Positions 1-44,903 of a stretch of 44,903 bases of DNA are shown one piece after another. Source of the DNA: Candidatus Zambryskiibacteriota bacterium (GTDB taxonomy: Bacteria > Patescibacteriota > Minisyncoccia > Phycocordibacterales > WO2-35-19); assembly GCA_043799105.1 (NCBI GenBank), contig JAZDOB010000031.1, positions 1-44,903 on the forward strand. Direction: 5' to 3'. Positions within the stretch are counted from its first letter, which is position 1, and each line of letters starts with the position of its first letter. Under the pieces are notes generated by a model. It was given only the letters and a program-made list of their open reading frames with translations. It searched no databases and was not told the DNA's origin. Both the position numbers and the translations under genes were made by a program.

Positions 1-58
1 TTTTTATTGACTTCCCAACCAGTTTCAAATAGAGTAATGCCCAGACTGGAGGTGTAAG

Positions 59-547
59 TTGTTGAAACGAATTCGTGATTTCTTCCTGAACTGGAGACTC
101 AGAGTTGCTAATCTTTTAGCGTTTTTGAGTGTTGGTTTGATTCAGGGCCTTACCTCGATTGTTTTGGAAGTCTGGTGGCTTAGCTACGGATGGACGAACT
201 GGGGAGGAGTCCGGATTCCGTATTTTGCTATAAAGTTCTCCCTCGGGTCAGAAATCTCTCCCTACCTAAAAAAATTCCTCAAGAGGATGATTTACCGACG
301 GAGAATGAAGCACAAGAGAATCAGGAAGATCATTGCCGAGGGGCTAGTTCTTCCAATTTTTCAACAATCAACATTCCTCCTCAGCGCTCTTTGGATGGGC
401 CGGCAAGCAGAACAAACCTTATGGCTTACACTATTTTATTTCGTGGAAGCTTTCGGTTGCAGTCTCGTATATTGCCGAGTCCTGGAATGGTGCCAATTCA
501 TGATTGCCGGGATTAAAAACGGCAACGGAAACGGCAACAAAACATGA
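59..547 (+). CDS. hypothetical membrane protein (TTG start)
   Basis: 162-aa ORF. GGAGG at 48-52 lies 6 nt upstream of TTG 59. Several hydrophobic helices. The stop abuts a GC hairpin terminator. No family recognised. Confidence 0.45.
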   Translation: MLKRIRDFFLNWRLRVANLLAFLSVGLIQGLTSIVLEVWWLSYGWTNWGGVRIPYFAIKFSLGSEISPYLKKFLKRMIYRRRMKHKRIRKIIAEGLVLPIFQQSTFLLSALWMGRQAEQTLWLTLFYFVEAFGCSLVYCRVLEWCQFMIAGIKNGNGNGNKT

Positions 548-583
548 GCCCCCGGATTTTTGTCGGGGGCTCAGTTATTTTTT
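546..583. terminator. hairpin terminator between convergent ORF 59..547 and rpsT
   Basis: gagcccccg (546-554) pairs with cgggggctc (564-572). T-run 575-583 on +, T-rich tract on the complementary side. Confidence 0.6.
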
Positions 584-586
584 ACT

Positions 587-850
587 TTATTTCAAATTCA
601 GAGTTATTTTTATGAGACGAGATTTCTTGCGAGAAGCTGTATTTTTTTTGATGAGTCCCCTCTTTTCCGCCTTGTCTATCGCTTTCTGGAGTTTGGGAAT
701 GAGTTTCTGAGCTTCTTCTGTTTTTTTATTGGAGACAAGTTTTTTGTATTGTTTTATTACGCTTTGCATCTCGTCTTTTCTGCGCAAATTGAAAACCCTC
801 TTCCTTTTGGAAGAACGCAGCGCTTTTTTGGCAGATGATGTAATAGGCAT
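587..850 (-). CDS. rpsT: 30S ribosomal protein S20
   Basis: 87 aa, very basic; the N-terminus MPITSSAKKALRSSKRKRVFNLRRK and the length are typical of bS20. Confidence 0.9.
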   Translation of the reverse strand: MPITSSAKKALRSSKRKRVFNLRRKDEMQSVIKQYKKLVSNKKTEEAQKLIPKLQKAIDKAEKRGLIKKNTASRKKSRLIKITLNLK

Positions 851-898
851 AACAGAAATAAACTAACATATATAAGAGTTTTGTGCAATAATAGGAGC

Positions 899-1465
899 AT
901 GTTTGGGCATATTACGGGCAAAATCTTTGACCTAAAGGGTACTAAAACCATTGTAAACGCTCACGGTATAGGTTTTGTGATACATAGCACTCCTTCATAC
1001 TTGAGCAAGTTAAAAACGGGGCAAGAAGCCAGTTTTTGGACCCATACCGCCGTACGCGAAAATTCTATGGACCTGTACGGATTTGAAACCGAAGAAGAGC
1101 TCAGGGTTTTTGAACTTTTGATTACAGTTTCCGGAGTAGGTCCTAAATCGGGACTCGCCATACTTTCGGTCGCCGGAGTCAAGTCAATAGAAGAAGCGGT
1201 TGCAACGGGAGACACCTCCTCTCTCACCAAAATTTCAGGCATAGGCAGGAAAACAGCTGAGAAAATTGTTTTGGAATTAAATGGAAAATTGATTACAGCC
1301 AGAAAGGGAGAAAGCAAGACCGGTGAAGATATTGATGTCTTTGAGGCTCTTAAATCTCTCGGCTACAGAGAAAGAGACATACAAGAGACAATAAAAAGTC
1401 TGCCCAAAGATTTGTCCGGAGCCAATGAAAAAATAAAATACGCCCTTAAGAATTTAGGAAAATAA
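899..1465 (+). CDS. ruvA: Holliday junction branch migration complex subunit RuvA
   Basis: MFGHITGKIF N-terminus; helix-hairpin-helix segments VSGVGPKSGLAILS and ISGIGRKTAEKIVLEL. ATG 899 preferred over the in-frame TTG 881 of the ORF track. Confidence 0.9.
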   Translation: MFGHITGKIFDLKGTKTIVNAHGIGFVIHSTPSYLSKLKTGQEASFWTHTAVRENSMDLYGFETEEELRVFELLITVSGVGPKSGLAILSVAGVKSIEEAVATGDTSSLTKISGIGRKTAEKIVLELNGKLITARKGESKTGEDIDVFEALKSLGYRERDIQETIKSLPKDLSGANEKIKYALKNLGK

Positions 1466-1466
1466 A

Positions 1467-2795
1467 ATGCATGAATCAAGAACTCTGGAAAAAATATTGA
1501 GAATTGGGAGAAAAATAATTCCAAAAAAAATTTTTAAACTCGCCCAGCCCATTTATCACTACAAATTAGCTCTGCTTGGCGCTATCATTTATCGTTTCCC
1601 TGCCAAGAAACTCACCGTCATAGGAATAACCGGCACGAAAGGCAAGACTACTACGGTAGAATTAGTAAATGCCATTTTAGAGGAGGCCGGATATAAAACC
1701 GCTCTTGCAAGCACTTTGAGATACAAGATTGGAGAAAAAGAGTGGAGAAATATGTTTAAAATGACTCTCCGCGGCAGATTTTTCACTCAAAGTTTTTTAA
1801 GGCAAGCCTTGGATGCTGGCTGTACTCACGCCGTTATTGAAATGAGCTCAGAAGGGGTGCCTCAATTTAGGCACAAGTTTTTGTTTTTGAATACTCTTAT
1901 TTTCACCAACCTGGCGCCAGAACACATCGAATCCCACGGCTCTTATGAAAATTATTTGAAAGCAAAATTAGAAATAGCAAAAGAAGTAAAAAACGCAATC
2001 ATCGCAAACATAGATGATAAAGAGGGACAAAAGTTTTTGGACTTAAATATAAAAAATAAAATCCCCTATTCTCTCAGCGATGCCATAAATGTAAAAGCTA
2101 ACGAGAAAGGCTCTTCTTTTCAAATTGATAAAACGGTAATCCACAGCAAATTGCCCGGCACTTTCAATGTCTACAATATGTTGGGGGCCATTGCTTACGC
2201 AAGATTCGCCGGCATATCACCAGAAATAATAAAAAAGGGTCTTGAAGAAATAAATTTTATAAGAGGAAGGATGGAAAAAATAAATGAGGGACAAGATTTT
2301 GATGTTGTCGTTGATTATGCTCATACGCCTGATTCACTCAAAGCAATTTATGAAACATATCACAGTTGTAAAAAAATCTGCGTACTTGGAAATACCGGCG
2401 GGGGCAGAGACAAATGGAAAAGGGAGGAGATGGGCAAAATTGCTGACAAATATTGCGACCAGATTATCCTCACCAACGAAGATCCTTACGACGAAGACCC
2501 GACGGAAATTGTTGAGGATATAAAAAAAGGAATTAAAAAGAAACCGGTTGAAATAATTATGGATAGGCGCGAGGCGATACATAAGGCTATAAGGCTTGCT
2601 TTCGACCTCACCCCGCGCTACGCGTCGCCCTCTCCTTGTGAAGGAGAGGGAAAAATTGATACGAGAGGGAAAGTTGCAGTGCTTATCACAGGCAAGGGTA
2701 CCGACCCTTACATAATGGGCCCCAACGGCTCCCGCATGGAATGGGACGACGCCACCGTAGCAAGAGAAGAGTTGAAAAAAGTTTTGAGGAAATAA
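1467..2795 (+). CDS. murE: Mur ligase, MurE-type (UDP-MurNAc-L-Ala-D-Glu:diamino-acid ligase)
   Basis: P-loop GITGTKGKTTT; DYAHTPDSL, NTGGGRDKWKR, LTNEDPYDEDP and ITGKGTDPY match MurE-type motifs. Carries an in-frame GC-rich palindromic insert at 2604-2650. Confidence 0.8.
   Translation: MHESRTLEKILRIGRKIIPKKIFKLAQPIYHYKLALLGAIIYRFPAKKLTVIGITGTKGKTTTVELVNAILEEAGYKTALASTLRYKIGEKEWRNMFKMTLRGRFFTQSFLRQALDAGCTHAVIEMSSEGVPQFRHKFLFLNTLIFTNLAPEHIESHGSYENYLKAKLEIAKEVKNAIIANIDDKEGQKFLDLNIKNKIPYSLSDAINVKANEKGSSFQIDKTVIHSKLPGTFNVYNMLGAIAYARFAGISPEIIKKGLEEINFIRGRMEKINEGQDFDVVVDYAHTPDSLKAIYETYHSCKKICVLGNTGGGRDKWKREEMGKIADKYCDQIILTNEDPYDEDPTEIVEDIKKGIKKKPVEIIMDRREAIHKAIRLAFDLTPRYASPSPCEGEGKIDTRGKVAVLITGKGTDPYIMGPNGSRMEWDDATVAREELKKVLRK
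2604..2650 (+). repeat. GC-rich palindromic repeat (GACCTCACCCC...CCCTCTCC-loop-GGAGAGGG) inserted in frame in murE
   Basis: gacctcaccccgcgctacgcgtcgccctctccttgtgaaggagaggg; hairpin ccctctcc/ggagaggg at 2628-2650. Same head and hairpin as copies at 8689-8747 and 25531-25574 (reverse strand). Translates to DLTPRYASPSPCEGEG. Confidence 0.7.
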
Positions 2796-2796
2796 A

Positions 2797-3651
2797 ATGC
2801 CCGAACTACCTGAAGTAGAAACAATTGTAAAAGACTTGAAGAGGTTTGTACCGGGATTAAAAGTCACGGATGTTTGGGCTGATGTTTTGAAATTTAAAAA
2901 AATAAAAAAAGATGTTGTTGGAGAAAAAATTTTGGGAGTTGAGAGAAGAGGAAAAAATATTCTGATTGGTTTAACTCGCAATAAAACTCTCCTTGTCCAT
3001 CAAAAAATGACGGGGCACCTGATGTACGGCAAGTGGAAATTGGAAAACAAGATTTGGAAAAGTGTTTTGCCGGGAGCCATGCGCGACGATCCCGAAAATC
3101 GTTTTATCCACCTTCTCCTTTTTTTGAGGAACGGCCGCCAACTTGCACTTTGCGATATGAGGAAGTTTGCAAAGGTCGTAGTCATTCCTACAGAAGAAAT
3201 TTCAAAAGAATTTGAAAAAATGGGGCCTGAACCGTTTGATAAGAAATTTAATTTCAAGAAGTTTTATGAAATTATAAAAAACAAAAACGGAAAAATAAAA
3301 ACCGTCTTGATGGACCAAAATGTCATCGCCGGCATCGGCAATATCTATTCGGATGAAATATTGTGGTTGGCCGGCATTCACCCGCTCAAAAAAACTTCAG
3401 ACCTGAAAGAGAGCGAGTTCAAAAAAATATACCGGTCAATAAAACCTATTCTAAGCAAAGCCATCAGAGCTCGCGGGAGTTCTTATATTGATTACCGCGA
3501 TGCACAAGGAAAAAAAGGAAGGTATCAGGAAATGCATGTCGCCTACCAAAAGACAGGCACAAAATGCAAGAAGCGTGACGGCGGAGTAATAAAAAAGATA
3601 AGGGTGGGTGGCCGTTCGGCCCACTTCTGCCCTGTCCATCAGAAACTATGA
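2797..3651 (+). CDS. mutM: formamidopyrimidine-DNA glycosylase
   Basis: MPELPEVETI N-terminus (catalytic Pro2/Glu3); H2TH-like GIGNIYSDEILW. The C-terminal finger is only partly conserved (KCKK...FCPVHQ). Confidence 0.88.
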   Translation: MPELPEVETIVKDLKRFVPGLKVTDVWADVLKFKKIKKDVVGEKILGVERRGKNILIGLTRNKTLLVHQKMTGHLMYGKWKLENKIWKSVLPGAMRDDPENRFIHLLLFLRNGRQLALCDMRKFAKVVVIPTEEISKEFEKMGPEPFDKKFNFKKFYEIIKNKNGKIKTVLMDQNVIAGIGNIYSDEILWLAGIHPLKKTSDLKESEFKKIYRSIKPILSKAIRARGSSYIDYRDAQGKKGRYQEMHVAYQKTGTKCKKRDGGVIKKIRVGGRSAHFCPVHQKL

Positions 3652-3689
3652 ATATCCAAAATCAAAATGCTCGGGTATAATAAAGAAGA

Positions 3690-4625
3690 ATGAAAGACAT
3701 AAAAGAACCGGCTTTAATAATTTTAGTTTTGTTTATCTTGATAGGGCTCGCTTATAGTCCGCTCAAAAAAGCCAACTTAAACAAAAGCAGTAATGCCAAC
3801 CCGTCTTCTTCCATAGGAACCACTCCTAAAAATTTGGGAAGTTCGCCAAACAAAAGCGTCGCTGAAAATATAAAAAAGGCGGAAAGTGATCTGAAAAAAT
3901 TAGAAGGAAATCTCAGCAAAAAAATAGATGAGAGCAATCGTTCCCCGTATTACGGCAAAATCAGAATGTCAAACATATCGGGACGCAATCAACCCGACCC
4001 GAATAGGGAATATTTCTCCCTTTCCACCAGTCTCAAAAAAGAAGAGACCGTAAAAATAACAGGGTGGTATTTAAAAAGCGAGGTCACGGGGTATTACGCC
4101 GTCATAGGCAAGGCTTCTTTACTGCCTTTCCCTTTCACTAAAACAGAAAGTGATGTAGTCCTAGAGCAGAGCGACAAGGCCTACGTCACCAAAGGATTCT
4201 CTCCCATTGGCATTGCGTTTCGCACCAATAAATGCACCGGCTTTTTTGAAGAAAACAGAACTTTTACTCCCGGTCTTTCTTTGCAGTGTCCCCTTCCAAA
4301 AAGCGAGAAACTGCCAAATTTTTCCAGTGTCTATGATAGAAATGACGAGTGCCTGAATATTATAGAAAGAATACCGCGTTGTGTTACCAAAGACAGCGAG
4401 TTCATAAGGGGCCTGCCCGATACGGTATCTTCCGCTTGTAAAACTTATATAACCACTCAAATAAATTACAATACCTGTGTCGCCCTGCATTTTAGCGACA
4501 CGGATTTTCCCGGCAAGGAATATCGTCTCTTTTTAAATAAATTCGGCCCTCTCTGGCGTCCGCTTCACGATACTATAAACCTCCACGACGAAAATGGTTT
4601 GGTGGTGGATACTATTTCATATTAG
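3690..4625 (+). CDS. hypothetical membrane-anchored/secreted protein, Cys-containing C-terminal half
   Basis: 311 aa with an N-terminal hydrophobic helix (ALIILVLFILIGLAY). TATAAT at 3676-3681 lies 8 nt upstream of the ATG. No family recognised. Confidence 0.6.
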   Translation: MKDIKEPALIILVLFILIGLAYSPLKKANLNKSSNANPSSSIGTTPKNLGSSPNKSVAENIKKAESDLKKLEGNLSKKIDESNRSPYYGKIRMSNISGRNQPDPNREYFSLSTSLKKEETVKITGWYLKSEVTGYYAVIGKASLLPFPFTKTESDVVLEQSDKAYVTKGFSPIGIAFRTNKCTGFFEENRTFTPGLSLQCPLPKSEKLPNFSSVYDRNDECLNIIERIPRCVTKDSEFIRGLPDTVSSACKTYITTQINYNTCVALHFSDTDFPGKEYRLFLNKFGPLWRPLHDTINLHDENGLVVDTISY

Positions 4626-5147
4626 CGAATACAAAACCACTCCGGCGCAGACAGCGACATTAAGAGATTCTTTGCTACCACGCATAGGAAGTTCGGCAAT
4701 AATATCGCAAAGTTTTAAATCCTCTTTTGATAATCCCTCCACTTCGTTTCCAAAAACTAGGGCGAGATTATAGTTTTTAGATTTTAGATAATAGTTTTTT
4801 AATTTGCGATAATCTATGGCTCTTTTGTCTTGTTCAACAGCAACCACTTTCGGAGCTGAAAAGCTCTTCTGGAAGCGAGATATGCGTAGCATCTGGGAGC
4901 GGACAGAAGAACTTTTCAGCTTTTTAATTGCCTCCTTCAAATTTTCAAACTTCTCCCACTCCACAAATTTCTCCGCCCCCAAAGAAGCTTTGGTAAGCCC
5001 TTTGTTTTCTCTTCCAAACCTGTCAATCGGAGTCGGGGTATAACCGCATAAAATTATTTTTGAAACACCGGTAGCATCGGCCGTTCTGAAGATAGAGCCG
5101 ACATTTTCGTTGCTTCTTATGTTGTTTAAAATGACAATTATTTCCAC
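4617..5147 (-). CDS. SpoU/TrmH-family RNA 2'-O-methyltransferase
   Basis: NVGSIFRTADATGV, LVFGNEVEGLS and ELPMRGSKESLNVAVCAGVVLY match SpoU motifs 1-3. Confidence 0.8.
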   Translation of the reverse strand: MEIIVILNNIRSNENVGSIFRTADATGVSKIILCGYTPTPIDRFGRENKGLTKASLGAEKFVEWEKFENLKEAIKKLKSSSVRSQMLRISRFQKSFSAPKVVAVEQDKRAIDYRKLKNYYLKSKNYNLALVFGNEVEGLSKEDLKLCDIIAELPMRGSKESLNVAVCAGVVLYSLI

Positions 5148-5165
5148 AACTGCTATAATACAGCC

Positions 5166-5570
5166 ATGTTAAATCCATTTCCAGACCTGCTCATCTATTC
5201 ACTCTTAGCGCCTTTCATTTTGCGCATAGTGGCGGGGCTTATATTTATAAACCTGGGAATTCTGGCTTTTAAAAATGAGAAGGAAAGGTGGGTTATTTCT
5301 CTTTCAACTCTTAGCATTCCAAATCCAAAAGTTGCAGTCAAGATTTTCGGGGCTATAGAAATTATAAGCGGTATATCGCTCATTTTGGGTTTTTATACCC
5401 AAATCGCTGCTCTCATTCTTGCTCTTGTCACTTTTGCTGAGGCTTATGTCGAATACAAAGATCCGGCAATTTTAAAAAGAAATTTTGTTTTTTATTTGAT
5501 GCTTCTTGCCATTACCCTCTCCCTCCTCCTCTCCGGCGCCGGCGCCTTCGCAATAGATTTGCCGCTGTAA
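5166..5570 (+). CDS. DoxX-like membrane protein
   Basis: 134 aa with four hydrophobic helices in a DoxX-like layout. TGcTATAAT at 5151-5159 ends 6 nt before the ATG (leaderless geometry). Confidence 0.65.
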   Translation: MLNPFPDLLIYSLLAPFILRIVAGLIFINLGILAFKNEKERWVISLSTLSIPNPKVAVKIFGAIEIISGISLILGFYTQIAALILALVTFAEAYVEYKDPAILKRNFVFYLMLLAITLSLLLSGAGAFAIDLPL

Positions 5571-5576
5571 AATTTG

Positions 5577-5649
5577 TCCGCCCAGTAGGAATCGAACCTA
5601 CGACCATTTGCTTAAAAGGCAACTGCTCTACCGACTGAGCTATGGGCGG
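5577..5649 (-). tRNA. tRNA-Lys (anticodon UUU)
   Basis: The reverse complement folds as a cloverleaf: acceptor CCGCCCA/TGGGCGG, D arm GCTCAGTCGGTAGAGC, anticodon loop CTTTTAA, T arm GTAGGTTCGATTCCTAC, discriminator A. No encoded CCA. The 1:72 pair is C:G. Confidence 0.85.
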
Positions 5650-5868
5650 ATATCTCAGAAACAGTAGCAAATATAACACATAATATTTAAAAATAAAATT
5701 CATGGAATAGACACAACGAAAGCCCCGCGCGTTTTGATATTATAATGGCGCGGGGCTTTCATATTAAATTGTGTTGGTTTTGTTTGTAGCCGCCCCACCG
5801 GGCGGAGCTCTGGAAAGGCGTACACTTGGAGCATTTTTTGGATCTTGTTTTTGCATAACTTTTAATTA

Positions 5869-5897
5869 TTGCCAATACACCCTTTATGACCTACAAT
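5869..5897 (+). promoter_or_regulatory. sigma-70-type promoter for the ECF sigma gene
   Basis: TTGCCA (5869-5874), 17-nt spacer, TACAAT (5892-5897). Confidence 0.5.
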
Positions 5898-5949
5898 TGT
5901 CACCGGAAGTTACGAAGTAACATTTTTAATAAGCTGACGGTCGTACTAC

Positions 5950-6516
5950 ATGACGTTGGTTGTATATATGCATACATATATGAGTGACGAAGACATATTA
6001 AAATCTTCATATAAAAAACCCTCCCGTTTCGGGGAGCTTTTCGATCGCCACAACAAACGATTCTTAAAAATCGCAGAAAGAGCTCTCAGATCAAAAGATG
6101 ACGCCGAGGACGCAGTCCAAGAAGCTTTTGTAAAAATTTACAAATATGGCAAAAAATTTCCTTCAAACGGAGGCAAGTTTGCGCCTTGGTCCAATACTAT
6201 ATTAAGAAATTGTATTGCTGACCAAATAAACAAGTACAAAAATTCAACAGTGACAATAAATGAGGAGATCGAAAACACCGCTTTGGATTTAAACCAGTTG
6301 GAGAGCACTTTGGGAGATGTTGGGTATGTCCGGTTTATTTTGAAAAAAATAGATAGTGCGGCTGCCGAGATAATAAACTTGCGATATATTTTAGGAAAAT
6401 CATTTAAAGAAATCGCTAAAATATTGAATATAAAAAACAGCACCGCCAGAGTAAGGGTCCACCGATCAAAAAAGATATTTGCAAGAGCTTATAAACAATT
6501 TGATAATCAATTATGA
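5950..6516 (+). CDS. ECF-type RNA polymerase sigma factor
   Basis: Region 2 (DAEDAVQEAFVKIYK) and region 4 (FKEIAKILNIKNSTARVRVHRSKK). Start ambiguous (ATG 5950, 5968 or 5980). Confidence 0.8.
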   Translation: MTLVVYMHTYMSDEDILKSSYKKPSRFGELFDRHNKRFLKIAERALRSKDDAEDAVQEAFVKIYKYGKKFPSNGGKFAPWSNTILRNCIADQINKYKNSTVTINEEIENTALDLNQLESTLGDVGYVRFILKKIDSAAAEIINLRYILGKSFKEIAKILNIKNSTARVRVHRSKKIFARAYKQFDNQL

Positions 6517-6854
6517 ATAACATTTTAAATTTGAAAAAACGAGTCATGGCTCGTATTTACATAGAATACACGAGAAGGTTTCTCTGGGAACACCCCGACT
6601 ATCTTATGTTTGCATTATTTCTGGCGGCTTCTTTTATGCTCATATCCATACACGATGTTTTGAATAATGTTCCCAAAGATAATTTGTCCGGTTTCTTTAA
6701 TTTTTTTGTAGTCGCCATTAGGAATACCAGTTTGGTTATACAAATACTAATTGCCGGATTTCTTGCAAGAGTTGTGATCGGTGGCGGAATATTGGCTTAC
6801 AAAAACATAAATACCAGATGGCCGATCGCCAAACTGATAAGATTCAGGTATTAA
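6513..6854 (+). CDS. small membrane protein, possible anti-sigma partner
   Basis: ATGA start/stop overlap with the sigma gene; two or three hydrophobic helices. The function is inferred from position only. Confidence 0.45.
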   Translation: MNNILNLKKRVMARIYIEYTRRFLWEHPDYLMFALFLAASFMLISIHDVLNNVPKDNLSGFFNFFVVAIRNTSLVIQILIAGFLARVVIGGGILAYKNINTRWPIAKLIRFRY

Positions 6855-7279
6855 AACACGCCCAGAAGAGTTTTTTCTATTGCAATATCAAGTTCATCAC
6901 CCCCCATACGGGAGTAGTGATATATTCCTACAAGTTTAGTATAAAATTTTTTAAGGTCTTCTCCCTGCCAATTTTTAATGTCTCTTTTTGATTTGTCGTA
7001 TGGATAGTCTTTCAATATGCCCAGATCTTCTTTGCCGGCCCCCATTGATATGGCTACCATATCTCTTACTTTGGAAATAATTTTATAAACCAGATCCTCG
7101 GCTTCTATACCGCTAAATCTCAGTTTTTCATATTCCAGCCACATTTTTTTTACATTTTTTTCCCCTATTGCGTCTTGCAAGGCAAACGGGCTAAAGCCAA
7201 AAATTCTCCCCTTTGGTTTGGTTTCTTTTGCTTCTTCCATCATTTCCTCGCATTCTCCAAACAAATTTTTATTTTTCAT
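6851..7279 (-). CDS. hypothetical protein (weak resemblance to DNA pol III delta C-terminal domain)
   Basis: 142-aa ORF in the polA operon direction. The helical C-terminal part resembles HolA by eye only. Confidence 0.4.
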   Translation of the reverse strand: MKNKNLFGECEEMMEEAKETKPKGRIFGFSPFALQDAIGEKNVKKMWLEYEKLRFSGIEAEDLVYKIISKVRDMVAISMGAGKEDLGILKDYPYDKSKRDIKNWQGEDLKKFYTKLVGIYHYSRMGGDELDIAIEKTLLGVF

Positions 7280-7294
7280 TTTGAAATTTGATAT

Positions 7295-9721
7295 TTAACT
7301 CATCTCTCCCCAGTTTTTGCCAAAAACGGAATTCACTATTATCGGTATGCCCGAAATTTTATCGGGAGAAATAATGTCTTGCATAATCTTTCTTATCTTT
7401 GGAGTTATTTCCGTGACCAAATCCTCGGTTATCTCATATATGAGCTCGTCATGAATTTGCAAAATTAAATGAACTTTTTCTTCCAGTTTATTTTCTTTCA
7501 AAAAATCGTCAACTCTCTTCATGGCAATCTTTATAATATCGGCCGAAGTGCCTTGTATGGGCGCATTGATAGCCATCCTTTCGGCAGAGGCCCTAATGAA
7601 AGGAATCTTTGATTTTATACCTTCAAAATATCTACGCCTTCCAAAAAATGTTTTGGTGTAGCCGAGTTTGTTTGCCTCCTCTTTTGTACGATCCAGATAT
7701 CTAGCCAAGCCGTGGAATTTTTCAAAATAAGCATTATAAAATTCCTGAGCTATTTTCCTGTCAGAGCCGAGATTTTGTGCCAAAGCGTTTACTCCCATAC
7801 CATAAAGAATGCCGAAGTTTATTATTTTAGCCCGTCGACGCATCTCTTTGGTTACTTCTTCTTTCGGCACATTAAAAACATAAGAGGCCACACTCTCGTG
7901 AACATCTTCGCCCGATTTAAAAATTTTGATAAACTTTTCTTCACTGGAGAGAAAAGCGGCAATCCTAAGTTCTATCTGGGAATAATCAAAAGCAACCAGA
8001 CTAAATCCTTTGGGAGCAAGAAAGGCCTTGCGAATAACCATGCCTTTATCAGAACTTACGGGAATATTTTGCAAATTGGGATTGCTGGAAGCCATGCGAC
8101 CAGTAGTGGTACCGGTTTGTATGAAATGAGCGTGGAGTCTGCCTTCTTTGTCTACCATTTTTGGTATTGGTTCTATGTAAGTAGACACCAGTTTGGAAAG
8201 CTCTCTGTATTCAAGAATCATAGGAATAATAGGGTGCAAATCCTTCATTTTTTGGAGTTCGGACTCTTTGGTTGATTTGGCTCCGGTGCTGGTTTTTTTC
8301 TGATATTTGACGCTTAGATTCAATTTGTTAAAAAGTATTTCTCCTAACTGTTTGGGTGACGAGATATTGAACTCTACTCCCGCTTCCTTCCATACTTTCT
8401 TTTTTATCTCTCCCAGTGTTCTTGAATAATCTTTGTTCAATTTTTGTAAAAAATCTGTATCTATAACGACCCCACGCTTTTCCATTTTTTTGATTATAGG
8501 GATAAGAGGTTTTTCTATTTCCTCAAAAACAGACCCACTTTCTCTTTTTTTGAGTTCTGCCAAAATAATTTCTTTGGCTTTTTCAAAATTATCGGTGCCG
8601 GCAAAATTTGAAATGTCTTCTAAATCCGGATTTGTTTTATTTGAATCAACTACCCAGAGAGCTACTTTCAACTCCTCCAAATCCTTAACCTCATCCCCGA
8701 CCCTTCCCCTAGACGCAGGGGAAGGGAGAGGGGTAAGGGGTGAGGTCTTTTTATTCAGCACTGTTCTAAGCCTCTCCCCCATATTTCTAAACTCTAATTG
8801 TCCAAAAAGCGTTTCCGCTTTTTTAAAATCCAAACCTTCTTTCCATTTTTGCTCCGGCAAAATGAAATCAATAGGCGCGTCTCTCCTTATGGTTGCCAGC
8901 ATTTTGCTAAACTTGGCTTCTTCTTCGCCATTTTTTAACAATTCTATAATCCCTTTCCTTATGCCTTTCTCTTCAAGTTTTTTGGGATCCTTTTTCAAAG
9001 TCTTGTAAATATTCTCTATACTGCCAAAATTTTTTATAAGATCTGTTGCGCTCTTCTCCCCCACTCCGGCAATGCCTATAATGTTGTCAGACGGATCACC
9101 TCTCAAACCCTTGAAATCAGCCAAAAGCTCCGGCTCAAAACCAAATCTTTCTTCCACCGCCTTCTCGTCATACAAGATTGTTTCTTTAATTCCTTTTTTT
9201 AAAGTATAGACCTTCACGCTTCCGCTCCTGCCTTTGGCGTCGTCAACGAGTTGCATGGTATCCATATCTCCGGAAGCAATAATTATATCCAAACCGTTGT
9301 TTCTCATTTTTTCAACAATAGTGCCAAGCATATCATCGGCTTCAAAACCTTCTTTGGAATAAATGGGGATGTTCAATGCCTCGCAAATTTGTTTTGATTT
9401 CTCTAGCTGAACCGAGAGTTCATCGTCGGTTTTGGCGCGCCCCGCTTTGTATCCTTCGTAAACTTCGTGCCTGTAAGTGGGCTTGGGCAAATCGTAGCAA
9501 GCCACTATATAATCCGGCTTCAAATCCGTAGCAATTTTTAAAACCATAAGCACCAATCCATAAAGCGCCCCCGTCGGCTCACCACTGCTCGTCGCAAAAT
9601 CCGGCAGAGCATGATACGCCCTGTGAATTATCGCATGCGCATCAAGCAACACTAACTTCTCACTTGTCCCGCGTAGCTTTAGCGAAGTGGGATTATTTTT
9701 TTGTTCCTTCTCCTTTTTCAT
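7295..9721 (-). CDS. polA: DNA polymerase I
   Basis: 808 aa. 5'-nuclease domain (LLDAHAIIHRAYHAL, GIAGVGEKSA) and family A polymerase motifs (DYSQIELRI, RRRAKIINFGILYGM, QIHDEL). Contains in-frame repeat inserts at 8689-8747 and 9663-9691. Confidence 0.95.
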   Translation of the reverse strand: MKKEKEQKNNPTSLKLRGTSEKLVLLDAHAIIHRAYHALPDFATSSGEPTGALYGLVLMVLKIATDLKPDYIVACYDLPKPTYRHEVYEGYKAGRAKTDDELSVQLEKSKQICEALNIPIYSKEGFEADDMLGTIVEKMRNNGLDIIIASGDMDTMQLVDDAKGRSGSVKVYTLKKGIKETILYDEKAVEERFGFEPELLADFKGLRGDPSDNIIGIAGVGEKSATDLIKNFGSIENIYKTLKKDPKKLEEKGIRKGIIELLKNGEEEAKFSKMLATIRRDAPIDFILPEQKWKEGLDFKKAETLFGQLEFRNMGERLRTVLNKKTSPLTPLPSPASRGRVGDEVKDLEELKVALWVVDSNKTNPDLEDISNFAGTDNFEKAKEIILAELKKRESGSVFEEIEKPLIPIIKKMEKRGVVIDTDFLQKLNKDYSRTLGEIKKKVWKEAGVEFNISSPKQLGEILFNKLNLSVKYQKKTSTGAKSTKESELQKMKDLHPIIPMILEYRELSKLVSTYIEPIPKMVDKEGRLHAHFIQTGTTTGRMASSNPNLQNIPVSSDKGMVIRKAFLAPKGFSLVAFDYSQIELRIAAFLSSEEKFIKIFKSGEDVHESVASYVFNVPKEEVTKEMRRRAKIINFGILYGMGVNALAQNLGSDRKIAQEFYNAYFEKFHGLARYLDRTKEEANKLGYTKTFFGRRRYFEGIKSKIPFIRASAERMAINAPIQGTSADIIKIAMKRVDDFLKENKLEEKVHLILQIHDELIYEITEDLVTEITPKIRKIMQDIISPDKISGIPIIVNSVFGKNWGEMS
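8689..8747 (-). repeat. GC-rich nested palindromic repeat inserted in frame in polA
   Basis: On the coding strand: gacctcaccccttacccctctcccttcccctgcgtctaggggaagggtcggggatgagg. Outer arms cctcaccc(c)/ggggatgagg, inner hairpin ttcccct/aggggaa. Encodes about 20 aa (TSPLTPLPSPASRGRVGDEV) in the linker after the 5'-nuclease domain. Confidence 0.7.
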
Positions 9722-9739
9722 TTTTGTTCACAACTTGAC

Positions 9740-9767
9740 TTGACATTATCTGTGATTTTGCTATACT
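9740..9767 (+). promoter_or_regulatory. consensus extended -10 promoter pointing into the 3' end of the MazF-like gene
   Basis: TTGACA (9740-9745), 16-nt spacer ending in TGc, TATACT (9762-9767). About 30 nt are nearly identical to 11440-11467. Confidence 0.55.
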
Positions 9768-9773
9768 TCTTTC

Positions 9774-9830
9774 TGTAAATGCTTCCCTCGTCGGAAGCCC
9801 TGAGAAGTCCCCCACAAGGGGGATTTCGTT
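9774..9830 (+). ncRNA. candidate short hairpin RNA convergent with MazF-like gene 1
   Basis: Predicted TSS near 9774. Hairpins gcttcc/ggaagc (9781-9798) and tccccc/ggggga (9808-9823), followed by TTTCGTTT. It ends at the toxin stop codon. A 41-codon ORF from ATG 9779 is an alternative reading. Confidence 0.3.
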
Positions 9831-10414
9831 TATACAATATCCCCTATTTTCAACTTTATTTCTCTAAGTTCACTACTGTCAATCCTACCCATAAACCTCA
9901 ATAACCTTTTTGCGTCAAAAAGTCTAGTCTGCGACAAAATCAAAACTGAACCGGAAAAAGAAACCAGCTTATGATAATACTTGCCATCTTTATCTTTATT
10001 TGTTGTCAGTGGAACTCCAAAAAATATATTATTATTAAATTTTCTTGTTATCAAAACCGGTCTTTCAAAATCAGAATGTTTTCCATCTTCTTCATCTCCT
10101 ATATTTTTTCCTATAGAAGCAATCCAGATTTCTCCTTTTTGGAAATAAACTCGGTTTCTCTTTGAAAGCGCCTTTTTCTTTACATTCCAATTATCAAAAC
10201 TTTGGTCTGCAATTTTTTTCAAATTAAATCTTATTCCATACTCAACTTCTATTTCCGATTTGGACATATATTCTTCTGTCTTTTCCACCGCGGTTCGAAG
10301 TGAATTAAAAGTTCCAATATTTTGTATTTCGCCATTAGATTCATAGTCTCTTTCTGATACATCAAATACATCTCCCGTTTTCTCTTTTATTAAAATAAAG
10401 TTATTTGCACTCAT
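9830..10414 (-). CDS. MazF/PemK-like toxin domain protein with ~85-aa N-terminal extension
   Basis: C-terminal 110 aa (GEIWIASIGKNIGDEEDG...RPVLITRKF...GVPLTT...LSQTRLFDAKRL) aligns by eye to the MazF fold and to the paralog 11522..11914. Confidence 0.6.
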   Translation of the reverse strand: MSANNFILIKEKTGDVFDVSERDYESNGEIQNIGTFNSLRTAVEKTEEYMSKSEIEVEYGIRFNLKKIADQSFDNWNVKKKALSKRNRVYFQKGEIWIASIGKNIGDEEDGKHSDFERPVLITRKFNNNIFFGVPLTTNKDKDGKYYHKLVSFSGSVLILSQTRLFDAKRLLRFMGRIDSSELREIKLKIGDIV

Positions 10415-10435
10415 ATTATTGTTTTAAATTAAAAA

Positions 10436-11395
10436 TTATTTTTCATTTTTTTCTTCTTCTTTCTTTTTATCTCTTTCTTCCACAAACTTTTTAACTTCTT
10501 CATAACTCATCCGTTTTGGCCAAAGCATATTTCCGTCCGCATCATAAACCGGAATCAATAAGTCCGTTTTCTCTCCAAAAGTGACCATCTGCATATCAAC
10601 AACATCTTTCAACTCTTTTTCCATTCTTTCACTGGAAGTGTCTTCTGTCTTCTGCCTCCGATAATCTATTCTCCTTTCATTTCTACGAAGAGCTCTGCTG
10701 TGATCGATACTTTCATCAATATCTAACTCTCTCTCAATTTCTTCATCAGTATATTTCCGTTTAAAAGGATAAACAATAATCCCTTTAAATTTTCTGGGGG
10801 CAACTCTAATTTTTGTCACGAATCTATTGAGAGAATGTTTCTCACCTCCAGAACGGGGATCAAACATATAAGTTTTCGACTTATAATCTATATTTTTCTC
10901 TTTAAACCATCCTCCTTTGAAATTCAGATTGCGCAAATCAAAAGCAATCGCATATCCGCCTCTTTGGACATACATATTTTCTCTGAAGGTCTCCTTTGGG
11001 TCATAATCCCTATAACGCTTAACCTCCGCAATTTCTATTTCAGTTGTTGAATCTGGTTTTGTAAAATATATGTTCGGTTGGTCTTGAACAAGTTCGTCTT
11101 TCTTGTGTTCCTTTACCTCTTTTGCCCACTCCTCTTTGCTAACTTCGGGTTTCTGTATTTTTCCAGAAACAGACCTGCCAAGAAGTCCATTGCTCAAAAC
11201 CGACTGAAGTCTAGAAATATTTCCTATTTCAGGATTAAAATAGTCGAGAATTCCAAGAATAGTAACTCCGACTCTATCTCCATTAATATCCTCCACTTTT
11301 TCCATCACCTTCTCCAAAACCTCCGGGCTTAACGGCTGGGTTTCTTGGGATTCTTCCGGTTTTTTGTCTTCATTTTTTGTTGGTCCTTCCATCAT
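10436..11395 (-). CDS. hypothetical protein (acidic N-terminus, Lys/Glu-rich C-terminus)
   Basis: 319-aa ORF between the two MazF-like genes. No family recognised. Confidence 0.55.
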   Translation of the reverse strand: MMEGPTKNEDKKPEESQETQPLSPEVLEKVMEKVEDINGDRVGVTILGILDYFNPEIGNISRLQSVLSNGLLGRSVSGKIQKPEVSKEEWAKEVKEHKKDELVQDQPNIYFTKPDSTTEIEIAEVKRYRDYDPKETFRENMYVQRGGYAIAFDLRNLNFKGGWFKEKNIDYKSKTYMFDPRSGGEKHSLNRFVTKIRVAPRKFKGIIVYPFKRKYTDEEIERELDIDESIDHSRALRRNERRIDYRRQKTEDTSSERMEKELKDVVDMQMVTFGEKTDLLIPVYDADGNMLWPKRMSYEEVKKFVEERDKKKEEEKNEK

Positions 11396-11439
11396 GTTTT
11401 TATTATCTTAATTCTACTCGCTTTCCCCACAAACTCACC

Positions 11440-11467
11440 TTGACAATCTTTTCAGTTTTGCTATACT
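11440..11467 (+). promoter_or_regulatory. consensus extended -10 promoter pointing into the 3' end of MazF-like gene 2
   Basis: TTGACA (11440-11445), 16-nt spacer ending in TGc, TATACT (11462-11467). Confidence 0.55.
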
Positions 11468-11473
11468 TCAAAT

Positions 11474-11555
11474 ACAAATCTCCATTAGGAGGCAACCGCT
11501 CTCGCGAAAGCGAGAGTGCAATCACTCAAAAACAGCCTTATTCAAGGCTGTTTTT
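11474..11555 (+). ncRNA. candidate ~80-nt sRNA overlapping the 3' end of MazF-like gene 2
   Basis: Hairpins ctcc/ggag and cgctctcgc/gcgagagtg, then an intrinsic terminator cagcctt-attc-aaggctg plus T5 (11528-11555). The terminator lies antisense inside the last ~11 codons of the toxin ORF. Confidence 0.4.
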
Positions 11556-11914
11556 AATTCTCTAAAAGAACCACTCCCAACTTTGTCTATTAATCTAACC
11601 AATCTCTTTGATGATATAGTTCTAGCTTGCGACAAAAGAGCCGATGTTTCAAAATCAATCGTCTCGACACTAATTTGATAGTAGTATTTGTTTTCTTTTG
11701 GCACCGAAGAACAAGGGACTCCAAATAAAAGTTCTTTGTTGAATTTTTTTATGACAACAAACGGCCTAACAAGTCTTTTGTCTTTTCCGTTCTCTTCGTG
11801 ACCAATATTTTCTCCAATGTTTGCCCACCAAATTTCTTGTTCATTAAAACCCGGTGGATTCTTTTTAAAATGTAGAAATTCTTTAATTTTTATCCATTCT
11901 AAAAATCTCTTCAT
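11522..11914 (-). CDS. MazF/PemK-like toxin
   Basis: 130 aa. EIWWANIGENIGHEENG...RPFVVIKKF...GVPCSS...LSQARTISSKRL aligns by eye to MazF. No antitoxin-like ORF upstream (tsaE is 7 nt away). Confidence 0.65.
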   Translation of the reverse strand: MKRFLEWIKIKEFLHFKKNPPGFNEQEIWWANIGENIGHEENGKDKRLVRPFVVIKKFNKELLFGVPCSSVPKENKYYYQISVETIDFETSALLSQARTISSKRLVRLIDKVGSGSFRELKTALNKAVFE

Positions 11915-11921
11915 CTTTTTA

Positions 11922-12362
11922 TTATAAACTGTTTATGCTTATTTTCCTCTCCGTTTCAGAAACATGTTCAAATTTTATCACAATATGCTTTGGCAAGATT
12001 TTGGCAATGCGTTCCGGCCATTCTATGCAAATCAAATTTTTAGGGTCGGCAATAATTTCATTCCAACCCAGATTCAACATCTCTTCTTCTTTTTCTATCC
12101 TGTACGCATCTATATGTATAAGTTTATCAAAGGAGAGGTTGGGGGTGAGGTCATATATTTTCTCAATAACAAAAGTGGGGCTTTTGATTGTTTCTTTAAT
12201 TCCAAAATTTTCAGCCAAATATTTCATAAAAGTAGTCTTGCCACTTCCCAACTCTCCATACAATCCTACAATAGTCGCCACTTTTTCGTTGGATTTGAGG
12301 TTATTGGCAAAACCGGTGGCTATTTCGGCTGTTTCTGCCACACTTTTAGATAAAAACTCCAT
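11922..12362 (-). CDS. tsaE: tRNA t6A37 biosynthesis ATPase TsaE
   Basis: GELGSGKTTF P-loop, SPTFVI, HIDAYRI and IEWPE motifs are typical of TsaE/YjeE. Confidence 0.85.
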   Translation of the reverse strand: MEFLSKSVAETAEIATGFANNLKSNEKVATIVGLYGELGSGKTTFMKYLAENFGIKETIKSPTFVIEKIYDLTPNLSFDKLIHIDAYRIEKEEEMLNLGWNEIIADPKNLICIEWPERIAKILPKHIVIKFEHVSETERKISINSL

Positions 12363-12440
12363 CCTGTTAGAAATAGGAAATATTATTTCCGTAGTTAATT
12401 TTAATATACCAGAATCTCGTTAGTATATTTCTAACGGGAT
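12361..12440 (-). repeat. TIR element copy A (80 bp)
   Basis: atcctgttagaaat (12361-12374) and atttctaacgggat (12427-12440) are inverted repeats. The left end shares its AT with the tsaE start codon. The 3' end in gene sense (ATTTCCTATTTCTAACAGGATG) resembles that of the GIY-YIG copy. Confidence 0.75.
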
Positions 12441-12502
12441 CCATACACTGATATTAGCACCCCACTTCGCTTCTCGCTACGCTCAAGCTACGCGGGACAA
12501 GT

Positions 12503-12544
12503 AAAAAAGAAAGCGCCCGGCAAGTGTAAAAACATGCCGGACGC
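12503..12544 (-). terminator. intrinsic terminator of ORF 12568..13026
   Basis: gcgcccggca (12513-12522) pairs with tgccggacgc (12535-12544) with 1 mismatch. On the - strand it is followed by TTTCTTTTTT. Confidence 0.6.
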
Positions 12545-12567
12545 TGTTGTAGGGGTCATATTTCCCC

Positions 12568-13026
12568 CTACCGTTTAGAGGCACTTGGCCGCACCACTGG
12601 CGAGCGACTTACCACCGGACGAGGCTTCGCCGGAGGACGCACTACTGGTGGACGCCGTACCACCGGACGGCTATAACCGTAGCTGTAGCTACTGTAACCA
12701 CCATAGCTCCCGCTCCGGTAACCGTAACCGGTTACTACAACTGGACGGACCGCCTTATTGGCGTCGGCCGCCTCGTTGGCGACTTTCTTGGTAGTATCGG
12801 CGTTTATTTCCGCCATTTTCCTGCACTCCTTTGCGGCATCCTTGGGCTTCATACCCATTCCCACAAAGGACGCAGCGCATGCCGTGAAATCGGCGAGTGT
12901 GATGTCATTCGCCGACGGACGAATAGCGGCTGCAATTGCCACAGAACCACTCTGGTCCTGTGCGAAAGCCGACGACGACAAAACAACAACGAGCCACAAA
13001 ATGGCCCAAAAACTAACTCTTTTCAT
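12568..13026 (-). CDS. secreted low-complexity protein, compositionally foreign (high GC)
   Basis: Signal peptide MKRVSFWAILWLVVVLSSSAFA. Gly/Tyr/Ser-rich then (R)PVV(R/S)-repeat C-terminus. GC is far above flanking DNA by eye. Own terminator. Confidence 0.6.
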   Translation of the reverse strand: MKRVSFWAILWLVVVLSSSAFAQDQSGSVAIAAAIRPSANDITLADFTACAASFVGMGMKPKDAAKECRKMAEINADTTKKVANEAADANKAVRPVVVTGYGYRSGSYGGYSSYSYGYSRPVVRRPPVVRPPAKPRPVVSRSPVVRPSASKR

Positions 13027-13105
13027 GGTATCTCCTTTTCTTAGTTAGATTAGAACACCTATCTGTATTATATCATATCCACAGAAAATTGCAAGTCCCC
13101 GTTTT

Positions 13106-13138
13106 CCCCCTCTTAAAATAAGAGGGGGCTGGGGGTGA
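13106..13138 (-). repeat. GC-rich hairpin repeat upstream of the pilB-like gene
   Basis: ccccctctt-aaaat-aagaggggg followed by ctgggggtga. On the reverse strand it reads TCACCCCCAG-CCCCCTCTT...AAGAGGGGG, like 29527-29561. Confidence 0.6.
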
Positions 13139-13155
13139 TATGTTATAATTTCTTT

Positions 13156-14835
13156 ATGGTCATAAAATTTAACGAGGACAAACAGAAACAAAAACTTGAA
13201 GAGCTTCGAGAACAAGAAGAAGAGAGTCTGGCGCAAATGATGTCTCAAAAATACGGGATACCTTACATTGACCTCTCAACTAATCCCATAAACATCGACG
13301 CTCTACGCATAGTGAAAGAGCAAGACGCCAGAGACGCAGAGATCGCCCCATTTAATATCATAAACAAAAAAGTTTCGCTAGCGGTTATCTCCCCCAACAA
13401 CGAAAAAACCGTCGCCATAATTGAAAACCTAAAAGACCGGGGCTATGTCCCCTCTTTTTTCCTGACTTCTCACAGAAATTTGGAAAAAATATGGGAACGC
13501 TACAAAGATCTCTCCTATTCAATGGAAACCAAGGGCGGGGCCCTCAATATTGAAAACTCGGAAATTCAGGACCTGGTAAAAAGCGTGAAAAACGCCGAGG
13601 ACATAAAAAAACTTATTGAATCGGTCCTGGCCCAAAAGAAAAGTTATCGCATTTCGAGAATATTGGAAATAATACTTGCCGGTGCTATTTCTATAGGCGC
13701 TTCCGATGTTCACATTGAGCCAGAAGACACTTCCGTCAGATTACGATATCGATTGGACGGAGTTTTGAATGATATTTTAAATCTTGATCATGATACTTAC
13801 AGCTTGCTTCTTTCCCGCATAAAACTCATATCCAATCTCAAACTAAATGTTAAAGGCAAGGCACAAGACGGCCGATTTAGCATAAAGCTCGGCGACATTG
13901 AAATCGAAATCCGTACTTCGCTTCTGCCCGGTGGTTATGGAGACTCGGTAGTCTTCAGAGTCTTAAATCCCAACGCCATTTCCGTACCTCTGGAAGATCT
14001 CGGTATAAACGAGAGATTGCTTGGTATTATCATGAAAGAGCTTCAAAAACCAAACGGTATGATTCTAAACACCGGTCCGACCGGTAGCGGAAAAACCACC
14101 ACCCTTTATGCTTTCCTTAAAAAGATACACACTCCGGAAATAAAAATAATCACTATTGAAAACCCGATTGAATATCATTTGAAGGGAGTTGTACAAACTC
14201 AAACCGATGAAGAAGGAGGCTATACTTTTCTGGAAGGATTGCGAAGCGCTTTGCGTCAGGACCCGGATGTGATAATGGTCGGTGAAATTCGTGACGAAGA
14301 AACCGCTGAGATCGCCATAAACTCGGCATTGACCGGCCACTTGGTTTTTTCCACTTTGCACACCAACAATGCTGCCGGCACTTTTCCTCGCCTTATTGAT
14401 CTGGGAGTCAATCCCAAAGTTATCACTTCGGCCATCAACATCGCCATGGCCCAAAGACTCCTGCGAAAACTTTGCAACAAATGCAAAAAGAAAATGGTCT
14501 TGGGAGAGACAGAGAATAAACTCATAAAAGAGGTCACCGAGAGCGTTTTGGACAAGACATATTTGAAAGGATTGGATTTCAGCAATGTTTATGAGTCTGT
14601 GGGTTGCGCCGAGTGCAATTTCACTGGTTTTAAGGGCCGAACTGGCATATATGAAGCGGTACTTACCGATGAAAAGATAGAAACAATCGTCAAAGAAAAT
14701 CCAAGTGAAAGAGAAATAAATAAAGCCGCCGAAGGCCAGGGCATTTTGACAATGAAACAGGACGGCATCATCAAAATATTGCAAGGTATGACCTCTATAG
14801 CCGAACTCAGCCGAGTCATTGATTTGGAGGAATAA
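13156..14835 (+). CDS. type II/IV secretion-family ATPase (PilB/GspE-like)
   Basis: Walker A GPTGSGKTTT, Asp/His boxes (IMVGEIRDEETA, GHLVFSTLHTN), C-terminal Cys cluster (CNKCKK...CAECNFTG). TGtTATAAT at 13141-13149 ends 6 nt before ATG 13156; the track ORF starts at GTG 13135. Confidence 0.85.
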   Translation: MVIKFNEDKQKQKLEELREQEEESLAQMMSQKYGIPYIDLSTNPINIDALRIVKEQDARDAEIAPFNIINKKVSLAVISPNNEKTVAIIENLKDRGYVPSFFLTSHRNLEKIWERYKDLSYSMETKGGALNIENSEIQDLVKSVKNAEDIKKLIESVLAQKKSYRISRILEIILAGAISIGASDVHIEPEDTSVRLRYRLDGVLNDILNLDHDTYSLLLSRIKLISNLKLNVKGKAQDGRFSIKLGDIEIEIRTSLLPGGYGDSVVFRVLNPNAISVPLEDLGINERLLGIIMKELQKPNGMILNTGPTGSGKTTTLYAFLKKIHTPEIKIITIENPIEYHLKGVVQTQTDEEGGYTFLEGLRSALRQDPDVIMVGEIRDEETAEIAINSALTGHLVFSTLHTNNAAGTFPRLIDLGVNPKVITSAINIAMAQRLLRKLCNKCKKKMVLGETENKLIKEVTESVLDKTYLKGLDFSNVYESVGCAECNFTGFKGRTGIYEAVLTDEKIETIVKENPSEREINKAAEGQGILTMKQDGIIKILQGMTSIAELSRVIDLEE

Positions 14836-15739
14836 ATTTTATTTTTTCAGATAATTTGAAAGCATTTCCGTGTGACAATAACCCCAAATACGAAGCCAGT
14901 GTTTCTTTTTTAAATTCTCCTTCCAATCTTCCAAACATTCTGTTTTTCGTACTTGTTCTCAAAACTCTGTGATTTGGAAAATGCACCCAACCCAGAAAGC
15001 CAATTCCGGAAGACATAGTTTTCACAAAAAGTTTGTCGGGATGAAGCAAAAGTTTTAATTCTTCTTCCAAAAAGTCAGCGATTTTTGGCACCAATTCCAA
15101 CAAATAATCTTTGTCTTTGGAGAAAATAACAAAATCATCGGCATATCTTAAATAAAATTTGGCTTTTAATTTTCTCTTCATAAACTGATCAAAGCTGTTC
15201 ATATAAATATTCACAAAAAGCTGGCTTGTGAGATTACCCAACGGTAAACCAACATCAATTTTATTTTCTGTACTAAAACTGTCTATTATCTGATTTAACA
15301 GCCACAAAATATTTGCGTCTTTTATATTTTTATCAAGAACATTTTTCAAAATATCATGATCAATGTTTGCAAAAAACTTTTTGATATCACATTTTAACAC
15401 CCAGCAAGTTTTAATGTGGTTTTTTGAAACTTTGCGTCCAAATTCTCTAAAACGGTTTACGGCCTTATGCGTTCCCTTACCGAATCGGCAGGAGTAAGAG
15501 TCAAAAATAAATTTCCTGTCAAAATACAGGTAAAGAGCGTTATAAATGACGTGGTGAATAAGCCGATCTCTAACACTAGCTTTATGAATATCCCTTGGTT
15601 TTGGATCGTTGATTTTGAAAGCATAATATCCGCCATGTCTGTAATCCTTATTTTCCAATTCTTCTTTAAGAGTCAAAATATTGTCCGAAAAATTTAACAG
15701 AAACTCGGCCACATCTTTGCGTTTTTTCTTTCCACACAA
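14816..15739 (-). CDS. diversity-generating retroelement reverse transcriptase
   Basis: LPLGNLTSQ (I/LGxxxSQ DGR signature) and YADDFVIF. The conserved-type N-terminal segment IISIENLLYCWQEF lies in frame upstream of the TTG at 15739, so the true start is probably upstream (non-canonical codon). Confidence 0.85.
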   Translation of the reverse strand: MCGKKKRKDVAEFLLNFSDNILTLKEELENKDYRHGGYYAFKINDPKPRDIHKASVRDRLIHHVIYNALYLYFDRKFIFDSYSCRFGKGTHKAVNRFREFGRKVSKNHIKTCWVLKCDIKKFFANIDHDILKNVLDKNIKDANILWLLNQIIDSFSTENKIDVGLPLGNLTSQLFVNIYMNSFDQFMKRKLKAKFYLRYADDFVIFSKDKDYLLELVPKIADFLEEELKLLLHPDKLFVKTMSSGIGFLGWVHFPNHRVLRTSTKNRMFGRLEGEFKKETLASYLGLLSHGNAFKLSEKIKFIPPNQ

Positions 15740-15808
15740 AAATTCCTGCCAGCAGTAGAGTAAATTTTCTATGGATATGATATCTTTATATTTATGGCAC
15801 AGCTTTTT

Positions 15809-15853
<45 letters not shown>

Positions 15854-15888
15854 ACGCCTCGATACTTCAACGCATCAAAGAGTCCTAT

Positions 15889-16212
15889 TTGCTTTGGATA
15901 AGTATTCTTGACCATGTGCCTAAAGGCCAGCGCCACAGTATAGGCGCTCGCATTGAGAATAAATTTTTGGATCTGTTAGAACTTTCATATATAGCCTATT
16001 TTACAGAAAAAGATAAGAAAGTGGAAAGGATAAATAAGTGCATTTTGGATCTAGATGCCATAAAATTTTTAATTCACATAACTTGGGAAGGAAAACTGAT
16101 CTCACATAAACAATATGAAGAAATCGGAGCGAAATTAAAAGAAATCGGTAAAATGTTTGGCGGTTGGAGGAAGAATTTGGAAAATCCGGAAAAGAAAAAC
16201 CTTGCGAGATAG
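15889..16212 (+). CDS. Avd-like four-helix-bundle accessory protein of the DGR (5' end unresolved)
   Basis: HVPKGQRHSIGARIENKFLDLLE...GKLISHKQYEEIGAKLKEIGKMFGGW resembles Avd/23S-IVS four-helix-bundle proteins. The frame is open back to 15781 and encodes helix 1 (ASILQRIKESYLLW) with no canonical start before TTG 15889. Confidence 0.65.
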   Translation: MLWISILDHVPKGQRHSIGARIENKFLDLLELSYIAYFTEKDKKVERINKCILDLDAIKFLIHITWEGKLISHKQYEEIGAKLKEIGKMFGGWRKNLENPEKKNLAR

Positions 16213-16237
16213 CAATCCCGCAAGGAAAAGATAAAAA

Positions 16238-16368
16238 ACTTTCGGGAACAGAAGAGGAATTGATTGTTGGAATTCCACCTGTTCGACGGATTGGCGTTGT
16301 TTGTGTTCATCCTGAGCTTGTCACCATCATAGTTGAGGTTGAACACGTTCGGGTTGCCGTCGCGGTCT
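16238..16368 (-). repeat. DGR template repeat (TR)
   Basis: 131-bp gap-free match to 16690-16820. All ~21 differences are A (on the - strand) in this copy. Confidence 0.85.
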
Positions 16369-16684
16369 ATTTGTATACGACGCCGTCTATTACACCGTTC
16401 TCCTCTTGTGGTTACTCAATGAGCAAAAACTTGAGTTTAATTTTATGCGTGATCTTAAATCACGGGGCATCGTATACCAAGTATTTTCTTTTTTGAACAC
16501 ATTGCACACTACTCCATAAAAAGCCGTGGCCGTTTATGATCTGAATGAGCAAATGTTAGAAAGGTTGTGGAAAGCCGTAACCGTCCAACATGACCAAACC
16601 AAAATAATTATAGCAAAAAATCAAAGTATCAAAATCTCAAAGAATCCAAACTAGACTTAAAAAAGAAATTAAGGGTCAAAACAT

Positions 16685-18493
16685 CTAAGACTTGCGGGAA
16701 CAGAAGAGGAATGGATCGTGGGAATTCCACCTGCACGACGGAGCGGCGTCGCCTGTGCTCATCCTGAGCCAGTCACCAACACAGCGGAGGTGGAACACGT
16801 CCGGGTAGCCGTCGCGGTCTGAGATCTGCTTCATAGCGATAAACATCCACCCTGTTTCTGAATATGAAAGACGAAGTTGTGGACCAACCTCGGCAGGACA
16901 GAGTTCCAAACCAAAATCTTCCGCTCTTTTGTATATTTCATCTGTGGTGGCTCCGTTTGGAAAACCCAGATCTTTTACAGTTAGTCTGACGAGGTTTAGG
17001 TCTTCTTGGGTTTCCGATGTTTTGAAGTCTTGGCTGTTTAAAAGATCTTTTGCGTAATCTGAAATATATATGTTTTTTTCTTTCAGTTTTCTTATCAACT
17101 CTTCTTTTGTTTTGTTTCCGATTTGAGTCTCGTATCTTTGTATTTTGCCCTCAGGAAAAGAAGTGAAAATGTTTTCTATATTTGTTTTAAATACTCCGGG
17201 GAAAAGCTCGCCGATATATGCTTTGGTGTTTTGAGTTATTTCGCTTTCACTTGTAGCAATTTCTTCCGGTTTGCAATCTAGAACAACGGGCGCGTCTTCT
17301 TTGGAGTTTCTTTGGTCTCTAATTTCTTGAATCCTAGGGTCATTTTCATACCCAAATCCTTCAATTTTTTCGTTGATTTCGTAGAGGAAAACCAGTTCTT
17401 CTTTGGTCAGCGGTTGGTTTGTCTTTGTCTTGTTTTCAATCTCTGTCATTTTTTTCATGTCTTCGGTTTTCTTTTTGTACGAATCCGCTTCGGAACCGAA
17501 TTCTTTGAGCTTCTCCTCCAAAACTGGAGCCATGACAGGTTCCATTTCCTGATGCTGGAGGATGCCCCTCACTTGACCGATTTGAGAGCTGGTCATTTGG
17601 ATAGCGATTCTCGGCTGGGTTGGCTCGTTGTTTGCATCGTAAGTGTAATACACATAGAAGTCACCTCGATTTATGTAATTTCTCGCTGTCGTTTGTCCTT
17701 CAATGCACCAACCGGTGCCTTTGGTTTGCATTGAATCAAAAAGCTTGTCGGCTTCTTTTTGGTTGCCCTGATTGTATTTAACCCATTCTCCTCTCACCTC
17801 TTCCTGATTTTCAATCTGGTGAGCTAGAGATTCAGAAATGAGTCCGGCGTAGAGTTTGGGAAATGATTTTGAAAACTGTTCCTTTATTTCCGCCTCAGAT
17901 TTTTTGTTCTTTACCGATTCTTCGTAAATGTCCAGTATTTTTGCAAGAGGAGCACGGTATATATCGGGGTACGGAGCAGTGGTTGTGGCTGTTCTGTCTT
18001 TGAACTTGCCAAGGGTTTTGTCAAATTGGGAAAGCTTGGTGATATTTCTGAATACAAAATATTTAAACCATGTGGGGTATGCGGCGTCATCCGATGTCAG
18101 ATATTCTACCCATTGGTCCAGAGAATGCTTTTGGTCTTTGACGATGGTTTCTATCATCTGCTCTCTGGCTTCTTCCGGAATTTCTTCTACGGTTTGGCCC
18201 CTTTCCCTGGCTATCTGCTTTTGCAAATCAAAATATGACTCCGGTACTTCTTCGGGTTTGATGATGAGAGCGTCGTAAATTTTATCCTTGACCATTTCCA
18301 GATTTCTTTCCCTGACTCTTTGGTCTTGATTGAGAAAGATTTTCTCCAGACGGTCCATGTACGCTTCTATCCTTTCGTTGGGGTTGTTTGGAATGTCTGT
18401 ATCTTCCAGCCGCTCCTTCTTTTCCACCGCTTTACTAACCTCCTCAGATTTCTGAAGCTCGGGGATTTTTAAGTGGAGAGGATGTTTTTCCAT
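16685..18493 (-). CDS. DGR target protein (variable C-terminus)
   Basis: 602-aa ORF whose last ~43 codons are the VR. No signal peptide or TM helix seen. The N-terminal 500 aa are not recognised. Confidence 0.75.
   Translation of the reverse strand: MEKHPLHLKIPELQKSEEVSKAVEKKERLEDTDIPNNPNERIEAYMDRLEKIFLNQDQRVRERNLEMVKDKIYDALIIKPEEVPESYFDLQKQIARERGQTVEEIPEEAREQMIETIVKDQKHSLDQWVEYLTSDDAAYPTWFKYFVFRNITKLSQFDKTLGKFKDRTATTTAPYPDIYRAPLAKILDIYEESVKNKKSEAEIKEQFSKSFPKLYAGLISESLAHQIENQEEVRGEWVKYNQGNQKEADKLFDSMQTKGTGWCIEGQTTARNYINRGDFYVYYTYDANNEPTQPRIAIQMTSSQIGQVRGILQHQEMEPVMAPVLEEKLKEFGSEADSYKKKTEDMKKMTEIENKTKTNQPLTKEELVFLYEINEKIEGFGYENDPRIQEIRDQRNSKEDAPVVLDCKPEEIATSESEITQNTKAYIGELFPGVFKTNIENIFTSFPEGKIQRYETQIGNKTKEELIRKLKEKNIYISDYAKDLLNSQDFKTSETQEDLNLVRLTVKDLGFPNGATTDEIYKRAEDFGLELCPAEVGPQLRLSYSETGWMFIAMKQISDRDGYPDVFHLRCVGDWLRMSTGDAAPSCRWNSHDPFLFCSRKS
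16690..16820 (-). repeat. DGR variable repeat (VR)
   Basis: See TR. It occupies the 3' end of ORF 16685..18493 and ends 2 codons before the stop. Confidence 0.85.
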
Positions 18494-18717
18494 ACAATTA
18501 TTTTAAATCTTTAAGGGAATGTAATATTTTGTAATTTCCTTTTCTGAATTCTTTCTTTTCCCTTTTTAATTCTAGAGATAGTTTTTTGACTTTTCGCATA
18601 TATAAAAGACTACACCATACAGAAGTATCTTGCAAAAGACCGTTAATAAAAAAGTTATGCACAAAACGGATTGATGAGAATCCGGTTTTGTGAATAATAA
18701 ACTTTAGAATCCATTAG

Positions 18718-18908
18718 GGATACAAATCTCTAAGCGACACTTTCAATAATTAAATCGAAAGCAAAACATTATTCTGAGGAAAGAGCTAGTGGTCCCTCCC
18801 GAAAGATGGTACCGGCACTTCCTTGATTTAATGTCTAATCCAGCACCATTTTTACCAAATAAATTTCGCAAAAATGGTGCTGGACGCCGCTTAGAGATTT
18901 GTGTCTCC
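18718..18908. other. ~190-nt highly structured element (candidate ncRNA or palindromic insertion) upstream of ruvB
   Basis: Closing helix acaaatctctaagcg (18723-18737) / cgcttagagatttgt (18889-18903), extendable to ~20 bp. Internal 14-bp hairpin ccagcaccattttt/aaaaatggtgctgg (18841-18884). Small hairpin ctttc/gaaag (18741-18762). Confidence 0.4.
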
Positions 18909-18967
18909 AATCAGAGGCTCTGGTCTATATTTCAAACTCATTTAGAGTATAGCATATCACATAAAAT

Positions 18968-19990
18968 ATGTCAAGAAGCAACAAAAAAACCGAGGAAAGC
19001 AAAGATTTTGAGTTTATTGACCAAACTCTCAGGCCTTCCAAATGGGACGAGTACATCGGCCAAGAAAATATCAAAAAAAATCTCCAGATTCTTTTGAGTG
19101 CCGCCAAAGAACGCAACCACCCGCCCGAGCATCTCCTGTTTTACGGTCCGCCCGGACTAGGCAAAACAACACTGGCTCATCTTATAGCCAAAGAAACAAG
19201 TAGTCAAATGCGCTCTACGTCGGGTCCGGCTATAGAAAAAGTGGGAGACTTGGCTTCTATACTTACCAATTTATCTCCCGGGGATATCCTTTTTATAGAT
19301 GAGATACACAGATTGAATAAAGCAATCGAGGAAGTACTTTACCCCGCTATGGAATCGGGGTCTCTGGATATTATTATCGGCAAAGGCCCTTCGGCACGAA
19401 CAATCCAATTGGAACTTCCCGCTTTCACTTTGATAGGGGCGACAACCAGAGTGGCTATGCTTTCTTCACCGTTGCGTAGCAGATTTTCAGGCGGAGTCTT
19501 TCGTCTGGAGTTTTATAATCCGGAAGAAATTAAGAGCATTATCAAACGCTCAGCCAATATTTTGGAAGTTTCTTTATCCAAAGTGGCCGCTGAAGCTATA
19601 GCCGAAAGAAGCCGGTTCACCCCGCGCACTGCCAACTATCTTTTAAAAAGAGCCAGAGATTACGCTCAAATAAACAAAAAAGACATAGACGAAAAAGTGG
19701 TAAACGAGGCTTTTAATCTTTTGGGTATAGACAAAGCCGGGCTTAACGCTTCCGATATGGCCTTGCTTAAAACCATCGCGCACAAATTTAGAGGCGGTCC
19801 GGTCGGACTCAACACTTTGGCGGCTTCCCTTTCCGAAGAAGAGGCCACCATAGAAGAATTCAACGAACCCTATCTTCTGCAAATCGGCTTCTTGGAGCGC
19901 ACTCCTCGCGGCCGCATATTGACTCATCTTGCTTACGAACATTTGGGTTTAGATTTTCCTGAAGATAGGCAAGAAAAGTTATTGACTTAA
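18968..19990 (+). CDS. ruvB: Holliday junction DNA helicase RuvB
   Basis: GPPGLGKTTLA Walker A, LFIDEIHRL Walker B, typical RuvB length and C-terminal winged helix. Confidence 0.95.
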   Translation: MSRSNKKTEESKDFEFIDQTLRPSKWDEYIGQENIKKNLQILLSAAKERNHPPEHLLFYGPPGLGKTTLAHLIAKETSSQMRSTSGPAIEKVGDLASILTNLSPGDILFIDEIHRLNKAIEEVLYPAMESGSLDIIIGKGPSARTIQLELPAFTLIGATTRVAMLSSPLRSRFSGGVFRLEFYNPEEIKSIIKRSANILEVSLSKVAAEAIAERSRFTPRTANYLLKRARDYAQINKKDIDEKVVNEAFNLLGIDKAGLNASDMALLKTIAHKFRGGPVGLNTLAASLSEEEATIEEFNEPYLLQIGFLERTPRGRILTHLAYEHLGLDFPEDRQEKLLT

Positions 19991-20060
19991 TAGCTCGCTC
20001 TGTTATATTTCAGACAGATGTGAGACTTAAACCAAAACTGTCTGGAAAGGAGGTGACATC

Positions 20061-20312
20061 ATGAGCGAATCGTTTGGAGAAAGATTGGTGAAAAAAGAAA
20101 TTGCGGGACTGCAAGATAAGTTCCTTAATGGAGTCAATGGGAGATTTCTTATCCCTCGCGATAGGGTAATAGAGATTAACCTTACCATCAAAGAAATTCA
20201 TCGCATCCACCAGGACTTCAAATCAGATCCTTTCTTTCGCACCGAAGGGTTCAGGAAAATCGTGAAAGGGTTGGAAAGAATGCTCGAACGACCATTTGTT
20301 GCTTCGCACTGA
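20061..20312 (+). CDS. hypothetical small protein
   Basis: 83 aa. Strong SD GGAAAGGAGGTG 6 nt upstream of the ATG. Followed by an intrinsic terminator. Confidence 0.6.
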   Translation: MSESFGERLVKKEIAGLQDKFLNGVNGRFLIPRDRVIEINLTIKEIHRIHQDFKSDPFFRTEGFRKIVKGLERMLERPFVASH

Positions 20313-20354
20313 CTGAAAGTTCATGTTGGAGACAAAAATGAAGGGAAAAGTCTC

Positions 20355-20394
20355 AAAAAAGGCCAGAAACCGTTTTGTGTTTCTGGCCTTTGTA
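20355..20394 (+). terminator. intrinsic terminator
   Basis: ggccagaaac (20361-20370) pairs with gtttctggcc (20379-20388), followed by TTTGTATT. Confidence 0.7.
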
Positions 20395-20410
20395 TTATTA
20401 TTTATAAAAA

Positions 20411-20475
20411 CCCCACCCGCCCTACGGGCACCCTCCCCTGAACAAGGGGAGGGCTACGCGAAGCGAGGGGTGGGG
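20411..20475. repeat. GC-rich nested palindrome
   Basis: ccccaccc...ggggtgggg outer arms, ccctcccct-gaaca-aggggaggg inner hairpin, flanked by A5/T5. Contains the gctacgcg motif seen in other copies. Confidence 0.7.
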
Positions 20476-20510
20476 TTTTTGAAAATTGAGATTAGTGATA
20501 TATTACTCGC

Positions 20511-21047
20511 ATGTCTGGTCATAACAAATGGTCTAAAATAAAAAATAAAAAGGCGGTTACCGATGCGCAGAAAAGTAAGATATTCGGCAAGTTGGTGAGG
20601 TTTATTGCTGTTGAATCTAAAAAAGCCAAGGGGGACGCAAACGCTCCCGGCTTAAGATCTGCTATAGAAAAAGCAAAAGAAGCAAATGTCCCCAATGACA
20701 ATATAGAAAGAGCGATTAAAAAAGGCACAGGCGGAGAAGGAAACGAAACGGAACAAATCACCTACGAAGCCTATGGACCCGGGGGTTGCGCCCTGATTAT
20801 TGAGGCCCTGACGGAAAACAGAAATAAAGCGGCGCAGGAAATAAAACATATTCTTTCCAAAAACGGGTTTGAGCTCGCCGCGCCAGGTTCGGCCATTTGG
20901 GCGTTTGAAAAAAAGGTCGGGGAAAACGAATGGTCGCCCAAAAATACTATGCAAATATCCGAAGGAGACGGGCAGAAACTGGACGTTTTAATAGAAGAAC
21001 TTGAAGAAAATGATGAGGTCCAGGAAGTTTTCACCAATGCGGAATAA
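20511..21047 (+). CDS. yebC: YebC/PmpR-family regulator (short form)
   Basis: MSGHNKWSKIKNKK N-terminus and NVPNDNIERAIKKG are typical of YebC. At 178 aa it is shorter than usual. Confidence 0.8.
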   Translation: MSGHNKWSKIKNKKAVTDAQKSKIFGKLVRFIAVESKKAKGDANAPGLRSAIEKAKEANVPNDNIERAIKKGTGGEGNETEQITYEAYGPGGCALIIEALTENRNKAAQEIKHILSKNGFELAAPGSAIWAFEKKVGENEWSPKNTMQISEGDGQKLDVLIEELEENDEVQEVFTNAE

Positions 21048-21546
21048 AAAAATCTTGGGGATAGACCCCGGGTATGGCAGAATCGGCATTGCTGTGATTG
21101 AAAAAAATAATAAAGGAGACAGATTGATTCATTCGGAATGTTTTGAAACGAACGCCAAACTCCCCCACTGCGAAAGACTTTTGTTAATAGGAGAGAAAAT
21201 AAAAGAAACGATAAAAAAATACAAGCCGAAACAAATAGCGGTTGAAACCCTGCTTTGGAGCAAAAATAAAAAAACCGCCATGCAAGTAGCAGAAGCCAGA
21301 GGGGTAATACTCCTTGAATCATCCAGGCACAACGTTATTTTAAGAGAGTTTAATCCAAATCAGATAAAGTTGGCGGTCACCGGTTATGGCAAAAGTGACA
21401 AAAAGCAAATCATTTGTATGGTAGAAAAATTAATGAAACTCAAACCGCCGACCGGTGGACAAAAAAGACACGACGATGAGTATGACGCCATCGCCACCGC
21501 GCTCACCTGCTCCGCTATCGCCTTATCCACAGATACGCTTGTTTAA
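21037..21546 (+). CDS. ruvC: crossover junction endodeoxyribonuclease RuvC
   Basis: ILGIDPGYGRIGIAVIE catalytic Asp motif, VTGYGKSDKKQI, DEYDAIATAL. ATG 21037 preferred over track start 21001. Confidence 0.85.
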   Translation: MRNKKILGIDPGYGRIGIAVIEKNNKGDRLIHSECFETNAKLPHCERLLLIGEKIKETIKKYKPKQIAVETLLWSKNKKTAMQVAEARGVILLESSRHNVILREFNPNQIKLAVTGYGKSDKKQIICMVEKLMKLKPPTGGQKRHDDEYDAIATALTCSAIALSTDTLV

Positions 21547-21650
21547 CACTGTTGCAAAATTATTCCAATATGATAAAAAGTATAAATCTGGTTGTTATCC
21601 GCCAGCTGACGGGTAAAATTTAATCAGGAATTAAAAGTAATCTAAAAATT

Positions 21651-21794
21651 ATGGACGATGATCTTGATAAAGATCTGTTAGAAGACGAGGAAATTACGCC
21701 AAAAATTCCCTTGGATTCGGAAGAGGATGCCATTGACGGCGATGAAGACGATAAGGACGAGAGTGATGTAGAAGAAGACGAGGAAGCGGTGTAA
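21651..21794 (+). CDS. 47-aa extremely acidic small protein (candidate)
   Basis: ATG...TAA ORF, MDDDLDKDLLEDEEITPKIPLDSEEDAIDGDEDDKDESDVEEDEEAV. Below the ORF-track cutoff. Followed by a strong terminator. Confidence 0.4.
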   Translation: MDDDLDKDLLEDEEITPKIPLDSEEDAIDGDEDDKDESDVEEDEEAV

Positions 21795-21813
21795 TAAAAT
21801 TTTGAATGTAAAT

Positions 21814-21849
21814 AAAAAACCTCCCCGTGTACACGGGGAGATTTTTATT
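21814..21849. terminator. bidirectional intrinsic terminator (acidic ORF / tyrS)
   Basis: Perfect 20-nt palindrome ctccccgtgtacacggggag (21821-21840), flanked by an A-run and a T-run. Confidence 0.75.
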
Positions 21850-21858
21850 ACTTGGGTT

Positions 21859-23085
21859 TTAATCAGGTTTGATAATTACAAAAATCTTCTTGCCAATTTT
21901 TATTTTTCTTTCATTTCCCCCCACTGTTTCGTTGGGATCGTCTATTTTTTTGTCTGGGTAATCCGAAACAGCGCCAGCCTCTACTAAACGCCTGAACTCG
22001 GATTTTGATTCAATAATTTTATTGTTTACTAAAACATCCATAAGTTTGTCTCCTTTTGAAGCTGTTATCGTTTGCGCGTTATTGGGAAATTCTCCTTTAC
22101 TGAAAGTATTTTCAAAAGCCCTTTCCGCTTCTTCGGCTCCTTTCTCGCCATGACACATTTTAACTATCTCTCTAGCCAGTCTCATTTTCATTTCTTTTGG
22201 ATTGATCCCGCTCGCAAGTTTTTCTTCCATCTCCTTTATCTCATGAAGCGGCACGTCGGTTACAATTTCAAAACCATGAATGATAAGATTGTCACTCCAA
22301 CTCATAACTCGTCCAAACATATCTTCCGGAGTTTGGTCCAGGGATACCATGTTTCCTTCTGTTTTACCCATCTTTTGACCACTGGAGTCAACTAAAAGCT
22401 TCGTAGATATAACGAATTTTTCCTTATTTTTTAAAGCTTTCATAAAATCTCTTCCAACAAGCATGTTGAAAGTCTGATCGTTGCCCCCTATTTCACCGTC
22501 TACATCCATAGCGACACAGTCGTAGCCCTGCATAATCGGATACATAAATTCATGTATGTAGATGGGTTTGCCCTCCTGATTTCTACGTTGAAACATATCT
22601 CTTTTCATCATTTGTTCTACCGTCACAAGAGAAGCCAACTCAACAACATCGCTAAATGTTAGTTTGGCCAGCCATTCCGAATTGTACTTAATCAAAGCGG
22701 GGTTTGAACCTGTAAAAGAAATAAATTCGGAAGCTTGTTTTTTGTAATCCTTTAGATTGTTCAAAACTTCTTCTCTGGATAATTTTTTCCTGGTAGCTGT
22801 TTTATCTGTAGGATCTCCTATAAGACCCGTGAAGTCCCCCATAAGCAGTATGATTTGGTGGCCGAGCTCTTGGAGTTTGCCTAGTTTTCTAAGTGGAATA
22901 ACGTGTCCCAAATGTAGAGTGGCGCCAGTGGGGTCAATGCCGAGATACAAAGAGACTCTCTCGCCTTTCATTAATTTTGATTTCAGGAAATCTTTGCTCG
23001 GATACACATTTTCAATACCACGATTCAAAATCTCGTCTATTTTGCTCTCGTCAACTATTGTTTTTGGTTTAGTAATACCAAACAT
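21859..23085 (-). CDS. tyrS: tyrosine--tRNA ligase
   Basis: HLGH (LHLGHVIPL) and KMGKT (KMSKS-type) class I motifs. C-terminal S4-like domain. Confidence 0.92.
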   Translation of the reverse strand: MFGITKPKTIVDESKIDEILNRGIENVYPSKDFLKSKLMKGERVSLYLGIDPTGATLHLGHVIPLRKLGKLQELGHQIILLMGDFTGLIGDPTDKTATRKKLSREEVLNNLKDYKKQASEFISFTGSNPALIKYNSEWLAKLTFSDVVELASLVTVEQMMKRDMFQRRNQEGKPIYIHEFMYPIMQGYDCVAMDVDGEIGGNDQTFNMLVGRDFMKALKNKEKFVISTKLLVDSSGQKMGKTEGNMVSLDQTPEDMFGRVMSWSDNLIIHGFEIVTDVPLHEIKEMEEKLASGINPKEMKMRLAREIVKMCHGEKGAEEAERAFENTFSKGEFPNNAQTITASKGDKLMDVLVNNKIIESKSEFRRLVEAGAVSDYPDKKIDDPNETVGGNERKIKIGKKIFVIIKPD

Positions 23086-23130
23086 ATAAAAATGCTACCA
23101 TAATTTCACTTTTTGGCATAATATATATGG

Positions 23131-25275
23131 ATGGTAAAAAGATTTATAAGAAAACACAAATCAGCCATAAAAGCCCTGTTTGTGTTGGCCTTGTCTGGAT
23201 TTTTGATACTGGGAGCTTTGACCATATTTTGGGTAAGCACTTTTAAGGCGCCGACATCCGAATCAATTAGGGAAAGAAGAGTCTCCGAATCCACCAAAAT
23301 ATACGACCGGACCGGACAAATCCTTTTATATGATACCGGTGGCAATGTCAGAAGAAGCCCTGTACCAATAGAAGAAATATCCAGATATATTAAAAACGCC
23401 ACCATTGCCATAGAAGACAAGAATTTTTACCAACATAATGGCGTAGAACCGATCTCTTTTATCAGAGCAACTCTGGTAAATATTCTGTCATTGGATTTCA
23501 GTCAGGGCGGTTCTACCATTACCCAACAGGTAGTCAAAAATTCACTGCTCACTTCGGAAAAACTCATTTCCAGAAAGTTAAAGGAGTGGGTATTGGCAGT
23601 CAAATTGGAACAAGTGGCCACCAAAGACGAGATTCTTTCAATGTATTTAAACGAAATACCATACGGTGGAGTTATTTATGGAGTGGAAGAGGCTAGCGAA
23701 GCATTCTTTGGTAAAAAATCTTCGGAGGTAACCCTGGCCGAAGCGGCCTATTTGGCCGCACTACCGAAAGCGCCGACTTTCTATTCTCCGTACGGTCCCA
23801 ACCGGAACAAGCTTGAGGAAAGAAAGAATCTGGTTTTGAGGGAGATGCTCCAAAACAATTTTATCACTCAAGAGGAATATGACTCGGCCATAAAGGAAAA
23901 AGTTTCTTTTGTGGCGAAAGGCGATTCGGGAATTAAAGCTCCCCATTTCGTCTTTTATGTCATTGATTATCTCAAAAAGAAATACGGTGAAGAGGCTATG
24001 AGTGACAGTGGTCTGCGAGTAATCACTTCTTTAAATTACGATCTACAGTCTATCGGCGAAAAGATCGCCCTCGATTACGCCACGGAAAACAAAACAAAAT
24101 TCAATGCGGAAAACGCCGCCATAGTCGCCATTGATCCTAAAACCGGAGAAATACTCGCTATGGTCGGTTCCAGAAATTATTTTGACAAAGAAATTGACGG
24201 GGCCTTTAATGTAACCACAGCCAAAAGACAACCTGGCTCTACCATAAAACCATTCGTCTATTCCGAAGCTTTTATAAAGGGTTACACTCCCGAGACTGTT
24301 GTTTTTGATCTAAAAACCCAATTCTCTACGTCCTGCGCCCCAAACGATTTCAGGAAAGAATACCCCTGCTTCTCTCCGGACAATTACGATAATGTTTTCA
24401 GGGGGCCAATTACATTGCGAAGCGCCTTGGCTCAATCAATAAACATACCTTCTGTAAAAGTTTTGTATCTGGCCGGTTTGAGTGAATCCATAAGATTAGC
24501 CAGAGATATGGGCATAGAGTCTCTAACCAACAAAGGAGACTACGGTTTGACACTTGTCCTCGGAGGCGGTGAGGTCACCCCCCTCGAGCTCACGGGGGCC
24601 TATGGGGTCTTTGCCAATGGCGGTGTCAAAACAGACACCACTCCGGTTATTGAGGTAAAAGACAAAAACGGAACAATTTTGGAAACGCACAATCCAAACC
24701 CAACTCAGGTTTTGGACAAAGAAATTGCTCTAAAAATTTCAAACATTCTTTCGGATAACGAAGCCAGGGCGCCATCCTTCGGGCAAACATCGGCTTTATA
24801 TTTCGCAAACAGAGACGTCGCGGTAAAAACAGGAACGACAAACGATTACCGAGACGCCTGGATAATGGGTTATACACCAAACATAGCGGTAGGTGCGTGG
24901 GCAGGCAATAATGACAATAGCCCGATGCAAAAAAAGGTGGCCGGATTTATTGTCGCTCCGATGTGGCGAGCCTTTATGGATCAGGCTTTGGTCAAAATAC
25001 CAGAAGAACATTTCGAAGAGCCCCTAGTAGAAGACAAAACCCAGATAAAACCTGTTCTGCAGGGAATATGGCAGGGAGGAATTTTTGAAAACAATAACAC
25101 AACAGTCGTTGGTGGCGTACATTCCATTCTGAACTGGGTCAACAAAGATGACCCTAGAGGTCCCATTCCGGAAAATCCGGATAATGACCCTCAATTTGAA
25201 CGTTGGGAATACGGCGTCCGCATTTGGGCGCAAGAGCACAATCTCACCAACGATTTGCCATACAGATTAAACTAA
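23131..25275 (+). CDS. class A penicillin-binding protein (glycosyltransferase/transpeptidase)
   Basis: GT51 motifs EDKNFYQHNG and GGSTITQQ. Transpeptidase STIKP and KTGTT. N-terminal TM anchor. TGgCATAAT at 23114-23122 just upstream. Confidence 0.9.
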   Translation: MVKRFIRKHKSAIKALFVLALSGFLILGALTIFWVSTFKAPTSESIRERRVSESTKIYDRTGQILLYDTGGNVRRSPVPIEEISRYIKNATIAIEDKNFYQHNGVEPISFIRATLVNILSLDFSQGGSTITQQVVKNSLLTSEKLISRKLKEWVLAVKLEQVATKDEILSMYLNEIPYGGVIYGVEEASEAFFGKKSSEVTLAEAAYLAALPKAPTFYSPYGPNRNKLEERKNLVLREMLQNNFITQEEYDSAIKEKVSFVAKGDSGIKAPHFVFYVIDYLKKKYGEEAMSDSGLRVITSLNYDLQSIGEKIALDYATENKTKFNAENAAIVAIDPKTGEILAMVGSRNYFDKEIDGAFNVTTAKRQPGSTIKPFVYSEAFIKGYTPETVVFDLKTQFSTSCAPNDFRKEYPCFSPDNYDNVFRGPITLRSALAQSINIPSVKVLYLAGLSESIRLARDMGIESLTNKGDYGLTLVLGGGEVTPLELTGAYGVFANGGVKTDTTPVIEVKDKNGTILETHNPNPTQVLDKEIALKISNILSDNEARAPSFGQTSALYFANRDVAVKTGTTNDYRDAWIMGYTPNIAVGAWAGNNDNSPMQKKVAGFIVAPMWRAFMDQALVKIPEEHFEEPLVEDKTQIKPVLQGIWQGGIFENNNTTVVGGVHSILNWVNKDDPRGPIPENPDNDPQFERWEYGVRIWAQEHNLTNDLPYRLN

Positions 25276-25520
25276 ACAATCTTCAAAAATATTTTCTGCT
25301 GTTTTAAAGATTCTTCTATTTTGGAACAGTGCATAAAAATTTCGCTACGTTGGCAGGGGTTGCAGTTTATTTTGAGGTTGTCCCCCTTTATTTCAAGCAT
25401 CTCTCTTGAGAGAGTAAGACCGGTAGTTTGTTTTGTAACATCCAAAATTATAGCCAGTTTGGCATTATTATCTTTTTCAAGATTTAAAAATTTCTGAAGG
25501 AAATTAGTAATATTGTTCAT
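25272..25520 (-). CDS. DUF721/DciA-like small protein
   Basis: 82 aa downstream of dnaN; position and size are typical of DciA-like proteins. Start set at ATG 25520 because the upstream 10 codons of the track ORF lie in a GC-rich repeat. Confidence 0.45.
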   Translation of the reverse strand: MNNITNFLQKFLNLEKDNNAKLAIILDVTKQTTGLTLSREMLEIKGDNLKINCNPCQRSEIFMHCSKIEESLKQQKIFLKIV

Positions 25521-25530
25521 TTTTCTTTTT

Positions 25531-25574
25531 GCCTCCCCTCTTCTTCGCAAGGAGAGGGGTTAGGGGGTGAGGTC
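25531..25574 (-). repeat. GC-rich palindromic repeat (GACCTCACCCC family)
   Basis: The reverse strand reads gacctcaccccctaacccctctccttgcgaagaagagggg(aggc), the same head and hairpin as the murE copy. Lies between dnaN and the dciA-like ORF. Confidence 0.7.
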
Positions 25575-25575
25575 G

Positions 25576-26676
25576 CTACCTATTCATAGGCATTACAATA
25601 TAAAGGAAGCTTTTGTCTGAGGCCCCGTTTATTGCCAAGGGTTTTCCGCTACCGCCAAAGTTTAAAACCAAACTGTCCGAAGGAATGGATTGTATACAGT
25701 CAGTTATATATCTACTATTAAAACTCAGTTCTATATCATCACCCGAAACCGAAGCGTTGATGGATTCTTTGGATTCACCGATATCATTGTTTTTTGATTC
25801 TATATTTAGTGATTTATTTTTAATATCCACTTTCAATTTAACCTGATTTAAAGAGTCAGAAAAAATATTTGAGGTTTTTATTGAATTTATCAGATCATTT
25901 TTTAGAACAGTCGCAGTTGTGCCAAAAGTTTTGGGGATTATTTGTTTATAATCTGGGAAAGACCCGTCTATAAGCCTTGAGACCAAATACATATCTTCAG
26001 TAATGAAAGCGGCTTGGTTTTTTTCAAAAACAATATCTATGTCTCCGTTATAATCTTCAAACAGTTTTATTATTTCTGAAACGTTCCTATAGGGTATGAG
26101 GGTTTGGGGAAAATCAGCAGGAATTTTAATGTTGACCTTTTTTTCCGCCAGGCGGAAAGAATCGGTAGAAACAAACATCAAACCGCCGTTTTCTTTAAAC
26201 ACATAAACGCTTGATAATTCCGGCTTTATATTTGAGTTCGAAGCGCTATACCAAACGGATTTAAAGCCGGAAATTAGATCGCGACAGTTTATTTTTATTG
26301 ATTTTAAATCTTTTAATTTGGGAATGCTTGGAAAATCCTCGTGGGGTAAACATTTAATAATTACTGAATTTTTATTCGAAGATATTTTAAGATTGCTTTC
26401 TTTGCTTTCAAAAACCAGTTTGTCTTCTTTGATTGAGGAAAGAACACTGAGTAAAATGTTGGCCGGAATAGCCAGACACCCTTTTTCTATAGTTTTAATC
26501 TTTACTTCCATTTCTACCCCAATATCAAGATTGGTGGCCTTTACTATGAGTCGATTATCACTTAGAACGTCCAAATAAACACAAGAAAGTACCGGTAAAG
26601 TTAGGTGCTTGTTGGCCAATTTGGATGTTTTTTGAATAACGGATTCAATCTTTGATTTATCACACTCTAGTTTCAT
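25576..26676 (-). CDS. dnaN: DNA polymerase III beta sliding clamp
   Basis: 366 aa with three-domain clamp architecture and C-terminal MPMN(R). Position downstream of dnaA. Confidence 0.9.
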   Translation of the reverse strand: MKLECDKSKIESVIQKTSKLANKHLTLPVLSCVYLDVLSDNRLIVKATNLDIGVEMEVKIKTIEKGCLAIPANILLSVLSSIKEDKLVFESKESNLKISSNKNSVIIKCLPHEDFPSIPKLKDLKSIKINCRDLISGFKSVWYSASNSNIKPELSSVYVFKENGGLMFVSTDSFRLAEKKVNIKIPADFPQTLIPYRNVSEIIKLFEDYNGDIDIVFEKNQAAFITEDMYLVSRLIDGSFPDYKQIIPKTFGTTATVLKNDLINSIKTSNIFSDSLNQVKLKVDIKNKSLNIESKNNDIGESKESINASVSGDDIELSFNSRYITDCIQSIPSDSLVLNFGGSGKPLAINGASDKSFLYIVMPMNR

Positions 26677-26883
26677 TTTATAGTTTTTAAATTATTAATT
26701 TTTTAAGTCTATATGTCTGTGAATTAGTGGATTATTCACTAAAACCTCTATTTTTGGTCGTTTTATTGGTTTTAGATTATCAAGTTGATGGTTATAATAT
26801 GGTGATAATTGTTTTTGATTTTTTGAAATTATTTTTTTAGAAACATGAATTGCACACCCAATAAACACCTAATTAACAACTTA

Positions 26884-28233
26884 TCAACCTATAATAGATC
26901 TTATTTCTTGAATTTCTTTTAATAACAAACTGTCATTTATGATTTCGTTCTTTATCTTTTCATAAGAATGAATAACTGTGGTGTGGTCTCTGCCACCCAA
27001 TTTTTCTCCAATAGACGGATAAGAAATACTAAAATCCTCTCTTAAGATGTACATTATTATTTGTCTAGGTTTAATCACCTCCTTTTTCCTGGTTTTTTCA
27101 TATATAGATCCTTCTTCTATTTTATAAAAATCGGAAATTATTTTTACAACTTCTTTGTAAGACATCAATTTTTTTTGTTTGATGCTATTTTTAACCAAAT
27201 CCTTTACTTCATTCAGTGTAAGAGTTTTGTTTTTGGTTTCTGTCTGACAAACAATCAGATTTATAACACCTTCCAAGTCTCTAATATTTCCTTTTATAGA
27301 ATCGGCCAAATAATCCATAATAGCCTCATCTACAAAGAGATTTATGCTGGAGCATTTGGATTTTATTATGGCCAATCTTGATTCGTGGTCGGGAGCCGGA
27401 ATATCAATAACCATACCGGCGGCAAACCGGGATTTCAGACGATCTTCCAGGCCGGTAACGAAATTTGGATGTTTGTCACAAGAAAAAACAATGTGTTTAT
27501 TGTTGTCTTTCATTGTGTTAAAAATGTGGAATAGTTCTTCTTGAGTTTTTTCTTTGCCCGAAAGAAACTGGATGTCGTCCATTATGAGCATGTCGTATTT
27601 TCTATATTTTTCTTTAAATTGAACGACTTTGTTAGCAAGCATTGATGAGACAAATTCATTTTGGAATTTTTCGGAACTGAGATAATAAACTTTTTTTGAA
27701 GGATCAATAGCTTTTACCGCGTTGCCCATAGCTTGAATGAGGTGGGTCTTGCCGTGGCCAGTGTTTCCATAAATAAAGTAGGGATTATAGGTTATGCCGA
27801 GATTTTTTATTACCGCCTGAGCGGCCGCATGGGCCAATTCATTAAAAGGCCCAACAATACACGACTCAAAAGTGTATCTGGGATTTAAATTATCGTCTTT
27901 ATTTACATAATATTCCGACAATGGCAACTCTTTAGTTGGGGACGATTGTTTGGTTGGTATGTATTGGTTTTTTGCTTTGCTCTCTTCTTTTATTACATAT
28001 TCAAGTGTATGTATTGATTCGCAGGATTGCCGAAGAAGTTTTAAAACAAGCCCGTGGAATTTTTTCATTAACCACTCTTGAACGAAAGTATTGGGGACGC
28101 TCAAATAAATTACCCCATTATCAAAACCGGAGATTTTGGTTTCCTTAAACCATGTCGCAAAATTTGCTTTGGAAACCGAAGTTTCTATCTCCAGCAAAAT
28201 ATTGTTCCAGAGTTCTTTGGTGTCCATGTGCAC
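26884..28233 (-). CDS. dnaA: chromosomal replication initiator DnaA
   Basis: GNTGHGKTHL Walker A, LIMDDIQFL, domain IV (GGRDHTTVIHSYEKI). Start ATG 28233 or 28227. Confidence 0.95.
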   Translation of the reverse strand: MHMDTKELWNNILLEIETSVSKANFATWFKETKISGFDNGVIYLSVPNTFVQEWLMKKFHGLVLKLLRQSCESIHTLEYVIKEESKAKNQYIPTKQSSPTKELPLSEYYVNKDDNLNPRYTFESCIVGPFNELAHAAAQAVIKNLGITYNPYFIYGNTGHGKTHLIQAMGNAVKAIDPSKKVYYLSSEKFQNEFVSSMLANKVVQFKEKYRKYDMLIMDDIQFLSGKEKTQEELFHIFNTMKDNNKHIVFSCDKHPNFVTGLEDRLKSRFAAGMVIDIPAPDHESRLAIIKSKCSSINLFVDEAIMDYLADSIKGNIRDLEGVINLIVCQTETKNKTLTLNEVKDLVKNSIKQKKLMSYKEVVKIISDFYKIEEGSIYEKTRKKEVIKPRQIIMYILREDFSISYPSIGEKLGGRDHTTVIHSYEKIKNEIINDSLLLKEIQEIRSIIG

Positions 28234-28248
28234 ATTATATATTCAAAT

Positions 28249-28301
28249 CGTGTTTAGGGAACTTGTGTTTATTGTCAATTGTGTTTATAATTTGTGAATA
28301 A
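28249..28301. promoter_or_regulatory. DnaA-box cluster (oriC candidate / dnaA control region)
   Basis: TGTGAATAA (28293-28301) matches TGTGNATAA perfectly. Two TTGTGTTTAT repeats at 28263-28272 and 28279-28288, and cgtgtttag at 28249-28257. AT-rich dnaA-rpmH intergenic region. Confidence 0.55.
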
Positions 28302-28337
28302 CGAGTTAATAATTTTTAAGAGCTAACTTCTAATAGG

Positions 28338-28472
28338 ATGTCAATTACGTATCAGCCCCAAAAAAGGAAAAGAGCCAAGACCCATGGTTTTTTGAAGCGC
28401 AGCAAGAGTGCAAATGGTTTAAGAGTGTTAAAGAGGCGTCGTCAAAGGGGCCGCAAGAGAATATCGGTCTAA
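28338..28472 (+). CDS. rpmH: 50S ribosomal protein L34
   Basis: 44 aa, MSITYQPQKRKRAKTHGFLKRSKSANGLRVLKRRRQRGRKRISV. Not in the ORF track (too short). Confidence 0.9.
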   Translation: MSITYQPQKRKRAKTHGFLKRSKSANGLRVLKRRRQRGRKRISV

Positions 28473-28478
28473 TATCCA

Positions 28479-28802
28479 ATGCTTCCCAAAGACAGGAGAA
28501 TTCCAAGAAAAATGTTCCCATTGTTATCGAGTGGGGCTAAAACGTTCAAGAATAACCTTTTTTTGTTGAAATTTGTGCCCCAAAATGACCAATCTAGATT
28601 TTGTTTCTCGGTTTCCAAAAAAGTGGCCAAAAGCGCGGTGGTGCGAAACAGATTGAGGCGAGCCGGTTATAGATTGTTAGAAAAATATATTCCCAAAATA
28701 AAACCCAACGTTCTCGCCACCTTTTCTTTCAGGGTTGTGCCAAAAAACAACGATGATATTATTAAAAATCTTGAATCAATATTAAATGATAGCCTTCTTT
28801 AA
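28479..28802 (+). CDS. rnpA: RNase P protein component
   Basis: 107 aa, basic; FSVSKKVAKSAVVRNRLRR (RNR motif). Position after rpmH. Confidence 0.88.
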   Translation: MLPKDRRIPRKMFPLLSSGAKTFKNNLFLLKFVPQNDQSRFCFSVSKKVAKSAVVRNRLRRAGYRLLEKYIPKIKPNVLATFSFRVVPKNNDDIIKNLESILNDSLL

Positions 28803-29526
28803 AACCATAATTTATATACCGCTTTATAACATCTTGGTTCTTATGTTAAACGTGAGCTGGATTGATGTCGGTATTGCCACTGTTATTTTAACCGTACTGG
28901 TTAAAATGATTCTCTACCCTCTCGCCAAAAAATCTACCGTTGCTCAGGCCAAGATGAAAGAAAAAGAAGGAGAACTTTCTCTAATAAAAGAAAAATATAA
29001 AGATAAACAGGAGCAAGCGGTAAAAATAATGGAATTTTATAAAACCAACAAAATCAATCCCTTTTCCAGTATTTTGACAGTTATTATCCAGATTCCTATC
29101 ATTTTCTCTCTCTACTTCATATTTTTTAAATCCGGTCTACCCGTGATTGATGAGAGCCTTCTCTACTCTTTCATAAAAGTGCCGGTATCTGTGTCTATGA
29201 ATTTCTTGGGCTTATTGGATGTCTCTCAAAAAAGCATTGTCTTGGCGTTTCTGGCTGCTATCACCAGTTTCTGGCAAATGCATTTGGCTTCTAAATCAAT
29301 TAAAAGTAATCAGGGCAAGCCCAATTTTGCCAAGACCCCGCCGGGCAGAGAGGATTTTTCTCAGATAATGGCCAAACAAATGAAATATACTATGCCACTT
29401 ATCGTCTTTTTTATTTCTTGGAAAATATCAGGCGTGGTAGCTCTCTACTGGTTTGTCAGCAACTTGGTTGGTATTGCCCAAGATGTTTATGTAAGAAAGC
29501 AGATGTCCAAAGTTTCTCTTTCATAA
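28786..29526 (+). CDS. yidC: membrane protein insertase YidC (short form)
   Basis: 246 aa, YidC/Oxa1-like helices (LVKMILYPLAKKS, NPFSSILTVIIQIPIIFSLY). rpmH-rnpA-yidC synteny. Confidence 0.85.
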   Translation: MIAFFKTIIYIPLYNILVLMLNVSWIDVGIATVILTVLVKMILYPLAKKSTVAQAKMKEKEGELSLIKEKYKDKQEQAVKIMEFYKTNKINPFSSILTVIIQIPIIFSLYFIFFKSGLPVIDESLLYSFIKVPVSVSMNFLGLLDVSQKSIVLAFLAAITSFWQMHLASKSIKSNQGKPNFAKTPPGREDFSQIMAKQMKYTMPLIVFFISWKISGVVALYWFVSNLVGIAQDVYVRKQMSKVSLS

Positions 29527-29621
29527 CACCCCCAACCCCCTCTTACCTTAAGAGGGGGAGGAAAAAAGAATAGATTATATTCCCTCCTGTTTCCCCCTTA
29601 AGATAAGGGGGATTAAGGGGG
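29527..29621. repeat. pair of GC-rich hairpin repeats in opposite orientation
   Basis: cacccccaa-ccccctctt-acctt-aagaggggg (29527-29561), and ccccctta-agat-aaggggg-attaaggggg (29593-29621). They lie between the convergent yidC and ORF 29622..30863. Confidence 0.7.
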
Positions 29622-30863
29622 TTACTCTGCTATTCGGAGCATCCACAAATAGCCATCTATTTTATTACGGAAAATGAGATGGGTTTCGTCGGGAGGGGCA
29701 CTCATATCAACAACATCAATCTTTTGGTCAGACAAGGAGGAGAGATCGGCTATATTGCTGAATATGTTATTATTCAAATCTATTTTTTCTATAAAATCTT
29801 CGGTTGAAACCAATCCTTTGTACCAAATATCGGGGTAATTGCCGTTTGGTATTTGGTTTGGCACGGCGCAATAAACGGAAAGAATCTTCTCTTTGAGCCA
29901 GACGCACTTCTCTGCCAAACTGTTCACGTTTAATTCTTTCAGAGTAACTTTTTTGTTATCAACCAGATATAATTGAGGATAAGCTCCGCCACTTGAAACT
30001 ATACTCAGAGACCCGTCTGGGTTTGGATTTGTGGAAATGCCGGACATGCCCACTCCTGTTTTTTTCAAAACCTTGCTTGATACATCAAAAGAATAATTGT
30101 ATCCGGTATCCACCGAACTTCCTTTGGTTTGCATAATCACTGTGTTTCCGGAAATCCATTTTGGCAACCATTCCGTAAGTGGATGTGTCATTACAGCAAC
30201 GGATCCTGTGCCGTCAGGATTAGCTGTAAACCATTTTGATGACCCGTTTGCTGTGTAGTAGAAAATTTTGGAACCGTCCGGCTTGATGGAGATTTCTTTT
30301 ATTCCTGTCGGCAACTTTCCTATCGTGGTGTTAAACGGAGTTAAACTTTCACTGGTGGTGCTGGCCTTGTTTTTATTTAATTTTACAAAACTGGTTTCTA
30401 TAATTTCACTTCCCGATTCCAAAGTCTGAGCCAGGAAACCACTGCCGTTTGGCAACCAAAAAGCCCTTATTATTTTGGGTATGGTGGTGTTGGTAAGTCT
30501 TTGGATGGCCAAAGAATCAGAAACGGCCTCATAAACGTTGCCTGTTCCTTTTTCTACAAATCTGACTACGCTTGTGGTGCCTACATTGAAAATCACGGCT
30601 CCGGCTACCGGCTCACTTGATAATCTTCGGAGTCTTGGTATTGGTTGGTCTGTCGGAATGATTGTTGGAGTTTCTTCCCCCGTGCCGGTTTCGTCGGTCG
30701 GTGTCTCTGTGCCGGTGTTGTCAGATCCAAATGGCAGGTAATCTCTTATGGAAAATCCCACTCTGCTTTCTCCCGGTGTTTGGGGTTGAGAACCAAAAAT
30801 CAAAAACAGAGCTACGCCCACAATCACCAGTATTCCTATTATTAATAGTATTTTTTTGGTCAT
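29622..30863 (-). CDS. membrane-anchored exported protein with PD40/TolB-like beta-propeller-type repeats
   Basis: N-terminal TM (ILLIIGILVIVGVALFLIF). Recurring (K/N)PDGS...motifs. The start codon is fused to TIR element B. Confidence 0.55.
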   Translation of the reverse strand: MTKKILLIIGILVIVGVALFLIFGSQPQTPGESRVGFSIRDYLPFGSDNTGTETPTDETGTGEETPTIIPTDQPIPRLRRLSSEPVAGAVIFNVGTTSVVRFVEKGTGNVYEAVSDSLAIQRLTNTTIPKIIRAFWLPNGSGFLAQTLESGSEIIETSFVKLNKNKASTTSESLTPFNTTIGKLPTGIKEISIKPDGSKIFYYTANGSSKWFTANPDGTGSVAVMTHPLTEWLPKWISGNTVIMQTKGSSVDTGYNYSFDVSSKVLKKTGVGMSGISTNPNPDGSLSIVSSGGAYPQLYLVDNKKVTLKELNVNSLAEKCVWLKEKILSVYCAVPNQIPNGNYPDIWYKGLVSTEDFIEKIDLNNNIFSNIADLSSLSDQKIDVVDMSAPPDETHLIFRNKIDGYLWMLRIAE

Positions 30864-30969
30864 CCCGTTAGAAATAGAAGATTACACACTCTCGTGCGCT
30901 CTCTTCTATTTTATTTAATCTGTTAATTGTGTTTATCATAATTTTAATCTTCGTGATTTCTAACGGGAT
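30862..30969 (-). repeat. TIR element copy B (108 bp, type 1)
   Basis: atcccgttagaaat (30862-30875) / atttctaacgggat (30956-30969). Its reverse complement matches copy D at 103/108 positions by my alignment. Confidence 0.85.
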
Positions 30970-30973
30970 CATA

Positions 30974-31861
30974 TTATTTAAATACGGTATGCCAGTGGGG
31001 CCCGGAAGATCCGGGAGTATTGGCGCTTTCATATACGAAGTTCACTTTTATCGTCTGCCCGTTTATTAATAGCGTTTTTTGACCGTTATTATCTTTTATA
31101 TATTTATCAAGTTCAGCGGATGGTCTAAGATCTAAGTTGGGTTGGCCGGGGCCATGCGATACGTGCCCCCCTTCTGTACCACCAGTAATTACTAGGCTAC
31201 CTCCGAAATCTTTTTGCAATTGTTCTAATCCACTAATTGCATTGGGCGGCAAACCAACTAGATTTGTACAACCACTTATTCCCCCGCTTATGCATGGGTC
31301 TGCGTTAACGGATATTTTCCCTCCGCTGTCATTCCAAAGTTTGTCTTTTAGCGCTGTATTTTCGGCTACTTGCGTGGCGCTAAGAGAATATCCCGGCAAT
31401 ACACCAGACAATGTTCCCTCTGATCCCGGTGGAGCGTTGGTGGTTGCCTCTTCTATATTCAGATTGAGCTCCAAAAGATTTGGGTTGATGGTGTAAAGAA
31501 TAAGCCAAGCGCCTATAACCAAAACCAAACCGAAGACAGCATTTTTTATCCTATCCTTGCCGGCGCTTTTACCGCTTATGGCGTCAGTTGATATGTATTG
31601 AAAACCGCCGATGACAATCATAAGAACGGCAGACACTGCCGCGATACCAACGGCCAGTTTAAACATTCCCGGCAAGTAATCTTTGAGTTCTGTTTTGGTG
31701 GCTGCTTGCTGGCAATTTTGGTCACTACCTATACAGGGCAATGGGGCCAAGACAGTGTAGCTGTTATCCGGAGTTTGGGCTTGGACAGAGACCTCAAAAG
31801 CAAACAAACTTCCTGTTGCGACCATTCCAATCATCAAAATCATTAAAATTATTCTTTTCAT
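30974..31861 (-). CDS. VirB2/TrbC-like two-TM segment fused to an M15-type (VanY-like) peptidoglycan peptidase domain (tentative)
   Basis: Signal peptide, then a hydrophobic hairpin (LAVGIAAVSAVLMIVIGG...VFGLVLVIGAWLILY). The C-terminal GHVSHGPGQPNLDL and GPHWH resemble the SxHxxGxAxD and HxH zinc ligands of M15 peptidases. Confidence 0.45.
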   Translation of the reverse strand: MKRIILMILMIGMVATGSLFAFEVSVQAQTPDNSYTVLAPLPCIGSDQNCQQAATKTELKDYLPGMFKLAVGIAAVSAVLMIVIGGFQYISTDAISGKSAGKDRIKNAVFGLVLVIGAWLILYTINPNLLELNLNIEEATTNAPPGSEGTLSGVLPGYSLSATQVAENTALKDKLWNDSGGKISVNADPCISGGISGCTNLVGLPPNAISGLEQLQKDFGGSLVITGGTEGGHVSHGPGQPNLDLRPSAELDKYIKDNNGQKTLLINGQTIKVNFVYESANTPGSSGPHWHTVFK

Positions 31862-31864
31862 TTT

Positions 31865-31945
31865 ATCCCGTTAGAAATTTATCTTGTAAGTGTTTGTTGA
31901 TTATTTTTAAGTATAGCGAGTATTTCATAGTATTTCTAACGGGAT
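31865..31945 (-). repeat. TIR element copy C (81 bp, type 2)
   Basis: atcccgttagaaat (31865-31878) / atttctaacgggat (31932-31945). The right end abuts the stop of ORF 31946..32959; the left end is 3 nt from ATG 31861. Its reverse complement is related to copy E. Confidence 0.85.
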
Positions 31946-32959
31946 TTATTCAAAACTCATTGTTAAACTATTATCCGCTTGTTGCAGAATGCGGTTGGTG
32001 TTTTCCATTCGCAAAGAGATGACGGACCTGCCGGTGGTTTTGTCTTCCGGTCTTCTGAAAACTGCAGTCCTAGAACCGGATAATCCCGGAATCGTTTGGC
32101 CGTTTAATGTCCATTCGTATTGTAAACCGCCGCCGCTCTCCTTGGTGAAAAAGTACGGAGCCGCCAAGATCTGAACTTCTTCTGTTTTCAAATTGAAAAT
32201 ATTGGCGATAGCCGACTCGAAAATATGGCCGTAATAGGGATTATTCTCGTAAAAAACTATTTCAGGATCAATCGTCGGAACATCTATAAAACCCTGAGCA
32301 ACCAAATTATTGATTGGGTCGGATATCAAGACCTGCAGGTTTTCACTTCTGCCAAATAATGACCCGTTTAGAACGAGTACATTTTTGCCGTAACCGGACT
32401 GGTCCTGGTATGATTCGGCATCGTTTGACCACTTGTAAACCAGATTTTCCGATGGCACTCTCCTGCCATTTTTGACAAACTCGGGCATGGCCACAATTTT
32501 CAGGACACCCTGTCTTGGGTGCAGAGCTTTGCCCCTATAGAAAGGCGGAACATACGAATTGGCTTCCCAAACCATATCAACACTGGCGGGAGTCAGTGAG
32601 AAGTTTTTTGAAAAAGAGACGCCATTTATAAGTTTGATGTTTACCTTTATATCCGTTTCTTTCCCGATGGGACCGGCATTGAATGAATATTTTATTTCTC
32701 CCTTACCGCTTAAGACCGTTTCGCCGTCTTTAGACCAAGTGATATCAGCCGAACTCAAGTCGCCAGTGTAAAGCTCAAGGTTTAAAAAAACCATCTCGTT
32801 AGGCCTCGGGTAATTGGGAATGATACCAACCCCGAGCTCATTGGAAAGAGCGTAGGGTATATCGATATTCAGACCGCCCATCTGAGCGCCGGAGACCGTC
32901 GGCAAAACTATCAAACAAACACCCGCCACCGCCAGAATTTTTATAAACTTGTTTGGCAT
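31946..32959 (-). CDS. hypothetical secreted protein
   Basis: 337 aa with signal peptide (ILAVAGVCLIVLPTVSGAQ). No family recognised. Confidence 0.55.
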   Translation of the reverse strand: MPNKFIKILAVAGVCLIVLPTVSGAQMGGLNIDIPYALSNELGVGIIPNYPRPNEMVFLNLELYTGDLSSADITWSKDGETVLSGKGEIKYSFNAGPIGKETDIKVNIKLINGVSFSKNFSLTPASVDMVWEANSYVPPFYRGKALHPRQGVLKIVAMPEFVKNGRRVPSENLVYKWSNDAESYQDQSGYGKNVLVLNGSLFGRSENLQVLISDPINNLVAQGFIDVPTIDPEIVFYENNPYYGHIFESAIANIFNLKTEEVQILAAPYFFTKESGGGLQYEWTLNGQTIPGLSGSRTAVFRRPEDKTTGRSVISLRMENTNRILQQADNSLTMSFE

Positions 32960-32991
32960 TTTTTATATTATATCATTTATCCTGTTTATTG

Positions 32992-33020
32992 TTCACCCGT
33001 TGTTGATAATGTTGTATACT
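32992..33020 (+). promoter_or_regulatory. candidate promoter of the rightward genes, upstream of TIR copy D
   Basis: TTCACC (32992-32997), 17-nt spacer, TATACT (33015-33020). An ATGAAT copy follows 7 nt downstream at 33028. Confidence 0.4.
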
Positions 33021-33031
33021 TGAATATATGA

Positions 33032-33139
33032 ATCCCGTTAGAAATCACGAAGATTAAAATCATGACAAACACAATTAGCAGATTAAATAAAATAGAAGAA
33101 AGCGCACTAGAGTGTGTAATCTTCTATTTCTAACGGGAT
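33032..33139 (+). repeat. TIR element copy D (108 bp, type 1)
   Basis: atcccgttagaaat (33032-33045) / atttctaacgggat (33126-33139). The last AT is the start of ATG 33138. Confidence 0.85.
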
Positions 33140-33413
33140 GAATTTAATGAATTTTGTTTCTCCCGGACTTATTTTTACTGTCCTTGCTCTGCTTGTCGTC
33201 TTTGGGTACTGGATATTCAATTTTATAATTCTTTACCATTTGCTTCGTTTTGGCATTGGTGTCCAGCCCAAAAAATTTGCCGCCGTTTTTCTACTGGGCT
33301 CCATCCTTCTCTTCTCTGTGAACGTTATGTTTTTTGCAAATATTAATTTAGATGATCTAAAAAACTTAAATGAAATCCCGTTAGAAATACCATTATTTAC
33401 TCTTAATGCTTAA
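33138..33413 (+). CDS. small membrane protein
   Basis: 91 aa with two hydrophobic helices. The last 13 codons and the stop lie inside TIR copy E. Confidence 0.5.
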   Translation: MNLMNFVSPGLIFTVLALLVVFGYWIFNFIILYHLLRFGIGVQPKKFAAVFLLGSILLFSVNVMFFANINLDDLKNLNEIPLEIPLFTLNA

Positions 33414-33454
33414 ATTAATCAACAAATATTTAATACTTAAATTTCTAACGGGAT
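33375..33454 (+). repeat. TIR element copy E (80 bp, type 2)
   Basis: atcccgttagaaat (33375-33388) / atttctaacgggat (33441-33454). The last AT is the start of ATG 33453. Confidence 0.85.
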
Positions 33455-34001
33455 GAAATCGTTCCTATCAATTTTTACAGCATCAAGTAATTCCTTTGAG
33501 GGCGAGGAAAATGGAGAAAAAGTCGTTTTACTTCTTCGCCGCCACCCCTTTTTTATTCTTGTCCGCATGTTCCTTTTCTTGTTTTTAGCTTTAATACCGA
33601 TAGCCGTTGGCATCGTGTTCCCCCTTTTCCTTTACTCACACAACCTTCTGGCCGCATTCCTTTTTCTTTCCGGTGTCTGGTATGTTTTTATATGGTCAAG
33701 CATTTTTTATGCTCTCACTATGTATACTCTGGACGTTTGGATCGTCACAGATCGCAGGATTATAGACAGCACGCAGAACGGATTTTTCAATCGGACAATT
33801 TCCGAGTTGCATTTAACCAGAATTCAGGATATTTCCGTCCAAACCAAGGGTGTTATTCAAACATTTTTCAAATTTGGCGATTTGCAGATACAAACCGCCG
33901 GCGCCGAAGAAAAATTTAAGTTCTCCCAGATTCCTCATCCGGTAAAAGTAAAGGACGAAATAATGAAATTAGCTTCTGCTCACTCGTCTCCCCATTTATA
34001 A
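33453..34001 (+). CDS. membrane protein with bacterial PH (YdbT/DUF304-like) domain
   Basis: Two TM helices, then WIVTDRRIIDSTQNGFFNRTISELHLTRIQDISVQTKGVIQTFFKFGDLQIQTAG, typical of bPH_2 domains. Confidence 0.6.
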   Translation: MKSFLSIFTASSNSFEGEENGEKVVLLLRRHPFFILVRMFLFLFLALIPIAVGIVFPLFLYSHNLLAAFLFLSGVWYVFIWSSIFYALTMYTLDVWIVTDRRIIDSTQNGFFNRTISELHLTRIQDISVQTKGVIQTFFKFGDLQIQTAGAEEKFKFSQIPHPVKVKDEIMKLASAHSSPHL

Positions 34002-34439
34002 TTTTGTTTTTCCTTGGGCTACACTTGCCACTTTTCCCAGAAGACCGCCCTTGTCTTCGGCTTTTGTCATAAAAACGACTGCGGTTATGCCCGCCGTAAA
34101 GCCCGGCAGAAAACTGAAAAGAAATTCCAATACCGCAGAACCCCCCATCACCCCTAATTTCTTAGGACTTTTGGTAAAAGAAACTCCCAACACCATAAAC
34201 CAAACCCAAAAAGTGAAATAAGCTATTGCTGATATAATTGGCCCCATCACTATCCCCACAACAAGGACTGTCAAAAGAGCCTGCGCGCCGTCAACACATA
34301 AAGCCACAATTATCATACATACCGCCATCCACGTTTTTATCCTTTCTTTTTTTTCCGCCGGTTTCTGAATGATTGTTTTAACGGGTCTTCGCAGGGGCGC
34401 TCTTGGTGTCGCTTGATTTTGTTGGGCGTTCTCATCCAT
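33996..34439 (-). CDS. polytopic small membrane protein (T4SS-like locus)
   Basis: 147 aa with a basic N-terminus and three or four hydrophobic helices. Confidence 0.5.
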   Translation of the reverse strand: MDENAQQNQATPRAPLRRPVKTIIQKPAEKKERIKTWMAVCMIIVALCVDGAQALLTVLVVGIVMGPIISAIAYFTFWVWFMVLGVSFTKSPKKLGVMGGSAVLEFLFSFLPGFTAGITAVVFMTKAEDKGGLLGKVASVAQGKTKL

Positions 34440-34464
34440 AAAAATATTATATCATAGCCATAAA

Positions 34465-34552
34465 GACCCCACCCCATCCGTCTTACGACGTCTTGCCCCT
34501 CACCTTGACAAGGTGAGGGGCGGCATACCGAGAGGGTATGCGGGGTGGGGTC
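34465..34552. repeat. GC-rich nested palindrome inside the T4SS-like operon
   Basis: Outer arms gaccccacccc(a)/(c)ggggtggggtc; inner hairpins cccctcacc-ttgacaa-ggtgagggg and catacc-gagag-ggtatg. Lies between the virB4-like stop and the next ORF start. Confidence 0.7.
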
Positions 34553-34553
34553 G

Positions 34554-36362
34554 TTATTTCCCCTCCAAATCCTTTCTCTGTTTTTTGATGGCCAAGACTT
34601 GAGAAGGGTCGGTGGTTATGATTTGCTCTTCGGTGTAAGAGGCGATTATTTTGATAGCCACGTGTTTGAGGCCGGCAAAAAAGATGCCCTCCCCCACTCC
34701 CGATTCCAAGAGCAGATATTTTTCTTCATCGGTTAAATTGAAAACCTGCTTCAGTCTGTCCATAACCGTGGCTGACTGCTTAAGCAAAATTTGAATAGAA
34801 GAGTTTGTAACTATGGGCATACCGTATGGAGATTTCAAAAAGTCGTCTACGTCCTGGGTGATGGTTGCCAACCCCAGATAATATTTGCGGCCTCTTTTAG
34901 CCAAAGAAAGCAGGAAGGAGGCGGTGTCCTCGGACTTCATCATCCACCACGCCTCGTCAATCACCAAAAGTCTTTTCTTCAATTCCCGTCTGATGGAGTT
35001 CCATATATAGTGGGTAACAATGTACATAGCAACCGGCTTAAGTTCATCCTCCATGTCCCTGATGGAGAAGACTATAAATTTTTTGTTTATGTCAATGTTT
35101 GAAGGCCGGTTTATAAAATTTGACCAAGAACCTCTGGTGTATTTGGACAATCTCTGGGCCAAGGATTCTCCCCCCTCCATACCGCCGAGCACCATTTCAA
35201 AATCGGACAGGAGTGGCGGTTCCACGTTTTTAAAGTCAGAGTCGGGGGTGATATCTTTCAGGGCGTAAGTTTCGGTTATGGCTCTATCAATGATAGCGTC
35301 TTCTTCGGCCGTGAGCCCGCCCATCATTATTCGAAAGAGACCGACCAAATTCAGTATTTGTGATCTGAGGACGCTTGCCGAAGATTCGTCTTCTCCCGGT
35401 ATAGGAAGTTCAAAAGGGTTTATGTGATGATCGGAGTTTAAGGAAATGCCGAAATATCTCCCCCCCACCGCCTCGGCCATATATTGGTATTCGTTTTCAG
35501 GGTCTATGACTATAACTTCTGTGTCAAACATAAGAGTTCTCAAAATCTCGAGTTTTACGGCGAAAGATTTACCGGAGCCGGATTTGGCAAAAGTAACCGA
35601 GTTGTAGTTTTCCAAAGAAAATCTGTCAAAAAGCACCAGAGATGAATTGTGGCGGTTGATGCCGTACAGAATACCCTTGTCGGAAGTAAGGTCAAAAGAA
35701 ATGAATGGGAAAATGGACGAAAGTGGTGAAGAATTTATTTTGGAATGAACAAGGAGCCCGTCCTCGGCTATGGGCAAAACGCTTTTGAAACCCTGCTCTT
35801 GTTGGAAAAGAGCCGGTTTTACATAGACCATTTTGGATTCAAGAATAGATTTTATTTCAGATTCTGCTTTGTCCAGCTCATCACTGCTTCCGGCATAAAT
35901 CGAAATATACAAACCGACCTCAAACATTTTTTCCTGCGCCTGCTGGAGCTGGTCGCGCAAGTTTTCCAAATCTTGATAAGCGGTATCAAGCAGGGGGTCG
36001 CGCACCAGACCCTTTTCCTCTCTGGTTCTGATCTGGCTCTGGACTTCGGCAACCTTTTTTTGGAAGTTTCTCAAAATTTTGGCGGTTTCCAGGGGGTGAA
36101 CAAAAATGGAGACATCAAACATTTTGTCCATATTAATAATCGGCGAAAACCAGTCTTCTGACAAAAATCTCGGATAGGAAATAACGAAAAAGCTTCTAAC
36201 CACTTTTTCTCCCAGGTTCAGTTCTTTCGCGTTTACTTTAAGAGCGCTTGGCGCCAAGATATCACGTAATTCCAACTCTACCCCTTCGGCTACAGACTTT
36301 GGTAAAACCGAAATGGATGTAAGACTCTCTTCTTTTTTCTTTTTTTTCAAAAAATCAAACAT
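34554..36362 (-). CDS. VirB4/TraE-family T4SS ATPase (C-terminal 3/4)
   Basis: Walker A KSGSGKSFAVK, Walker B LLVIDEAWWMM. N-terminal ILAPSALKV...VVRSFFVISYPRFL motif typical of Gram-positive-type VirB4. Confidence 0.8.
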   Translation of the reverse strand: MFDFLKKKKKEESLTSISVLPKSVAEGVELELRDILAPSALKVNAKELNLGEKVVRSFFVISYPRFLSEDWFSPIINMDKMFDVSIFVHPLETAKILRNFQKKVAEVQSQIRTREEKGLVRDPLLDTAYQDLENLRDQLQQAQEKMFEVGLYISIYAGSSDELDKAESEIKSILESKMVYVKPALFQQEQGFKSVLPIAEDGLLVHSKINSSPLSSIFPFISFDLTSDKGILYGINRHNSSLVLFDRFSLENYNSVTFAKSGSGKSFAVKLEILRTLMFDTEVIVIDPENEYQYMAEAVGGRYFGISLNSDHHINPFELPIPGEDESSASVLRSQILNLVGLFRIMMGGLTAEEDAIIDRAITETYALKDITPDSDFKNVEPPLLSDFEMVLGGMEGGESLAQRLSKYTRGSWSNFINRPSNIDINKKFIVFSIRDMEDELKPVAMYIVTHYIWNSIRRELKKRLLVIDEAWWMMKSEDTASFLLSLAKRGRKYYLGLATITQDVDDFLKSPYGMPIVTNSSIQILLKQSATVMDRLKQVFNLTDEEKYLLLESGVGEGIFFAGLKHVAIKIIASYTEEQIITTDPSQVLAIKKQRKDLEGK

Positions 36363-36979
36363 TATATCTTGATGGGTTTTTCCGATTCTCCCGGATTAAA
36401 CACTTTATAAAACAATTCTACCACTTCATCGGTGCCGAGCTTGGCCACTCTCACCCCGCAACGTACTAAACCCTGTTCCACTACCGACATTCTCTGTTCC
36501 AACTGATTCTTTTTCTCCTCAAAATCCTCTTCTTTGGCTTGCTGGTCTTTTTTGGCTCCAAGACCGAATGAAAACTTGCCGCCGGACTTGATGATGGCTG
36601 CGTCATACGGGATAACTATAAAAAAGTTTTTAGTCATAATATTGGTGGATTCGGTAAAACTTTTTACGAAAGCTATGTACTGTTCAATCTGGATTTTCAT
36701 CAAATCGTTGGTCTGTTCCTTGTATCTGCCCTCTAAAAGGGCTATATACGGCCTGATGTCAAGTCTTCTGGATTGAATCAAAATCTGCACGGAAAAATCC
36801 AAAGAATTCAAAAAATCTTGAAATTGCAAAAGTATCGCCTGCCTCTCATCATCCGACTTCAGAGCGAAGTTTATGGAAGAGGCCATAAGAATGCCCCTCA
36901 TTCCCCCGTCTTTCATTATAACGATGCCATCATGAACATCGTCTATCGGCACAAATTCTTGAGTTGCATTTTTTGACAT
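36362..36979 (-). CDS. VirB4 N-terminal-domain-like protein (separate ORF)
   Basis: VPIDDVHDGIVIMKDGGMRGILMASSINFALKSDDERQAILLQFQDFLNSL resembles the extreme N-terminus of Gram-positive VirB4 proteins. TAATG stop/start overlap with the ATPase ORF. Confidence 0.5.
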   Translation of the reverse strand: MSKNATQEFVPIDDVHDGIVIMKDGGMRGILMASSINFALKSDDERQAILLQFQDFLNSLDFSVQILIQSRRLDIRPYIALLEGRYKEQTNDLMKIQIEQYIAFVKSFTESTNIMTKNFFIVIPYDAAIIKSGGKFSFGLGAKKDQQAKEEDFEEKKNQLEQRMSVVEQGLVRCGVRVAKLGTDEVVELFYKVFNPGESEKPIKI

Positions 36980-36988
36980 AAATACATT

Positions 36989-37420
36989 TTAGCCCAAATC
37001 TTGGCTCTTAGCCAATGACTCATCTTCTTTTTTCTTTACGTCCAGTTCCCAACTCATATCTTTAAGTTTGTTTCCGGACAAATTTGGCACCACGAGCGAA
37101 CTATATTTTTTTTCTTTCTCCTCCGCCTCGTTTTCTTCCGGCTCTTTCTTTTTCCAGATATATAATTTGTCTTTGACGTAATATCTAAAAGCCGATTCCA
37201 TAATATTTACAAAAGGTCGGTTATTTACTCTGTAAAATGCCAAAGCTGTGGCCAAAACAACAATCGGTGAAGCAAGCAAGAGCCCAAAGAAAATGCCAAA
37301 AAAAGTGGCAGATGCGACAGCGACAGAAGCCCCGCCGGCTAAATAAACGAATTGTTTCAATGTAAAAGGCCCGAATATCTTGTCTTCTACATCTATAAAT
37401 TGTGGTATTTGAAATTTCAT
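36989..37420 (-). CDS. PrgI/VirB3-like membrane protein
   Basis: MKFQIPQFIDVEDKIFGPFTLKQFVYLAGG plus two TM helices, immediately upstream of the virB4-like genes. Confidence 0.6.
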   Translation of the reverse strand: MKFQIPQFIDVEDKIFGPFTLKQFVYLAGGASVAVASATFFGIFFGLLLASPIVVLATALAFYRVNNRPFVNIMESAFRYYVKDKLYIWKKKEPEENEAEEKEKKYSSLVVPNLSGNKLKDMSWELDVKKKEDESLAKSQDLG

Positions 37421-37464
37421 AACACGACACTAATTACGAATTAAAACGAATGACACTAATAAAC

Positions 37465-38037
37465 TCACTCAATTGGTTCACGATATGGATCGGTACCCGG
37501 CACGTAATTATGAATCGCTTTGGGTTTTTCTTCCGCTTGCCCTTCCCCTGTCGGCAGATTATTTGGTGTTTCCTCCCGCCTTCGCTCGTCCACTGCGGGC
37601 TTCGCCACGCCATAGCCGAGCTTCGGCGAGGCGACGGCGGGTTGCATCGCCTTGGCTTGATTTAAAATAATTTGTTCAAAATCTGTGCCGACTTTGTTTG
37701 TGACGTTTTCGGCTTGCTCGGCCATTTGCCACATTGAAGTTATCTCGTCTGAAACTTTGCTGAAAATATTTTTATTAACGTCCTCTGCAATCCACCCAGC
37801 CATATTGTTGTCTATTCCCAATTCTTTTTTTATACTTTCTGCGAAATCAGTTGGCGGTTCAAGACACAGAAGAACAAGAAAAACTTCATTTTCAAATAAA
37901 GCGTATTTCTCTTCATCAAAACTAAATCGTTCGCTTACCCTTTGTGCATCTCCCCTCCATTTTTCGTCCACCATAAAAGCCCTCAATTGCTCGGGTAATA
38001 TTTTTATCCTTTCTTTTATTGTTTCTTTGTAATCCAT
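37465..38037 (-). CDS. hypothetical protein (T4SS-like locus)
   Basis: 190 aa, soluble. The GC-rich 3' third (about 37480-37650) encodes ASPKLGYGVAKPAVDERRRE, possibly another in-frame GC-rich repeat. Confidence 0.5.
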   Translation of the reverse strand: MDYKETIKERIKILPEQLRAFMVDEKWRGDAQRVSERFSFDEEKYALFENEVFLVLLCLEPPTDFAESIKKELGIDNNMAGWIAEDVNKNIFSKVSDEITSMWQMAEQAENVTNKVGTDFEQIILNQAKAMQPAVASPKLGYGVAKPAVDERRREETPNNLPTGEGQAEEKPKAIHNYVPGTDPYREPIE

Positions 38038-38042
38038 ATTGT

Positions 38043-40289
38043 CTACGGGTTAGTTGGGGGCGTCCCTCCTCCGGCCGGTTGTACCGAGGGTGTTGGTGAA
38101 GGGGCAGAAGCTGTTTCGGAAGTTTTCTCTTTTTCGTCTATTTCTTTTTGACTTTCTCTTGCTAAGTCGGCTATTTTTTCTGCCTTGGATTTTTCCCTAG
38201 CTTGCTCTCTGATTCCTCTTGCTGCGGCCTTATAGCCCTGTTTTGGTTGGAAAGGACCAAGCCATCTCGTTCCAAATAGTCCTTTGTCGAGTCTTTCCGC
38301 GTAAGCTCTTTGTCTATCACCACCCGCTTTATTGATTGCTTGTGTCTCTAGAGAATACTCGTCATCGTCAATATCTTTTTTATTCAATTTCTTCTTTGTC
38401 TCAGTTGCCACCCCCCTCTTTTCGTCAGCAACATCTTTTAATCCTTTATAAGCATTATCGTTTTCTTCTATTTCCTTTTCGGCCTCCTTTCTCATCTCTC
38501 TTTCGTTTGCCATTTTTGAAGTTATAGCCTCAAGTTCTTTGTCTATAGTTTCGACACTGGCTTTATCACCCGCTTCTTTGGCCTTTCTTAGTTCCTCTTC
38601 TTTGGCTCTCTTCTCGTTGTTTAATTCGCTCGATCGTTGCGCGTGTGGTTTTAGTTTTTCGTCCATATATTTCTTCCTCTCTTTTTCTGCTTTTTCTGCT
38701 TCCGCTCTTGCATTGGCTTCTTTTGCGGCTCTATCTGCTCTGATGCCCACCCCCTCTCTCTTCTTTCTATTTTCAAACTCTTCCTTCTCCGCACCCGTTT
38801 GTCCATAAACATCTTTGGCATACGCCGCTTTTGCTTTGGCTTTTTCGTCAACAGATTTTTGGAATCCTCCTTTGCCGGTTGCTTTTCCTGCAATGCCCAT
38901 CACTTTCTCGGCTCCAACGGCCTTACCTAATCCTGTGCCAGCTACACCCCTGACATCAAAGCTTCCTTTCTTTCCCTTATCTGCCACCCAAAGTCCAGCT
39001 CTACCGAGGGTAGATTTTGACCACTCTTCTCTTTTCTTTTCAGACACCAAACCAGATACTCTGCCCACGGTATTTCTTGTTGCCCAAGCGGTGCCACCCA
39101 TGGCAACACCACCAATTCCTCCAGAAATAGCCTTAAATGCCCCGCCGGTGGCGCCTTTGGAAGCCATTTGTTTGGAAAGTATAGGAGCGGCGATGGCGAG
39201 ACCAACTATTAGTGTAAAGTTGACAATCAGGGCCATGGCACTCTTCGGATTTGTCGTTATTTGAGAAAAAGTTGCTCCTGCAGGTTTTCCCAACGCTCCA
39301 AGAAGTGAATCGCCTACTTTGAAAACCACCCAAGTGAGGGCAAAATAAAGAGGAGCAAAAAATGATTGGGCAAGCAACGAATCCTTCCAATCCTCAAAGT
39401 GCTTTTTTTGCCCGGGAATAATGAAGGCGATTAAAGCCAGAGGAGAGAGAATCATTAAGAAAATAAGAATAATAAACCGAGCGAGAAACATTATGCCGGC
39501 CATCAAAAGCATAACGGCTGTAATAAGCATAAATACAGAACTCAAAATACCAAAGACCAATATCCCGGGAGCATCCAAATCGCCCGCTCCCAATACGTCA
39601 GTACCATAAAACGTATGCACGCCAAGCATATTTTCGTAACCGGCCGAAATACTCTTAACTTGCGTACCGTCACGTGTAATGGTATTGGAAGATATTGAAT
39701 TATAAAAACCGACAGCCACTATATTTGAGGCGTCAATGACCACTTTTGAAAAAAACAAACTGAAATTTATGAGAAGAGCTACGATGATTATATCTTTTAC
39801 TGTTTTGCCGAAGTTGCCAAAGTTTGTATCAAACATTGCCTTGAATGCGGCGAAGAGAAGAACAAATATAAAACACATATTGGCCACATCCCGTAGTGTT
39901 GCCCACGCTTTGGTGATAGCCCCTCCGACCCCGTTGGGGTCGCCTATATTTGTGGCCATGTTTACTATGCTGAACTCTACTACTTTATCAAATAGCCACC
40001 CGCTAATTCCCATTGTCCAGGACGATATTTTCATTAAAGTTTCAGCAATGCCAGTCGCTAATGCTTTAAATACAAAGTCGCCCGCCTTTTTTAATTGAGC
40101 GTCTGCTGCGACGCCAGCCACTGAAGGATTATTTTGATTTGTTATACAACGAGGAGGAACGGTAATAATATCCCATATACCGCCCGCAGCCCTGCAATCT
40201 GCCTCAGTTGATTGTCCAAACGCGACATAGGGAACTAAAATCCCCGCCAAAACAACAATCAATATTCCGAATGTAAGAAATTTTTTCAT
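38043..40289 (-). CDS. VirB6/TrbL-like polytopic membrane protein with long Lys/Glu/Ala-rich tail
   Basis: Signal peptide, at least 6 hydrophobic helices over aa 130-390, then a ~300-aa charged coiled-coil-like region and a Pro-rich end. Its ATG overlaps the GIY-YIG stop (ATGA). Confidence 0.55.
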   Translation of the reverse strand: MKKFLTFGILIVVLAGILVPYVAFGQSTEADCRAAGGIWDIITVPPRCITNQNNPSVAGVAADAQLKKAGDFVFKALATGIAETLMKISSWTMGISGWLFDKVVEFSIVNMATNIGDPNGVGGAITKAWATLRDVANMCFIFVLLFAAFKAMFDTNFGNFGKTVKDIIIVALLINFSLFFSKVVIDASNIVAVGFYNSISSNTITRDGTQVKSISAGYENMLGVHTFYGTDVLGAGDLDAPGILVFGILSSVFMLITAVMLLMAGIMFLARFIILIFLMILSPLALIAFIIPGQKKHFEDWKDSLLAQSFFAPLYFALTWVVFKVGDSLLGALGKPAGATFSQITTNPKSAMALIVNFTLIVGLAIAAPILSKQMASKGATGGAFKAISGGIGGVAMGGTAWATRNTVGRVSGLVSEKKREEWSKSTLGRAGLWVADKGKKGSFDVRGVAGTGLGKAVGAEKVMGIAGKATGKGGFQKSVDEKAKAKAAYAKDVYGQTGAEKEEFENRKKREGVGIRADRAAKEANARAEAEKAEKERKKYMDEKLKPHAQRSSELNNEKRAKEEELRKAKEAGDKASVETIDKELEAITSKMANEREMRKEAEKEIEENDNAYKGLKDVADEKRGVATETKKKLNKKDIDDDEYSLETQAINKAGGDRQRAYAERLDKGLFGTRWLGPFQPKQGYKAAARGIREQAREKSKAEKIADLARESQKEIDEKEKTSETASAPSPTPSVQPAGGGTPPTNP

Positions 40290-40546
40290 CCCGTTAGAGA
40301 CAGGAAATGTTTCAAACGAGTTTTAAGATATCGTTTGCCCATACCTGATTTTAAATACTTCTCTCTCGACCTCGCATCTCGTTCGTTTAACGAGGCTTCG
40401 TAATATATCAATTCATACGGACTTCGGCTTTTAGTGTAAGTTGATTTACCCTCGTTGTGTTGTTTGAAACGTTTCCGTAGATCAATCGTTGATCCTGTGT
40501 ATAAATAATTATTTTTCATACTTTTAATTACGTAAGTGTAGAACAT
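40286..40546 (-). CDS. small GIY-YIG nuclease-domain protein
   Basis: 86 aa. FYTYVIKS...YLYTGSTIDLRKRFKQHN...YYE...REKYLK matches the GIY-(10)-YTG, R and E/N motifs of the URI/GIY-YIG domain. Confidence 0.8.
   Translation of the reverse strand: MFYTYVIKSMKNNYLYTGSTIDLRKRFKQHNEGKSTYTKSRSPYELIYYEASLNERDARSREKYLKSGMGKRYLKTRLKHFLSLTG

Positions 40547-44903: not shown

Follow-up and report, generated by a model that had tools for sequence, protein, structure and literature searches.

Inverted-repeat elements in the window

The window, i.e. the whole stretch of 44,903 nucleotides that was analysed, contains six units (A–F) bounded by a 14-bp terminal inverted repeat (TIR).

12361-12440, minus strand: element A, 80 bp, gene-less; precedes a TsaE-like gene (11922-12362); flanks TGGA..TGGA
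30862-30969, minus strand: element B, 108 bp, gene-less; within the ATGA start of a gene for a 413-aa protein (29622-30863)
31865-31945, minus strand: element C, 81 bp; 3 nt upstream of the ATG of a T4SS-pilin-like gene (30974-31861); flanks TAAA..TAAA
33032-33139, plus strand: element D, 108 bp, 95% identical to B; within the ATGA start of a gene for a 91-aa membrane protein (33138-33413)
33375-33454, plus strand: element E, 80 bp, related to C but decayed; within the ATGAA start of a gene for a 182-aa bPH_2 protein (33453-34001)
40288-40568, minus strand: element F, a full-length copy; 5' arm, 8-nt spacer, GIY-YIG open reading frame (ORF), and 3' arm within the last codons of the ORF

A search of the window with the 14-mer ATCCCGTTAGAAAT (at most two mismatches), besides which the 11-mer core of the repeat was also searched, gave 12 matches, which form the six inverted pairs. 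Shuffled sequences gave an expectation of 0.56 and a maximum of 3 matches, and 12 was reached in 0 of 100 shuffles. The coordinates of all six pairs, given in an earlier note, proved exact in the pattern search. The arms of F deviate from the 14-mer at two positions (AGAGAC), yet are mutually complementary without a mismatch. By alignment, B and D are reverse complements with 103 of 108 identical positions and unrelated flanks, and the likeness between C and E, put at three quarters in that note, amounts to 65 of 81 positions overall and 70% in the interior; at least two interior types within the family are supported. The constant orientation towards the downstream gene also held, as all six elements lie directly 5' of an ORF and are co-oriented with it. 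The insertions B, D and E fall within the host start codon; C lies a few bases before it. The ATG of the ORF consists of the terminal AT of the element and the next G in A, B, D, E and F, so that the element end regenerates it in five of the six copies, and follows 3 nt after the element end in C. The clustering of copies near a T4SS-like locus reflects no specific association; elsewhere the element precedes many unrelated genes. Not all members are small and non-coding: A–E are gene-less, but F encodes a GIY-YIG nuclease, an ORF that the earlier note had missed. We conclude that the six units are one family of small insertion elements, with F as the full-length copy and A–E as gene-less stubs.

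Element F and its nuclease gene

The components of element F are the following.

40286-40546, minus strand: gene for an 86-aa single-domain GIY-YIG nuclease (Pfam PF01541, E = 1.5e-16)
40555-40568, minus strand: helix P1, 5' arm ATCCCGTTAGAGAC
40288-40301, minus strand: helix P1, 3' arm GTCTCTAACGGGAT; codes for SLTG and gives the AT of the next gene's ATG
40463-40476, minus strand: helix P2, 5' strand; ORF nt 71-84, codons 24-28, RKRF
40303-40316, minus strand: helix P2, 3' strand; ORF nt 231-244, codons 77-82; adjoins the P1 3' arm
40582-40599, minus strand: additional, degenerate 5' arm lying upstream of F, ATGAA/CCCCGTCGAGATC, then ATGATCTA, as read from the sequence against canonical 5' ends

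The nuclease ORF ends in SLTG*, which is the 3' arm of F, and its stop codon TGA overlaps the ATG of a downstream gene for a 748-aa protein (ATGA). This architecture matches that of full-length elements of other genomes (52 aligned). The extra arm upstream, of which the outer flank is again ATGAA, is what is left of a 5' end that was older or had been duplicated in part.

At least 4995 homologues of the nuclease were found, with 73–88% identity among the matches listed, and the family counts 7140 clusters at 50% identity. The C-terminus RFLSLTG is conserved and coincides with the 3' arm, while nuclease forms of 95 aa (MNPVRD...) begin with the translated 5' arm. Across phyla, the protein evolves under purifying selection. 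Outside the helices, variation at synonymous sites is unconstrained; in arm codons 84–86 these sites are frozen. Its nearest detectable named relatives are UPF0213/YazA-type proteins, with 42–48% identity over approximately three quarters of the protein in plasmid matches and a weak match to PDB 1zg2 (E = 1e-5).

Distribution and long-range helices

Of 80 loci in Patescibacteria, Omnitrophota and other phyla, most have like arms around the nuclease gene, and the element is common in ultra-small (CPR) bacteria. The full-length form measures approximately 280 bp, with a TIR of 13–14 bp (TCCCGTTAGAGAy ... rTCTCTAACGGGA), and the consensus unit reads ATGAA/TCCCGTTAGAGAy, 8–9 nt, ATG, nuclease, rTCTCTAACGGGA/TGAA, host gene. 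It precedes dozens of unrelated genes having only ATGAA in common.

Across the helices, 94.8% of alignment cells were paired versus 86.0% in shuffles (0 of 500), and double-change cells numbered 148 versus 42, while controls with slid helices were paired in 29–48%. Partner permutation likewise supported the arm pairing (P1), and synonymous sites in P2 covaried with a Fisher p of ~1e-8 for each of two pairs. These patterns indicate that P1 and P2 are long-range helices maintained by compensatory change, P2 being stacked immediately on the 3' strand of P1. G·U occurred in only ~25 of 1456 cells and was rarer than plain mismatches. The strong covariation together with the near absence of G·U suggests folding as single-stranded DNA. 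The arms had previously been regarded as a stem in read-through mRNA; such a role is possible, but the pairing statistics, with few G·U pairs, favour folding at the DNA level at least equally.

Gene-less copies

The short forms measure ~30–120 bp across the surveyed loci (A–E 80–108 bp) and retain P2 as a local hairpin. What remains in element A is a stretch ending in CTACGGAAA, then a short loop and TTTCC, which form P2 as a local hairpin, followed by the 3' arm; its sequence shows that it derives from the nuclease gene by internal deletion. The same probably applies to element C, whose mini-ORF MKYSLYLKIINKHLQDKFLTG* is similar to the nuclease at its N- and C-terminal ends. In element B an internal hairpin stacks on the 3' arm, and the ORF for the 91-aa protein upstream of element E now terminates inside E. 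Single-stranded DNA folds of B–E had z-scores of -5.2 to -5.8. Near-identical short copies with unrelated flanks occupy unrelated sites, namely B and D as well as two copies in L006 (115 of 116 positions), and short forms have been recently copied to unrelated sites.

Empty sites and target

Presence/absence at orthologous sites, a test set beforehand, was found for four elements, as syntenic loci of relatives lack B, C, D and E. The B site is empty in L081, L082, L083, L085, L087, L089 and L091, the C site in L081 and L083–L092, the D site in L081, L083 and L085, and the E site in L081 and L083. L082 carries a different copy a few bases from the C site, which is an independent second insertion. 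Deleting the element and one repeat copy recreates the empty-site sequence, and the empty sites therefore mark B, C, D and E as precise insertions. One element was present in ~66 kb of L081–L092, versus six in 45 kb here.

The flanking direct repeat is 3–5 bp long and most often TGAA; matched variants also occur (TGGA, TGAG, TAAA, TGCAA, TGAAA and TGA), and the flanks are unequal in approximately one third of full-length copies. Among the surveyed loci, 53 of 56 3' junctions form an ATG, and 49 of these 53 open an ORF of at least 60 codons, versus 24% for random ATGA sites. Elements of the TCCCG subfamily usually target the ATGAA that opens a host gene; their orientation is always sense, and the ATG is rebuilt from the last A of the element and the duplicated TG. 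The old start codon, which retains the host ribosome-binding site, is often in frame with the nuclease, giving the 95-aa MNPVRD... forms. The start-codon position could reflect selection against other insertions instead of targeting.

Interpretation and alternatives

A mobile-element family with this anatomy is highly probable, its mobility being well supported, whereas the catalytic mechanism is one that we infer, and mobilisation through hairpin cleavage is put forward tentatively; anatomy and mechanism taken as one reading are likely. In the proposed mechanism, the element strand would fold as single-stranded DNA into the P1+P2 hairpin, which by analogy with the Ssn family would be the substrate of the element's own nuclease. 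A cut at the hairpin foot during replication, repair or DNA uptake would lead to copying, or to excision and re-insertion, with host repair finishing the process, and gene-less copies would be mobilised in trans. Insertion would be almost harmless to the host through the restored start codon; the downstream gene may be translated via termination-reinitiation at ATGA, and/or the terminal helix may loop the insert out of the mRNA and place the old ribosome-binding site beside the new ATG. The arms of F (AGAGAC) differ from those of A–E (AGAAAT), and mobilisation of A–E may therefore depend on a copy other than F. GIY-YIG enzymes hydrolyse DNA and are not known to perform strand transfer, and therefore the nuclease cannot by itself act as a classical transposase. 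Flanking duplications are typical of staggered double-strand insertion and not of the single-strand pathway of the IS200/IS605 type. Against the mobile-element reading, no circle or excision junction was seen.

It is unlikely that nuclease and hairpin repeats form a domesticated, Ssn-like host system that serves the cell, with occasional spread of repeats and no active transposon. Such a system might, for instance, cleave marked sites in single-stranded DNA that enters the cell or is being replicated, and so control transformation and recombination, as proposed for Neisseria. Purifying selection on the nuclease across phyla and the T4SS/pilus-like locus of the host fit this explanation, and CPR bacteria are thought to take up DNA. 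The Ssn enzymes themselves provide a precedent (PMC11893778). Precise insertions with flanking duplications and empty orthologous sites argue against it, as do near-identical gene-less copies at unrelated sites, the strongly varying occupancy among related genomes and the position of the nuclease gene itself inside the repeat unit. We regard as quite improbable an ordinary free-standing homing endonuclease that cuts the empty allele and is copied by homologous repair at allelic sites alone, with short units decayed in place and an incidental repeat. GIY-YIG enzymes are classic homing endonucleases, the best NCBIfam match is a group I intron endonuclease model (far below its cutoff), and in some cases the element occupies orthologous host genes in more than one genome (L005/L008 and L058/L072). 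However, the 86-aa protein lacks a DNA-binding domain, the genes behind the element are unrelated apart from ATGAA, gene-less copies at unrelated loci are 95–99% identical, flanking duplications are present, and homing does not require covariation of arms and P2.

A primarily cis-acting RNA structure instead of mobile DNA is very improbable; examples would be a hairpin controlling translation, an RNase III processing site or a split ribosome-binding site ahead of genes. The folds are stable, and all copies lie in sense orientation at a gene start, where the stem would sit at the ribosome-binding site and start codon. Yet the same 13–14-nt sequence occurs across phyla before unrelated genes, shows presence/absence polymorphism with flanking duplications and encloses a nuclease gene; G·U pairs, the near absence of which is unusual in conserved RNA helices, are scarce, and an Rfam search of the elements gave no match. 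An RNA effect may be a secondary property that makes insertions tolerable. Integron attC recombination sites can be practically dismissed, although the units, imperfect palindromes of 60–140 bp, lie between genes of like orientation, GTTAGA and TCTAAC in the arms are similar to attC core sites, and one homologue cluster includes a fusion annotated as integron integrase. That fusion can be accounted for by read-through from an element inserted at the start codon of that gene. The core-like order is GTT...AAC on both strands, opposite to that of attC (RYYYAAC...GTTRRRY), the units lie at gene 5' ends with flanking duplications and an enclosed nuclease gene, and no integrase was found among the ORFs inspected in the regions 28–42 kb and 10.5–14.5 kb, of which eight were scanned against Pfam.

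Comparison with known systems

The absence of a named repeat family for these units held in that they are not REP/BIME, ERIC, Correia, RUP or attC, but not entirely, as the Ssn hairpin-repeat system is related (PMC11893778). The Ssn nuclease with its SRM/NTS hairpin repeats is the closest known system, a comparison that rests on layout and stem sequence, not on placement in the Ssn clade cd10448. The single-domain GIY-YIG enzyme Ssn recognises its hairpin in single-stranded DNA, which it cleaves a short way upstream of the hairpin, and is still active with the two hairpin halves on separate strands; the authors themselves remarked on the IS-like character of the NTS-ssnA-NTS layout (Chenal et al. 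2025, Nat Commun, PMC11893778). Both systems have a single-domain GIY-YIG protein of ~90 aa, a gene with copies of its own inverted-repeat motif on either side, TCCCG/CGGGA in the stem base (NTS stem TTCCCGCG/CGCGGGAA) and many additional gene-less repeat copies. In Ssn, however, each flank holds a self-contained hairpin of 20–50 nt, whereas here one hairpin is split round the gene, with the nuclease in the loop, a coding 3' arm, a stem of 13–14 bp and another helix within the ORF. In the window, the SRM search motif from that publication gave no match. That study does not describe empty sites, flanking duplications, start-codon position or ATG restoration, and the hosts here (CPR, Omnitrophota and others) lie beyond its RefSeq survey (PMC11893778).

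IS200/IS605 and REP/BIME-RAYT elements are likewise very small, with a single small nuclease-type protein, DNA hairpins recognised single-stranded, many gene-less hairpin derivatives and a fixed orientation towards a short non-palindromic target. Their enzymes are HUH/Y1 transposases with covalent intermediates instead of GIY-YIG nucleases, and their hairpins are separate and subterminal without a TIR, whereas here the ends pair together; no target duplication occurs there, versus 3–5 bp here. Correia and other MITEs share units of 80–150 bp, terminal inverted repeats, a short target duplication and a position at gene junctions, where co-transcription yields read-through RNA in which they form a stem. 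Correia elements of Neisseria differ in their 26-bp repeats, TA duplication, lack of a known autonomous partner and lack of start-codon logic, whereas here a full-length partner is identified, of which at least A and probably C are deletion products. Free-standing GIY-YIG homing genes of the T4 Seg type are likewise inserted between host genes in the same orientation and rely on host signals for expression, but carry a DNA-binding domain, spread only to allelic sites via homologous repair and are without terminal repeats, duplications or gene-less derivatives. UPF0213 proteins (E. coli YhbQ, B. subtilis YazA, B. halodurans BH0048, PDB 1zg2) are small single-domain GIY-YIG proteins as well; they are encoded by single-copy housekeeping genes, which to our knowledge have no flanking repeats.

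We found no earlier description of this element family in the searchable literature. Its architecture, empty sites, start-codon position and CPR host range are new here.

Units of the window

As the earlier note had claimed, the window carries six pairs of inverted arms: a search with ATCCCGTTAGAAAT, allowing at most two mismatches, returned 12 sites (mean 0.56 and maximum 3 in shuffled sequence), and a search with the 11-mer core found the same twelve. The units and two features associated with the last of them are the following.

12361-12440: unit A, gene-less
30862-30969: unit B, gene-less
31865-31945: unit C, gene-less
33032-33139: unit D, gene-less
33375-33454: unit E, gene-less
40288-40568: unit F, full-length
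40286-40546, minus strand: 86-aa GIY-YIG ORF within F (PF01541 over residues 1-68, E = 1.5e-16; no second domain)
40582-40599, minus strand: second, degenerate 5' arm, 33 nt upstream of the true 5' arm of F (ATGAA, then CCCCGTCGAGATC, then AAAAAT ATGATCTA)

All six units lie directly 5' of an ORF and are oriented with it. The ATG of that ORF consists of the terminal AT of the unit and the next G in A, B, D, E and F, and lies 3 nt beyond the unit in C. The described relationships between units were also recovered: B and D, which have unrelated flanks, are reverse complements identical at 103/108 positions, and C and E have 65/81 positions in common. No Rfam family accounts for the units, since curated covariance models at gathering score matched only a tRNA-Lys at 5577-5649. 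The earlier note had missed the GIY-YIG ORF of F, which is therefore more than a long non-coding unit. The finding is real, and of wider interest than first noted.

The sense strand of F reads ATCCCGTTAGAGAC, 8 nt, ATG, the ORF and CTG TCT CTA ACG GGA TGA, so that the C-terminal SLTG of the nuclease is encoded by the 3' arm; its stop codon, TGA, shares bases with the ATG that opens the following gene (748 aa). The GIY, YIG, Arg, His and Glu positions show no variation among 18 homologues. The immediate left flank of F, TCTA, is seemingly aberrant, which is explained by the degenerate second arm, outside which the flank is ATGAA. This arm appears to be either what is left of an older copy or a 5' end duplicated in part.

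A scan for inverted repeats also returned an unrelated 13-bp pair, TCCTGATGAATTT...AAATTCATCAGGA, at 43128-43194 (67 bp in all). Elsewhere in the window (26884-29526), dnaA on the minus strand stands beside divergent rnpA-yidC on the plus strand. A 245-bp gap at 28234-28478 separates them, and the replication origin may lie here, which, if true, would be useful for strand-bias tests of the elements.

Distribution

The nuclease has at least 4995 homologues, the closest of those listed being 73-88% identical and belonging to many lineages of Patescibacteria (CPR), and 7140 clusters matched at E <= 0.001 among 1.84 billion cluster representatives. Homologues are 86 or 95 aa long and conserve the C-terminus RFLSLTG; the 95-aa forms start with MNPVRD, the translation of ATG-AATCCCGTTAGAGAC, that is, of the 5' arm behind ATGA. 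In 80 loci from species-representative genomes, the same arms surround most nuclease genes, with further gene-less pairs nearby. Hosts comprise Patescibacteria, Omnitrophota, Thermodesulfobacteriota, Bdellovibrionales and one contig binned as Woesearchaeota. Unit sizes, taken over the window and 94 loci fetched from other genomes and contigs (L001-L094), fall into three groups: approximately 275-285 bp, a mode of 100-120 bp, and minimal hairpins of 28-80 bp. Viral contigs yielded no relatives of the nuclease and two short copies only, and thus gave no evidence for phage carriage of the element.

Several loci hold variants of the basic unit. Short elements with the stem extension CGCGATCGC...GATCGCG after a 4-nt bulge occur in L004, L006, L014, L038, L039, L040, L045 and L068, a subfamily conserved across genomes of different lineages. 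In L060 (2981-3382) and L062 (6-407), a full-length element is followed in tandem by a 120-bp gene-less copy, with the TGAA between them common to both. Two contigs share the identical tandem sequence, one assigned by binning to a Woesearchaeota archaeon and the other labelled Saccharibacteria, which reflects either a wrong bin or a very recent transfer. The IMG/VR contig L094 (3734-3829) carries a TGAA-flanked short element holding a 28-nt minimal CCCTG-type hairpin with TAAA on both sides; this compound unit speaks for both nested insertion and the existence of hairpin-only derivatives.

Ends, flanking repeats and insertion sites

The ends of the element are sharply defined. Arms pair at 86-100% over 14 positions and at 1% one position further out in 73 full-length elements, and in an alignment of 52 elements the 13-14-bp terminal inverted repeats are paired in 97% of cells, with a sharp stop outside the arms. 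A 13-bp inverted repeat (TCCCG...CGGGA) with a direct repeat of 3-5 bp fits all cases. The direct repeat is TGAA in most copies, the 4-nt flanks are identical in 34/55 full-length copies, and empty sites hold one copy of the repeat. Rarer flanks are also matched on both sides, namely TGGA (A, L052 and a short copy in L074), TGAG (L056, L068), TAAA (C), TGCAA (L032), TGAAA (E) and TGA (B, L031, L074). A 14-bp repeat with a fixed 2-bp duplication (GA) fails for the flanks TGAG, TGG and TGA. The rare matched flanks, together with the B junction, speak against a template-switch model as well as one in which the right-hand TGAA is part of the element, as in the right end of IS608.

Exact-protein look-ups with two window proteins found none on record; metagenome contigs were instead scanned by homology with the 337-aa protein (p337) encoded between C and D. 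This returned 12 syntenic loci (L081-L092) with 53-71% protein identity and the gene order virB4, p147, (p182, p91), p337, p295, p413. The earlier note had made presence/absence polymorphism at orthologous sites decisive, and B, C, D and E are indeed missing from syntenic loci. Site B is empty in seven, for example L083 (...GAATAAAATATGAGCAAAAAAATA vs ...TAATATGACCAAAAAAATA in the window minus B), site D in L081, L083 and L085, and site E in L081 and L083; B, D and E are all positioned in the ATGA of a host start codon. Site C is empty in ten loci, and L082 holds a different copy a few bases away (arms ...AGAGTTTT/AAAACTCT...). Removal of this copy and one repeat gives GAGTTTTGAAAATTCTGATG, vs GAGTTTTGAAAATTAATATG in the empty L081.

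The conserved T4SS-like locus contains a variable two-gene module, p91 (a small membrane protein) and p182 (bPH_2 domain), a divergent pair at 33138-34001 of the window with an element at both gene starts. In L081 and L083/84 the module occupies the interval from p147 to p337, and the short contig L085 also has p91, whereas L086-L090 lack the pair. The motif GTTGATAAT(G/A)TTGTATA(C/T)T (window 32960-33031) is conserved ~12-24 nt upstream of the p91 start in L081, L083 and L085. It may act as a promoter from which an mRNA that is very short or leaderless would start, in which case D would lie directly behind the 5' end of this mRNA.

In the TCCCG subfamily, host start codons are the usual site of insertion. 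Of 56 TCCCG-type full-length copies, 53 create an ATG at their 3' junction, which in 49 of the 53 begins an ORF of >= 60 codons, vs 24% for random ATGA sites. The left ATG is kept in 42/56, often behind a Shine-Dalgarno-like GGAG/AGGA, and in 22/56 the reading frame runs from it into the nuclease; one copy has GTGAA on its left, with GTG as the start codon. None of the full-length copies runs antisense to the host gene. This position could result from selection rather than from targeting. In a subfamily with CCCCG arms, most of it from Omnitrophota and Thermodesulfobacteriota, the flanks are TTTA or TAAA and the insertions are not at start codons, which indicates that the choice of target is at least partly a property of the element.

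Database entries include 'proteins' in which the nuclease is fused to a host protein (P0274, 400 aa; P0140, 600 aa; P0154, 655 aa), one of them annotated as an integron integrase. They are probably annotation artefacts, arising by read-through from an in-frame element at the host start codon. Start-codon insertion with stop/start overlap would explain such recurrent artefacts, including the 95-aa 'MNPVRD' forms.

Two-helix fold

Besides the helix of the terminal arms (P1), a second helix (P2) lies inside the nuclease ORF. It pairs ORF nt 71-84 (codons 24-28, RKRF) with nt 231-244 (codons 77-82, RLKRFL) and ends one base before the 3' strand of P1. Synonymous third positions covary within P2 (K25-3/R80-3, Fisher p = 1.5e-8; R26-3/K79-3, p = 1.1e-8). 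Codons 84-86 are frozen at synonymous sites and R24 (CGG) and F81 (TTC) allow little synonymous change, whereas such sites vary freely in the rest of the gene. Over the 52 aligned full-length elements, 94.8% of cells at the 28 pairs are paired vs 86.0% in shuffles, of which 0/500 reached the observed value; double-change cells number 148 vs 42 in shuffles, and 16 pairs include compensatory changes. Slid-partner controls gave 29-48% pairing. Short copies of the A type retain P2 in the form of a local hairpin, 4/5 of whose pairs show compensatory changes, and B and D have a different hairpin in its place. Folding as single-stranded DNA gave z values of -5.2 to -5.8 for B-E, -3.6 for F and -1.8 for A.

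G·U pairs occur in ~25/1456 cells and are rarer than plain mismatches. Since conserved RNA helices normally tolerate G·U, this near-absence favours a constraint on DNA pairing, and is suggestive, not decisive.

Gene-less derivatives

A is an internal-deletion derivative of the full-length element, because it retains ...ATTAACTACGGAAA, a 5-nt loop and TTTCCTATTTCTAACAGGAT, which correspond to nuclease codons 21-25 joined to codons 81-86. The same probably holds for C, with its decayed relative E, because the mini-ORF of C, MKYSLYLKIINKHLQDKFLTG followed by a stop, resembles the two ends of the nuclease joined. Comparison of the B/D interior with the nuclease gene gave no convincing evidence of derivation, and this interior is specific to the genome of the window. 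Two 116-bp gene-less copies in L006 are identical at 115/116 positions and have unrelated flanks. Together with B and D (95% identical, flanks likewise unrelated), they show that gene-less copies moved recently. The gene-less derivatives are probably copied in trans.

Comparison with known systems

The nuclease's detectable named relatives are UPF0213/YazA-type proteins. Searches of the PDB by sequence returned 1zg2 (UPF0213) and weak I-TevI matches only, NCBIfam gave sub-threshold matches only, to a group I intron endonuclease model and UvrC, and tblastn against plasmids gave three YazA-like matches from Firmicutes and no proteobacterial Ssn-like match. PADLOC returned nothing, and thus no link to a listed defence system. 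No description of this element was found in the literature on CPR GIY-YIG transposons or MITEs.

Among known systems, Ssn comes closest. These are single-domain GIY-YIG proteins of ~94 aa (CDD family cd10448) whose target, the hairpin repeat NTS/SRM (NTS stem TTCCCGCG/CGCGGGAA), is bound exclusively when it is single-stranded DNA; they cleave immediately upstream of the hairpin, even with its halves on separate strands; ssn genes are repeat-flanked, hundreds of further copies exist, and an IS-like layout was noted there, mobility not being shown (Chenal et al. 2025, PMC11893778). Both systems have a single-domain GIY-YIG protein without an extra domain (~90-100 aa; here 86 aa), TCCCG/CGGGA within the stem, and a nuclease gene associated with its own repeat. 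In our elements a motif is repeated on both sides of the nuclease gene and in gene-less copies, including minimal 28-50-nt hairpin copies in other loci, but its two flanks are halves of one hairpin split around the gene. The ssn gene lies between two self-contained hairpins. The second helix inside the ORF, the flanking duplications, the empty sites, the start-codon position and the host organisms also differ, and the published SRM motif (HGTCWY N0-2 YYVSBRH N0-5 WNVSBRG N0-2 RNCYNB) had 0 matches on both strands of the window.

Terminal inverted repeats, a target-site duplication of 3-5 bp and presence/absence polymorphism are features shared with MITEs and TIR transposons, but the full-length form encodes no known transposase class (DDE, HUH, serine, tyrosine, Cas1), its only ORF being the GIY-YIG nuclease. 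IS200/IS605 and REP/RAYT elements use HUH/Y1 enzymes and have neither terminal inverted repeat nor duplication; here a GIY-YIG protein, an inverted repeat and a duplication occur together. Integron attC sites (R'' RYYYAAC ... R' GTTRRRY) lie at the 3' end of cassettes, whereas the present units have the order GTT...AAC on both strands and lie 5' of genes. No integron integrase was found among the ORFs read at 28-42 kb and 10.5-14.5 kb, eight of which were scanned against Pfam.

Proposed mechanism

Units that insert precisely, duplicate their flank, lie in sense orientation, restore the ATG, overlap stop with start and fold into two covarying helices very probably constitute a family of mobile elements with this anatomy. 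The family has a single gene, which encodes a GIY-YIG nuclease, includes gene-less derivatives and inserts at start codons; it is kin in kind to Ssn/SRM, and its architecture is new.

More tentative is the proposal that the element moves by way of a single-stranded hairpin and that its nuclease drives this movement; we give it somewhat less than even weight. The element strand, when single-stranded, would fold into the P1+P2 hairpin, the element's own nuclease would cut at its foot, and host repair or replication would complete copying or re-insertion. The mechanism has weak points: GIY-YIG enzymes are, to our knowledge, hydrolases without known strand-transfer activity, and a single-strand route of the IS200/IS605 type does not predict a target duplication. 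The host might tolerate insertion in either of two ways: reinitiation at ATGA would allow the gene downstream to be translated, or P1 would fold the insert out of the message, leaving the old ribosome-binding site beside the new ATG.

On the most far-reaching interpretation, this would be the first class of prokaryotic transposable elements driven by a GIY-YIG nuclease. The element would be a ~280-bp DNA hairpin with the gene in its loop, a single-stranded intermediate and start-codon targeting. It would conceal its insertion, since the ATG is restored and translation of the host gene becomes coupled to the element's stop codon, and the Ssn/SRM repeats would descend from it as their missing mobile ancestor. 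To this reading, too, we give somewhat less than even weight.

Significance

The elements offer a testable case for the question raised by the Ssn study, whether nuclease-hairpin pairs are mobile elements (PMC11893778). Covarying helices in a coding gene illustrate cleanly how one sequence can carry both a DNA structure and a protein code, and nucleases that recognise a stem of 13-14 bp and variable sequence could add to the tools available for single-stranded DNA. Harm reduction by start-codon insertion, start regeneration and stop/start overlap is a rare strategy.

We know of no described active transposon family in Patescibacteria. For these ultra-small bacteria, the element is a new mobile element, very small, with six copies in 45 kb and thousands of relatives, and a small natural element of this kind could help to build genetics for CPR organisms.

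Follow-up and report, generated by a model that had tools for sequence, protein, structure and literature searches.

Copy B, a 104-nt element lying on the start codon of ORF 29622..30863, carries no gene; it derives from a family of very small Patescibacteria mobile elements, whose full-length members measure approximately 275-278 bp and carry a GIY-YIG nuclease as their sole gene. In the model that best fits the sequences, elements of this family end in T...A, duplicate TGNN and rebuild the host ATG with their last A, and the nuclease of full-length elements is, judging from the letters, read from the captured original ATG of the host. The same comparison led us to conclude that the frames of short copies descend from this nuclease frame and that selection for an open frame maintains them, at least in the 77-nt family. 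Hand-back of ribosomes from such frames to the host start is plausible for some families and not universal.

Structure of copy B

The window (i.e., the whole 44,903-nt stretch of DNA analysed) contains the following features at and around copy B.

30863..30968, minus strand: copy B, a gene-less 104-nt type 1 element, with its terminal T (30968) and A (30863) included
30970..30972, minus strand: original start codon of the host gene, left of the element and 1 nt past the upstream TAA; start of the 34-codon frame
30868..30972, minus strand: 34-codon frame plus stop, translation MIPLEITKIKIMINTINRLNKIEESARECVIFYF, then stop
30937..30939, minus strand: internal ATG at element position 29, which opens the family-conserved 23-codon frame MINTINRLNKIEESARECVIFYF, then stop
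30868..30870, minus strand: TAA within the right inverted repeat (mini-ORF stop), 4 nt (CGGG) ahead of the host ATG at 30863-30861

The gene upstream of copy B (30974..31861), which encodes a T4SS-pilin-like protein, ends on the minus strand with TAA at 30976-30974, followed by one T and then by the ATG at 30972-30970. In orthologous genes of 8 relatives the site was empty and read TAA-n-ATGAC without an insert, and since these empty sites have the same TAA-n-ATG junction, the left ATG of copy B was identified as the original start of the host gene downstream. The element is bounded by the exact repeat pair CCCGTTAGAAAT / ATTTCTAACGGG, with ATGA-T at its left end and A-TGAC at its right end, i.e., with a 3-bp duplication of TGA, and its terminal A (30863) is the first base of the rebuilt host ATG.

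The initial annotation had described a 34-codon frame that begins 1 nt after the upstream TAA, runs through the element and leaves TAA-CGGG-ATG ahead of the host gene, and translation confirmed all of these coordinates. The long frame of copy B is atypical. The frame of copy B is a composite of the original host ATG and the family-conserved 23-codon frame from the internal ATG, which is the conserved unit, and the two are in phase because the duplication is 3 bp instead of the usual 4 bp; the same phasing was noted in one copy of another genome (L026/L152). In type 1 elements with the usual 4-bp duplication the old ATG is out of phase, and its frame as a rule spans 9 codons, with a TAA that leaves 4 nt to the internal ATG. 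A frame that spans the whole element from the upstream ATG was present in only 32 of 121 copies. The TAA at the right repeat is the stop used by all 104-nt type 1 copies.

Other elements in the window

12360..12444, minus strand: copy A, 76 nt, ahead of tsaE; old ATG 12444-42, 25 codons to TAA 12369-67, CAGG, host ATG 12362-60
31859..31943, minus strand: copy C, 77-nt family; internal ATG 31928-26, 21 codons MKYSLYLKIINKHLQDKFLTG to TAA 31865-63
33028..33140, plus strand: copy D; old ATG 33028-30, 9 codons MNPVRNHED, stop TAA 33055-57
33377..33456, plus strand: copy E, a decayed 76-nt member of the 77-nt family; ATG 33406-08, 16 codons to TGA 33454-56
40286..40566, minus strand: copy F, a 277-nt element with an 86-aa GIY-YIG ORF, ATG 40546-44 to TGA 40288-86

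Copy D carries an internal ATG (33062-64) 4 nt past the TAA of its short frame, and this ATG opens 23 codons, MTNTISRLNKIEESALECVIFYF, to TAA 33131-33, which is followed by CGGG and the host ATG at 33138-40. As annotated, it differs from copy B at 5 positions, 2 of them synonymous and 3 nonsynonymous in the frame, with the frame open and the internal ATG retained. The geometry given for copy A (25 codons, TAA-CAGG-ATG) was likewise borne out by the letters and the gene behind this copy was identified as TsaE by Pfam; its 25-codon frame, present in 2 of 8 copies, was rejected as a feature of the sub-family. Copy C had been put forward as a counter-example with stops in the frame. It does have an ATG frame of 21 codons, in another phase, and the TAA at 31865-63 stands one base before the host ATG at 31861-59 (TAA-A-ATG).

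The ORF of copy F matched the GIY-YIG family (Pfam PF01541, E 1.5e-16), and its TGA at 40288-86, in the context ...CTAACGGGA-TGA, overlaps the host ATG at 40289-87, as had been noted before. An overlap of the same kind was found in copy E, between TGA 33454-56 and host ATG 33453-55. Thus, the spacing from stop to start was TAA-CGGG-ATG in copies B and D, TAA-CAGG-ATG in copy A and an ATGA overlap in copies E and F and in the 77-nt family. A 91-aa gene at 33138..33413 enters copy E for 12 codons and ends at TAA 33411-13, its C-terminus being encoded by the element.

Ends, insertion sites and full-length relatives

The source genome (543 kb, 32 contigs, 41% GC) contained 41 elements of 60-277 nt, approximately 35 of which lay exactly on a start codon, with ATGNN-T ahead of the left-hand CCCG and A-TGNN behind the right-hand CGGG. 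The comparison set joined these 41 copies to 84 taken from 22 related genomes and to another 23 on metagenome contigs, genome copies having been picked solely by the right end plus ATG and metagenome copies solely by the type 1 right end; start-codon counts refer to 121 copies from 23 genomes, or to approximately 140 copies with those from metagenomes included. A scan of genome contigs for type 1 ends returned 3 loci, apparently copies already collected, and a scan of metagenomes returned 23 loci, with 8 new type 1 sequences.

The terminal inverted repeats were 12-14 bp long, (T)CCCGTTAGAnnn ... nnnTCTAACGGG(A), with inner positions that co-varied; repeat positions 10-12 were complementary in 128 of 133 unique copies, in 8 variants. 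Target duplications were 3, 4 or 5 bp and mostly TGNN. One copy with C...G ends (C32:22021) yielded a GTG start, and old GTG or TTG starts at the left had become ATG at the right in relatives (loci L057 and L051), which indicates that the element's terminal bases govern which start codon is rebuilt.

Seven close relatives of the copy F nuclease shared the same repeat ends. In full-length elements L098, L099, L101, L102 and L104, the core was 275 or 278 nt, i.e., 2 mod 3 like 77, and the nuclease ORF was open from the flank ATG through the left repeat (MNPVRD..., MSNPVRN...); two full-length relatives contained no other possible nuclease start. The full-length nuclease ORF ends with ...FLSLTG-TGA, which overlaps the rebuilt host ATG. 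The frame of the 77-nt family, which reads MNPVRNTMKY..L.LK....L...KFLTG-TGA, resembles, on inspection, an in-frame deletion derivative of the nuclease ORF. These elements did not conform to a classical MITE of a known IS family, in that the sole repeat-bounded coding relative carries a GIY-YIG nuclease and no transposase and in that the length of the duplication is variable (3-5 bp).

Three further properties of the copies were considered. Type 1 and 77-nt copies were uniformly oriented with respect to the host gene, but ORF-less type 2 copies were oriented likewise; orientation is thus set by something other than the ORF and was rejected as evidence for it. Selective retention of the left ATG was also rejected, this codon being mismatched in a few copies, as are the neighbouring duplicated bases (by eye), which makes the comparison uninformative. 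Element length modulo 3 showed no bias overall among copies.

Conservation of the frames

In 69 of 121 copies (57%) the host start was reached by a frame that opens with ATG and has at least 10 codons, as compared with 33.5 (28%) when element interiors were shuffled and 42 when the body was reverse-complemented in place. At the level of clusters, 21 of 42 had a majority frame versus 28% expected (binomial P 0.002). These frames ended as TAA-4nt-ATG (TAA-7), as an ATGA overlap (TGA+1) or in frame with the host gene. No such frame was present in the remaining 52 copies (43%) and in half of the clusters.

For the 77-nt family, 17 unique copies from several genomes were compared (mean interior identity 0.71, minimum 0.49). 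There were 0 stops in the frame versus 71 and 12 in the other two frames, and the frame was open in 18 of 18 copies. With at least 65 substitution events and approximately 8.5% of random ones stop-creating, this corresponds to P <= 3e-3 independently of any tree; in a star-tree simulation, 7 of 15 copies were expected to be open and the product was approximately 1e-5. Entropy by codon position was 0.78/0.78/0.67, i.e., without codon periodicity, and because variability is equal at all three positions it is openness that is kept and not the peptide. The 77-nt family was found on ATGA starts at 18 of 18 sites versus 81 of 115 for the rest (Fisher P 0.003); it needs the TGA of the host as its stop, whereas type 1 elements bring their own TAA and sit on ATGG in 11 of 24 cases. 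A 76-nt variant of the 77-nt family shifts onto the repeat TAA.

Type 1 elements, to which copies B and D belong, kept the internal ATG and an open 23-codon frame in 20 of 20 unique copies. The significance of this is weak because divergence is low (P 0.01 for a star tree and 0.05-0.17 as a conservative bound). Their entropy by codon position was 0.64/0.74/0.57, again without codon periodicity. A 105-nt variant of type 1 shifts to the ATGA stop. In the 110-119-nt family, which comes from another family-level lineage, six diverged copies of five lengths had frames of at least 21 codons to TAA, with a shuffle P of 0.03-0.13 for each copy. The geometry of the frame was kept despite divergence in the 77-nt, type 1, 110-119-nt and 121-nt families.

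The opposite result was obtained with the type 2 family (approximately 15 copies of 100-106 nt), which has the architecture of type 1 and the most stable stems and in which no copy contained such a frame. Intact genes behind type 2 copies included the only clear PheRS in an 88%-complete assembly, ClpP, a Dus enzyme and an M16 peptidase, and an ORF-less 61-nt copy was found on a ProRS-like gene. Because ORF-less copies sit on intact genes, PheRS among them, a long mini-ORF is not required for tolerance, and the earlier proposal that the mini-ORF explains tolerance at essential starts does not apply in general.

RNA structure and start context

Predicted RNA folds contained the repeat stem in every sub-family folded, with MFE values from -17 to -40 kcal/mol. 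Stems were 14-22 bp, of which those of type 1 and type 2 consisted of 12 plus 7-8 bp (approximately 20 bp) and those of many sub-families of 14-15 bp. Of the 12 copies folded, copy A had a predicted probability of 0.25 that positions -12 to -1 of the host are unpaired; for each of the other 11 this value was 0.00-0.06. Loop ATGs were largely unpaired in the predicted folds, with a probability of approximately 0.5 for the internal ATG of type 1.

No Shine-Dalgarno enrichment was seen upstream of 530 crude gene calls in the source genome, where this region is A-rich and G-poor; a ribosome-binding site hidden in the right repeat was rejected for this reason. Genome-wide, positions -11 to -1 were A-rich and G-poor and 48% of crude gene calls started with ATGA. 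Since the organism shows no Shine-Dalgarno signal, its start sites presumably need open, A-rich RNA. A start-site model trained on 262 well-defined starts gave the following scores.

Reconstructed empty sites: 3.7 bits
Host ATG behind the element: -0.4 bits
Internal ATG of type 1: 6.6 bits, the 99th percentile of all ATGs
In-frame ATG of the 62/66-nt family: 7.5 bits

Since the predicted stem buries the host start and no Shine-Dalgarno signal is seen, melting by a translating ribosome would be a sensible requirement for host expression. Agreement with coupling of the unfolding type was predicted, in that the structure occludes the host start and the frame from the old start enters the left arm. 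Agreement with termination-reinitiation was also noted, in that the upstream frame stops either within the downstream start or no more than a few nt short of it. That the upstream frame may itself be translated is indicated indirectly by stop avoidance and by start context.

Proposed mechanism and alternative explanations

From these models we propose, giving the idea an even chance of being correct, that ribosomes unzip the repeat stem and that those in a frame extending to the right end are passed on to the host AUG. In the transcript, pairing of the two repeats would form a stem of 14-22 bp, within which the 12 nt ahead of the host AUG would be buried. Ribosomes would arrive from the upstream gene or from the old ATG, or would load at a loop ATG, unzip the stem and terminate at or beside the host AUG, and the host gene would then be translated via termination-reinitiation and/or RNA unfolding; sub-families that have no long frame would depend solely on the short frame opened by the old ATG to unfold the stem. 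Reinitiation is known to be efficient at overlaps and at +2 nt and to be largely lost by approximately +38 nt (PMC10666635), and a hairpin before a downstream start can be opened by an upstream ribosome, as in the unfolding model for which phage f1 gene VII/IX is a precedent (PMC12548453). The suggestion of the initial annotation that this geometry lets ribosomes melt the stem and re-initiate is thus retained in part: the geometry recurs, is kept in several sub-families, matches the design of full-length elements and accompanies a predicted stem that buries the start, but the 52 copies without a frame fall outside it. The frames could also persist partly through descent from ORF-bearing master copies, and the arms could pair for the benefit of the nuclease, at the level of DNA, instead of in the mRNA.

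Much of this evidence can also be read to mean that only unfolding matters, such that any ribosome that reaches the left repeat, whether from the upstream gene or from the old start preserved by the insertion, frees the host AUG, the long mini-ORFs being leftovers of the nuclease with an end point of no relevance. The old start codon was kept in 110 of 121 copies and its frame crossed the entire left arm in 105 of these 110, whatever the sub-family; a co-directional upstream ORF ended no more than 40 nt away or inside the element in approximately 93 of the 121, and the upstream gene ended at the left-repeat TAG in 14. ORF-less type 2 copies are tolerated on PheRS and ClpP, and coupling of f1 VII/IX persists while the upstream frame ends within the hairpin (PMC12548453). 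We regard this as the main rival but nevertheless as unlikely, as it leaves unexplained the lack of in-frame stops in the 77-nt family over at least 65 substitutions, the frameshifted variants that land on an alternative coupling stop, the confinement of the 77-nt family to ATGA starts and the top-1% start context of the internal ATG of type 1. Stop avoidance and the restriction to ATGA are equally unexplained if the stem is instead a site of RNA processing or bridging, where cleavage (e.g., by RNase III) would give a leaderless or short-leader mRNA, or the old leader would be brought beside the new AUG, with no involvement of mini-ORF translation. The stems of approximately 20 bp in type 1 and type 2 and the lack of a Shine-Dalgarno signal would suit such processing, but many sub-families have a stem of 14-15 bp only, and we consider this explanation very unlikely.

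Chance or neutral decay would account for the frames as remains of the nuclease ORF or as accidents of A-rich sequence, with the host gene translated directly or at a reduced, tolerated level. In keeping with this, the baseline is high (28-35% of shuffled or reversed copies had a frame of at least 10 codons), the frame of copy A is not conserved, the significance for type 1 is weak and codon periodicity is lacking. The stop-avoidance statistics of the 77-nt family, the excess at the level of clusters and the 110-119-nt family, which keeps its frames despite changes in length, argue against it, as do the host upstream region predicted to be fully paired and the missing Shine-Dalgarno signal; altogether, it appears rather improbable. 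That the mini-ORFs encode functional micro-peptides, e.g., a cofactor or inhibitor of the nuclease, is suggested by the conserved residues ...RL... and ...VIFYF in type 1 and ...KFLTG in the 77-nt family. However, these conserved parts coincide with nucleotides of the repeat and second stem that co-vary between arms, interior residues are free to change, the three codon positions do not differ in entropy in either family and frameshifted variants alter the C-terminus. Selection at the peptide level was accordingly rejected, and we give a functional peptide hardly any credence.

An extension of the hand-back proposal, which we put forward tentatively and with the balance somewhat against it, is that the right end has evolved to hand back ribosomes in all three frames, so that every frame that crosses it is delivered to the host start. 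One frame would stop at the TAA 4 nt before the ATG, one at the TGA of ATGA, and one would continue in frame into the host protein. If three-frame hand-back and capture of the host start are both true, a selfish element could sit on essential starts at little cost and host translation would also drive the nuclease of the element, a strategy of mobile DNA that is so far undescribed.

Relation to known systems

Bacterial MITEs and palindromic repeats such as the Correia elements of Neisseria and the palindromic elements of Rickettsia are, like the elements described here, small, bounded by repeats, hairpin-forming, present in multiple copies and tolerated in compact genomes, and those of Rickettsia are read through in frame. 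We know of no report of start-codon targeting, start rebuilding or separate frames that end at host starts for either the Correia or the Rickettsia elements.

Genes translationally coupled at ATGA or TAATG and through RNA unfolding (Huber et al. 2019/2023, PMC6728339, PMC10666635; review PMC12548453; f1 VII/IX and MS2 coat-lysis) show the same overlap or nearness of stop and start and a hairpin around the downstream start that is opened by the upstream ribosome. The present elements differ in that the upstream frame is one of 16-40 codons or a nuclease gene on a mobile element, the hairpin arises from inverted repeats that belong to this element, insertion itself rebuilt the downstream start, and coupling is predicted from sequence.

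Homing endonuclease genes of T4-like phages, whether free-standing or intron-encoded (PMC2988022), are also selfish nuclease genes wedged between host genes. There too, the nuclease start overlaps a host stop (UAAUGA for mobE and nrdA) and RNA hairpins control translation of the nuclease, as in sequestration of the I-TevI RBS. In contrast, coupling in T4 runs from host gene to endonuclease and limits the latter, whereas translation is here proposed to be handed back as well, and the elements described here lie on the start codon, have inverted repeats and target duplications, and include gene-less miniature copies. The Ssn GIY-YIG single-strand nucleases with NTS/SRM hairpin repeats (Chenal et al. 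2025, PMC11893778), as described in the abstract and outline of that report, similarly combine a small GIY-YIG nuclease with hundreds of short hairpin repeats near genes; start-codon insertion, target duplication and a translated frame are not mentioned in that abstract and outline. Bacterial uORFs and leader peptides (iraD uORF, PMC5574718; uRBS study, PMC13285730) resemble the present frames as short upstream frames that set access to a downstream start, but each is a fixed regulatory part of one gene, whereas the frames described here are mobile, present in many copies and located on many unrelated genes. Our search of the literature returned no paper on GIY-YIG elements that insert at start codons or on hand-back by mini-ORFs.

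Hand-back, if real, would explain how these elements colonised dozens of gene starts, including those of tRNA synthetase genes, in a 0.5-Mb genome that has hardly any DNA to spare. It would also represent a natural, portable cassette for translation-neutral insertion and would add a new case of translational coupling among bacteria that make no use of Shine-Dalgarno sequences. For annotation, starts and small ORFs near these repeats in Patescibacteria will be mis-called unless the element is recognised.

Additional observations

Insertion of one element into another was noted at several loci. At contig position C13:14973-15148, outside the window, a 100-nt element with a TGAA duplication lies on the internal ATG of a type 1 element that itself occupies a host start codon, and the outer mini-ORF is intact behind the rebuilt ATG. 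Since another element inserted there, the internal ATG of type 1 evidently looks like a start to the insertion process. At L136 (metagenome contig Ga0105104_10003379, minus strand, approximately 6867-7054), a 77-nt and a 104-nt element share one start codon in a head-to-tail stack, in which the second re-targeted the ATG rebuilt by the first. The short frames thereby form a chain of three, each with its stop either at the following ATG or 4 nt ahead of it. In L102 and L103, likewise, the left flank consists of the right end of another element.

Most type 2 copies contain a conserved ATG-TGA just before the right arm of the second stem, 18 nt ahead of the host ATG, with a poor start context of -1.0 bits (e.g., C30:12394, C26:1940 and C32:24312 in the source genome and loci L024, L025 and L036). 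Members of the 62/66-nt sub-family (genome contigs C8:45713, C30:20628, C2:7826, C14:2993 and C32:22021; loci L014 and L039) carry ATGAAAAC directly ahead of the right repeat, in frame with the host ATG and in a top-1% start context; translation from this ATG would add MKTSNG to the N-terminus of the host protein. In the intergenic copy at C10:10327, an in-frame ATG runs into the next gene, probably by coincidence. Elsewhere in the window, a direct repeat of 143 nt (83% identical) was noted at 16226-16368 and 16678-16820, with its copies 452 nt apart.

Follow-up and report, generated by a model that had tools for sequence, protein, structure and literature searches.

What are the repeats that stand against start codons in this contig of a Candidatus Zambryskiibacteriota bacterium, and how did they come to be there? 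The window, i.e. the whole 44,903-nt stretch of DNA that was analysed, contains six copies (A-F) of a repeat with the arm pattern CC(C/T)GTTAGA...TCTAAC(G/A)GG, so that the repeat of F has five further copies in 45 kb; at up to one mismatch the arm 10-mer occurs 13 times, compared with 3.0 +/- 1.7 times in shuffled sequence, and 0 of 100 shuffles reach 13. The best reading of the six copies is that they are members of a single family of tiny transposable elements found widely across Patescibacteria (CPR), A-E being MITE-type short non-coding derivatives of the full-length form represented by F. The copies, their flanking duplications and the host genes are as follows:

12362..12439, minus strand: element A, core 12363-12438, a 76-nt short non-coding derivative with one arm mismatch (CCTG)
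12358-12361 and 12440-12443: duplication flanking A, TGGA
11922-12362, minus strand: tsaE (Pfam 1.4e-32), host gene of A
30863..30968, minus strand: element B, core 30864-30967, a 104-nt short non-coding derivative
30860-30862 and 30969-30971: duplication flanking B, TGA
29622-30863, minus strand: 413-aa ORF, host gene of B
31866..31944, minus strand: element C, core 31867-31943, a 77-nt short non-coding derivative
31862-31865 and 31945-31948: duplication flanking C, TAAA
30974-31861, minus strand: T4SS-pilin gene, host gene of C, with its ATG at 31859-31861 and C in the short spacer before it
33033..33138, plus strand: element D, core 33034-33137, terminal T 33033 and terminal A 33138, a 104-nt short non-coding derivative
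33029-33032 and 33139-33142: duplication flanking D, TGAA
33028-33030, plus strand: flank (native) ATG of D
33138-33140, plus strand: regenerated host ATG of D
33138-33413, plus strand: 91-aa ORF, host gene of D
33376..33453, plus strand: element E, core 33377-33452, a 76-nt short non-coding derivative
33371-33375 and 33454-33458: duplication flanking E, TGAAA
33453-34001, plus strand: bPH_2 protein, host gene of E
40289..40567, minus strand: element F, core 40290-40566 (CCCGTTAGAGAC...GTCTCTAACGGG), a full-length copy of 277 nt with terminal T 40567 and terminal A 40289, the latter being the A of the host ATG
Flanks of F: no duplication left (TCTA vs TGAA)
38043..40289, minus strand: 748-aa host gene of F, in a T4SS-like cluster

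In a pilin/T4SS-like cluster, which also contains F, three genes in a row are bracketed by B, C, D and E; the host gene of F, which the first-pass annotation called VirB6-like, gave no match in a Pfam search. The interiors of D and B are 93% identical. Element E contributes the final 12 codons, together with the stop codon, to the 91-aa ORF upstream of it. The arms of F carry AGAGAC where those of A-E carry AGAAAT. The orientation of short copies could be compared in only 4 pairs with similar interiors, all in the same orientation. The window has a single tRNA gene, a tRNA-Lys far from every copy; extra short copies are present in several other CPR loci.

All six copies are at a start codon, as had been claimed from the letters alone: in gene sense, the right arm is followed immediately by the ATG of a long ORF in A, B, D, E and F, and C ends 5 nt before one. 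The window contains 230 ATG[AG]A sites, and since just 9.6% of these supply the first ATG to an ORF of 80 aa or more, finding 4/4 copies at such starts has p ~8e-5, so chance does not explain the placement; TNNA sites number 7068. A second count was taken from the nuclease gene carried by full-length copies (below), and because it is anchored on the protein it is independent of the repeat pattern: in the genomes of 80 other CPR species, 64 of 82 nuclease ORFs run into the start of an ORF of at least 60 aa in the same direction, with an ATGA overlap, and 71 of 82 lie within 10 nt of such a start, while three of the remainder are parted from the downstream ORF solely by a tandem short copy. Tandem copies occupy regenerated starts at loci L079, L032 and L160. 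Among short AGAAAT-type copies drawn from metagenomes without regard to their flanks, only 52 of 146 abut a start codon, and a 93-nt subfamily, for which Rfam gives no match, is found inside genes and not at starts, in frame within real proteins.

The flanks of the window copies repeat one another as the first-pass annotation had read them (A ATGGAT/ATGGAG, B ATGAT/ATGAC, C ATAAAT/ATAAAA, D ATGAAT/ATGAAT, E ATGAAAT/ATGAAAT, F only AT/AT), from which it proposed a duplication of variable length, 4-7 bp, at translation starts. A flank table with permutation over 236 elements upholds the duplication and not the variable length: an exact 4-bp repeat is present in 156 of 236, where 43 are expected, with exact repeats of 3 bp in 17 and of 5 bp in 7, and the per-position match is 0.80-0.86 within the repeat as against 0.29 and 0.55 just outside it. 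The flanking tetranucleotides co-vary (TGAA, TAAA, TGAG, TGGA, TCAA, TTGA, TTCA and others). The bases at -1 and +1, which form a Watson-Crick pair in 232 of 236 copies, do not act like duplicated positions; they are therefore the termini of the element, whose ends read T-CCCG...CGGG-A, or C...G in a sister subfamily. Insertion duplicates a target of about 4 bp whose consensus is T[G/A]AA; the TGAA within an ATGAA start is the commonest case. It follows from this parsing that the new start codon of the host gene is made of the element's last base (A, G, rarely T) and the duplicated TG; insertions of the C...G subfamily leave the host gene with a GTG start.

Other ways of parsing the flanks fit less well. 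A 6-bp duplication (ATGAAT/ATGAAx) is contradicted by the match of -1 with +6, which is at chance level only (0.29), and by the C...G subfamily, which reads ATGAAC|GTGAAx. A 2-bp model with AT as the element ends fails since -2 co-varies with +5 in 8 of 8 cases picked by eye with G at -2 (ATGAGT|ATGAGx and similar), and an IS605-like model with no duplication is ruled out by the diverse tetramers that co-vary in both flanks. Pairing at the RNA level was sought as an asymmetry between G-U and A-C at -2/+2, a comparison that carries no information, since the start codon dictates the T of ATG.

Relatives with the same gene order preserve the sites as they were before insertion. The syntenic loci L201-L204 have one ATG and no element at the positions of B, C, D, E and F, and thus one copy of the duplicated sequence: site B is empty in L201, L202 and L203 (e.g. 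aaataaaATGACTAAAAAAATA), sites C (tttgaataaaaaATGAAT) and D (tatactgtgagtatATGGATTTC) in L203, and site E in L201 and L202, with L203 retaining a 21-nt in-frame remnant of the left arm there. Site F is empty in L204, and the N-terminus of the host gene of F, MKKFLTFGILIVVL, matches that of the element-free L204 ortholog, MTKRLLTFGILIVVL. Among Kaiserbacteria, locus L060 compared with L068 and L074 gives two reciprocal filled/empty sites. Terminal inverted repeats, target-site duplication, and presence/absence with an intact empty site, i.e. the marks of a transposable element, are thus all found.

These empty sites bear directly on whether the hairpins might instead be native cis-regulatory leaders that arose where they now stand (for example as an attenuator, a thermosensor or an RNase III site), the flank repeats being a chance product of A/T-rich start contexts. 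The start codon is indeed partly paired in a stable stem, as the first-pass annotation stated: the flanking AT...AT folds into a 14-bp outer stem, with fold z-scores of -5.2 to -5.8 for B-E (-5.2 for the DNA fold of D) and -1.8 for A, and D contains a terminator-like hairpin at 33102-33117. There is also a precedent in the Correia elements of Neisseria, MITE hairpins which can be processed by RNase III when they lie in leaders. An origin in place is nevertheless contradicted by the orthologs in syntenic relatives, which are entirely without hairpins; the same arms flank a nuclease gene at thousands of loci, the flank tetramers co-vary far above the permuted expectation, and Rfam gives no match at gathering score in the window, nor any at E up to 1 in 30800-33500. 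We regard a native origin as scarcely credible, and a regulatory side-effect of the insertions as possible.

The full-length form identifies a candidate for the protein that moves the transposable element. Element F encloses an ORF that the first-pass annotation had missed:

40286..40546, minus strand: GIY-YIG nuclease ORF, 86 aa, inside F

The ORF matches Pfam PF01541 (E 1.5e-16, 60.9 bits, cut-off 22.6); in NCBIfam there is only a sub-threshold match to a group I intron endonuclease. The right inverted repeat serves as its final codons (LSLTG), and its TGA stop (40286-40288) overlaps the host ATG (40287-40289). The same architecture is seen in 58 full-length elements from other CPR genomes: about 272-283 bp, with terminal inverted repeats of 13-15 bp, (T/C)CCCGTTAGAG..., around one 86-aa GIY-YIG gene whose reading frame continues across the right repeat, the gene itself providing no stop codon. 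Across 60 full-length elements (59 other contigs and F), a TGA stop overlaps the host ATG in 50 and a TAA stop is used in 4; the flank start codon is in frame with the nuclease in 25. Roughly 5000 homologs of the F nuclease occur in CPR lineages at 73-88% identity, all ending in LSLTG, i.e. in the right arm, and the 95-aa forms begin with MNPVRD, which is ATGAAT plus the left arm.

By its domain match, its catalytic residues and its modelled fold, the protein is a member of the GIY-YIG superfamily. Residues Y5, Y16-x-G18, R26, H30, E50 and E62 are invariant in 21 nuclease sequences, with a spacing of Y5-Y16-R26-H30 that equals that of Y6-Y17-R27-H31 in I-TevI. The AlphaFold model (pLDDT 88) has UPF0213 BH0048, Slx1 and I-TevI as its nearest folds, the PDB matches having probabilities of 0.69-1.0 and modest E-values of 1e-3 to 0.4. 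The protein comprises a single domain, whether of 86 aa or of 95 aa from the flank ATG, with no second domain. The gene is under purifying selection (median dN/dS 0.13, with saturated synonymous sites, median pS 0.77). The arms co-vary across subfamilies (GTTAGAGAT, GTACGAAAT, GTTAAAGAC, GTTACATCC, TTCCGTTAGAG and others), and the left and right arms are identical at 13-15 of 16 positions in nearly all of the 82 listed nuclease-bearing copies.

Could the short copies instead have been moved in trans by an unrelated host or IS transposase, e.g. an IS5- or PIF/Harbinger-like DDE enzyme with TNA/TNNA duplications, leaving the GIY-YIG gene as a passenger or a homing-endonuclease-like hitchhiker? 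Duplications of the T...A type, 3-4 bp long, are typical of several IS5-group and Harbinger-type elements, and those seen here resemble them; on the contigs sampled, nuclease genes are far fewer than short copies (of 120 metagenome contigs that have a short copy, only 2 also carry the nuclease, these contigs being short), and the arms of F are unlike those of A-E. What makes this account very unlikely is the content of the unit itself: in every full-length copy examined the GIY-YIG ORF is the only ORF between the arms, with no recognised transposase (DDE, HUH, serine or tyrosine recombinase) in the element; no larger, transposase-carrying element with the same arms (CCCGTTAGA) was found in 204 loci, ~2 Mb; and the nuclease is maintained by strong selection within the repeat, whose arm encodes its C-terminus. 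Apparent arm pairs of 266-336 nt in L140 and L172 are composite non-coding copies and not larger elements. Carriage by phages was considered and set aside, there being only 5 distant relatives (43-54% identity) in viral contigs. A homing endonuclease gene likewise does not fit: the host genes are diverse, few ortholog pairs are both filled, and inverted repeats and duplications are present.

After insertion, the start codon copy that lies upstream retains the promoter or other initiation signals of the host. Upstream of D there is one such candidate signal:

32992..33020, plus strand: promoter-like site TTCACC-17-TATACT, a consensus match only, ending 7 nt before the D flank ATG

This spacing is as expected for a leaderless transcript, and the TATACT box also precedes the single ATG of L203 at site D. 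More generally, a -10-like hexamer ends 5-9 nt before the flank start at 36 of 99 sites, compared with 8.8% of random positions and 24% of other ORF starts. The first-pass annotation had pointed out that these genes have no room for a Shine-Dalgarno (SD) sequence; full-length elements would pass ribosomes on through the ATGA stop/start overlap, the host gene behind them probably being translated by termination-reinitiation, and in ~40% of copies the nuclease itself may be read from the host's own start codon (MNPVRD...). For short copies, coupling by a continuous uORF was considered and is not generally kept: in 39 of 70 copies the uORF that begins at the flank ATG terminates early, and in only 12 of 70 does it end 4 nt before the host ATG. 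Elements A and B are of the latter kind, with uORFs ending at the right-arm TAA 4 nt before the host ATG, in A after 24 codons from the flank ATG (12442-12444) and before the ATG of tsaE.

Together, these results support, with good confidence, an IS/MITE-like family that is moved by a structure-recognising GIY-YIG nuclease and whose insertions survive mainly where the host gene stays translatable. The GIY-YIG protein would mobilise the element; it would probably recognise the structure formed by the paired arms, either a cruciform or a hairpin in single-stranded DNA, and may cut beside the paired arms by analogy with Slx1-like and Ssn-type GIY-YIG nucleases. GIY-YIG enzymes are hydrolytic, so the joining step would need host repair or ligation. 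F lacks a flanking duplication, and its arms are not those of A-E; the short elements of the window may not have been mobilised by this copy. The near-exclusive location at start codons would result from target preference plus purifying selection, since the in-frame stop of the element would break a gene elsewhere. The first-pass annotation had offered a strong preference for ATG-A start contexts as its alternative; this is partly true, and a T[G/A]AA preference acting together with selection against disruptive insertions is most likely.

We know of no prokaryotic IS family that uses a GIY-YIG enzyme, and in the literature searched we found no GIY-YIG transposase in prokaryotes and no paper describing an element that lands on start codons and rebuilds them. 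A bolder formulation, for which our confidence falls somewhat short of even, would place the family in a new class of prokaryotic DNA transposons, specialised on start codons and encoding a structure-specific GIY-YIG nuclease of 86 aa as the only protein: the element would take over the host's promoter and initiation codon, dispense with a stop of its own, and return the ribosome to the host through an ATGA whose A is its own last base, with a sister lineage living as an in-frame, stop-free 33-codon insert in proteins. If the nuclease moves the element, GIY-YIG enzymes join the short list of enzyme classes for prokaryotic transposition, and the element, at ~278 bp, may be the smallest autonomous one known. 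Its lifestyle suggests how it survives in genomes with almost no spare DNA, by taking the one position that tolerates a stop plus a start. Its effects on the host include rewritten start codons (ATG to GTG in one subfamily) and added uORFs, leader hairpins, C-terminal tails and in-frame peptides. The family accounts for thousands of 'GIY-YIG nuclease family protein' annotations in CPR, including the 95-aa MNPVRD calls, and offers natural material for the study of SD-independent, leaderless and reinitiation-based translation in Patescibacteria.

Several known systems share parts of this biology. MITEs and small IS elements (Correia, IS5-group, Harbinger) have terminal inverted repeats, short T...A duplications, autonomous and deletion-derived copies, and hairpins that end up in mRNA leaders; the family described here differs in that its sole ORF is an 86-aa GIY-YIG protein and not a DDE, HUH, serine or tyrosine transposase, and in that the element lacks its own stop and sits base-precisely on start codons, which it rebuilds. 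Rickettsia palindromic elements (RPE) are short palindromic mobile repeats that survive only where genes are unbroken, a pattern to which the 93-nt sister family comes close; the window copies, in contrast, are at start codons and outside coding regions, with E giving only a C-terminal tail and stop, and we know of no nuclease gene associated with RPEs. IS200/IS605 and REP/RAYT elements are likewise very small, insert at short targets, have many non-autonomous hairpin copies and probably resemble the present family in the recognition of DNA secondary structure at their ends. They use an HUH Y1 transposase with covalent intermediates and subterminal hairpins and make no target duplication, whereas the present family has a single long-range inverted repeat and, as a rule, duplicates 4 bp of target. 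The T4 Seg and I-TevI endonucleases also represent selfish GIY-YIG genes wedged between host genes, and one of the fold matches is to the catalytic domain of I-TevI, but the element nuclease has no DNA-binding domain and is accompanied by inverted repeats, target duplications and non-coding derivatives.

The closest described system is Ssn/NTS of Neisseria, the nearest relatives of the nuclease in sequence and structure being UPF0213/YazA and Slx1. SsnA of Neisseria meningitidis and its NTS/SRM hairpin repeats (Chenal et al., Nat Commun 2025, PMC11893778) belong to a group of 94-aa single-domain GIY-YIG nucleases with hairpin repeats on both sides and many repeat copies clustered at membrane-protein genes; cleavage also works with the hairpin halves on separate strands that re-form the stem, site-specific cleavage of single-stranded DNA only is a criterion of the Ssn family, cd10448 in CDD, and the authors remark on the insertion-sequence-like arrangement. 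Target-site duplication, empty sites, start-codon placement and CPR members do not feature in that paper (PMC11893778). The likeness to our family is considerable: both have single-domain GIY-YIG proteins of ~90 aa, genes bracketed by inverted-repeat DNA with many extra genomic copies, copies near membrane or surface genes, and catalytic Tyr, Tyr and Glu residues whose positions nearly coincide (Y6, Y17 and E64, mutated in SsnA, match Y5, Y16 and E62). One could accordingly ask whether the window holds a domesticated system of the Ssn/NTS type and not an active transposon, in which a nuclease specific for single strands would recognise the arms as hairpins and cut ssDNA that is entering the cell or being replicated, and in which the hairpin-gene-hairpin arrangement around surface and T4SS genes, such as those bracketed by B-E and holding F, would tune recombination or transformation as reported for Neisseria. 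We consider this unlikely. The SRM motif HGTCWY...RNCYNB, sought by regular expression on both strands of the window, has 0 matches; a gene or a short interior separates the two arms, whereas in Ssn each side has a complete hairpin of 20-50 nt; a tblastn search of plasmids with the nuclease returns only Firmicutes relatives of the YazA/UPF0213 type; and base-precise placement at starts, 4-bp duplications, empty sites, the 21-nt remnant and tandem copies are signatures of insertion. The Ssn-type and mobile-element readings are in any case compatible, given that a mobile element can also affect recombination, and a transposable family moved by its own GIY-YIG protein would tie the Ssn/NTS nucleases to a concrete mobile-element lifestyle.

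Matches to the arm motif with at most one mismatch number 13 in the window (3.0 expected), and these pair up as six inverted-repeat elements, A to F, which in gene sense all read CC(C/T)GTTAGA...TCTAAC(G/A)GG.

Elements in the window and the ORF carried by F
12363-12438: element A; host gene tsaE
30864-30967: element B; host gene a 413-aa ORF
31867-31943: element C; host gene the T4SS-pilin gene, ATG 5 nt past the element end
33034-33137: element D; host gene a 91-aa ORF
33377-33452: element E; host gene that of the bPH_2 protein
40290-40566: element F, 277 nt; host gene a 748-aa ORF
40286-40546, minus strand: GIY-YIG ORF of F, 86 aa; Pfam GIY-YIG 1.5e-16

The first-pass annotation had every copy abutting a start codon, which holds for A, B, D, E and F, where the ATG of a long ORF lies immediately 3', but not for C. 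On re-reading, the flank repeats of A-F are identical to those it listed, and the start codon is indeed partly base-paired, since single-strand folds (z about -5.5 for B-E; window G+C 40%) place the flank AT...AT inside the 14-bp outer stem.

Among the window's relatives, which are annotated Patescibacteria or Paceibacterota, three contigs (L201/L204, L202 and L203) proved syntenic with it; they share its pilin/T4SS-like gene order and encode a bPH protein 75-78% identical to its own. The arm motif was found in none of the three, and sites B, C, D, E and F each hold a single start codon.

Empty and filled forms of two sites
Site B: empty (relative) aaataaaATGACTAAAAAAATA; filled (window) aataatATGA-T[element]A-TGACCAAAAAAATA
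Site D: empty (relative) tatactgtgagtatATGGATTTC; filled (window) tatacttgaatatATGAA-T[element]A-TGAATTTA

Host N-termini are conserved (at site F, MKKFLTFGILIVVL vs MTKRLLTFGILIVVL), and in Kaiserbacteria a pair of adjacent genes shows reciprocal filled and empty sites (L060 versus L068 and L074). At site E, L203 carries a 21-nt in-frame left-arm remnant of an E-type element (4276-4300), its bPH-gene ortholog starting ATGAA-TCCCATTAGAAATACC-ATGAAATCA with a 7-residue N-terminal extension, MNPIRNT; this probably represents the scar of a deletion there. Together, the empty sites, the remnant and the reciprocal sites settle both that the copies are insertions and that a single repeat copy was present beforehand.

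Comparison of 236 non-redundant elements defines what is duplicated. Positions -1 and +1 are complementary in 232 (C/G in 117, T/A in 110, A/T in 4 and G/C in 1), and -1 matches +6 at a rate of 0.29, the chance level and not the behaviour of a duplicated base, so we assign both positions to the element as its termini. Beyond these termini, the longest exact repeat shared by the flanks measures 4 nt in 156/236 (43 by permutation), 3 nt in 17/236 and 5 nt in 7/236, with match rates of 0.80-0.86 across the four duplicated positions; because flank tetramers besides TGAA co-vary on both sides (TAAA, TGAG, TGGA, TCAA, TTGA, TTCA, TGTA), the tetranucleotide is a true target duplication rather than an invariant end of the element. 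The window's duplications are TGGA (A), TGA (B), TAAA (C), TGAA (D), TGAAA (E) and none (F). The suspected ATG-initial repeat of 4-7 bp is real and beyond chance; it consists of this duplication, mostly 4 bp, plus the element's terminal T and A.

With the termini inside the element and TG duplicated, the host start codon after insertion is rebuilt from the element's last base plus TG: elements of the T...A subfamily yield ATG, those of the C...G subfamily GTG. Many metagenome copies of the latter (e.g. L092, L094, L101, L133, L158) have flanks ATGAAC and GTGAAx, insertion having changed the host start from ATG to GTG. Rare A...T termini give a TTG host start (L122), and rare G...C termini give CTG (L116).

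In the full-length element F the right arm is translated as the nuclease C-terminus (...FLSLTG), and the ORF's TGA stop shares bases with the ATG of the 748-aa gene. Homologs in many CPR lineages, about 5000 by protein search, are 73-88% identical; all end in LSLTG and many are called as 95-aa proteins starting MNPVRD, that is, ATGAAT plus the left arm in frame. The predicted structure (pLDDT 88) is closest to the folds of UPF0213 BH0048, Slx1 and the I-TevI catalytic domain, and the catalytic residues are invariant in 21 sequences. In 57 copies free of gaps, median pS is 0.77, so that synonymous sites are saturated, and dN/dS has a median of 0.13; the nuclease has therefore been kept functional, and the arms are almost unchanged at the nucleotide level.

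A one-genome-per-species scan yielded 384 relatives, from which 80 loci were retained. By simple ORF criteria on MAG contigs that are fragmentary, 64 of 82 protein-anchored nuclease ORFs have a stop that overlaps, in ATGA fashion, the start codon of a co-directional ORF no shorter than 60 aa, and 71/82 lie at most 10 nt from such a start; for three of the remaining ones only a tandem short copy separates nuclease and host gene. Full-length elements with canonical arms (n=60) stop at TGA within ATGA in 50 cases and at TAA in 4, and have the flank start codon in frame with the nuclease in 25. Arm sequences vary by subfamily, both arms being altered in concert. In tandem copies (L079 1001-1396; L032 ~9960-10257; L160 2611-2720; L009 10001-10403) the second element is placed precisely at the start codon that the first one rebuilt (...CTAACGGG-ATGAT-CCCGTTAGA...); every insertion there recreates its own target.

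Besides a duplication at start sites, which stands, the first-pass annotation had considered an insertion preference for ATG-A contexts. The preference also holds in part but is insufficient alone, since just 9.6% of the window's 230 ATG[AG]A sites are the first ATG of an ORF of at least 80 aa and 4 of 4 at such starts has p ~8e-5; TNNA sites number 7068. Lacking a stop codon, the full-length element relies on the TGA or TAA that the duplication supplies; placed within a gene it would cut that gene short, whereas at a start codon the host ORF would remain complete, preceded by a stop/start overlap. From this difference we infer purifying selection alongside a T[G/A]AA target preference, a reading supported by a flank-blind metagenome scan (one arm type, one length range), in which 52/146 short AGAAAT-type copies abut a start codon and a highly conserved 93-nt sister family instead lies in frame within real proteins.

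That family has the same arms, flanks GTAAAC and GTAAAx, and a pair of internal GC hairpins in which changes are compensatory; NuoG/Fdh-like, NuoI, ABC ATPase, FtsX-like permease and ExeA-like proteins gain 33 stop-free codons from it (PVRNSSGALNPAGIILK.NPAAEQRGIISNGV). Found at L082, L088, L091, L102, L130, L137, L172 and L173 (e.g. L173 1943-2035) and ~25 more metagenome loci, and without a match in Rfam, it represents a different way of being tolerated and resembles the Rickettsia palindromic elements.

At 36 of 99 sites the flank ATG, the native start-codon copy, is preceded by a -10-like hexamer whose end lies 5-9 nt away (8.8% of random positions, 24% of other ORF starts), with no enrichment of SD-like motifs there; the region looks like a native start region. 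At D, TTCACC-17-TATACT ends 7 nt 5' of the flank ATG, and the TATACT box also precedes the single ATG in L203. Given this native-like region, the host promoter and initiation codon would after insertion drive the nuclease ORF or a short uORF, and in full-length copies translation probably returns to the host gene through the ATGA overlap. Such a handover is not general for short copies, whose uORF terminates early in 39/70, ends 4 nt short of the host ATG in 12/70 (B included), runs on in frame in 5/70 and extends in another frame beyond the host start in 7/70, the flank start codon being absent in 7/70; A, read directly and outside this set, has the same 4-nt gap. In D and E the host start codon lies in the stem, with no SD. 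Across L001-L080 and the window, SD-like motifs are few (11-20% of ORF starts) and roughly one ORF start in four follows a -10-like hexamer at a distance of 5-9 nt, suggesting that leaderless transcripts are widespread in these CPR loci.

Five of the six copies lie within one pilin/T4SS-like cluster (29600-40600), where Pfam identifies T4SS_pilin and DUF4141 in the window itself and synteny with L204 points to P-loop_TraG, TraC-like and PrgI; three of its genes in a row are bracketed by B, C, D and E. This recalls the NTS repeats of Neisseria, grouped around surface-protein genes. The last 12 codons and stop of the upstream 91-aa ORF come from E (33377-33413; ...NLNEIPLEIPLFTLNA-stop), without which it would overlap the bPH gene by ~38 nt. 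B and D share a 23-codon ORF (M[TI]NTI[SN]RLNKIEESA[LR]ECVIFYF, then stop; 30869-30940 and 33061-33132) ending at the right-arm TAA, 4 nt short of the host ATG; since three of the four differences between the copies change an amino acid, a conserved peptide is doubtful. D also holds a terminator-like hairpin (33102-33117). Elsewhere, a 38-nt inverted pair (13105-13142 and 29522-29559; 89% complementary, GC hairpin CCCCCTCTTAAAATAAGAGGGGG) probably represents a terminator-like motif that recurs where genes end, and 143-nt direct copies (16226-16368 and 16678-16820), 83% identical, lie 452 nt apart.

Slx1 and UPF0213 are structure-specific nucleases, and GIY-YIG enzymes are hydrolytic. From evidence that is all comparative, and by analogy with Ssn, we infer a mechanism in which the paired arms, as cruciform or single-strand hairpin, would be the recognition feature, cuts would fall at the stem base, a 4-nt stagger between them would yield the 4-bp duplication, and joining would need host functions because of that hydrolytic chemistry. 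A-E may have been mobilised by something other than F.

Ssn nucleases of Neisseria and others cut ssDNA beside a hairpin, even with the stem halves on separate strands; the paper describing them has no mention of duplication, empty sites, start codons or CPR (PMC11893778). Full-text literature searches turned up no account of either a GIY-YIG transposase or this CPR element. Ssn/NTS is the closest described relative in architecture, the likeness being that of nuclease plus repeat; however, the published SRM motif has no match in the window, the arms of the CPR element are split around the nuclease gene, and its nuclease has UPF0213/YazA as nearest sequence relatives. The CPR element joins IS/MITE-like behaviour to an Ssn-like nuclease-plus-repeat architecture, and there is a fair chance that it represents a new transposon class.
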